A stretch of DNA of 32,000 bases. It comes from Pyrodictium occultum (GTDB lineage: Archaea; Thermoproteota; Thermoprotei_A; Sulfolobales; Pyrodictiaceae). The stretch's first letter is position 1. Each line of letters starts with the position of its first letter. The DNA lies in assembly GCF_001462395.1 (NCBI RefSeq), contig NZ_LNTB01000001.1, positions 1,440,001 to 1,472,000 on the forward strand. The letters run 5' to 3'. Positions 1 through 32,000 of the stretch are shown here, in pieces. Below the pieces are notes generated by a model that made no database searches, was not told the DNA's origin, and was given only the letters and a program-made list of their open reading frames with translations. Position numbers and translations under genes: made by a program.

Positions 1-65
1 GCACGTCAACCCACCTTTACCCTGCAGCCCCTGTCTTCTACCCAGAGTACCTGGCCAGCTACATT

Positions 66-587
66 ATGGTGAGGCTGGAGGAGCCGGTGGTAGTCGAGAG
101 CGGGGGCGGAGAGGAGTTCTGGCTCAGCCTTGAGTACGATATAGTGGCTGTAGTAGGCTCTCAGGGCGCGGGCTATGAGCTGGTCGATGCAATGCCGTCT
201 AAAGGGATTGGAAAGTACGCGCTCTACGGGCCTCCCAGCCGGGGGATACTAGCCCGGTTTATCCCTGCAAGGCCGCTACCCAGGCAGCAGAGGGAGGACT
301 GCAGCGCGATGGTAAGGGTTGTTGCGAGAAGCAAGTCCTCTAGGCCCGCACGGGTATCGAGGATAGTATTTCCGGCCAGCGCCCTAAGCCTCTACTATGA
401 CGGTGAGGGGGCGGTTGTGGGCTCAAATATAGAGGTTACAGTAACCAGTCCCTTCACAGCAATCGTCTCCCTCCGGGAGCCGGAGAGGCTGGAGGGCTTC
501 AGGGAGGCGCCGCGGCTGCTGCAGAGGAGCGGAGTAGGCTCACAGGCTAGATGGAGCCAGAGCTTCGTCATGAGCTATGGTATCTAG
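66..587 (+). CDS. hypothetical protein (may extend 5' beyond the window)
   Basis: 173-aa ORF with coding-like codon usage. The frame is open from nt 3 with no upstream stop, so the ATG at 66 may be internal. No motif recognised. Its 3' end overlaps the convergent gene by 20 nt. Confidence 0.4.
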   Translation: MVRLEEPVVVESGGGEEFWLSLEYDIVAVVGSQGAGYELVDAMPSKGIGKYALYGPPSRGILARFIPARPLPRQQREDCSAMVRVVARSKSSRPARVSRIVFPASALSLYYDGEGAVVGSNIEVTVTSPFTAIVSLREPERLEGFREAPRLLQRSGVGSQARWSQSFVMSYGI

Positions 588-1188
588 CCTCTGGGAGGGC
601 TATAGTTACTACGCCCGAGCTGTCCCGCGTTATTTCGGCTCCATAGCTCTCCGCAACACCCTCAATCATGCTCTTAACGGCCTTTTCGCCGGGTTTTGTG
701 GCGGGGAGCAGAATTACCTTATCCCGCTCACGTATGGCTATCCTCGAGTCCTCAAGCATTATGTCAAGAGCCTCCTCTAGGCCAATCTCTAGGCTGCGCA
801 GTAGGGCACCTAGCCTCCTCCCCTCCTCCCGTGCAAGTTCATGGATATTAGCGTTATTGCAGCTATCCAGGAGCGAGAGAGGAATAAGCACCACGCCTAC
901 ACGGCGAAGCTTACTATATATCAGCGCCTTTCTGAGCACGAGAGGCGCAAATGAACTGCTCTCCTCGGCTTCCACCGCCCCGGTTAAGAGCGCCCTCATG
1001 TAGGCCGATACAGTCATGCCGTGCCTGGCGGCTATGCCCTTAATTAGGTCGACAAGCTTCGAGTCGATCATTATGGGTCTTCTCTTCCTGCCGGCGCTCT
1101 CCTCGGACAAGCTGATGTATCCCCGAAGCAGCTGAGAGGCTCGGGTATCTGAGATAGAGGTTTGGCCGCCCCTAGGGGCTTGCTGCAA
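568..1188 (-). CDS. ribbon-helix-helix (CopG/Arc-like) domain protein, paralog of the upstream gene
   Basis: A basic stretch is followed by a beta-strand/helix pattern, 'RKRRPIMIDSKLVDLIKGIAARHGMTVSAYMRALL'. This aligns with 'RKGARKLIAVPEEILQELSVIAKRSGLTISELASLIL' of the neighbouring ORF, and the C-terminal ~130 aa are also similar ('LRRVGVVLIP' vs 'MRRLGGVIVP'). The start is uncertain: TTG 1188 lies 1 nt after the upstream stop, in-frame TTG 1110 gives 'MSEESAGRKRR', and ATG 1071 is a third option. Confidence 0.6.
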   Translation of the reverse strand: MQQAPRGGQTSISDTRASQLLRGYISLSEESAGRKRRPIMIDSKLVDLIKGIAARHGMTVSAYMRALLTGAVEAEESSSFAPLVLRKALIYSKLRRVGVVLIPLSLLDSCNNANIHELAREEGRRLGALLRSLEIGLEEALDIMLEDSRIAIRERDKVILLPATKPGEKAVKSMIEGVAESYGAEITRDSSGVVTIALPEARYHSS

Positions 1189-1189
1189 G

Positions 1190-1768
1190 CTAGCTACTCT
1201 GCCTATAGTTGATAACTAGTATGGAATCATACTCGTCTATCTTCTCAACCCTCTTGCCCATAGCCTCGAGTACGCTGGTCGCTATGGTTTTCAGCATATC
1301 AAGCATACCCGAGTAGGGCTTCTCCGTTATTGATATGATTATCTTCCCCGAGTTGCCATCATTGATCTCCTCTATGGAGGCGTTTGGCACGAAAAGCGAT
1401 ATTATATCCTTCGTGAGTATATCATCGAGCCCGCGCACCTTTGCGAACACTGCTATGGAGGTCGCGAGCCGCCCAACCTCCTTTATAAAAGTGTCACGGG
1501 CGCTTGGGTCTGCAGAGTTAACCAGCTCTACCAGCCCTTTCTGTGGAACAATCACTCCCCCTAGCCTCCTCATGTCGGTGAGCAGCGTCATCTCTGTGAA
1601 AAGCGATGCAATATTATCCCTGCCGTGGAGGGCACGTGCGGCGAAGGATAGTATCAGGGATGCAAGCTCCGATATTGTAAGACCAGAGCGTTTAGCTATT
1701 ACTGAGAGCTCTTGCAGAATCTCCTCGGGCACTGCTATAAGCTTCCTAGCCCCCTTACGGCTGGACAT
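1190..1768 (-). CDS. ribbon-helix-helix (CopG/Arc-like) domain protein with an uncharacterised C-terminal domain
   Basis: 192-aa ORF with an ATG start and an N-terminal RHH-like segment (see the previous feature). A TTTAAA element lies 36-41 nt upstream. Confidence 0.65.
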   Translation of the reverse strand: MSSRKGARKLIAVPEEILQELSVIAKRSGLTISELASLILSFAARALHGRDNIASLFTEMTLLTDMRRLGGVIVPQKGLVELVNSADPSARDTFIKEVGRLATSIAVFAKVRGLDDILTKDIISLFVPNASIEEINDGNSGKIIISITEKPYSGMLDMLKTIATSVLEAMGKRVEKIDEYDSILVINYRQSS

Positions 1769-1803
1769 GCAGCGACCCAGCTCCTCCCAATTAGGGCCTC
1801 TTC

Positions 1804-1809
1804 TTTAAA
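1804..1809 (-). promoter_or_regulatory. TATA-like box (TTTAAA) for the RHH gene pair
   Basis: It is the only AT-rich hexamer in the 1769-1897 spacer and lies ~40 nt upstream of ATG 1768. Confidence 0.3.
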
Positions 1810-1897
1810 CCTCTAGGAGGCGGCGACGAGCCCTCCCCTAGAGCCGGGACACGAGTAAAAACCTGGGAAAAAGCACGTGTAGATAGTGAGGGAGGAC

Positions 1898-3865
1898 CTA
1901 GCTTACTATCAGAGGGCTAGCCCCCTCCTCCCTGATCTCGTCAATAAGGCTACGTGGGAACACGGCTCTGCTCAAATCCGCGGAGTCAAGTGTTACGGCA
2001 ACACCGCCCGCGGGGGACGCGCTGGAGCCCCCTTCTACTGTTAGCTTGACCTGCGTTCCCCGCTTTACATGGCAGAGTATCAGCTTCGGGTCATCCAGCA
2101 CCGACGCGACATAGTAGGATAGTATGTACTTCTTGAGCCCACATACGCCACATGCATCCTTCCTCACATCAGAGTAACGCCATGTATGGTTCCAGATGTA
2201 TATTTCCTTAACAATCTCTTTCCTGGCACAGGACGATACATCGAATATTGATGGTATGAGCAACGCGTCGGCCTTAGCTGTCTCGGTGTGATCATCAGCT
2301 ATGTATAGTAGGAAGCTTATCCCCACTGCTGCAGCGTCTCTAAGACTGCTCGTTATCCACCTGCTCACCCCTGCGGCATAGTCTACCTCGATAACGGCTA
2401 TGGCGGCGGTAGCTGTTGGGCCAAGTTTTCTGACGAGCTCAGCTCCTAGCGGTACTTTTAGAAGTATTGGATGGTCTAATTTGGCTGCGTCTAGTAGTGT
2501 GTAAGTGTATAGCGGCTCGATTACCCTGCTCTGCCAGCCGGTTTCAACCTTGCCGATAAGCTTACGTGTTACTATCAGTTTCCCGGGCTCATAGCCGTTG
2601 ATGGAGAATAGATGCAGTTTTACCGATACATAGGCTGGTGCTAGAGGAGGCTTCATGAAGTATGTGTTCTCCATGTCGCGGAGGCAGAAGTTTATGTTGA
2701 TACAGTCTATGGTGTGTGTGGTTGCTTTCATGTATGCGGTGGTTGAGCCCCAGGGCTCGATCACCACTGCTATATTCTTCTGCGCGGCATTCCCTGTTAT
2801 GAGGAATGGTATGTAGAATGCCCCTATGGCGCCTACCGATTTCCAGTAAACTGGGCTCCATGTAGCTGTGTTCTGTACGTCGAGCTTGCCGGGTATACTG
2901 AAGCCTTGTATATCGCTGCAGCTGTTGTCAAGTCCACATAGCTTGTAGTACGTCTCTAGTATTCCTTCAGGTGTGAATCTTAGATACAATTGGTAATATA
3001 TGTTGCTCAGGTAGTTTTTCGCGATTATGTCTGCCTCGCGGTGCTCTACTATCCATGCGCCGCCAGCATAGGGTGCGAGTATCCGGCGATAGAGGTAGAT
3101 CCTTCTTACTCCCGGGGTATACCTTTTCTCAGGTAATGGGGCCGCATCGATGCGGTCCCTCACCTCTTTAACCGGCCACTCACTTATGGGGTACATCTTC
3201 AGCCTTGTAGTGTCTACATCGAGCCCCGGTACCACGCCCCAGCTGGCAGCATACCTGGGATCGACGTTAGGTGGGAGGGCGCTTGCTATCCACAGGGGCT
3301 GCAGGAGGGGGCCGTACTGCAGGGATAGCATCTCCGCAACAGCCTTTCTCGTTACGCGCTCTACTACCTGCTTCGGGTCCTGGCTAGCTATGCATGCTGT
3401 AGCGTTCTCCAGCAGTACCTTGCCGTTGACCCGAGGGCCGGAGAGGCATGGCTTAGTGGGGTCTAGCTCGTACCTATAGAGCCATGCACCGCCGTTCCTG
3501 CCCTTGACTACTATCTCGACATTACTGCTGCAGGGTATGTCGAGTACGGCTGTCCCGTTGGAGCTGAAGGTTCCCGTGTATAGGAGTTTCTTATCCGCGA
3601 CGCTGTACACCTCCACAATCCAGGGCCGGACATCACCGGTAGGGGGCCTCACGGTCAGCGCCGCCTTCATCCACCCGCTGGCGTTGCATGCTTCCAGAGG
3701 CTCTAGGATCATCCGAGGCGGGGCCGCTAGGGCGGCTGCCTTCTCGACGGATTCCTGGAGGTTTAGGGCCCAGTAGTGCATCATGGCTGTGACCGCCGCT
3801 ATGGAGACTATTGCTATGGATGCAAGGAGCGCGCTTCCCAGAATGCTTCCAAGCCCTCTCATCAC
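1898..3865 (-). CDS. large secreted Cys-rich (probably glycosylated) protein with a class III (type IV pilin-like) signal peptide
   Basis: 655 aa. The N-terminus 'MMRGLGSILGSALLASIAIVSIAAV' fits the archaeal prepilin-peptidase substrate pattern: [KR]-G, then a small or hydrophobic residue, then a hydrophobic helix. It has many Cys residues and several N-x-S/T sequons (NAS, NGT, NAT, NHT). The start is GTG 3865 or ATG 3862. No AT-rich promoter element lies between it and the upstream aglH-like gene. Confidence 0.7.
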   Translation of the reverse strand: MMRGLGSILGSALLASIAIVSIAAVTAMMHYWALNLQESVEKAAALAAPPRMILEPLEACNASGWMKAALTVRPPTGDVRPWIVEVYSVADKKLLYTGTFSSNGTAVLDIPCSSNVEIVVKGRNGGAWLYRYELDPTKPCLSGPRVNGKVLLENATACIASQDPKQVVERVTRKAVAEMLSLQYGPLLQPLWIASALPPNVDPRYAASWGVVPGLDVDTTRLKMYPISEWPVKEVRDRIDAAPLPEKRYTPGVRRIYLYRRILAPYAGGAWIVEHREADIIAKNYLSNIYYQLYLRFTPEGILETYYKLCGLDNSCSDIQGFSIPGKLDVQNTATWSPVYWKSVGAIGAFYIPFLITGNAAQKNIAVVIEPWGSTTAYMKATTHTIDCININFCLRDMENTYFMKPPLAPAYVSVKLHLFSINGYEPGKLIVTRKLIGKVETGWQSRVIEPLYTYTLLDAAKLDHPILLKVPLGAELVRKLGPTATAAIAVIEVDYAAGVSRWITSSLRDAAAVGISFLLYIADDHTETAKADALLIPSIFDVSSCARKEIVKEIYIWNHTWRYSDVRKDACGVCGLKKYILSYYVASVLDDPKLILCHVKRGTQVKLTVEGGSSASPAGGVAVTLDSADLSRAVFPRSLIDEIREEGASPLIVS

Positions 3866-3963
3866 CTTCTCCCACTGCTGTCAGCCGGGGTGGGGGCTGC
3901 CGCTGCGTGCCGGTCGACCGGAACTATTGCCGGGCTTCACTCCGAGGAGGCTGCCCCCGGGGG

Positions 3964-5025
3964 CTAGAGGATACCGCGGGCAGCGAGTATGAGGGCTGCT
4001 ATGCCTATCAAAGCCTGCATCACAAGGATGACTGCTACTACTTCGGGCTCGCGCGCCGATCCCTTGAGCCTCTTAAGCAGCTTTATTACAGCGTGGGTTA
4101 GCGTGTATATTCCCTCCAGCGGCGAGTCCAGCGTACCATCTGGCAGCGGCACGCCAAAGTCCTCTATGACGCCTGGCTTCCAGACGTGGTGCAGGTAGCC
4201 CCTAAGGTTCAGGAGGGCCTTTATGAAGTATAGTGTGAATAGGAATAGGCCGAACTTCTCCATATTGCCTATTATCACGAGTGCCGCATAGTAGGCCCCG
4301 ACCCCGTAGGTGAACCCGTTCCCCGGGAAGACTCGGGCAGGGTACCAGTTGTAGACCAGGAAGCCCGCCAGGGCTGCCGCCATTATGACTGAGCCCTGGA
4401 GGACGAAGTAGACCTTCTTCATGTACGCGTAGGCTGCGGTGAAGAGCATTAGGAGCAGCCCCATACCCGCCTCTAGCCCGTTGAACCCGGCGATCATGTT
4501 GAACGCGTTAGCCGCTCCCAGCACGCCTATGGGCACCGCTACGAGAGGATAGGCTAGGCCCAGGTCCACAGCGCCTATAAGGGGCAGCTCTAGGCGTGAA
4601 TGACCCGCCTTAATCACCACGAGCGGCAGCGAGACAGGGGCCATGAACACTACGCGCTGCCATCGTGGTAGCCCCTTCTTCCACCCCAGTATGTCGTCCA
4701 CGAAGCCCAGCACGCTGGAGAGGAGGAGCAGTGCCACAAGTGCAAAGAGCTCCGCGGGCCTGTAGAGCCCGCCCCCGAGGTAGGTGTAGAGGGCCTCGAG
4801 CGTCAACAACCCGAACGCGGCCGCCACCACGGCCCAGATGCCGCCGGCCTCGGCAACCATGACTCTACCGGGCTTGTTCATATCCCGGCCTACGAGGCCC
4901 CTCTCTCTGGCGACCCGTATCCACGCCGGCTCTACCACAATTACGAGGGTGAACGCCACCGCCGCCGACGCCAGCAGGTACGCAGCCTCGCCTGGCGTCA
5001 AGATGCACGCCCTTCTCCGAGGCAT
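3964..5025 (-). CDS. aglH: UDP-GlcNAc:dolichyl-phosphate GlcNAc-1-phosphate transferase (glycosyltransferase family 4, MraY/WecA/AglH-like)
   Basis: 353-aa polytopic membrane protein. It carries the GT4 signatures 'VLGFVDDILGWKKGLP' and 'ANAFNMIAGFNGLEAG'. Confidence 0.8.
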   Translation of the reverse strand: MPRRRACILTPGEAAYLLASAAVAFTLVIVVEPAWIRVARERGLVGRDMNKPGRVMVAEAGGIWAVVAAAFGLLTLEALYTYLGGGLYRPAELFALVALLLLSSVLGFVDDILGWKKGLPRWQRVVFMAPVSLPLVVIKAGHSRLELPLIGAVDLGLAYPLVAVPIGVLGAANAFNMIAGFNGLEAGMGLLLMLFTAAYAYMKKVYFVLQGSVIMAAALAGFLVYNWYPARVFPGNGFTYGVGAYYAALVIIGNMEKFGLFLFTLYFIKALLNLRGYLHHVWKPGVIEDFGVPLPDGTLDSPLEGIYTLTHAVIKLLKRLKGSAREPEVVAVILVMQALIGIAALILAARGIL

Positions 5026-5240
5026 TCAATGCGCCGAGGCGGCTGCCAAGGTAAATAGCGCTACCGGGCCTCGGCGCGGGAGGAAAGCGGGGCCTCAGCT
5101 CCTGCCGGGATCCCCACTGCCTAGCGTCGGCGGGTAGGACCCTGAGGCAATGCTCTTCACCGGCCCGCAGGCTCCAGGTCGGGTAGACCCCTTAAAGCAG
5201 CCTTGGAGCACCCCGGGCTCCCCGTGAGGGCTGAAGGGGT

Positions 5241-6608
5241 ATGGAGCGGCGCATAAGGCCGGTGGCGCTGACCATAGCTGGCAGCGACTCCGGCGGAGGC
5301 GCGGGTGTAGAGGCCGATCTAAAGACGTTCGCGGCGCTGGGAGTCCATGGAGCGGCCGCGGTGACCGCCGTCACCGCCCAGAACACGCTCGGGGTCCAGG
5401 CGGTCCACCTAATCCCGCCCGGGCTGGTGGCCGCCCAGATAAGGGCGGTGGCCGAGGACATGGGGGTGGACGCGGCCAAGACCGGGATGCTGGGCAGCGC
5501 CGAGACCATACTGGAGGTGGCACGGGTTCTGGAGAGCTACGACTTCCCCCTGGTGGTCGACCCGGTAACGGCCGCTGAGAGTGACGGCACGAGGCTCATG
5601 CCGGACAGGGCGCTGGAAGCCCTGCGGGAGAAGCTGCTCCCGCGCGCAGCACTCGTGACACCCAATGCACTTGAGGCCGAGATGCTCACAGGCATTAGGA
5701 TAACGAGCATCGAGGAGGCACGCAGAGCTGCGAAGCTCCTCGTAGAGGAGTACGGCGCAGAGGCAGCCCTAGTCAAGGGCGGGCACCTAGGGGGCAGGGA
5801 GAGCATAGACGTGCTCTACCACAGGGGCGGCTTCCACGAATACCGGGCCCCGAGGCTGAGCCACGGCTGCAGCCACGGCACGGGCTGCACGCTCTCGGCA
5901 GCGATAACAGCAGAGCTGGCCAAGGGCAGGCCCCTGGAAGAGGCAGTCAGGACAGCTAAGAGCCTGGTGACAGCAGCAATAGAGTATGCAGCTAGGCTGG
6001 GCCGCGGGGCGTGCCCCGTGAACCCCGTAGCGGCCCTGGAGATGGACGCGTGGAGATGGAGGGTAGCCCGGAGCGTCGAGAGGGCCAGCTCGATGATCCT
6101 CCAGGCGGAAAGCCTGGTAGCACCCCACGTGCCCGAGGTCGGCACCAACGTGGTAGAGGCCCTCCCGGCCCCCTACGCCCGCAGCCGGGAGGATGTAGCG
6201 GGGATACTGGGCCGCATAGTGAGGACGCCCCGCGGGCTACGCGCCGGCCCCGTAGCCTTCGGGGCCTCGGACCACCTGGCCAGGCTGGTACTGGAAGTGA
6301 TGAAGTATACCCCCTGGATAAGGTCGGTGATAAACATAAGGTACTCCCCGGAACTCGTCGAGGCAGCCCGCAAGCTAGGCTACCGGGTAGCCCGCATAGA
6401 CCGGGCAGCTGAGCCGCCCGAGACAAGGACAGCCGAAGGAGGCACCATGAAGTGGATAGCCAGGAGCGTGTTCCCCCACAGCCCGGCCGACCTAGTCTAC
6501 GATGAGGGGGACTGGGGCAAGGAGCCAATGATAAGAATCTTCGCTGGTACAGCCGTGGAGGCGGCTAGAAAGCTCCTCAAAATACTCGAGAGAGCCTCCC
6601 ACAGCTAG
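5241..6608 (+). CDS. thiDN: bifunctional hydroxymethylpyrimidine/phosphomethylpyrimidine kinase (ThiD) fused to a ThiN-type thiamine-phosphate synthase
   Basis: 455 aa. The N-terminal part shows 'ALTIAGSDSGGGAGVEADLKTFAALGVHG', 'VTPNALEAEML' and 'LVKGGHL', typical of ThiD. The C-terminal ~180 aa give the archaeal ThiN-domain architecture. Confidence 0.85.
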   Translation: MERRIRPVALTIAGSDSGGGAGVEADLKTFAALGVHGAAAVTAVTAQNTLGVQAVHLIPPGLVAAQIRAVAEDMGVDAAKTGMLGSAETILEVARVLESYDFPLVVDPVTAAESDGTRLMPDRALEALREKLLPRAALVTPNALEAEMLTGIRITSIEEARRAAKLLVEEYGAEAALVKGGHLGGRESIDVLYHRGGFHEYRAPRLSHGCSHGTGCTLSAAITAELAKGRPLEEAVRTAKSLVTAAIEYAARLGRGACPVNPVAALEMDAWRWRVARSVERASSMILQAESLVAPHVPEVGTNVVEALPAPYARSREDVAGILGRIVRTPRGLRAGPVAFGASDHLARLVLEVMKYTPWIRSVINIRYSPELVEAARKLGYRVARIDRAAEPPETRTAEGGTMKWIARSVFPHSPADLVYDEGDWGKEPMIRIFAGTAVEAARKLLKILERASHS

Positions 6609-7456
6609 GCCATGTATGTCCTGCCGAACTTGGCCAGAGCGAGGGCCGTGAAGGCGCCGGTAACGGCCAGCAGCCCCAGTATATCGAGACCCGGCGATAG
6701 GCTATAGACGCCGTACATAAGCCCCCGTGTGAGATCAACAGCATATGTCAGCGGGTTCACGTAGGCCAGCGCCTTCAGCCAGCCCGGCAGCGGGTCTATA
6801 GGGTAGAAGGCGCCGCTGAGGAACAGCATCGGCATCATTATAAGGCTTATGACCGTATGGAAGCCCTCCGGGCTCCTCATCGACAGCGCTATGAGCGTGC
6901 CTATGCTAGCAGACGCGTAGGCAGCTATGAAGGCCGCCAGCAGCCCAGCCAGTACACCCTGCACGCTAGTATAACCCGCCGCTACGGAGACCAGCAAGGC
7001 CATGACTGCGCCCTGCAGCATGGTAGCCAGGGTGTCCCCGGTCATCCGCCCCAGGAGCACAGCGCTACGAGGGGCGGGCGACACGAGTATCTCCTTGAGG
7101 TAGCCAAACTCGCGGTCCCATATCACCCCGAGGCCGCTGCCAAACCCGCTCGTGAACACAGTCATCACTATTATGCCCGGCGCCAGGAACTCCAGGTAGT
7201 CCAGCCCCTTGAAGAGCTGCCTAGCCATAGGGCCTATAACGTTGAACGCTGCGCTCCAGCCAAGCCCAAAGAACAGGAGCCATATCAGCGGGAACACTAG
7301 AGAGTTGACAATCCTGCTCGGGGCGGCCCGGAACCGCGCCAGCTGCCTGTAAGCCATGGCGGCGAAGGCCTGCAGCCAGAAGGACGGGGCCCCGCCGCGG
7401 CGCGGCCTCCCCAGACCCTCCACCCCGGCGCGGGCCTCGCTAACCGGCTCCGTCAA
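6605..7456 (-). CDS. ABC-2 type transporter permease
   Basis: 283 aa with ~6 TM segments. The N-terminal 'SFWLQAFAAMAYRQLARFRAAPSRIV' is typical of ABC-2 permeases. It begins 18 nt downstream of the ATPase gene, at TTG 7456. Its stop shares a CTAG with the thiDN stop. Confidence 0.75.
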   Translation of the reverse strand: MTEPVSEARAGVEGLGRPRRGGAPSFWLQAFAAMAYRQLARFRAAPSRIVNSLVFPLIWLLFFGLGWSAAFNVIGPMARQLFKGLDYLEFLAPGIIVMTVFTSGFGSGLGVIWDREFGYLKEILVSPAPRSAVLLGRMTGDTLATMLQGAVMALLVSVAAGYTSVQGVLAGLLAAFIAAYASASIGTLIALSMRSPEGFHTVISLIMMPMLFLSGAFYPIDPLPGWLKALAYVNPLTYAVDLTRGLMYGVYSLSPGLDILGLLAVTGAFTALALAKFGRTYMA

Positions 7457-7473
7457 CCCTCAACCCCACCTCC

Positions 7474-8478
7474 CTACCTGGCTCTCCTCCCGGCATGTAT
7501 ATGCAGTCTGAGGAAGTCCCTCCAGTCGCCCTCCTCGTCGCGCAGGCTACGGCCGGTGAGCTTTACAAACACGTCGTTTAAACTCGGCCTGGTGTAGCGG
7601 GCCTCAAGGACCCTAATGCCCGCCTCCTGGGCCAGCGAGAGTATTCTAGGCATGAGCCTCGGTGCGTCCCGGGCCACCACCGCCACCATGTCGCCCGCCA
7701 CGGAGACGTCCTCGCCTAGCCCTCTCTCCCTGAGCAGGGAGGCCAGCTTCTCTGCCGCATCCCTGCCAGGCAGCTTGACGTAGACCGTGTCGCCGCCGAC
7801 CATGCTCTTCAGCTCCTCCGGCGAGCCCTCCGCGATGATCCTGCCATGATCTATTATGGCTATCCTGTCGCAGAGCCTCTCAGCCTCATCCATGTAGTGG
7901 GTTGTGAGGAACACGGTCACACCACTGCGGCGCAGCTTGTCTATAACCTCCCAGACCTTCATCCTAGCCTGGGGGTCCAGGCCTATGGTGGGCTCGTCGA
8001 GGAACACTACATCCGGCTCGTTGAGGAGCGCCCTGGCTATCTCTAGGCGGCGTATCATGCCGCCGCTGTAGCTCTTGAGCGGCCTATGCGCATGCTCCCT
8101 GAGCCCTACGAGGTCCAGCAGCTCGGGGATGCGTTGCTCGACCAGCCTCCTGGGGAGCCCATGTATGAGGCCGTGAGTCAGCATGTTCTGCCACGCGGTG
8201 AGGTCGCGATCCACGGTAGGCTCCTGGAATACAACCCCTATGTGCTCCCTTACGCGCTGAGGATCACGCGTAACGTCGAAGCCTGCTACCAGGGCCCGGC
8301 CCCCACTAGGCTTGATAATGGTGGTGAGCATGCCTATGGTAGTTGTCTTCCCGGCCCCGTTGGGGCCTAGTAGGCCGTACACCGTCCCACGCCGGACCCT
8401 AAAGCTGACGCCTCTAACTGCTTCGAAACCGTTGTAGCTCTTCCGGAGCCCTTCCGTGATAATCACATAGTCGTCCAT
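7474..8478 (-). CDS. ABC transporter ATP-binding protein (DrrA/ABC-2 exporter type)
   Basis: Walker A 'GPNGAGKTT', signature 'YSGGMIRRL', Walker B 'VFLDEPTIGLD' and H-loop 'LTTHYMDEAE' are all present. I place the start at ATG 8478 ('MDDYVIITEG'). The ORF track's 8529 start adds 17 non-conserved residues. Confidence 0.85.
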   Translation of the reverse strand: MDDYVIITEGLRKSYNGFEAVRGVSFRVRRGTVYGLLGPNGAGKTTTIGMLTTIIKPSGGRALVAGFDVTRDPQRVREHIGVVFQEPTVDRDLTAWQNMLTHGLIHGLPRRLVEQRIPELLDLVGLREHAHRPLKSYSGGMIRRLEIARALLNEPDVVFLDEPTIGLDPQARMKVWEVIDKLRRSGVTVFLTTHYMDEAERLCDRIAIIDHGRIIAEGSPEELKSMVGGDTVYVKLPGRDAAEKLASLLRERGLGEDVSVAGDMVAVVARDAPRLMPRILSLAQEAGIRVLEARYTRPSLNDVFVKLTGRSLRDEEGDWRDFLRLHIHAGRRAR

Positions 8479-8583
8479 GAAGCAGCCTCCCTGCGGTAGG
8501 CCCGGAAGCGGAGAGACTTGCGGGTCCAAAAAGACCTGTCGGCCTCCGATATATGGGGGCGTCTTCCCCGGAGGCTGGCCGGC

Positions 8584-8907
8584 CTAGCCCTCATCCCCCT
8601 TTATCTCGCGCTCAACCTCCTTAATGCGTTCGTCAATCTCCCTAATCTGCTCATCAATCATCTTCTTGATTGTCTCCAGCCAGCTGCGCTGAGCCCGGAG
8701 TATCTCAAGCTCTATCTCCGGGCTAGGCCTACCCCACGGCCCAGGGTAGGGCGGCACAGCCCAGAGCAGCGGGGGCGGAGGGTAGTAGGATGCAAGCTCC
8801 GACGGCGGTGGCGGCGGAGGCTCCTCCCTGCCGTGCGTCTTCTTCCTCCTACCGCCATAGCCCCACCAGTACCCGTAGCCATAGCCCGGGCCCTGCCACC
8901 ACGCCAT
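8584..8907 (-). CDS. small G/Y/W-rich, poly-Pro, coiled-coil protein (DUF5320-like by composition)
   Basis: 107 aa. It has '[19 protein letters not shown]', then a 'PPPPPPP...PPPP' region, then a heptad-like acidic helix '[24 protein letters not shown]'. The overlapping plus-strand ORF 8518-8985 looks like non-coding translation. Confidence 0.5.
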
Positions 8908-9074
8908 GGCCTGTCACGCTCCAGGCTCCCCCGAGTCTACACTCTCTGCACCAGACAAACAAGATGGGCACTCACTATACTATAATATTTAACGTGTCGC
9001 CAGGCCTATGCACCTTGGCCCCAGACTACCCCCAGGGCTGCAGCTCTCCGTGTCACCGGCTGGTGGTAGGGGCT

Positions 9075-9797
9075 TTGAAGGCAGTAATACTCGCGGGCGG
9101 GTTCGGTAAGCGCCTCCGCCCCCTCACAGAAGACAGGCCCAAGCCACTTGTAGAGGTGGCGGGGCGCCCCATCATAGAGTGGCAGATCCTGTGGCTCCGG
9201 AGCCATGGTATGAAGGATATCGTGGTCCTCCTAGGCTACAAGTGGGAAAGGCTTGTAGAGCACCTGGGCAGCGGCCACAAGCTCGGGGTTAGAATAGCCT
9301 ATGTAGTAGAGGACGAGCCGCTCGGCACGGGCGGCGCTATAAAGAATGCTGAACACCTCCTCCGTGGCGAGGACCTCTTCATAGTCATCAACGGTGATAT
9401 AGTGACTGATCTAGACCTCGGGAGGCTCGTCTCAAGGCTGAGGAGTAGAGAAGACGCCGTCGCGGCGATAGCGTTGGTGCCCCTCCGGAGCCCCTATGGA
9501 GTAGTGGAGCTTGACGAGGAGGACCACGTGGTCAAGTTCGTCGAGAAGCCCACCCTCGACTACTGGATCAACGCTGGCGTGTACGTGATGAAGCCAGAGG
9601 TGCTCGACTACCTCCCCGAGAAGGGCGATATAGAGCGTACAGCGTTCCCCAGGCTCGCCGAGGAGCGGCGCATCCTAGGGGAGCGGTTTACCGACGCGTA
9701 CTGGCGCAGCATAGACACGGTGAAGGATCTAGAGGAGGCGGCCCAGCAGATCCGGGCTCTTCGTCTAGAGGAGAAGCTTCTTAGCAAAAAAGCCTAG
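9075..9797 (+). CDS. sugar-1-phosphate nucleotidyltransferase (mannose-1-P guanylyl / glucose-1-P thymidylyltransferase family)
   Basis: It carries the canonical '[35 protein letters not shown]' and '[11 protein letters not shown]' motifs. TTG 9075 gives the usual 'MKAVILAGG' N-terminus and has a GGTGG motif 8 nt upstream. GTG 9063 is an alternative start. The 8790 start is rejected. Confidence 0.8.
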
Positions 9798-10096
9798 CTC
9801 TCCCCGCTCTTCCCCGCCTTCTCCTCCTTCTCTAGCTCCTCTTGGAGCTTCTTAATCTCCTCCTCTATCTCCTTCTCAATCTCCTCCACCGGCTTGGGCG
9901 GCGGTGTTGTGGCGAGGGTGTAGCCTATCCATGCAAGTATGCCGAAGACGCCCGCCACGGCTATGAAAGCTGTGAGCTTCAATAGGGCTAGATCTATCCC
10001 CTTCCTGGGCGGCGCGAAGAGCAGCCAGCCATAGACTATTATCACCAGCAGTGAAACCACTATTAGAGCTGCGCCTACAGCACGGTCAGAGGGCAT
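9794..10096 (-). CDS. small two-TM membrane protein with an acidic coiled-coil tail
   Basis: Starting at ATG 10096, the sequence '[26 protein letters not shown]...[21 protein letters not shown]' gives two clear TM helices, followed by '[22 protein letters not shown]'. A TATA-like element lies ~40 nt upstream. The longer 173-aa ORF overlaps the divergent thioesterase gene. Confidence 0.55.
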
Positions 10097-10134
10097 CCCT
10101 TCATACCCCCTGCCAGTAAACGCCCGGGACGTGC

Positions 10135-10142
10135 TATAAAAA
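10135..10142. promoter_or_regulatory. shared AT-rich TATA-like element (TATAAAAA) between divergent genes
   Basis: It is the only AT island in the 79-nt spacer. It lies 34-41 nt from GTG 10176 on the plus strand and 39-46 nt from ATG 10096 on the minus strand. Confidence 0.4.
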
Positions 10143-10175
10143 TCTGACAGCGCAGAGCCGGCCCAGGGGCACCCA

Positions 10176-10643
10176 GTGGCGGGAGAGCCCCTGTTCGCGG
10201 CAAGGTACCGTGTACACTGGAGCGAGACAGACGCCGCGGGGATAATGCATTTCAGCAACTTCTTCCGCGCCCTGGAGCGCTGCGAGGAGGACATGCTAGC
10301 CAGTCTAGGCCTCATGGACTCTATTGTGGGCCAGATGCCGCCCAGGATAGTCTTCCCCAGGGTGCATGCCGAGTGCCTTTACCAGGCCCCGCTGAGGCTC
10401 GGCGATACCTACCGCGTAGAGGTCACGGGTATAGAGCTGGGCAGGAAGAGTATAAGATACAGCTTCAGGATCGTGAATGAGACCCTGGGCAGCCCCTCTG
10501 CGGAGTGCAGCATCGTGGCGGTGGCCTACAGCATAGCCGAGGGAAGGTCGATACCAATACCGGAGGAGATGAGGAGAAAGCTGCTGGAGATAGGAGCCGT
10601 TGAGAGGGAGAAGAACAGCCAAGCCCGGGGAGAGGAGGGCTAG
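10176..10643 (+). CDS. acyl-CoA thioesterase (4-hydroxybenzoyl-CoA thioesterase / YbgC hotdog family)
   Basis: 155 aa. 'YRVHWSETDAAGIMHFSNFFR' is the typical 4HBT catalytic-Asp region. Confidence 0.75.
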   Translation: MAGEPLFAARYRVHWSETDAAGIMHFSNFFRALERCEEDMLASLGLMDSIVGQMPPRIVFPRVHAECLYQAPLRLGDTYRVEVTGIELGRKSIRYSFRIVNETLGSPSAECSIVAVAYSIAEGRSIPIPEEMRRKLLEIGAVEREKNSQARGEEG

Positions 10644-12640
10644 CCCCTCCCTCCTCCCGCGGGGGCGGCGGTCACGGGCTCCAGCGTGGTCGCGTTGAAT
10701 GCCTTCACCCGGGGCAGTGAGTAGGGAGAGACGGTGTATATGGCATCATCTATGTAGACGCTCCTAGCGGCGCCAGAGTGGCCGAGCACCCCCAGCAGCT
10801 CCAGCCCTCCACGCCGTGCATCAAGCTTCACCACAGCCACACCGCCGTACACCTTCTCCATGCCGGTGGCCCCCTTCAGGGGCACGGCCACAGCGCCGCT
10901 AACCGGCAGCAGTATGTAGCCATGCCTAGGGTCGAAGGTGAAGGCCCGGTGGCCCAGCCTCGGGTCCAGCACCGGGCTCCACACGTAGCCCCTGCCCCCG
11001 ACGTGGACCCTGCCCAGTACCTCCACGCCTCCACGCTGAACCTTGTAGAGGCTCACCCTCAGCGCGGGTCCATCCCGCCCCACGCCGATGAGGAGCGTTT
11101 CGTTTACCGGGTAGAGGTACTCGTCGAACCCCGGAGACTTGATGAACCCCACCACCCTCGGCCTACGTGGATCGCTCAGGTCCACGGTGAATAGCGGGTC
11201 AATCCTCCGGTACGTTACGAGGTAGAGCCGGGGCCCTAGGAAGAGGGTAGCGTGCACCCTCTCCCCCACCACGATGCTGGTGTTCGCTATCGCCCTCAGG
11301 TTCGTGGAGTTGAACAGGTAGAGGCTCACTCTCGTAACCCACCTTCCCTCCTCGAAGCCCTGCTCCTCGACGACGGCGCGGAGCACGCCACGGTACTCGT
11401 CGAGCATCCACTGCTTCCTCACCACGCCGGGTAGGCGGGCGACAGCCCTGACGGACAGCCTTGGCCCCGGCTCCACCGCCAGCTCGACAAGCAGGCTCCG
11501 GGACCACCGGCTTGGAGACCCCCATAGCCTCCGGAGATCCGCCGCCAGCTCCCCGGGGGTCACGTTGCCCCTGTCTCCCAGGATCCGGTGGAGCTCCTCC
11601 ACCCCCGGAAGCACTACGTAGAGCCGGCCTCCACGCGGCATATACATGGCGGAGGGGTGGGCCCCTATGAGGGTCAGCGTGGAGACACGGCCGGTCCTGA
11701 GGCTGAAGGCAGCCACTATGGTCTCGAGCGGCTCTGGGCCCACGATGAGCGGCGGCTCCGGGACGGGGGTGGGGCCGCTGCCCGCCCCGAGTAGCAGGGG
11801 GCGCACGAGGAAGCCGGTATAGGTTATCAGCAGGAGCGTATCGTTGTAGAGCCTCGCGTCGTAGAAGCTGCCGGTGACAGCCCTAGCCCATAGGGGCTTC
11901 ATCCCAGGCCCTAGCTTGATCACCCAGGTCCTGGAGGGGAGCAGCCATGGGCTCCTAGCCTCCTCGGCCACCACCACCAGCTGGCCGTTCTCCATGAATA
12001 GGCCTCTCACCCACACGCGGTGCACAACCCTGGCGACGGGCTCTACCCTGCCATGGGATATCAGTGCCAGCTCCTCGTCGCCTACAAGCTCCTCCACCTC
12101 CCGGCTAGCGTTGAAAACACTGACAAGCCTGAGAGCCTCCGGCGGGTATACATTGTACACCTCAGCCGCGCTGCCTGCTGCAACGGCTATGTGGGTGCCG
12201 TTAGTCTTGACTATATCGGGCTCGTCCACCCCGGCTACCTGGACGTTAGTGGAGCTATACTCCGGTGCAGCCCCCACCTCCCTCGTGGCCGGGCCCGCGG
12301 GGGACGCCCCACCCAGCGGCATCACCGGGCTCTGAGGCCTCAGCCTAGCAAGCTCCTCCACAACGCTCCACGGCACTCTGTAGCCATAGCCCGTCCATGA
12401 CACGGCTAGACTGGTGTTAGCCCGGCCGCCGGCCGTCGTAGTGGACGGCGGCCCTGCCCCGCTCCCCGCCGCGGCGGTAACAGTGGTGGTCACCGTGGCG
12501 GTCGCTGCCTCCGGCTGGGCCCCGCCCGGCCTCCCGTGGATGGAGCCGAGCATGTAGCCGGCAGCAATACCGAGGAGGAGGACAGCGACCATAATCGTGA
12601 TGCTGCTGTACGAGATCCTGCCCAAAGCGTGGTGCACCAT
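10640..12640 (-). CDS. N-terminally anchored secreted beta-propeller domain protein (Beta_propel/PF09826-like)
   Basis: 666 aa. It has a TM anchor 'ITIMVAVLLLGIAAGYML', a Thr/Ala-rich linker 'ATATVTTTVTAAAG...STTTAGG', and 'NVQVAGVDEPDIVKTNGTHI', which is typical of that family. The start codon is embedded in the TGGTGCACCA palindrome. Confidence 0.7.
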   Translation of the reverse strand: MVHHALGRISYSSITIMVAVLLLGIAAGYMLGSIHGRPGGAQPEAATATVTTTVTAAAGSGAGPPSTTTAGGRANTSLAVSWTGYGYRVPWSVVEELARLRPQSPVMPLGGASPAGPATREVGAAPEYSSTNVQVAGVDEPDIVKTNGTHIAVAAGSAAEVYNVYPPEALRLVSVFNASREVEELVGDEELALISHGRVEPVARVVHRVWVRGLFMENGQLVVVAEEARSPWLLPSRTWVIKLGPGMKPLWARAVTGSFYDARLYNDTLLLITYTGFLVRPLLLGAGSGPTPVPEPPLIVGPEPLETIVAAFSLRTGRVSTLTLIGAHPSAMYMPRGGRLYVVLPGVEELHRILGDRGNVTPGELAADLRRLWGSPSRWSRSLLVELAVEPGPRLSVRAVARLPGVVRKQWMLDEYRGVLRAVVEEQGFEEGRWVTRVSLYLFNSTNLRAIANTSIVVGERVHATLFLGPRLYLVTYRRIDPLFTVDLSDPRRPRVVGFIKSPGFDEYLYPVNETLLIGVGRDGPALRVSLYKVQRGGVEVLGRVHVGGRGYVWSPVLDPRLGHRAFTFDPRHGYILLPVSGAVAVPLKGATGMEKVYGGVAVVKLDARRGGLELLGVLGHSGAARSVYIDDAIYTVSPYSLPRVKAFNATTLEPVTAAPAGGGRG

Positions 12641-12750
12641 TAGGGTCTGAGCCCGAGGCCACGCTGCGATATGCTGACATCTACGCTAAAATATCTCTGC
12701 CGCCCGGCCCCGGAGCTCCAACATGCCTTCACAAGCCTTCGACAGCGTTC

Positions 12751-12948
12751 TCAGTGGCCTGCGGTGGCGGCGGCGTGGAGCGCGACCAGGAGCATCGCAG
12801 CTACGAGCATCAATACTATCCCTGTGAAGGTCTCGAAGCCCCTCAGCAGGCCATCGGCCTCGTCTCTGCGCTTGCGGAGCAGCCTAGCGCTGGCGAAGAG
12901 TACAAGAGCTATAGCTGCTCCCAGGCTGGGTATGATTAGGGGCGGCAC
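12751..12948 (-). CDS. putative small two-TM membrane protein
   Basis: 65 aa with a GTG start preceded by GGGGTGG 4 nt upstream. Two hydrophobic helices flank a basic loop, 'RLLRKRRDEADG'. No homology was recognised. Confidence 0.4.
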   Translation of the reverse strand: MPPLIIPSLGAAIALVLFASARLLRKRRDEADGLLRGFETFTGIVLMLVAAMLLVALHAAATAGH

Positions 12949-13006
12949 CCTGCCACCCCAGGGGGTCCCGGGGGGCTCCCCCAGGCCCCTCCCCTAACTA
13001 ACCCCT

Positions 13007-13032
13007 TGTGTTATTGAACTGTGTTATTGAAC
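13007..13032. repeat. perfect tandem 13-bp direct repeat (TGTGTTATTGAAC x2)
   Basis: Read directly from the sequence. It is an AT-rich island in the divergent spacer between the small membrane ORF and pepA. A GTTCAA inverse match to TTGAAC follows ~20 nt downstream. Confidence 0.9.
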
Positions 13033-13142
13033 CCTACCCCTGCTCTGTGCTGTTCAAAACACTTTGCATGACCCGGCTGCCGGCAGGCGGCGCTCTTATC
13101 ACCCCTCCAGGCATGGTAATCCCTACGCCCCGGTGCCTTGTT

Positions 13143-14612
13143 ATGCGCGGCTCCATAAGGGTGGGCGACGCCGCCGAGGGTGTTGACGCTATAGCGTATG
13201 TCGCTGGCCGCGAGGCCCTGGACTGGCTCCGCGGCGTGGACCCGGCCGCGTCCCGTGTGATAGAGCTGGGCGACTTCAAGGCCGGGCTCGAGGAGACCGC
13301 TCTCATCTACCGCTTGGAGGGCGTCCCCAGGCTTATTCTCTCGGGCGCTGGCGGCGAGGACGAGTGGATCGGCCACGCCGAGCGGCTCCGCGTGGCGGTG
13401 GCGGCGGCGGTAAAGCAGGCCCGGAGGCTCCGCCAGATCCGTAGGCTAGGGATAGTCGTCGAGAAGGGGCTCCTCGAGAAGGCCGCCAGCGAGGGCCGTG
13501 GCGAGAGGTGGGCCGTGGAGCAGGCCCTCATAGCCGCCGACATGGCCAACTACGTCTACAGCCTCCATGGACGCGGCGACCGCCCCCACGTGCTGGACGA
13601 GATCCGGATCGGGCCCGGCGACGAGAAGGCCCTCGAGAGTGCCAGCGCGATCGCCGAGGGCGTGAGGCTGGCCAGAGACCTGGCCAACGCGCCGGCCAAC
13701 ATAATGGGGCCGGACGGCCTCGAGGACGCCGCGAGAGAGCTGGCCAAGAGGCTAGGCCTCGGGATAAGAGTGCTCCACCGCGGCGAGCTGGAGAGCCTCG
13801 GCATGGGCGGGATACTGGCCGTCGGAAGCGGCAGCGACAAGGAGCCCAGGCTCATAGTGCTCGAGTACCACGGCGGCGGCCGCAGGGTAGCAGTAGTGGG
13901 CAAGGCGGTGGCCTTCGACTCCGGCGGCCTCGACCTCAAGCCCTCCCAGTACATGCTGGAGATGAAGTATGATAAGAGCGGCGGCGCGGCAGCCATGGGC
14001 ATCATAGCCGCTGCCGCCAGGCTCCGCCTCCCCGTAGAACTCGTAGCCCTGATCCCCGCCGTGGAGAACATGCCCAGCGGCCGCTCCTACAAGCCCCTAG
14101 ACGTGATAAAGATGTACAATGGCTTGACTGTCGAGGTCGGGAACACTGACGCAGAGGGAAGGCTAATACTAGCAGACGCCCTGGCATACGCGGCGGAGAA
14201 GTACAAGCCCGACGCAATGATAGACCTTGCAACCCTCACCGGGGCCGCCGTGGTGGCCTTAGGAAACCACGCAGCAGCCCTCATGTCCAACAACGAGGAC
14301 CTAGCCTCAGGGATCGAGAAGGCCGCCTGGGCCGCCGGCGAGCCCGCCTGGAGGCTTCCCATGTGGCCGGTCTACGAGAAGCAGCTGGAGAGCAAGGTGG
14401 CGGACACCAATAACATAGGCGGCCGCTGGGCGGGAGCGATAACGGCAGCCAAGTTCCTGGAGAAGTTCGTCGATGGGAGGCCCTGGGCGCACCTAGACAT
14501 AGCGGGCGTGGCCTGGGTGCAGGAGAAGGGACCCTGGAAGCCCTACTACCACCAAGGAGGCGCCACCGGCTGGGGCGTAAGAACAGTTGTAGAGTACCTC
14601 CGGGGCCTCTAA
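13143..14612 (+). CDS. pepA: leucyl aminopeptidase (peptidase M17)
   Basis: It carries 'VGKAVAFDSGGLDLKP', 'MKYDKSGGAA', the M17 signature 'NTDAEGRLILADAL' and 'DLATLTGA'. ATG 13143 ('MRGSIRVGD') has GGTG 7 nt upstream and gives a typical 489-aa length. Confidence 0.85.
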   Translation: MRGSIRVGDAAEGVDAIAYVAGREALDWLRGVDPAASRVIELGDFKAGLEETALIYRLEGVPRLILSGAGGEDEWIGHAERLRVAVAAAVKQARRLRQIRRLGIVVEKGLLEKAASEGRGERWAVEQALIAADMANYVYSLHGRGDRPHVLDEIRIGPGDEKALESASAIAEGVRLARDLANAPANIMGPDGLEDAARELAKRLGLGIRVLHRGELESLGMGGILAVGSGSDKEPRLIVLEYHGGGRRVAVVGKAVAFDSGGLDLKPSQYMLEMKYDKSGGAAAMGIIAAAARLRLPVELVALIPAVENMPSGRSYKPLDVIKMYNGLTVEVGNTDAEGRLILADALAYAAEKYKPDAMIDLATLTGAAVVALGNHAAALMSNNEDLASGIEKAAWAAGEPAWRLPMWPVYEKQLESKVADTNNIGGRWAGAITAAKFLEKFVDGRPWAHLDIAGVAWVQEKGPWKPYYHQGGATGWGVRTVVEYLRGL

Positions 14613-14680
14613 TATCATATTATTTTATAAGCTTTGAACTTTAACAGGGCTACGGGAATCGCGGGCCCCGGCCCTAGATG

Positions 14681-14716
14681 TTTTACAAAAGGCCCTCCAT
14701 GTAAGCGCCCAGGGCC
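14681..14716 (-). terminator. hairpin plus T-tract downstream of the ChlI/D gene
   Basis: On the minus strand a GGCCCT/AGGGCC stem (14691-14696 / 14711-14716) with a 14-nt loop is followed by TTTTG. The same spacer also carries the T-rich run 'attattttataag' just after the pepA stop. Confidence 0.3.
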
Positions 14717-14732
14717 TCCCCGGGGGCCCGTC

Positions 14733-16769
14733 TTAGGCATCAATCCCCGGCATCCGATACGGTATTTTGACTACTTCAGCTCCAAGGGCTTTTGCCAGCA
14801 GCTCCGTATAGTCTAGTAGCTTTAGACTCCTGGTACTCTTTGTATCATACACTATTGCCTTCACCTTTAGCCTCCTAAGCTCCTGAGAGACTCTAATTAT
14901 GTCGCTTTCGATGCTGTTCGTTAGCGGAACGTTAGCCCTTCCATCAGTTATTATATGGAGCACTAGATGCGCGTTAGGCCTCTTCAGTAGGAACCCTTTG
15001 GCCTGCCTACTAGCTTCAAGCAATGCTGCAGGCAGGGGAGTAGAACCTCCTATAGTGACCTGGTTTAGAGCCTCCATGAGCTTCTTCCAGTTACGCGTAG
15101 GCTTCACAAGGGTTTGCGCATTCCTTCCCTGAAACGCTATAAGGCCTACCCATGTGCGCTCGACGTAGCTCCTACGCGTCACTCCCTCAGCTATAGATTT
15201 GGCTAGGACGAGCCTTCTCTCAGCATACATGCTGCCACTGGCATCTAGCAGAATCATGTGCAGTACCTCAGGCTCCTCACGGTACACACGGACATGTATG
15301 TCGTGGACCGATGGCCTCCTGGCTCTACGCCTTAGGGCAGCACGGAGGGTAGCATAATAGTCTACCTGGTAGCCTTCCCCGAGCCTCTCGGGCTCCCGGA
15401 GGAAGGGTATAGAGTCTACATGCCTTCCCCAGCCATAGAAGCTTACCCGGTAGCGTTGCCAGCGTACCCTTCCTCTAGGCCCTGTAGGAGCTATCGCGGC
15501 ATGCTCCGGTAGATAGTAAATGCTTCTGGGGGGTTCATGGAACCAGGGATCTGCCCTAACGTCTCCAAGCCTGGCGAGAGGCGTGGCGCCGGACCCTGCA
15601 CCGCTACCAATAGAGCCCGTGGTTGGCTTGCCACTGTAGTCTTCTCCGCCATCCTCTCTGCCTCCCTGCACCCTCTCGCCGCCTTTGCTTCCGTTATTCA
15701 TGCTTCTGTTGTTGATTAGGGGATTTTTCCGCCCATTTTCTGGCCTATTTTTTTGCCTACCTGTATCCTGTTGCCCATCCCGGCCTAGATTCTGCAGAAG
15801 GGTTTGTAGCTTTTTCATCTTCTCCTCTGGGCTCTCAAAGGGCTGTGAACGCAGCCTATGCGGCAGCGCTAGCTCCATAGCCTTCTTTACATCCTCGATG
15901 CTTACAGTGGTCCGGCCATCGAGCGCTGCCAGAGCTTTAGCTGTCCGTGCAGTAACTATGTCTGCTCTATGCGTCCTTATTCCGAGCTTAACCGTCGTTT
16001 CTGTAATGAGGCGCAGTAGGCTTCTCGGTATCTCTACTCTGGGGAATAGCTCCCTAGCACGCCTAATCCTCTGACGTAGCTCTGCCTCCTGCTTCTCGTA
16101 CCGCTTCATGAAGCCTATAGGGTCTCGGCGAAACTCCTCAACTCTCTCGACTATCAGTGCCCTCTCCTCTGGGTCCTGTGAGGCATTAACATCAACATAG
16201 AGGCCAAAGCGGTCGAGAAGCTGAGGTCTAAGCTCGCCCTCCTCCGGGTTCATGCTGCCGACCAGTATGAAGCGTGCGGGGTGGCGGATCGAGAAGCCCT
16301 CCCTCTCCACAACATTCCAGCCAGTAGCAGCAGCGTCGAGTATGAGATCTGCTATGTGGTCGTCAAGTAGGTTGACTTCATCTATGTAGAGTATGTTACG
16401 GTTTGCCTCCGCCAGGAGCCCTGGCTTAAACACAACCTCTCCTCTCTTCAGTGCAGCATCGACATCTATGCTCCCCACGAGCCTATCAACGCTAATGTTG
16501 AGGGGCAGGTCTATAACCCTCATGGGCCTCCACTCGACTTCAAACCTCTCGCCTCTCAGCCACATCTTGTAGTGCTTGTCGCACATTTCCCTGGGGTTGA
16601 AGGGGTTACAGTTGAAGGGGCAGCCCTTAATCACCGGTATCTCTGACAGCACTTGTGCGAGGCTTCTCACAAGCGTGGTCTTCCCAGTACCCTTATCACC
16701 TACCAGCAGCACTCCCCCTACCTCAGGGTCTATGACTGCAGCCAGGAGGGCGAGCTTGGCTTTCTCCAT
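14733..16769 (-). CDS. chelatase ATPase subunit: ChlI-type AAA+ module fused to a low-complexity linker and a ChlD-type vWA domain
   Basis: Walker A 'GDKGTGKTT' and Walker B 'ILYIDEVNLLDDH' are present, followed by a G/N/R-rich linker and a MIDAS-type 'ILLDASGSM' vWA domain. The conserved ChlI N-terminal motif 'LPFTAIVG' is encoded in frame upstream of ATG 16769. The true start is therefore probably upstream, possibly CTG 16829 (see findings). Confidence 0.85.
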   Translation of the reverse strand: MEKAKLALLAAVIDPEVGGVLLVGDKGTGKTTLVRSLAQVLSEIPVIKGCPFNCNPFNPREMCDKHYKMWLRGERFEVEWRPMRVIDLPLNISVDRLVGSIDVDAALKRGEVVFKPGLLAEANRNILYIDEVNLLDDHIADLILDAAATGWNVVEREGFSIRHPARFILVGSMNPEEGELRPQLLDRFGLYVDVNASQDPEERALIVERVEEFRRDPIGFMKRYEKQEAELRQRIRRARELFPRVEIPRSLLRLITETTVKLGIRTHRADIVTARTAKALAALDGRTTVSIEDVKKAMELALPHRLRSQPFESPEEKMKKLQTLLQNLGRDGQQDTGRQKNRPENGRKNPLINNRSMNNGSKGGERVQGGREDGGEDYSGKPTTGSIGSGAGSGATPLARLGDVRADPWFHEPPRSIYYLPEHAAIAPTGPRGRVRWQRYRVSFYGWGRHVDSIPFLREPERLGEGYQVDYYATLRAALRRRARRPSVHDIHVRVYREEPEVLHMILLDASGSMYAERRLVLAKSIAEGVTRRSYVERTWVGLIAFQGRNAQTLVKPTRNWKKLMEALNQVTIGGSTPLPAALLEASRQAKGFLLKRPNAHLVLHIITDGRANVPLTNSIESDIIRVSQELRRLKVKAIVYDTKSTRSLKLLDYTELLAKALGAEVVKIPYRMPGIDA

Positions 16770-16825
16770 GCCTACTATTGCTGTGAAGGGCAGGTATAAC
16801 CTCCTCTCGCGCTCCTCCGGGCTGT

Positions 16826-18403
16826 TCAGAAGCCCCCACCTCCCCTCCTAGTTGAGCGTCTTGAAGAGAGCAGGGAGCGGGCCCACTGAAGCGCTTCTTC
16901 GGCAGGCTTCGCGCTCTCTGCCCACTCCTTAACGTCCTCGCTGGTGTAGACCCATATCTCTCCACCCTGTGCTTCACCTGACGGCGCCTCGCCCTCGAGT
17001 AGCGCCTCTACCTCGGCACGGGCCTCCCGGAGGATCCTCAGCGCCTCAGGGCTGGGCCTCCATAGCTTCCTCTCCACAGCCTCTGCTAGACGGCGTGTTA
17101 TCTCCTCGAGCGCATACGGGTTAGCCTTCTTCATCCATTCCCTGTTGGTCTTGTCTCCTAGGTACGTGTATGTTATCTGGTCCCACACCCTGTCGGGGAC
17201 AGCGTGTGTCGTCGCATGCCAGCCGTAGAGGTTCTGTATCTTCTTCATTATCTCGTATGCTCCTCTGTACCCGTGCCTCTTCATGCCCTCGATCCATCGT
17301 GGGTTTAGGAGCTTGCCGTAGGTTACACGTAGCAGCTCATCCTTTACCTCACGTATCTTGGGGCGTAAGGGTTCACGGGTATCGACAACCATGTTTAGCG
17401 GCTCACGCCCTCGGACAACCTTGACGAGGGCGTGCAAGCCGCCCTGATGTGAGAAGTAGGAGCAGCAGTTCAGCGGGTCATGCTCATCGCTTATATGGTT
17501 TCTCGCCACTACGTCTATGCGTGAAACCTGTAGGACTAGGGCCTTAGCTGCAGCTGGATGAGACTTGCCCCAAGTCCTCCGCGTATACGGGTGGCTGCTC
17601 CACTGAACCCACACCTTTGCTAGGTCTCTCTCGTCGCGCCATGCGGAGGCGAATATAGCATAGTTGACTCCTGTGCCATAGGCTCCGGGTGGCGCAGCCC
17701 ATACGCGTGCACGGGCAAGTTCTCTAGCATCTTCTTCGCCTACACCCTCCCTTCTCAGCCTTTCAAGGAACTCGAGATAATGCTTGCGTGGATAATTAAG
17801 CTCAAGCGGCTCATCTAGATTAACAACTTTCTCTACAGCCTCATCTATCAAGCTCACATAGTTTGGCAGCGTGTCGCGTACTATACCGCTTATCCTCACG
17901 AAGACGTCTACCCGTGGCCTACCAAGCTCTTTGAGCGGTATGACCTCCACACCCTTCACTCTGCCGCTAGCATCCCATACAGGACGCACGCCTAGCAGGT
18001 AGAGAACCCTGGCAAGCTGCTCTCCGTCAGCCTTGTAGCCGTCAATGCTCCACAATACTTCACCCATGGTTTCGGGGTAGCGGCCTAGCCTCCTCCTAGC
18101 CTCCTCTAGAAGCTTCTTAGCCGTTTCAACGCCTATCCTCCACGCGGCACGTGTGGGAAGAGCCTCTGGGTCTACGGCGTAGAAGTTCCTGCCCGTGGGT
18201 AGCACATTTATCTTGCCGCGGGTTATGGCTCCCGAGGGGCCTGGCGGCACAAAGCCTCCAGAGAGCCCGCTGAGTAGGCCCTCTATCTCGTGCCTACCGC
18301 TCTCCCGGTACAGCCTAGCAATTAGGAGTGCCTTCCTGAAAGCGTTTAAGGCTTGTCTGGTCTCCTCCCCTAAGGGCTTCTGAAGCTGGACTAACTCTGT
18401 CAA
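16826..18403 (-). CDS. cobN: CobN/ChlH-family chelatase large subunit, C-terminal part of a split gene
   Basis: 525 aa. 'GKINVLPTGRNFYAVDP' and downstream blocks are collinear with residues ~780-1191 of the intact paralog at 26974-30549 ('EALPTGRNIYQFDP'). The TTG start overlaps the upstream stop (TTGA), and GGTGA lies 4 nt upstream. Confidence 0.8.
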   Translation of the reverse strand: MTELVQLQKPLGEETRQALNAFRKALLIARLYRESGRHEIEGLLSGLSGGFVPPGPSGAITRGKINVLPTGRNFYAVDPEALPTRAAWRIGVETAKKLLEEARRRLGRYPETMGEVLWSIDGYKADGEQLARVLYLLGVRPVWDASGRVKGVEVIPLKELGRPRVDVFVRISGIVRDTLPNYVSLIDEAVEKVVNLDEPLELNYPRKHYLEFLERLRREGVGEEDARELARARVWAAPPGAYGTGVNYAIFASAWRDERDLAKVWVQWSSHPYTRRTWGKSHPAAAKALVLQVSRIDVVARNHISDEHDPLNCCSYFSHQGGLHALVKVVRGREPLNMVVDTREPLRPKIREVKDELLRVTYGKLLNPRWIEGMKRHGYRGAYEIMKKIQNLYGWHATTHAVPDRVWDQITYTYLGDKTNREWMKKANPYALEEITRRLAEAVERKLWRPSPEALRILREARAEVEALLEGEAPSGEAQGGEIWVYTSEDVKEWAESAKPAEEALQWARSLLSSRRSTRRGGGGF

Positions 18404-20808
18404 ATCTTCACCCCCTCCCCGCGCGCAGCCTCAGCCACAAGGTCTTGGAGAAGATTGAAAGAAAGCATGTCAGGATCTATATCCTTTGACAAGAGTTTCT
18501 CGAGGACCCTAACAGCTATACTGTGGAGGATCTCTCTAGCCTTCCTGTTGCTAACCCCCAGCTTCTTGCAGAACTCGCTGGGCTTCGACACTATCTTGTC
18601 GTAGTCTAGGCCGAGTAGTGTTGCCACTGCCCTCTCTATTGATATCCACTCGCCAGTGTCCCAGGACATTATAGCTGCTACATGCTCTGCAAGCTTTTCA
18701 GGATCTGAAGGCGTTTCACCAAAGACGTGGAGCCCGTTCTCGACGGTACTTCCTCTTGTCTCGTCCAGGAACTCATGAAGCCTCTCAGTGATCTTATCAG
18801 GGCTCCCTTTGCCTACATCGATGCCACGCTCTCGAGCTTTCTCAACAATCTGCTCAAAGATTACTTTTGCACGGGCCTCCTCGCCTAGGCTTTTTGCACG
18901 GCTGTACTCCTCCAGGAGCTCGTCAAGCTCCTCAAGAGCTGTGTCAGCCTTCATGTACGGCGGGTGGGCATGGTCTATTATCACCGCGTAGCCTCTCCTC
19001 TTAGCCATGACACCCTCCATGGGGTTTGTCACATTGTATATGTAGAGGAAGGGTATGTCGTCAACTGTTATCTCTGGCCAGCAGTAGGGCGAAAGCCCGA
19101 CACCCTTGCCTGGGCGGAACTCAAGATACCCATGCGTCCCCCAATGTATCATCACGTCTGCGCGGAAGATCCTGGTCACCCACCGGTAGGCTGCCAGCCA
19201 CTGGTGCGGGGGAGGGATAGTGGGGTTGTGGAGTATCTTGCAGACCCTCCCATCGCATAGGGCGCCGGCGCAGCCAAACTTCGGCTGCGGCATGATAACT
19301 ATGTTGCCGAAACGTATGCCGGGTATTACGAACTTCCCGTTGTACACCGCGCCGGCGAATAGCCTCTTAACCTTGCCGCTTAGGATGTCACGGGGATCAC
19401 CCCACCACTTAAGCATAACCTTCCTAGCCTCCTCTGGAAGCTCCATGAACCACTTCATGTATGTGTCGAGGTCAACCATGTCAAGGTATCCTCCCCGCCT
19501 AACTATTTCCTCGACGGGGGTCCAGCGGAACTCGCTCGTAGCCCTCCTCTCGAGTATCAAGTGGATTAGCTCGTCTCCCGTTTTCGGCAGCTCGCCTTCG
19601 CCAGTGTAGTAGCCTAGGCTGCGGAGACGGTGGAGGAAGCGTACAAGGCTCTCAGGCACATCGAGCCCGAACCCGACTCCTATCGATGCCTCAAGCTGCC
19701 TACATGGGGGATTATTGAGTATTATGGCTATCCGCCTCTCGCTGGGCTTCTTCCTGCGCAGGATCACCCAGCGCTTAACCCTCCTAGCTATGAGCCTGAC
19801 GTGAGGCTCATAGGGTATGTGCTTCCTGTAATCGGAGACCCTAGTCGATGTGCTAATGACGATGGGCTCTACTGCGCCGTCAACCTCGGGCATGATGACT
19901 TCATATACTTGTGTCAGATAGTTGACTCCCTGGGGGTTCTCGAGCCACTCGTGCTCACTCTGATACCACTCGCGGATGGGCTTAAGCACTGGGACCCCGA
20001 GGCGTTGGAGCAGCTCAACGCCTCTAACAATCCTAAACCTCTCGTCAACCGTGCTTCTTGAGTAGCTTCCATGGTCGAGGAGGAAGAAGCTAAGCATATC
20101 TATGAGCACATCTATTCTAGCCCCTTTAGCGCCTAGGAAGAAGCTGCGTATAGTGTCCTCAGCGCTGGGTCCGCCCAGCACGCTATCCCTATAGCCCTGC
20201 GTGAAGACGGGAATGACGCCAAGCCCCTCAGTCTCCAAAGCATCTATGAGCGCTTCAAGGGGTCTTCGGTTCCCGTAGAGCCAGAGGCTACGGTAGTAAA
20301 GTATGCCTATGAGAGGCTTGTCAGCCATATAATAGTCGCGTAGATAGTCGTCGATATCCTCGTAGACGCCTAGCTTTGGGTGCCACACCCCGTGCAGAGG
20401 GATCTCCCTGGGAGGCGGGGGCTCTTCTTCCACGAGACCTGCCAGATACAAGAGATACCGGAGAAGGAGGCCCAGGTTCTCCTCGCCACCGATCCTAAAA
20501 TACTTCATCGCCTGGAGCAGAGCGCCCTCCTCTCCACGGGCTAGATACGCATAGCTCTCCCCCGCGGGTATCACAAACCTGGCACTCGATGATGCTATGG
20601 CCTCCTCCGCCTCTTTTGGAAGCCTATGCGTGTAGAGGAAGATTACCCTGGAGCTTCTGAGATCATCCAGGCCCTTACCCCCCTCAAGCGTGTTTGGGGA
20701 AAAGACTCTGATGAACTGGCCAGCCTCCCCCATCTCAGCTCCAAGTCTGCGCAGCAGCTCTATCACGGGGCTGTCATAGCCTATTACAAGCGTGACTAGC
20801 GAGCCCAT
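18400..20808 (-). CDS. cobN: CobN/ChlH-family chelatase large subunit, N-terminal part of a split gene
   Basis: The conserved block 'HQWLAAYRWVTRIFRADVMIHWGTHGYLEFRPGK' matches '[35 protein letters not shown]' in the paralog. I place the start at ATG 20808 ('MGSLVTLVIGYDS'). The GTG at 20847 lies inside the promoter palindrome. Confidence 0.8.
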   Translation of the reverse strand: MGSLVTLVIGYDSPVIELLRRLGAEMGEAGQFIRVFSPNTLEGGKGLDDLRSSRVIFLYTHRLPKEAEEAIASSSARFVIPAGESYAYLARGEEGALLQAMKYFRIGGEENLGLLLRYLLYLAGLVEEEPPPPREIPLHGVWHPKLGVYEDIDDYLRDYYMADKPLIGILYYRSLWLYGNRRPLEALIDALETEGLGVIPVFTQGYRDSVLGGPSAEDTIRSFFLGAKGARIDVLIDMLSFFLLDHGSYSRSTVDERFRIVRGVELLQRLGVPVLKPIREWYQSEHEWLENPQGVNYLTQVYEVIMPEVDGAVEPIVISTSTRVSDYRKHIPYEPHVRLIARRVKRWVILRRKKPSERRIAIILNNPPCRQLEASIGVGFGLDVPESLVRFLHRLRSLGYYTGEGELPKTGDELIHLILERRATSEFRWTPVEEIVRRGGYLDMVDLDTYMKWFMELPEEARKVMLKWWGDPRDILSGKVKRLFAGAVYNGKFVIPGIRFGNIVIMPQPKFGCAGALCDGRVCKILHNPTIPPPHQWLAAYRWVTRIFRADVMIHWGTHGYLEFRPGKGVGLSPYCWPEITVDDIPFLYIYNVTNPMEGVMAKRRGYAVIIDHAHPPYMKADTALEELDELLEEYSRAKSLGEEARAKVIFEQIVEKARERGIDVGKGSPDKITERLHEFLDETRGSTVENGLHVFGETPSDPEKLAEHVAAIMSWDTGEWISIERAVATLLGLDYDKIVSKPSEFCKKLGVSNRKAREILHSIAVRVLEKLLSKDIDPDMLSFNLLQDLVAEAARGEGVKI

Positions 20809-20844
20809 GAACAGCCCCCCGGGCACCCTCCCCCACTCCCAAGC

Positions 20845-20890
20845 CACCAGAGAATATAAATCTGGTGCACCAGATTTATATTCTCTGGTG
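20845..20890. promoter_or_regulatory. perfect 46-bp palindrome: two mirrored CACCAGA-N9(TATA)-TCTGGTG elements forming a bidirectional promoter/operator
   Basis: CACCAGAGAATATAAATCTGGTG|CACCAGATTTATATTCTCTGGTG. The right arm is the exact reverse complement of the left arm. Each arm is itself a 7-bp inverted repeat flanking TTTATAT/ATATAAA. The TATA boxes lie ~41-52 nt from ATG 20922 (plus) and ATG 20808 (minus). Confidence 0.75.
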
Positions 20891-21320
20891 CACCTACCCC
20901 TCTGATGGAGGGTTCTCAGGTATGAGCCGGACTTGGCTAATCACGGTGGTAGCAGTACTGATTGCTGCAGGCCTTGTAGCCGGCTACGAGGTCCTCAGCC
21001 ACCCCTCCACGGCGTCGAAAACTGTGGCGACAACGGTGGCCAGGACAACTGTTGCTACACCGGCTGCTACGCTTGTAAAGACCGTGGCGACCAGCACCAG
21101 ATTTATATTCTCTGGTGCACCTACCCCTCTGATGGAGGGTTCTCAGGTATGAGCCGGACTTGGCTAATCACGGTGGTAGCAGTACTGATTGCTGCAGGCC
21201 TTGTAGCCGGCTACGAGGTCCTCAGCCACCCCTCCACGGCGTCGAAAACTGTGGCGACAACGGTGGCCAGGACAACTGTTGCTACACCGGCTGCTACGCT
21301 TGTAAAGACCGTGGCGACCA
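20867..21320 (+). repeat. perfect 227-bp tandem duplication (2 copies: 20867-21093 and 21094-21320)
   Basis: A base-by-base comparison of the two copies found no mismatch. Each copy contains one promoter arm, the SD-like GGAGGGT, the ATG and the first ~57 codons (TM anchor plus Thr-rich linker) of the propeller gene. Confidence 0.95.
20922..21152 (+). pseudogene. truncated duplicate 5' gene fragment (76-aa TM anchor plus linker, frameshifted tail) created by the tandem duplication
   Basis: It has the same ATG context as 21149. The 227-nt period is not a multiple of 3, so the frame shifts at the junction and ends at 21152 ('...TVATSTRFIFSGAPTPLMEGSQV'). It could still be expressed as a small anchored peptide. 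Confidence 0.6.
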
Positions 21321-22822
21321 CCAGGACAGTAACAGTACCGGTAACTAGGACTGTTGTTATCGAGGAGGCTAGAAGGCCTAGACTCCTCGCCGACATCCCT
21401 ATCGCGTCGAGAAGCTCGCTCCCACCCTACACCTATGTCCAGGTATCGTCATGGCGTAGCCACGCTCCATACACTTTGATAGTCTTCGCACCATCCTCAG
21501 ACGAGTTCGCAGTGACAGTGACGAGATTTGTAGGAGGTAAGCCCGTTAGCGAGGTACGCGTGTTCAGCGTCGAGGGTGGAAAGGTCGCTGAGCTATGGAG
21601 GTTCAGCGTGGGGAGCGGCTATGTCCGCTCCCTCGCCTGGAGCAGTGACGGCGCAATCCTCTTCATAGGAGAGGACAGCATTGATGGGAGAGTGGTAGCG
21701 GTTAACGCGTCAACGGGCAGGATGCTCTGGAGCTATGCGACCAGTAGAGATCTTGGCAAGGGGGACCCCCGTGAGCCGAGGTGGTACTGGCCGCAAGTAC
21801 ATGCTATAAGGTATAGGGGTGGAAGAGTCTATGTAGCGGCTGCGGCCAAGCCACAAGCCTCCTATGGGAAGAACTCGGTAATATACTGCTTTGACGCTAA
21901 GACGGGCCAGCTGCTCTGGAGGTACCCCCCAGAGGGCTTTATAGACACACTTGTAAGCGATATAGAGTTGAGCCCTGACGGCTCATACCTAGCAGCGGCC
22001 ACCTGGTACTACCGCGGCAAGGCCTGGAAGGGCGGCGACCTCCTCCTACTAGACGCTGCTACAGGGAAGCTGCTTGCCAGGTTCCGGCCCAGCCCACGCC
22101 CACCATTCCGCTGGTGCGGCAGCTGGAACGGATTAGGCTGGCTCGACAATACAACCATAGCTTATGTGACAGACGTCGGCATCATCCATATACTACAGGC
22201 GCCCAATCTCACCGAGAAGGCCGAGATCAACGTGACTAATCCCTTGCCGGTCCTTGTCATCCCCAAGGGAAGCAATACTACTGAGGAGGGCTATGCCTAC
22301 GCGTTCAGTGGCTACAGTAAGGTCCTTAGAACACCTAACGGCCGTACACTACTCCTAGTGAGGACAAGCAACACCTACGGCGTCACAGCACTAGGTAAGA
22401 ACGCTAGGCCCACCCTCAACCACCCTGACGCGAACTCCCTCTTCATATATGAATGGGTGGGAGGAAAACTGGTGCTCGTAGCAAAGTATCCCCTGCATGG
22501 TAGGCCAAACTACGAGCAGTGGGCAACTTACTCCCCTGCTAAGGGCCTCCTAGCAGTCCCAGTGGGCCACGACTATATAAGCAGAACAATGGTGTATACC
22601 GGCGTCTATGTGCTCAACCTCACAGACATCGAAGCGGTTAGGAGCGGGGAGGCATTGACATACATGGTTAAGCCGCCGAGAGACGCCGGCGTGGTCATCG
22701 GGGGAGCCATAAGCCCCGACGGCTCCAAGGTCGTGGCGGTTACTTATCCAATAAACCTGGGTACGCTAGAGAACCCGAGGTTCGTTGGCAGCTACCGCAT
22801 CCTGGTATACAGCCTTGGCTAG
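21149..22822 (+). CDS. N-terminally anchored PQQ-like/WD40-like beta-propeller repeat protein
   Basis: 558 aa. It has the anchor 'WLITVVAVLIAAGLVAGY', the Thr-rich linker 'TVATTVARTTVATPAATLVKTVATTRTVTVPVTRT', and recurring 'G(R/Q/K)(M/L)LW(S/R)Y', 'SSDGAILF', 'LSPDGSYLAAA' and 'ISPDGSKVVAV' blade motifs. GGAGGGT lies 8 nt before the ATG. Confidence 0.75.
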   Translation: MSRTWLITVVAVLIAAGLVAGYEVLSHPSTASKTVATTVARTTVATPAATLVKTVATTRTVTVPVTRTVVIEEARRPRLLADIPIASRSSLPPYTYVQVSSWRSHAPYTLIVFAPSSDEFAVTVTRFVGGKPVSEVRVFSVEGGKVAELWRFSVGSGYVRSLAWSSDGAILFIGEDSIDGRVVAVNASTGRMLWSYATSRDLGKGDPREPRWYWPQVHAIRYRGGRVYVAAAAKPQASYGKNSVIYCFDAKTGQLLWRYPPEGFIDTLVSDIELSPDGSYLAAATWYYRGKAWKGGDLLLLDAATGKLLARFRPSPRPPFRWCGSWNGLGWLDNTTIAYVTDVGIIHILQAPNLTEKAEINVTNPLPVLVIPKGSNTTEEGYAYAFSGYSKVLRTPNGRTLLLVRTSNTYGVTALGKNARPTLNHPDANSLFIYEWVGGKLVLVAKYPLHGRPNYEQWATYSPAKGLLAVPVGHDYISRTMVYTGVYVLNLTDIEAVRSGEALTYMVKPPRDAGVVIGGAISPDGSKVVAVTYPINLGTLENPRFVGSYRILVYSLG

Positions 22823-22824
22823 AG

Positions 22825-24369
22825 TTGGGGGGTAACGCGGTGCCGAGAGGCCCGGAGGGTTTTTCCTCTGGTAAGCTCCTCTGGGTAGCCGCACTCCTAT
22901 CGGCCCTAGCCCTGCTCGGCAGCCTACTTGTACACGCACATGCTAAGGGGGCAGGGGGCAGCCCCCCTGTAAGCCTTGTAGTCGAGCTACCCCCGGGCCA
23001 GAAGCATTACAGCAATACTTCTCTCAAACTACCCCTGCCGGGTAGCTACATCTTCTGGCTCATAGTGGAGTCCAATACGGGTAGACTCGTCAGATACAAA
23101 CTCGACTTGAAGGTGGAGGGTGATGCAAGCCTAGAGAAGCTATCCGGCCCCCTTGAAGGCGTGCTGCAAGGCTACGGGGATAGAGCCATACTATATGGGC
23201 TCATCGAGGCTGGTAGCGGAGGCTTCAAGCTGATTGCCCGGCTCCAAGCCCAGAACCGCACCCGCAGCATAGCCCTCCACGTAGCTAATGTAGAGCTTAA
23301 GGCGGGTTTTAGCAGTGTCTACCTTCCTGTAGACTATCTGGGTGTGAGGGATCCACGGAGAGAGCCTTTCACCCTTGTAGAGTCCTACCCCTCGCCCCTG
23401 CGTAAGCTGCTGGGCGTGGGGGAGAACATTCTCCTCGGCTACATGCGTGTTTGCGTCAGGTCGAGTATGCCGGGCAGCTTCCTGGTCCTCGGCCGCGTAT
23501 ACGACTCTAAAGGCCGCCCTGCTCCAGTGGCGAGTACGGTCATAACTCCGGGAGCGGGCTCCCCCTACATAAGATCCATGGTGGTGGTTAACAGCACTGC
23601 TGGAAGGAATGAATATCATGGCTGTATTGTGGTCCCCCTATGGTCTCTAGCGGAAGTGATACCGCCTGGAAGGTATCGCCTCACGCTGGGACTATATCTG
23701 CCCGGGTCTGCTAGGCCTCTAGCCACCTACAGCCATGACGTGATTGTAAGGCTGCTATATCACGGTGACATAGTTACTGCTCTCGCGGCAACTCTTACAG
23801 GTGCCCTAGTGCTTGTCCCCCTCGCGAGGGTGAAGGATAGCAGGAGGATAGCCTATATGGCTCTTACGGGTGCTTCTCTCACCGCCCTTGTACGGATCAT
23901 CGGGGGTATCCTCCTCCGTCTCTCGCAAGTGCTGGGGCCCTTCGACTGGATAGTCTATGGCCCGGTAACCAGTGGGCTTTACTATGGCCTGCTGGCGGCC
24001 TGTCTTGCCGCGACAGGTGATTGGATGGTCACGGCAGGCGCTGTGCTTGTTGAGTGGCTGCTTTCATCGCTCATACTCAGCCCCGGCAATATAGTGCTCA
24101 GTAGCCTCTGGGTGCTCACGACGCTTTCCGTGGTAGCTCTAGCGGGGTATGCAGCCCTACGTACTCGTCTAGGCCTGCTCCCCATTTACTTCGGCCTCGC
24201 GAAGATCCTCGACAGCTACGTTGACATAAACCTGTACGCATTCATATACAGGCTATACTATGCGCACTGGTATGTTGCAGCATACAGTCTTGGAATGGGG
24301 TTCTACGCCTCCCTTGGCACACTCCTCGCACTGAGAATGGTGCGTGGCCATGCTGGAGGCACAGGTTAG
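22825..24369 (+). CDS. membrane protein: signal/anchor, ~290-aa extracytoplasmic domain and a C-terminal 6-7 TM domain (candidate ECF S-component-like substrate module)
   Basis: 514 aa, starting 2 nt after the propeller gene at TTG 22825, or at GTG 22840 with a GGGGGGT motif upstream. The hydrophobic N-terminus is 'LLWVAALLSALALLGSLLV'. The last ~200 aa form consecutive TM helices. It overlaps the ECF ATPase gene by 26 nt. The S-component assignment is an inference from context and topology only. Confidence 0.6.
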   Translation: MGGNAVPRGPEGFSSGKLLWVAALLSALALLGSLLVHAHAKGAGGSPPVSLVVELPPGQKHYSNTSLKLPLPGSYIFWLIVESNTGRLVRYKLDLKVEGDASLEKLSGPLEGVLQGYGDRAILYGLIEAGSGGFKLIARLQAQNRTRSIALHVANVELKAGFSSVYLPVDYLGVRDPRREPFTLVESYPSPLRKLLGVGENILLGYMRVCVRSSMPGSFLVLGRVYDSKGRPAPVASTVITPGAGSPYIRSMVVVNSTAGRNEYHGCIVVPLWSLAEVIPPGRYRLTLGLYLPGSARPLATYSHDVIVRLLYHGDIVTALAATLTGALVLVPLARVKDSRRIAYMALTGASLTALVRIIGGILLRLSQVLGPFDWIVYGPVTSGLYYGLLAACLAATGDWMVTAGAVLVEWLLSSLILSPGNIVLSSLWVLTTLSVVALAGYAALRTRLGLLPIYFGLAKILDSYVDINLYAFIYRLYYAHWYVAAYSLGMGFYASLGTLLALRMVRGHAGGTG

Positions 24370-25702
24370 ACGGGTCACGTATCCAGGGGGTAGGGTGGCT
24401 GTCGAGAACGTCCATGTAAGCCTAGAGCCTGGCGAGGTGTTGCTGGTCGTAGGGCCCAGTGGCTCTGGGAAGAGCACCCTTCTCAAAACCATAGCAGGAG
24501 TGATACCCTTCATAGAGGATGCTCATCTACATGGAAGCATACTCGTACATGGTGAAAGCATTGAAGGCCTGCCGCCGGGGCGCAGGCCGGTAGCATACAT
24601 GCCCCAGGACCCTAGCGAGCTAGCTTTAGGGGATTACGGTGCCGAGATACTTCTCCTCTATGGCGCCAAGCCCCGCCTAGAGGTAGAGGAGCTACTGGAG
24701 CGGAGAGTATCCGAGATGAGCAGTGGGCAGCTACAAAGACTGCTCCTCTCAGCCGTCCTCGGCCAGGGGAGGAGCATAGTCCTCCTCGACGAGCCTCTTG
24801 CAAATCTTGACGTATATTCATCAAGCCTAGCATATAGGACCGTCAAGGAAGTCGCAGGGGAAGGAGGGTCTGTTATAGTCGCTGAGCACCGCGTCTCAAA
24901 GCTTGCTGGGCTCGCCGACAAGATCCTTGTGCTCGGTAAGGATGGGAGGCCAGTCTACTACGGTAAAAACGTGGAGGGGGGTCTCCGGATTGCTGAGGAT
25001 ATCGGTGTACGCCCTGCAGACGCTACTGGAGAACAAGTAGAGATTGATGTCAGCTGCAAGAGCGTTAGTGGCTGGAAGGATGCTGTGGCCGGGCTAGAGA
25101 ACGTCTACGCAGGGTACGAGGGTAGGGCCGTGCTAAAAGGCCTTAGCTTTATATGTCCTAGAGGGGCCATGGTGGCTGTTATAGGCCCCAACGGCTCGGG
25201 TAAGACGACTATGTTGAGGCTGCTTGCTGGAGTGGCCAAGCCCTGGAGGGGCCGTGTCTACTACGCATGGGGGCGCTGGGACTGGAGGATGATAGGCTAC
25301 GCCCCCGCCTCGCCCTGGCTATCCTTTCTGGAAGACACGGTGTTCGACGAGGTAGCTGTGGCTGCCCGCAGGGCTGGAAGCTCCTCGTTCAGGGAGGACG
25401 CCTTAGAGGTGTTAAAGCTGCTTGGGCTACAAGAGTACCTAGGAGAGAAGCCATGGAGGCTTAGTGGAGGCGAGATGGTCAGGCTTGCTGTGGCACGAGC
25501 TGTTGTGAAGAAGCCTAGGCTGCTTCTCCTCGACGAACCTCTCCGAGGCCAGGATAGGAGAAGCGCTGAGGTTGTCCTAGAGGCGGCTCGGCTTGTAGCC
25601 CGCAGCGGAGGTTGCTCAGTAGTAGTAACCCACGACCTGGAGTTTCTCCGGGAATTCGACCTCATCTACAGGGTTGATAGGGGGTGCTACATGGTTGGCT
25701 GA
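24344..25702 (+). CDS. ECF/CbiO-type ABC ATPase with two fused nucleotide-binding domains (EcfA1-EcfA2 / YkoD-like)
   Basis: NBD1 has 'GPSGSGKST', 'MSSGQLQRL', 'VLLDEPLANLD' and 'VAEHR'. NBD2 has 'GPNGSGKTT', 'LSGGEMVRL', 'LLLDEPLRGQD' and 'VVTHD'. NBD2 lacks a clear Q-loop Gln ('YAPASP'). GGTG lies 7 nt before the ATG. Confidence 0.85.
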   Translation: MAMLEAQVRRVTYPGGRVAVENVHVSLEPGEVLLVVGPSGSGKSTLLKTIAGVIPFIEDAHLHGSILVHGESIEGLPPGRRPVAYMPQDPSELALGDYGAEILLLYGAKPRLEVEELLERRVSEMSSGQLQRLLLSAVLGQGRSIVLLDEPLANLDVYSSSLAYRTVKEVAGEGGSVIVAEHRVSKLAGLADKILVLGKDGRPVYYGKNVEGGLRIAEDIGVRPADATGEQVEIDVSCKSVSGWKDAVAGLENVYAGYEGRAVLKGLSFICPRGAMVAVIGPNGSGKTTMLRLLAGVAKPWRGRVYYAWGRWDWRMIGYAPASPWLSFLEDTVFDEVAVAARRAGSSSFREDALEVLKLLGLQEYLGEKPWRLSGGEMVRLAVARAVVKKPRLLLLDEPLRGQDRRSAEVVLEAARLVARSGGCSVVVTHDLEFLREFDLIYRVDRGCYMVG

Positions 25703-26537
25703 GAGGCTTCTAAAACTCTCACGGGACTATGTGAGGCGCAGTAGAGGTCCCCTCTCCAGGCTTAGGCCTGGAACAAGACTCGCCTACGTCTTCCTCGTAT
25801 CGGTGTCAAGCATGGTCTTCGGTAGGATTGAGGTGCTTGTAGCCCTGGCAACAGCCAGTATAGTATTCTTCCTGCTCTCGGGCCCCAGTCTGCGCAAGCT
25901 CCTCTCTGTATCCCTCCTAGCCGCGGCGGTGGTTTGGAGCATTGTGCTTGCCCAGGCTCTCTTCTACCAAGGCTCGCCTAGAACACCTATAGCGGTCTTA
26001 GTGCCGTCGACTACACCCATTATAGGCAGGTTTACGGGTGGCATATACATATACTATGAGGGGCTAGGCTACGGCTTCCGCCAGAGCCTGCGAGCGCTAG
26101 CAGGCCTATATGCAGGCGCGGGCCTGGCATCGTCAACGAGCATTATGGACATCTATGCTCTCCTGGCCAGGCATCCTAGGCTTCTCGCAGCGCTTCTAGC
26201 TGGGCTCCGTGGCCTCGAGAAGCTTCTCGACGAGCTGGAAGAAGGGCTAGCCTCTCTAAAGCTTACAGGTGCGCGTCTAGGCTTCTCGAGGCTCCACAAG
26301 CTCATCCCATTGATTGTAAGACGCATAGAGGCTGGAGCTACATCAACCGCCCTAGCCTTAGAGTATTCATCTCCCGTCCGAGTAGCTGAGGGCTGGGGCA
26401 TAGTAGCCCTGATGCTCTTCGGGCTAGCATCTCTCCTCATGGTGCTTTACGTGCTCTATCTCCTCTACTCCGCTGGGGTGCTCTACAGCCCCTTCCTACA
26501 AGAGCTCTATGAGTGGCTAAGGCTCTGGTTCTCATAG
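25674..26537 (+). CDS. ECF transporter T component (EcfT/CbiQ family)
   Basis: 287 aa and polytopic. The N-terminal 'YVRRSRGPLSRLRPGTRLAYVFLVSV' matches the EcfT/CbiQ pattern 'Y.p..S.lhrLdPr.Kl'. Ala/Arg/Gly-containing coupling-helix-like segments ('LKLTGARLG') are present. The start is TTG 25674 or TTG 25695, the latter with GGGGGTG 8 nt upstream. Confidence 0.7.
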   Translation: MIGGATWLAERLLKLSRDYVRRSRGPLSRLRPGTRLAYVFLVSVSSMVFGRIEVLVALATASIVFFLLSGPSLRKLLSVSLLAAAVVWSIVLAQALFYQGSPRTPIAVLVPSTTPIIGRFTGGIYIYYEGLGYGFRQSLRALAGLYAGAGLASSTSIMDIYALLARHPRLLAALLAGLRGLEKLLDELEEGLASLKLTGARLGFSRLHKLIPLIVRRIEAGATSTALALEYSSPVRVAEGWGIVALMLFGLASLLMVLYVLYLLYSAGVLYSPFLQELYEWLRLWFS

Positions 26538-26924
26538 CATAGTGTGGCCTATGCACTGGAGCATTTCTCCGGAGGGGCAGCATGCTGCAATATAATGGGT
26601 GGAAATGTGCAGCCATACCACACTCCAGCTAAGAGGAAAGCGGACTCGGGAAAGCTAGGGGCAGGCAGGGCCCAGCTCCTCTCAGTAGCGGGGCTCCTTC
26701 TTGAGCCATGAACTTATAGCCGCACCAGGCTGAAAAAGCTTAAGCAATGGCCGTAGCTTATGTGGAGGATTATGGCACACTCTACACGCTATAGGCGTTA
26801 AACCTGTCGAGGCTGCTGAGATAGATTACGACAAGTATTCCATCTGCACTTGTCACTCTTCAGAACAATGCTGCCAGGGCTATGCTCCCCCATAGCACGG
26901 TCCTCGGAATCATGAAGGCCAGGT

Positions 26925-26932
26925 ATTTATAC
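26925..26932 (+). promoter_or_regulatory. TATA box (TATTTATA) of the second cobN
   Basis: It is an AT-rich octamer ~45 nt upstream of GTG 26974. The predicted TSS at ~26955 coincides with the left arm of the inverted repeat. Confidence 0.4.
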
Positions 26933-26954
26933 AGCGGCGACACCATTAATGCGG

Positions 26955-26982
26955 GTGCACCACAGGCTCCCGGGTGGTGCAC
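26955..26982 (+). promoter_or_regulatory. 9-bp inverted repeat GTGCACCAC-N10-GTGGTGCAC covering the cobN start codon
   Basis: Read directly from the sequence. The right arm begins with the GTG start at 26974. The left arm contains the GGTGCACC core shared with the 20.85-kb palindrome. Confidence 0.6.
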
Positions 26983-29900
26983 TTGGGGAGGCTTAAGGTT
27001 CTACTAATATCTACTGTTATCAGCGGTGACTTGAAGAGAGCGATTAAAGATGTTAGCAGCTATGTGGATGTTAAACTGCTGTATTCTCACCAGTTGCCGA
27101 GCTATAGCAGGGAGGATCTCCAGAGACTCGTTGACTGGGCAGACGTAATCCTGATAGATGTCAGGGGCGACCCCGGTGTACTCAGCGAAATAGACTATAA
27201 AGAGAAGGACGTAGTTTACCTGGTTGGCGGCTCGCCAACCCTAATGGCTAGGACGAAGCTTGGAAGATTTAGAATGCCTGCGAAAGCTGCGTCCATAGCA
27301 GTCAGTAGCCCTGAATCTATGGTTGCAAAGATAAAGAGGATGGAAAGGATTATTGAAAGCCTTGGAAGAATTATTCCCTTCGGCGCTCTAAGAGATGCAA
27401 GGGACTATGTGAGGCTGGTAAAGTACTGGGCTAATGGGGGCTATGAGAACTACAAGAACATGTTTCTCCTCCTAGCCCGGAGAGCTGGAGCCAGAGTAGA
27501 AGTTAGAGAGCCCATCGAGTTCCAGGAGTATGGGCTATACCATCCGGTTCACGGCTTCAACTACAATCCTATAATCGATCCAAGTAAGCCGACAGTAGGC
27601 ATACTCTTCTATGGCGGAATGCACTTCGGGCAATGCGCCAAAACGCTTGAAGAGCTTGTAAAACGGCTCGAAGAGATGAATATAAATGTTATACCCGCCT
27701 ATACAGACGGTATACTCGCGCTAAAACCTGTTGAAAAATTCTTCACTGGTGTCGATGCGATAATAAGCCTTCTCTGGTTCAGACTGAACGGCGGCCCCTA
27801 TGGTGGAGACCCAAGGCCCACTGTCGAGCTATTGAAGAGGCTTAAGGCTAAGCTATTCACCCCCGTAATGATGTATAACCAAAAGATAGAGGACTGGAGG
27901 AAAAGCGAGAGAGGGTTAAACGCACTCACAACGGTAACTGCTGTGACCCTCCCTGAGATGGACGGCGGCGTCGAGCCTATACCCCTGGGCGGGGTTAAGG
28001 GTGACGAAGTTGTCCCTATCGATGACAGAGTGGATAAGGTTGCTAGAAGGGTTGCTAGGTGGCTAGAACTCCGGAGGAAGCCCAACCATGAGAAGAGAAT
28101 AGCGATAATAATATACAATTACCCGCCGGGCGAGGAGAATCTAGGCAACGCAGCTTACCTTGACACCTTCAAGAGCGTAGAGAGAATACTAGAGGAGCTT
28201 AGAAGGGAGGGCTACCAGGTCCCAGAAGTTAAAGACCTCAAGAAAATGTTTATTGAGAAGAAGCTCTTCAACCCAACAATTTATCCTCCCGAGAAGATTG
28301 ACTGCCCGAGAATGAGCGTCAAAGAGTATCTGAAGTACTTCAACGAGCTACCGGAGGATGTCAGAAGAGAGGTGGTAAGATACTGGGGCGAGCCACCTGG
28401 CGAAATAATGGTAGATGACAAGGGTATATTAATACCCGGGGTTGTGCTTGGGAACGTGTTCATAGGCGTCCAGCCATCAAGACCGCCACTAGCCAGGGAA
28501 GAGGACGTCTACCATGCAATCCATGACCCGACTAGGCCCCCCCACCACCAGTACCTAGCCTTCTACTTCTGGCTTCAAAGAGTGTTCAAGGCGGATGCCG
28601 TCATCCATGTAGGAACTCATGGTACAGCCGAGTTCATGAAGGGGAAGGAGGTTGGCCTCTCCTCTAGGTGTTTCCCAGACATACTGATAGGTGACATGCC
28701 TAGCTTGTACATATATCATGTCGTCAACACGTCTGAGGCCACGCTAGCCAAGAGGAGACTCTATGCGACACTTATAAGTTACAACTCGCCTCCCTATACA
28801 ACCGCAGATCTCTACGAGGACTATGCAAGGCTAGAGGGATATCTCGACGAGTACCGTGAGGCATTGAGCAGCGGAGACAGAGCTAGGGCAGAGATCGCAA
28901 AGAGGAAGGCCCTTGAGCTAGCGAGGAAGCTTCACCTAGGCGAAGACCTTGAGGAGGTTGAGGCGAAGCTATATGAGTATAAGCGCTCAATAATACCTAA
29001 GGGCCTACACGTTCTCGGCCAGAAATACAGCCTAGAAGAACTCGAAGACTTCATAGTGCTTCTCGCAAGGTATGACAGAGGAGAGATAAAGTCGCTCAAC
29101 AGACTAATATGTGAGGACAAGGGGTGGAGCTACGAAGAGGTTTTGAAGGATCCAAGGAGGCTTAGAGAGGTGGACAGGGAGGCTCGGCAAATAGTCCAGA
29201 AGTTCCTTAAAGGTGAGAAAGTCCCAGCAAGGTATGAGAAGACACTGAGATACAGCCTCGAGATCGCCAAGAAATATGCAGATAATTCTCTCGAGATAAA
29301 GAACCTGCTAGAGGGCCTAAAAGGTAATTACATCGAGCCATCGCCTGGCGGAGATGTGATAAGGAATCCTGAGGCTTTGCCGACCGGGAGAAACATCTAC
29401 CAATTCGACCCGCTAAAAGTGCCGACGGAGGCTGCAACAGAGAGGGGCAGATACATTGCAAGAGAGACTCTGAGAAAGTACTTTGAGAAGCATGGAAGAT
29501 ATCCCGAGAGCGTTGGGGTAGTGCTATGGGGCTTTGAGACGGCTAAGACCTATGGCGAGACCGTTGCACAGATATTTGAGTATCTGGGGGTTGAGGTTAT
29601 CCACAAATCGCCCTGGGAGAAGGAGCTCAGAGTCATACCCCTCAGCGAGCTTGGCCACCCACGTATAGATGTCGTGGTCACAATATGCGGGTTCTTCAGG
29701 GAAATGTTTCCAAACGTGATGGCTTTGATAGATAGGGCCGTGAAGCTTGTCGCGGAGCTCGATGAACCCGAGGAGCTCAACTTTGTCAAGAAGCATGTAA
29801 AGGAGCTTAGAGGCTTTGGAAGTCTCGCAAAGGTAAGAATCTTCGGGCCGAGAGCAACAGAGTATGGCACTAGGATGCTCCAGCTAGTCGAAGACAGCGC

Positions 29901-30549
29901 CTGGAAAGATGAGGCAGACTTAGCTGAGGCCTACATGGAATCAATGAGCTACGCGTATGGTGAAGGCATATACTCTCAAAAGGCGAGGCAACTATTCGAA
30001 GACCTGCTAAAGAGGGTCGACATGGTTACACAAGTCAGAGACTCACAAGACTATGAGATTACGGATCTAGACCACTACTACGAGTTCTTCGGCGGCTTAG
30101 CGAAGTCCGTTGAGCAGCTAAGAGGGAAGAAGCCAGAGATGCTGATAGCCGACACAACCGGGGAGATGGTGAAGGTCGAAGACGTTAGAGAGTCGATAAC
30201 AAGGGGGACAATAACGAGAACTTTAAACCCGAAGTGGATAGAAGCTATGCTGAAACACGGGTTCCACGGAGCCCAGAAGATAGCTGATAGAGTAGAGTAT
30301 CTCCTTGGCCTAGCTGCGACTACCGGGGCGGTCGAGAACTGGGTCTGGGACAAGGTTGCTGAGCGCTTTGTGCTCGATGAAAACCTCTTCGAGAGGATAA
30401 AGAGCAGCAACCCATATGCAGCAAAGAAGATCCTAGAGAGGCTTCTTGAGGCAAGCGAAAGAGGTTACTGGAAGGCGGACAGGAAGGTGCTTAAAAAGAT
30501 AAAAGAGAGGTATATGGAGCTTGACGCGATGCTTGAGGAGGAAGCTTAG
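26974..30549 (+). CDS. cobN: full-length CobN/ChlH-family chelatase large subunit (second, lower-GC paralog)
   Basis: 1191 aa. It carries 'HHQYLAFYFWLQRVFKADAVIHVGTHGTAEFMKGKEVGLS' and 'ALPTGRNIYQFDP' and is collinear with the split pair. The start could be GTG 26974, GTG 26977 or TTG 26983. Confidence 0.9.
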   Translation: MVHLGRLKVLLISTVISGDLKRAIKDVSSYVDVKLLYSHQLPSYSREDLQRLVDWADVILIDVRGDPGVLSEIDYKEKDVVYLVGGSPTLMARTKLGRFRMPAKAASIAVSSPESMVAKIKRMERIIESLGRIIPFGALRDARDYVRLVKYWANGGYENYKNMFLLLARRAGARVEVREPIEFQEYGLYHPVHGFNYNPIIDPSKPTVGILFYGGMHFGQCAKTLEELVKRLEEMNINVIPAYTDGILALKPVEKFFTGVDAIISLLWFRLNGGPYGGDPRPTVELLKRLKAKLFTPVMMYNQKIEDWRKSERGLNALTTVTAVTLPEMDGGVEPIPLGGVKGDEVVPIDDRVDKVARRVARWLELRRKPNHEKRIAIIIYNYPPGEENLGNAAYLDTFKSVERILEELRREGYQVPEVKDLKKMFIEKKLFNPTIYPPEKIDCPRMSVKEYLKYFNELPEDVRREVVRYWGEPPGEIMVDDKGILIPGVVLGNVFIGVQPSRPPLAREEDVYHAIHDPTRPPHHQYLAFYFWLQRVFKADAVIHVGTHGTAEFMKGKEVGLSSRCFPDILIGDMPSLYIYHVVNTSEATLAKRRLYATLISYNSPPYTTADLYEDYARLEGYLDEYREALSSGDRARAEIAKRKALELARKLHLGEDLEEVEAKLYEYKRSIIPKGLHVLGQKYSLEELEDFIVLLARYDRGEIKSLNRLICEDKGWSYEEVLKDPRRLREVDREARQIVQKFLKGEKVPARYEKTLRYSLEIAKKYADNSLEIKNLLEGLKGNYIEPSPGGDVIRNPEALPTGRNIYQFDPLKVPTEAATERGRYIARETLRKYFEKHGRYPESVGVVLWGFETAKTYGETVAQIFEYLGVEVIHKSPWEKELRVIPLSELGHPRIDVVVTICGFFREMFPNVMALIDRAVKLVAELDEPEELNFVKKHVKELRGFGSLAKVRIFGPRATEYGTRMLQLVEDSAWKDEADLAEAYMESMSYAYGEGIYSQKARQLFEDLLKRVDMVTQVRDSQDYEITDLDHYYEFFGGLAKSVEQLRGKKPEMLIADTTGEMVKVEDVRESITRGTITRTLNPKWIEAMLKHGFHGAQKIADRVEYLLGLAATTGAVENWVWDKVAERFVLDENLFERIKSSNPYAAKKILERLLEASERGYWKADRKVLKKIKERYMELDAMLEEEA

Positions 30550-30691
30550 AGGCTCCTTTATGCTGCGAGCCTCATTCCTGCAGGGCTCCGCCGCATCACG
30601 CTTTTAGGGCCTGGCCGTAGTGCACCACGAGGTACTCCTGTCCTCCGCTCCACTCTTTTCGTAGTCAACGGCTATAGGATGCTGTTTGATG

Positions 30692-31465
30692 CTAGGGCTT
30701 CAGCAGCTCCGAGCCCGCCCGGGCCAGCTCGCTCAGGGTGCGGCGGCTCTCGGCCTGGAGCCTGGAGCTGGAGAGGAGGCGGCGGCTCAGCCTGGAGGCG
30801 AGCCTGAGGACCTCGCGCAGCATCTCCACCTCCGGGCCCTCGTAGCCCAGCTCCCCGGCTCGCCGCAGCAGCTTGGCCGCCAGCTCCAGCTCGTTGAAGG
30901 CTAGCATCCTCAGCCGGGCAAGGTCCTGCCGGGCCAGCCTCGGCTTGGCCGCCAGCCGGCGCAGCTCCTCGAGCACGCCCTCGGGGTCTATGCTGGCTAT
31001 CTGTATCCGGAGCAGCTCCGTCTCCGGGTCGAGCTCCTCGTCCTCCTCCCCCGCGGGCTCGGCGGCTTCGACGCCCCGGTCGTAGGCCTCCAGCGCCTCC
31101 ACCACCGCGTCCAGGTCTAGGAACCTCCACCAGTGCTGGTTGCTGCTCCGGTAGCTCGTCTCGATGACCCCGTAGCCCCGCTCCAGGGCGCGGAGGAGCA
31201 TTGAGGGGTTATAGTCCATCCCCCACGCCTTGAGCCTGGCCACGACCTCGCGGTGGCTGAAGTCGCCCAGGCGGACCCCACGGCGCCCCCGGGAGGCGAG
31301 CGCAGCGTCCACAGCGGCGCGGAGCACGGCGTAGCCTCTCTCACCGTACTCCGCGAGAAACTCCAGCACCCTCTCCCTCACACCGGGCGCCGCGGGGTCC
31401 AACGGCAGACACCCCTCCTTCTCCCCGGAGCCCCCGGGGACCTTGGTATAGCTCCGGGGTAACAT
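30692..31465 (-). CDS. hypothetical protein (very high GC; helical, possibly winged-helix-like N-terminal half, coiled-coil C-terminal half)
   Basis: 257-aa ORF with an ATG start and a plausible composition. The overlapping same-region ORFs (30672-31130, 31117-31344) are R/G/P-rich frame artefacts. No motif was recognised. Confidence 0.5.
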   Translation of the reverse strand: MLPRSYTKVPGGSGEKEGCLPLDPAAPGVRERVLEFLAEYGERGYAVLRAAVDAALASRGRRGVRLGDFSHREVVARLKAWGMDYNPSMLLRALERGYGVIETSYRSSNQHWWRFLDLDAVVEALEAYDRGVEAAEPAGEEDEELDPETELLRIQIASIDPEGVLEELRRLAAKPRLARQDLARLRMLAFNELELAAKLLRRAGELGYEGPEVEMLREVLRLASRLSRRLLSSSRLQAESRRTLSELARAGSELLKP

Positions 31466-31587
31466 CTAGAAGCGGGGTACAGTCCTGGAGCCCCGCCTGG
31501 CCGAAGCCCCGGCGTATTATCAGGAGCTACCCCCGGGTAGCCCCGCCGGTGGAGGCCTGGCGGCGCCGGGAGGGGGGACCCGGGCGT

Positions 31588-32000
31588 CTAGGAGGCTGGG
31601 CTCTCCCCGTGGCGGCTCCTCGCTGCCTGGTAGAGCCTCCTCCCGGCCTCTAGGGCCCAGCTCCCGGCCTCCAGCCGGCCTAGCAGCCCCGGGTCAACTG
31701 CCTCGAGCCCGCCGTGGGCGGCGGCGAGCGCGGCCGCCATAGCCGCGGCGGCGTCGGCGGAGCCGGGGGCTACGGCCGCAGCGGTCCTGGCCGCCTCGAG
31801 CGGGTTGCCCGGGCTCTCCATGTAGGCGTAGAGGGCTGCAGCGAAGGGGTGGGGGTCGCCGCCCGGCACCGGGGCTAGGAGCCTCGCCGCTCTCCCCAGG
31901 GGCTCCCCTGCCAGGTCCTCGAGCCTCGCCATCAGCTCTCTGAGCACCGGGTCCCCTGCCTCGTCGGCGAGCACGCCGGCCAGCCGGCGGGGGCTTAGCC
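31588..32000 (-). CDS. ADP-ribosylglycohydrolase-like protein, C-terminal part (gene continues past the window end)
   Basis: The frame is open to nt 32000. The C-terminal 'PGSADAAAAMAAALAAAHGGLEAVDPGLL' resembles the ARH-family 'GGDTDT.AAI.GA..GA.yG...IP' region but with degenerate acidic residues. Confidence 0.4.
   Translation of the reverse strand, partial: LSPRRLAGVLADEAGDPVLRELMARLEDLAGEPLGRAARLLAPVPGGDPHPFAAALYAYMESPGNPLEAARTAAAVAPGSADAAAAMAAALAAAHGGLEAVDPGLLGRLEAGSWALEAGRRLYQAARSRHGESPAS

Follow-up and report, generated by a model that had tools for sequence, protein, structure and literature searches.

The divergent region between a cobN metal-chelatase operon and a beta-propeller/ECF-type transporter operon of Pyrodictium occultum is built around a perfect 46-bp palindrome. 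Our analysis points to mirrored TATA boxes combined with GTGCAC operators, through which a regulator would co-repress both operons, the left arm of the palindrome being specific to the lineage. We consider this account probable. The control region is of an ordinary kind, in an unusually symmetrical form. All positions below refer to the window, that is, the whole stretch of 32,000 nucleotides (32 kb) that was analysed.

The palindrome spans 20845-20890. Its left arm, CACCAGAGAATATAAATCTGGTG (20845-20867), faces cobN-N and reads on the minus strand as the right-arm sequence CACCAGATTTATATTCTCTGGTG, while the right arm itself (20868-20890, plus strand) faces the propeller/ECF operon. The arms were checked as exact reverse complements with a spacer of 0, and they are flanked by CCCAAGC on one side and CACCTACC on the other. 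Both have the form CACCAGA-N9-TCTGGTG with TTTATAT in the N9, as the preliminary description had stated, and they meet in TCTGGTGCACCAGA, the third palindrome it had reported at the junction, which contains the GTGCAC(C) box kept in relatives. The symmetry is far above chance. This is the sole perfect inverted repeat longer than 16 nt in the 32 kb; folded as single-stranded DNA it reaches -21.4 kcal/mol at 37 °C (z = -9.7). The arm pattern, with up to two mismatches, occurs three times in the window versus 0.07 expected, and 0 of 100 shuffles reach three. The third occurrence (21095-21117, plus strand; TATA-like sequence at 21102-21108, box GGTGCACC at 21114-21121) is the right arm repeated by a 227-bp tandem duplication, and it takes the proximal promoter position for the full-length propeller gene in the reference assembly. 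Neither Rfam nor a scan for sigma-70 promoters and terminators had a match at the palindrome or close to it. An origin of replication, a tRNA and a mobile element were dismissed, there being no tRNAs and no repeats elsewhere, and a REP/MITE-like repeated element was set aside for want of any further arm copy in the window, the relatives or the archaeal species representatives.

Gene context, with families assigned through Pfam and NCBIfam, confirms that the palindrome lies in a divergent promoter region, 113 bp long, between cobN and the propeller/ECF operon. On the minus strand, the split cobN-chlID chelatase operon (14733-20808) consists of cobN-N (18400-20808), cobN-C (16826-18403) and a ChlI/ChlD-type AAA+-VWA subunit (14733-16769). 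The first gene of the transporter operon on the plus strand (21149-22822) encodes a membrane-anchored beta-propeller protein of 557 aa (PQQ_2/BamB-like), identical to WP_083494572.1 of P. occultum. The rest of that operon (22825-26537, plus strand) codes for a membrane protein of 514 aa that matches no family, for a duplicated ABC/ECF-type ATPase (24344-25702) and for a CbiQ-like T component (25674-26537). A second, unsplit cobN, here cobN2, lies at 26974-30549 on the plus strand. PDB sequence searches with the 514-aa membrane protein, the T component and a 257-aa ORF were uninformative. No regulator gene is evident in the window, which holds only two weak RHH-like ORFs, 19 kb away.

Each operon has its own TATA-like TTTATAT. 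The one for cobN is on the minus strand at 20854-20860, in an A/T run at 20853-20861 whose centre is 49 nt from the cobN-N ATG (20808), itself 36 nt past the left arm. Its counterpart for the propeller operon is on the plus strand at 20875-20881, in an A/T run at 20874-20882 centred 44 nt from an ATG (20922) that follows 31 nt after the right arm; the predicted transcription start would be at about 20904-20905. The cobN2 promoter (26924-26983, plus strand) begins with TATTTATA at 26924-26931, and its TATA-like box is 46 nt from the start codon. The P. furiosus TATA consensus is WTTTAAAW at -30 to -23 (PMC6640164), and distances of 44, 49 and 46 nt between the candidate TATA boxes and their ATGs agree with an archaeal TATA in that position. 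The preliminary description held that both operons see the same promoter element at a similar distance from their ATGs. The mirrored A/T octamers are consistent with this, with ATTTATAT(T) on each strand at 44 and 49 nt, but the ATG at 20922 opens a 76-aa duplicate; in the reference assembly the full-length propeller start is at 21149, 31 nt past the third arm copy. Neither TATA is preceded by a purine-rich, RRAAA-like BRE, the BRE position being occupied by CACCA/CCAGA. CCAGR recurs before the TATA in the cobN2 promoter and in the related locus L003, so it may be a lineage-specific BRE.

Next to the two TATA boxes is a second element, the GTGCAC(C) box. Box 1, GGTGCACC at 20864-20871, occupies the exact centre of the palindrome, and box 2, again GGTGCACC, lies 23 bp after it at 20887-20894, on the end of the right arm plus 4 nt of flank. 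The two candidate operator boxes bracket the propeller-side TATA, and the outer end of the left arm lacks a full GTGCAC(C) box. Two exact GTGCAC-N15-17-GTGCAC dyads are present in the window versus 0.00 expected, the second of them upstream of the paralogous cobN2, where GGTGCACC (26954-26961) and GGTGCACT (26976-26983) lie on the plus strand, 22 bp apart and downstream of the TATA. Among 53 loci compared, the exact dyad is restricted to Pyrodictiaceae promoter loci (0 of 39 unrelated loci).

A 6-mer count with no motif given beforehand compared nine promoter regions, orthologous or paralogous, with the remainder of the loci. It placed GGTGCA first (20 found versus 0.57 expected, p 4e-24) and GTGCAC second (16 versus 0.26, in 9 of 9 regions, p 2e-23), with the TATA words ranking below them. 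With at most one mismatch allowed over both boxes, 11 pairs spaced 21-23 bp apart were counted in 94 kb versus 0.51 ± 0.70 in simulations. This pattern was defined after the data had been viewed, with the unbiased k-mer test recovering the same box. All 11 pairs are located in target promoters. The boxes were absent from other promoters in about 92 kb of Pyrodictiaceae sequence and are therefore not a general promoter element. A motif kept in 9 of 9 orthologous or paralogous promoters, with dyad symmetry and a regular spacing of 21-23 bp, has the features of an operator, and the sequence evidence suggests that the GTGCAC(C) boxes are probably the operator of one shared, putative oligomeric regulator.

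Relatives keep the boxes and lack the palindrome. The divergent cobN/propeller arrangement is also found in P. delaneyi and in the loci L003, L006/L007, L008/L009 and L053, the gene pair being conserved in four other lineages. Co-regulation, for which the preliminary description saw a strong argument, is plausible given this conserved pair and the shared motif in the spacer, and we put it no higher than that. The 46-bp palindrome and its arm are in no relative, including one whose CobN is 74% identical, and the orthologous intergenic regions keep the GTGCAC(C) box instead. A search for CACCAGA-N9-TCTGGTG in relatives and archaeal species representatives gave no matches, with the arm pattern CACCAGAWWWWWWWWNTCTGGTG in no other archaeal genome among 185,579 species representatives and its 30 bacterial matches at chance level. 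A metagenome scan with the 20-nt palindrome centre matched nothing but a repeated element, unrelated to it, in a single JGI sample. In relatives AGA/TCT are free to vary, and the CACC/GGTG parts are kept as part of the GTGCAC(C) box; the proposed frame of CACCAGA and TCTGGTG half-sites bracketing the N9 is not the conserved element. Across relatives no conservation was seen beyond ±2 nt of the box. The closest relative, L053, has the box-TATA-box module with identical 23-bp spacing and a cobN without the second TATA, and the region upstream of cobN is 36 nt longer in P. occultum than in L053. Boxes are present and the strict dyad absent in L011, where the propeller gene is divergent from larB-larC-larE. 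Placement relative to the TATA varies by lineage and can be bracketing, immediately upstream or downstream. In P. delaneyi, L003 and L053 a box directly adjoins the TATA/BRE position on its upstream side; in cobN2, L006/L008 and L003 there are boxes further downstream, in the stretch from the TATA to the start codon or on the start codon itself. The boxes may serve activation at some promoters.

Two independent assemblies indirectly back the palindrome as a genuine chromosome feature. The Logan contigs L042 (DRR667393) and L043 (ERR15087784), from other read sets, contain the right arm, and both begin TCTGGTG|CACCAGATTT..., 7 nt left of the centre. Logan assemblies use k=31 (PMC12424806), and a k=31 de Bruijn simulation of the window broke at the same base as both contig starts, because the arms are perfect for exactly 23 nt. 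Both read sets differ from the reference by several substitutions and indels, one of them showing 4 differences in 2275 bp. No Logan fragment bearing the left arm was found by homology search with full-length CobN-N as query, and a search with the first 250 aa of CobN-N gave no matches, so that the support for the left arm is indirect. Spacer-less perfect palindromes are classic assembly artefacts and classic cruciform formers, and the hairpin is favourable at 37 °C. Nonetheless, we find it very improbable that the palindrome is itself an artefact or a structural switch working through cruciform extrusion. Against an artefact, the breaks in the two assemblies fall at the very base at which a k=31 graph has to break if the palindrome is a perfect 2 × 23 nt. 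Against extrusion, which the preliminary description had mentioned as something such a palindrome can do, the hairpin free energy is 0 near 85 °C and +8.5 kcal/mol at 105 °C, the growth optimum of P. occultum (PMC4767911), when a fixed hairpin is evaluated with nearest-neighbour DNA parameters, intracellular salts and proteins lying outside the model. A fixed hairpin was used because free MFE folding above 80 °C extrapolates the loop parameters and gives nonsense structures. Hyperthermophiles possess reverse gyrase, and to our knowledge their DNA is not negatively supercoiled, which disfavours extrusion. With the hairpin predicted to be unstable at 105 °C, cruciform formation is doubtful.

The adjacent 227-bp tandem duplication is a separate matter. 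Copy 1 (20867-21093, plus strand) takes in the right arm, box 2 and the leader together with 172 nt from the 5' end of the propeller gene, and starts 1 nt from the palindrome centre. Copy 2 (21094-21320, plus strand) is 100% identical to it. The copies join at GTGGCGACCA|GCACCAGATTT with no microhomology at the junction. As 227 is not a multiple of 3, the duplication creates a 76-aa ORF (20922-21152, plus strand; RefSeq WP_168371341.1), made of the N-terminal anchor of the propeller protein and a frameshifted tail, whose TGA overlaps the true propeller ATG. Copy 2 is absent from both independent Logan assemblies, which leaves two origins for the duplication: a very recent event, or an artefact of finishing the Illumina-only draft. 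The relation between palindrome and duplication that the preliminary description suggested is supported by the start 1 nt from the centre, but the duplication, missing from both assemblies, may be an artefact.

We give somewhat less than even weight to the possibility that the duplication, as distinct from the palindrome, arose in finishing, as an unmerged overlap of contig ends beside an assembly-breaking palindrome. The reference assembly was built from Illumina reads only, of 276 nt: SPAdes gave 14 contigs, which were lengthened by read mapping and then reduced to 2 by "super-assembly" in Geneious (PMC4767911). The perfect identity of the copies, the junction without microhomology, a unit length near that of a read and the start beside the palindrome centre all fit this origin, and both independent assemblies pass straight through the site, including the one with only 4 differences. 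However, any assembler would normally merge a 227-bp overlap, and 276-nt reads can span and prove a unit of this size. A real duplication would be neutral, because an intact promoter and gene are kept, and the Logan sets, not being identical to the reference, may come from other strains.

We propose that the palindrome is the core of the 113-bp divergent control region. Each operon would use one of the mirrored TATA boxes, separated by GGTGCACC at the symmetry centre, with the second GGTGCACC 23 bp to the right. Pairs of boxes 21-23 bp apart, about two helical turns, would bind one oligomeric regulator. By flanking the TATA (P. occultum, L053) or covering the start site (cobN2, L006/L008), it would block TBP/TFB or RNA polymerase and so co-repress the chelatase and transporter genes. 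Operators covering the core promoter are a common mechanism of repression in archaea (PMC6746942). The regulator is possibly nickel- or cobalt-responsive, to judge from weak hints in gene content, namely a transporter of ECF/CbiQ-like type and, in the relative L011, larBCE as neighbours. As for the left arm, it would be a mirror-image copy of the right spacer specific to this lineage, one that probably arose when a strand switched at the self-complementary central box, and cobN would thereby have acquired a TATA of its own. The perfect identity of the arms may reflect recent origin and not selection.

Three other explanations of the region deserve consideration. Under the one offered in the preliminary description, each 23-bp arm is a single operator on which a dimeric repressor would hold CACCAGA and TCTGGTG across the TATA. 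In its favour, the two identical arms each frame a TATA-like box with a 7-N9-7 inverted repeat, and CCAG also precedes the TATA in L003 and the cobN2 promoter. But AGA/TCT is not kept in any orthologous promoter, whereas the outer box halves, which fall outside an arm-centred operator, are conserved; the outer end of the left arm has no full box; and no other instance of the arm pattern occurs in the window, in relatives or in archaeal species representatives. At cobN2, moreover, CCAGG precedes the TATA with no box there, so CCAGR may be BRE-like and not a regulator half-site. This makes an arm-centred operator quite improbable. Only slightly better placed, though still distinctly unlikely, is the idea that the GTGCAC boxes are activator sites or a promoter-class element, for example for a specific TFB, and not repressor operators. 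A site just upstream of TATA/BRE is the typical position of an archaeal activator, and that is where the box lies in P. delaneyi, L003 and L053. The boxes between TATA and start codon or on the start codon are instead placed as is typical of repression by steric hindrance (PMC6746942), and their absence from other promoters in about 92 kb of Pyrodictiaceae sequence argues against a promoter class.

A neutral scar is unlikely, but less so than either of these. The palindrome would then be a recent inverted duplication by template switching, with cobN transcribed from elsewhere or bidirectionally from one TATA. The arms are identical at 23 of 23 positions, even those that are free in relatives, the left arm is absent in relatives, and the neighbouring perfect duplication shows, or mimics, recent instability. 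A single archaeal TATA can fire both ways (PMC6640164). Yet the left-arm TATA is 49 nt from the cobN ATG, a distance comparable with 44 nt for the propeller gene and 46 nt for cobN2, and the longer region upstream of cobN (36 nt more than in L053) would otherwise have no promoter element at a suitable distance. Furthermore, at least two other read sets carry the palindrome, and they show several substitutions and indels relative to the reference.

A bolder version of the favoured account would unite the birth of a promoter by mirror duplication, a fragile site seeding the neighbouring duplication and a new metal regulon across the Pyrodictiaceae. A strand switch at GGTGCACC would have copied the adjacent TATA-bearing spacer in inverted form, yielding a second promoter under the same operator in one step. 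The resulting palindrome would now be fragile, even in an archaeon that grows at 105 °C, and a hairpin opened 1 nt off its apex would have seeded the 227-bp duplication in strain PL19, with the extra G at the junction as the P-nucleotide-like mark left by the opening. A metal regulon across the Pyrodictiaceae, under a regulator new to science, would be marked out by the GTGCAC dyad. As a combination, we regard this as unlikely.

The favoured arrangement of mirrored TATA boxes and GTGCAC operators can be set beside known systems. MDR1, Phr, LrpA and TrmB-type sites are archaeal repressor operators on the core promoter. The same holds for the repressor YtrA of Sulfolobus acidocaldarius, whose operators overlap the core promoter (PMC6746942). 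Like YtrA-type operators, the elements described here are short palindromic boxes on or beside BRE/TATA or over the start site, their position is kept between orthologous promoters, and they would mark a small regulon of membrane and transport genes. Unlike them, the boxes here are palindromes of 6-8 bp that come in phased pairs with a spacing of 21-23 bp, and P. occultum has them set in a perfect 46-bp palindrome that also carries two mirrored TATA boxes. The NikR operator, GTGTTAC-N13/14-GTAACAC (27-28 bp), lies upstream of Nik/Cbi(M)NQO ECF-type transporters (PMC545781). It resembles the candidate operator in being two-part, in covering about two helical turns and in preceding an ECF/CbiQ-type transporter operon, and larBCE in L011 offers a nickel link. 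The sequence differs, however, and each half here is itself a palindrome, GTGCAC, with N15-17 between the 6-mers. NikR was set aside as the regulator, since only the overall span is similar and no NikR-family match, nor a nikR gene, was found in the window; we keep it as a lead.

Bidirectional archaeal promoters have the layout BRE-TATA-BRE, with one symmetric TATA firing both ways, as seen by dRNA-seq in P. furiosus (PMC6640164). The divergent units studied here likewise share a short A/T-rich region, and P. delaneyi, with a single TTTAAATA, and L053 appear to be of this type, whereas P. occultum has two exactly mirrored TATA-like boxes 21 bp apart and not one shared box. Long perfect palindromes are also fragile sites, acting as hairpin substrates of SbcCD/Mre11-Rad50 and as hot spots of template switching. 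Ours is similar in being perfect and spacer-less, with a duplication breakpoint 1 nt from its centre and a self-complementary core that could seed strand switching; it differs in being only 46 bp long, with a hairpin predicted to be unstable at 105 °C and a duplication that is missing in two independent assemblies.

No new kind of mechanism is revealed by this region. It is a clean natural case of what is probably a promoter copied in mirror orientation, with a palindromic candidate operator at the centre. It also points to a probable error, or else an event confined to one strain, in the sole reference genome of P. occultum, the source of the "hypothetical protein" WP_168371341.1. For the Pyrodictiaceae, it supplies a testable candidate operator, GTGCAC-N15-17-GTGCAC, and a first candidate regulon, comprising a split CobN/ChlID chelatase, a second CobN and a propeller/ECF-type transporter, possibly for nickel or cobalt.

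The left arm (20845-20867, CACCAGAGAATATAAATCTGGTG) is followed directly, without a spacer, by its exact reverse complement, the right arm (20868-20890, CACCAGATTTATATTCTCTGGTG); each reads CACCAGA-N9-TCTGGTG, and they meet in TCTGGTGCACCAGA. The perfect 46-bp palindrome of the preliminary description is therefore borne out by a direct sequence check, and two read sets support it independently. Allowing up to two mismatches, the arm pattern has three matches in the window against 0.07 expected, and no other perfect inverted repeat in the 32 kb exceeds 16 nt. Folded as single-stranded DNA, it reaches -21.4 kcal/mol (z = -9.7). Searches at and around it for Rfam families and for bacterial-type promoters and terminators found nothing, and there are no tRNAs in the window. 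Pattern and repeat scans of the window and a search of archaeal genomes other than that of P. occultum returned no further copies of the kind expected of a mobile or REP-like element. The central 20-nt palindrome, AAATCTGGTGCACCAGATTT, does occur in at least nine JGI metagenome contigs (L044-L052; Ga0307514, Ga0190269), mostly as part of a repeated element that they share; this element has about 47% G+C, is unrelated to Pyrodictium and is probably mobile.

On the minus strand, the left arm faces a cobN in two parts, N (18400-20808) and C (16826-18403), followed by a ChlI/ChlD-type AAA+-VWA subunit (14733-16769). On the plus strand, the right arm faces a membrane-anchored PQQ_2-type beta-propeller gene (21149-22822), whose product is identical to WP_083494572.1 of Pyrodictium occultum, then genes for a 514-aa membrane protein without a family (22825-24369), a duplicated ABC/ECF-type ATPase (24344-25702) and a CbiQ-like T component (25674-26537), and a second, unsplit cobN/bchH-like gene, cobN2 (26974-30549). 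The cobN split (16826-20808, minus; 3973-7903 in the P. delaneyi locus L001) yields parts of 802 and 525 aa, with a TGA stop overlapping a TTG start. The split recurs in P. delaneyi and in a great many archaeal homologues about 800 aa long, and this is therefore a genuine two-gene cobN, not a pseudogene. cobN2 scores 970 bits against NCBIfam BchH, over the cut-off, and its stretch (26538-30549) has 49-50% G+C against 55-67% around it, suggesting horizontal acquisition. The 436-bp region before it holds neither an ORF nor an Rfam match. Further on, G+C rises to 73% (31001-32000), with overlapping ORFs on both strands (30672-31465) and a fragmentary ADP-ribosylglycohydrolase match.

The propeller protein's cluster at 90% identity led to two Logan contigs, L042 (DRR667393) and L043 (ERR15087784). 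L042 differs from the window at four positions in 2275 bp (three substitutions and one single-base indel), and L043 in eight alignment columns of 1166 bp (three substitutions and five indel columns). Both begin TCTGGTG|CACCAGATTTATATTCTCTGGTG|CACCTACC…, at a point 7 nt to the left of the symmetry centre, and continue through …GCGACCACCAGGACAG… straight into a full-length propeller gene. Logan builds its contigs from de Bruijn graphs at k=31 (PMC12424806). When we simulated k=31 assembly of the window minus its duplication, the break fell exactly at 20860|20861, that is, 7 nt left of centre, because the perfect match between the arms extends over exactly 23 nt (31 - 24 = 7). The shared start point and the simulation thus indicate, if indirectly, that the palindrome is present in both read sets.

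The duplication in question is a perfect 227-bp tandem repeat (20867-21093 and 21094-21320), which copied the right arm and so accounts for the third arm match at 21095-21117. It starts on the final base of the left arm, 1 nt off the symmetry centre, and the proposed tie between palindrome and adjacent duplication holds to that extent; the junction, …GCGACCA|GCACCAGA…, lacks microhomology. Because 227 is not divisible by three, the ATG at 20922, 31 nt past the right arm, opens only a 76-aa ORF (RefSeq WP_168371341.1), the TGA of which overlaps the real propeller ATG at 21149. It had been claimed that both operons see the same element at a similar distance from their ATGs. Without the duplication this is exact, at 36 nt for cobN and 31 nt for the full-length propeller gene; in the reference, the ATG at that distance leads only to the short ORF. 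Keeping the duplication in the k=31 simulation adds breaks at 20866, 21063, 21093 and 21290, and the repeat is absent from both Logan contigs, which run straight through. The reference genome is an Illumina-only draft from 276-nt reads, in which 14 SPAdes contigs were extended at their ends by read mapping and joined into two by a Geneious 'superassembly' (PMC4767911), and perfect repeats in it are therefore suspect. We lean slightly towards a very young event in the culture of strain PL19 over a finishing artefact. The locus is also a practical warning about the P. occultum reference assembly.

We compared orthologous regions from seven further lineages, comprising P. delaneyi (L001/L002), NCBI MAGs (L003, L004, L010), ENA/JGI metagenome contigs (L006-L009, L011) and the Logan contig L053, whose CobN-N is 74% identical to that of P. 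occultum. The comparison shows both the divergent placement of cobN and propeller gene and the split of cobN to be conserved, with L011 an exception to the divergent placement. Neither the 46-bp palindrome nor its arm occurs in any of these regions, and what recurs is GTGCAC, mostly GTGCACC. An unbiased 6-mer count, with the remainder of the same loci as background, covered 1,266 bp from nine promoter regions; GGTGCA ranks first (20 found, 0.57 expected, p 4e-24); GTGCAC is found 16 times (0.26 expected, p 2e-23), in all nine regions, and both outrank TATA words. If up to one mismatch per pair is tolerated, 94 kb of sequence contains 11 pairs of boxes spaced 21-23 bp, every one in these promoters, against 0.51 ± 0.70 by Markov simulation. 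The window has two copies of the exact form GTGCAC-N15-17-GTGCAC (20865-20893 and 26955-26982; 0.00 expected); among the 53 fetched loci, this form is confined to Pyrodictiaceae promoter loci (none of 39 unrelated controls). Conservation ends ±2 nt from the box core; the AGA/TCT positions are free and the outer box halves are kept. Therefore, the conserved unit is the palindromic box, which the preliminary description had as a third palindrome at the junction, and not the arm, and the operator first described as CACCAGA/TCTGGTG across N9 was wrongly framed. Single GGTGCACC boxes also lie outside the cobN promoters, at 30619-30626 between two convergent genes, and at 12631-12638 directly after the ATG (12638-12640, minus) of a PF09826 beta-propeller gene (ATGGTGCACC) with a TATA-like run about 50 nt upstream.

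In P. occultum, boxes at 20864-20871 (central) and 20887-20894 flank the propeller-side TATA-like box on both sides. L053, the closest relative, has the same module at 23-bp spacing, GTGCACC-GGTACATTTATATCAG-GTGCACC, with the cobN ATG just 7 nt past the left box and no mirrored arm. P. delaneyi, L003 and L053 each have one box directly against the upstream side of the TATA and a second closer to the start codon; in L006/L008 and cobN2 the pair sits between TATA and start codon or overlaps the latter. Archaeal repressors acting by steric hindrance sit on the TATA or start site (PMC6746942). At some promoters, boxes abutting the TATA upstream could possibly serve activation.

The window is G+C-rich and has few A/T runs that reach seven bases. 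The arm runs have their centres 49 nt from the ATG of cobN and 44 nt from that of the propeller gene, and in cobN2 46 nt separate the TATA-like box, TATTTATA (26924-26931), from the start codon. With the archaeal TATA at -30..-23 (PMC6640164), transcription is predicted to start near 20904 (plus) and 20831 (minus), which would leave leaders of about 18-25 nt, both containing GGAGGGT. No canonical BRE (RRAAA) is visible before the arm TATA-like boxes; CCAGR precedes the TATA-like box in the arms, cobN2 and L003. A six-codon mini-ORF, ATGGAGGGTTCTCAGGTATGA (20905-20925 and 21132-21152), runs from about the predicted start to an ATGA at which it overlaps the start codon of the propeller gene, and is not kept in this form in L053. 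The annotated propeller starts in L004 (4001) and L010 (1062) fall on the first operator-like box (ATGCAC / TTGCAC); a TATA-like run follows shortly after, and the starts are probably placed too far upstream.

How the mirrored arm arose can be considered from the centre of the 46-bp palindrome, which is also that of the self-complementary box GGTG|CACC. Since relatives carry the right-hand module only, a strand switch at this box is the simplest origin, and we infer that the left arm came about in this way. The switch would have copied the adjacent spacer in inverted orientation, and the inverted copy would have supplied cobN with its own TATA. The arms are identical even at positions free in relatives, which argues for either a recent origin or continuing hairpin-templated correction; the three P. 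occultum-like read sets differ too little to separate the two. The DNA of hyperthermophiles is not known to be negatively supercoiled. By nearest-neighbour DNA parameters, the hairpin free energy rises from -20.8 kcal/mol at 37 °C through 0 near 85 °C to +8.5 kcal/mol at 105 °C, the growth optimum of P. occultum (PMC4767911), making the cruciform extrusion proposed earlier improbable. A cruciform switch is thus unlikely here, and transient hairpins during replication are possible.

Of the preliminary description, the divergent promoter, the putative shared operator and the probable co-regulation stand, though not the arm-based operator. An oligomeric regulator, such as a dimer of dimers, would most likely bind two GTGCAC boxes two helical turns apart and occlude TBP/TFB or RNA polymerase, and would thereby place cobN2 and the chelatase and transporter operons under common control. 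In the metagenomic relative L011 (22-2827), the propeller/transporter operon diverges not from cobN but from larB-larC-larE, for nickel-pincer cofactor synthesis, a hint that the transporter handles nickel. With the CbiQ-like T component and ECF-type ATPase, this synteny raises the possibility that the effector may be nickel or cobalt. NikR operators, with a 7-N13/14-7 half-site layout (PMC545781), have a similar overall span but differ in sequence and half-site structure, and no nikR gene lies in the window; NikR is therefore a lead only. Tandem ORFs 19 kb from the palindrome (568-1188 and 1190-1768, minus), 22% identical, have weak ribbon-helix-helix matches below cut-offs (RHH_5, E 0.0085; NikA-like, E 0.0067) and are possible candidate DNA-binding regulators. 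Taken together, the locus is a divergent control region of a known type, in an unusually symmetrical form, in an unstudied family of hyperthermophiles.

Follow-up and report, generated by a model that had tools for sequence, protein, structure and literature searches.

A perfect 227-bp tandem repeat at a putative palindromic divergent promoter of Pyrodictium occultum PL19: probably an error of assembly finishing, or else a very young mutation private to this culture

In the draft genome of Pyrodictium occultum PL19 (LNTB01), the promoter and the 5' end of a beta-propeller gene are written twice, head to tail, and the question raised by this locus is whether the second copy is present in the cell or only in the record. 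The sequence analysed here, referred to as the window, is a stretch of 32,000 nucleotides taken from that draft. Between 20867 and 21320, TRF reports a period of 227 with 2.0 copies, 100% matches and a score of 908, and both a repeat search and a direct string comparison find 20867-21093 and 21094-21320 to be 100% equal, in agreement with an earlier sequence-only reading of this DNA, which had described a perfect 227-bp tandem duplication. The repeat cannot be extended by 1 base on either side, where T at 20866 stands against A at 21093 and G at 21094 against C at 21321. An exact 227-bp repeat is far beyond chance in sequence; its presence in the DNA of the organism is a separate question. The repeat and the genes around it comprise the following features.

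20867..21093, plus strand: repeat copy 1, with the right palindrome arm and its TATA, a GGAGG SD-like motif (20908) and ATG 20922
21094..21320, plus strand: repeat copy 2, identical to copy 1, whose ATG 21149 opens the intact gene
21093..21094, no strand: novel junction, reading ...GTGGCGACCA then GCACCAGATT..., the sole sequence foreign to a one-copy genome
21319..21324, plus strand: CACCAG spanning the distal edge of the repeat, offset by 3 nt from the register set by its copies at the unit starts
20922..21152, plus strand: 76-aa ORF made by the duplication, with a TM anchor, a Thr/Val-rich linker and a 19-aa out-of-frame tail
21149..22822, plus strand: membrane-anchored PQQ-like beta-propeller, 557 aa (WP_083494572.1), PF13360, 100% identity to the P. 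occultum protein
18400..20808, minus strand: N-terminal part of a split CobN chelatase (WP_168371340.1), PF02514, E = 1e-168, divergent from the propeller operon

Also contained in copy 1 are the TM helix and the greater part of the Thr-rich linker; this copy is truncated because the period of 227 is not a multiple of 3. The resulting 76-aa ORF, held in RefSeq as WP_168371341.1, ends in a TGA (21150-21152) that overlaps the ATG (21149) of the 557-aa gene as ATGA. This ORF is without a Pfam match, and among 15 billion proteins the junction-crossing form has no other member, being unique to the P. occultum record. All parts of the anatomy described in the sequence-only reading were seen, that is, two copies of promoter, RBS and 5' coding sequence, the frameshifted 76-aa ORF, the ATGA overlap and three operator arms. 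The repeat has evidently confused automated gene calling. In the original GenBank annotation (KSW12578.1) the propeller was cut to 420 aa, with its start at residue 138; RefSeq subsequently annotated the protein at 557 aa and introduced the 76-aa ORF across the junction.

The propeller gene heads an operon that continues with a 514-aa polytopic membrane protein, a double ABC ATPase and a CbiQ-like protein. On the divergent side, which also encodes a ChlI/D-like AAA+VWA protein, CobN is present on the minus strand as two ORFs, an N-terminal part (18400-20808, 802 aa, Pfam model positions 2-662) and a C-terminal part (16826-18403, 525 aa, Pfam model positions 676-1089), which overlap by 4 nt in P. 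occultum. Because the same split is present in P. delaneyi (L001 1-1508 and 1513-3903), the split appears to be a conserved property of the gene rather than the result of a frameshift error. A full-length CobN paralogue of 1191 aa lies at 26974-30549, and the approximately 430 nt between the CbiQ-like gene and this third cobN gene (26540-26970) hold no ORF of at least 120 aa and no Rfam match at the gathering threshold; the window as a whole holds no Rfam RNA family and no tRNAs. Elsewhere in the window, a perfect tandem repeat of 13 nt x2 (TGTGTTATTGAAC, 13007-13032), intergenic and just upstream of an M17 aminopeptidase gene (13008-14612), could be a direct-repeat regulatory site, and the G+C content reaches 73% at the right end (31001-32000), as opposed to about 56% in the adjoining sequence.

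The left boundary of the repeat falls in the intergenic region between the cobN gene and the propeller operon, which is organised around the following elements.

20845..20890, no strand: perfect spacer-less 46-bp palindrome, putative divergent promoter/operator of cobN (minus) and the propeller operon (plus)
20864..20871, no strand: central GGTGCACC, candidate operator core, conserved in P. delaneyi
20887..20894, no strand: second GGTGCACC, just downstream of the plus-strand TATA and repeated at 21114-21121 in copy 2
21095..21117, plus strand: third copy of the palindrome arm, with no left partner, so that copy 2 has half a palindrome

The palindrome, which is the only long perfect one in the 32-kb window, is built from arms one and two, each of 23 nt and consisting of CACCAGA, an AT-rich TATA-like 9-mer and TCTGGTG. 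The arm motif CACCAGA-N9-TCTGGTG occurs 3 times (20845, 20868 and 21095) against 0.07 expected. The TATA-like TTTATATT at 20875-20882 lies about 40 nt before ATG 20922, and its mirror image 45-52 nt before the cobN ATG at 20808. Judged by archaeal promoter architecture, the palindrome would be the shared divergent promoter of a chelatase and ECF-type transporter cluster, and the assignment of TATA and BRE within it has the same footing. A dif or protelomerase-type site was also considered for the palindrome and was dropped, as the element bears TATA boxes, lies between divergent genes and has its core kept in place in P. delaneyi.

The palindromic 8-mer GGTGCACC is found 5 times in the window (20864-20871, 20887-20894, 21114-21121, 12631-12638 and 26954-26961), as opposed to 0.43 times expected. 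It is located near the starts of two further genes, just upstream of the third cobN gene, where it lies just downstream of TATTTATA, and at the start codon of a second propeller gene (PF09826). Alongside the site at 26954-26961, GGTGCACT is seen at 26975. The syntenic locus of P. delaneyi (9.65 kb) has a single GGTGCACC (L001 3922-3929), in the same intergenic region, and in L010 GTGCAC abuts the TATA. On this pattern of sites, GGTGCACC may be the operator of a metal-chelatase and ECF-transporter regulon. CACCAG had been described in the sequence-only reading as a half-site-like hexamer, but the conserved operator-like element is GGTGCACC, which recurs in the window and is kept in P. delaneyi. 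At the junction, the position equivalent to the central GGTGCACC reads CCAGCACC, and the central site is thereby lost upstream of copy 2. The statement that the locus has three operator arms thus holds as a count of arms; it overstates what is left to promoter 2, which is without the central GGTGCACC.

How the two copies came to be joined can be narrowed down from the junction, which is covered by the 31-mer CCGTGGCGACCAGCACCAGATTTATATTCTC and which shows, in register, no microhomology (0 nt). From the CACCAG hexamers at 20868, 21095 and 21319, the sequence-only reading had suggested slippage or recombination by way of the palindrome arms. The copy at 21319 is, however, out of register, the spacing from 21095 to 21319 being 224 nt and not 227, and slippage on the 6-nt CACCAG would yield a period of 224; simple slippage is therefore ruled out as the cause. 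Fold-back or snap-back chimeras at the palindrome would, reasoning from the sequence, give inverted joins, whereas the junction is direct, and PCR template-switch chimeras need homology, of which the junction has none. Because slippage, fold-back and template-switch chimeras are excluded, the junction is either truly in the DNA or a computational concatenation. In JGI metagenome contigs, 0 matches were obtained for a pattern that takes in the novel junction as well as the normal end of the unit, neither form being carried there.

The history of the source assembly bears directly on the second of these. LNTB01 was made from MiSeq data alone (22.5 million reads, mean 276 nt), which were assembled with SPAdes 3.1.0 into 14 contigs and then brought to 2 by read-mapping extension of contig ends and Geneious 'superassembly' (PMC4767911). 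This history implies about 12 hand-made joins, and the unit of 227 nt is shorter than the mean read of 276 nt. False same-locus ('homotype') duplications about one read long have been reported at contig boundaries, and secondary structure is a recognised cause of assembly gaps. The leading explanation, to which we give roughly an even chance, is that the second copy was introduced in the manual finishing of the PL19 draft, as a false duplication at a contig boundary. In this scenario, a contig end near the promoter palindrome would have been lengthened by read mapping over a distance shorter than one read, the adjacent contig would already have contained that stretch, and the two would have been abutted and not merged, leaving 227 bases in the record twice. 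The single copy in relatives, the finishing procedure, the size of the repeat against the read length and the blunt junction are observed, and the contig boundary at the repeat site and the join made without overlap trimming are inferred. The true genome would then have one palindrome, one promoter and one 5' end, like its closest relatives, and the cell would have no 'second promoter', no 'third operator arm' and no 76-aa ORF.

Several properties of the repeat favour such a finishing error. The copies are 100% identical, number exactly 2.0 and stand head to tail, their junction is blunt, and the unit is shorter than one read, matching the size class reported at contig boundaries, in a draft whose extended contig ends were joined by hand about a dozen times. 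Secondary structure, predicted for the palindrome, is among the known causes of assembly gaps, De Bruijn contigs do end at the palindrome (see below), and the unit start at 20867 coincides exactly with the position expected for the start of a k=25 contig. On the other hand, De Bruijn assemblers collapse repeats and do not expand them, and the palindrome, at 46 bp, is shorter than k=127 (the assumed last SPAdes k; the paper gives none) and should not break the graph. An overlap assembler such as Geneious would normally merge a perfect 227-nt overlap, and no technical cause was found for a contig end at 21093, where no word of at least 8 nt ending at that position recurs in the window.

Copy number in relatives provides a further line of evidence. 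In the Logan assemblies (k=31), four other read sets hold the locus at 99.3-99.96% identity. The contigs L002 (DRR667393), L007 (DRR667394) and L003 (ERR15087784) start at 20861 (TCTGGT followed by GCACCAG), carry the left context of copy 1, pass through one unit and then run unbroken into 21321 and onwards, and L004 and L005, coming from the cobN side, end at 20874. All of the five Logan contigs that reach the palindrome stop or start 7 nt past its centre, and this break was reproduced in a simulation of the k=31 graph, in which the two-copy graph branches also at 21094 and 21321, whereas the one-copy graph branches at the palindrome only. Because their contigs are unbroken at 21094 and 21321, where a two-copy graph must branch, DRR667393, DRR667394 and ERR15087784 have one copy. 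The single-copy count rests on these three, SRR5453782, the read set nearest to the window, being uninformative for 20875-21783. The locus is likewise single-copy in P. delaneyi (60% protein identity) and in a metagenomic orthologue (52%). The comparison with relatives that had been proposed in the sequence-only reading thus finds one copy throughout, in the three near-identical read sets as well as in both more distant loci, and two copies are not characteristic of the species P. occultum.

Over the approximately 25 kb compared, the repeat is the only structural difference; all others are SNPs or indels of 1-2 nt. In the three cleaner read sets these amount to roughly 1 per 1,500-3,000 nt, and the ERR15087784 metagenome contig has more of them. 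That a duplication should be missing from three independent near-identical read sets and yet be the sole structural difference argues for the finishing error, although these read sets deviate from the window at 0.04-0.7% of sites and may not be strain PL19, which has private SNPs relative to the others. Wider searches were also made. The 557-aa and 76-aa products had no exact match in the contig index. Logan contigs identical to the window were sought by the signature of a 577-aa one-copy product (from the palindrome break) or a 509-aa two-copy product (from 21293), with no match, products cut by a contig end being unindexed there; and a profile search of genome contigs, built on eight Pyrodictiaceae orthologues, returned an unrelated bacterial MAG only, with P. 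occultum and P. delaneyi not among the matches.

Smaller differences were also seen among the read sets. Single-base indels at 11257, 14620 and 22827 separate read sets that are otherwise 99.9% identical. In DRR667394, one additional C at 11257 breaks up the 666-aa PF09826 propeller gene, giving parts of 475 and 205 aa, and a G at 22827 is absent in DRR667393 and DRR667394, which accompanies a call of 509 aa, and not 514 aa, for the membrane protein. SNPs among the read sets cluster at the right end of the window (31696, 31699, 31891, 31939 and 31955).

The main rival is a genuine duplication of very recent date, confined to the PL19 culture that was sequenced and begun at the tip of a hairpin, which we consider a serious possibility but hold at somewhat below even odds. 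As single-stranded DNA, the palindrome is predicted to form a hairpin of 21 bp and a 4-nt loop at 20866-20869 (dG -21.4 kcal/mol, z = -10.6), and the left edge of the repeat, 20866/20867, falls within that loop; the chance that either repeat boundary would land there is about 2.5e-4. Palindromes are established fragile sites, at which SbcCD makes double-strand breaks (as summarised in a review and the references therein), and in the crenarchaeon S. acidocaldarius the spontaneous 'large events' regularly include tandem duplications. In such an event, the palindrome would extrude as a hairpin or cruciform or would stall a replication fork, the 4-nt loop would be nicked or broken, as by nucleases of the Mre11-Rad50 or SbcCD type, and the end would be rejoined to the sister strand 227 nt downstream. 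Hairpin-opening nucleases act at the loop of a palindrome.

The position of the boundary in the loop of the only long perfect palindrome in 32 kb speaks in favour of a real event, and it also counts against the finishing error, in that a biological break at the palindrome tip would leave such a boundary too. A real event is further favoured by the fact that short-read De Bruijn output with two copies suggests that junction k-mers were in the reads, by the private SNPs of PL19, which make a private structural variant plausible, by the polymorphism of the locus among very close relatives with the one-copy state ancestral, and by the out-of-register CACCAG at the distal end. Against it stand the absence of the duplication from the three read sets of 99.3-99.96% identity, from P. 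delaneyi and from the metagenomic orthologue, the fact that it is known solely from an assembly with about 12 manual joins, and a unit shorter than one read. Crenarchaeota are thought to rely on homology- or microhomology-based joining, and the junction has none of the in-register microhomology that template switching or MMEJ would predict. In addition, a perfect 227-bp direct repeat should soon be lost by recombination.

In the event of a real duplication, transcription from promoter 1, which has the full palindrome, would cover the 76-aa ORF as a decoy and read through into copy 2, where the ATGA overlap would permit termination-reinitiation at the true start. Promoter 2 would retain its BRE, TATA, SD-like motif and downstream GGTGCACC, and would have lost the central GGTGCACC. 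Expression of the intact gene would thus continue, possibly with weaker control, and because the gene stays intact the event would be near neutral.

Between a real duplication and an error lies an intermediate case, in which the junction was present in a subpopulation of the culture only and the assembler or finisher wrote two copies over a one-copy majority. This we regard as improbable. The 22.5 million reads of 276 nt amount to about 3,800x over the 1.6-Mb genome, and at such depth the k-mers of a minority junction could survive graph cleaning and the loop would be traversed once; SPAdes of that era traversed once a simple loop that survived in the graph. However, spontaneous duplications at a single locus are normally carried by far below 1% of cells, and low-coverage connecting edges are usually removed.

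The sequence-only reading had also raised a reversible expansion, and no evidence was found for a reversible or a functional one. In the form of a selected or reversible regulatory design, in which tandem promoters and a uORF would tune the propeller/ECF operon or make it phase-varying, this is the least probable of the explanations, and we give it very little weight. The formal anatomy (two sets of BRE, TATA, SD and ATG, the ATGA overlap and the half operator) is what speaks for such a design, but close relatives and both of the more distant orthologous loci are single-copy, the zero divergence between the copies gives no indication that they are maintained, the 76-aa product occurs in the P. 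occultum record only and belongs to no family, and a period that is not a multiple of 3 merely truncates copy 1. The other alternatives named in the sequence-only reading, namely a very recent event, a strain-variable one or an assembly artefact, have proved sound, given relatives with one copy and a source draft that was joined by hand from Illumina contigs.

Rough estimates of prior times likelihood for the finishing error and for a real duplication are of the same order, and on the whole evidence the two-copy state is most likely a finishing error and otherwise a brand-new private mutation. Should the finishing error be the true account, the value of the result is curatorial, in that RefSeq lists a 76-aa protein (WP_168371341.1) that does not exist, no promoter or uORF account based on the locus would be true, and the other manual joins in LNTB01 warrant an equal check. 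Should the duplication be real, it would record how a palindrome broke at its tip and was bluntly rejoined in vivo in a Ku-less crenarchaeon, caught before divergence, with the ECF-transporter/propeller operon separated from half its operator; it would amount to one neutral, lineage-private mutation of a known general kind and a tidy example of a palindrome-centred breakpoint in a hyperthermophilic archaeon.

Both accounts have counterparts in known systems. The repeat is like the homotype false duplications in its identical head-to-tail copies of no more than about one read, in the hand-joined extended ends of its assembly and in its absence from independent assemblies; those duplications were, however, described for long-read vertebrate assemblies, whereas the present case comes from Illumina data and SPAdes, which usually collapses repeats. 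With palindrome breakage by SbcCD in E. coli and by Mre11-Rad50/Sae2 in yeast, it shares the placing of one breakpoint within the loop of a perfect, spacer-less palindrome that has a strong potential to form a hairpin. The palindromes studied in the SbcCD and Mre11 systems are mostly at least 100 bp, as opposed to 46 bp here in a 105 C archaeon, and the products in those systems are typically deletions, inverted duplications or recombination, whereas the product here would be a direct tandem duplication with a blunt junction. The pyrE mutation spectra of S. acidocaldarius are alike in that head-to-tail duplication is a recurrent spontaneous class in a crenarchaeal hyperthermophile. The pyrE duplications are reportedly mostly of tens of bases and selected as loss-of-function, whereas the P. 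occultum repeat is 227 bp, leaves the gene intact and is unselected.

The more durable biology of the locus is its single-copy architecture, a perfectly symmetric divergent promoter around GGTGCACC. This is like archaeal divergent promoters in which a palindromic operator lies over BRE and TATA, in that two mirror-image TATA-like boxes are flanked by inverted GGTGCACC. It differs from such divergent operator promoters in that only P. occultum-like genomes show the perfect 46-bp symmetry, the 8-mer core being all that P. delaneyi keeps.
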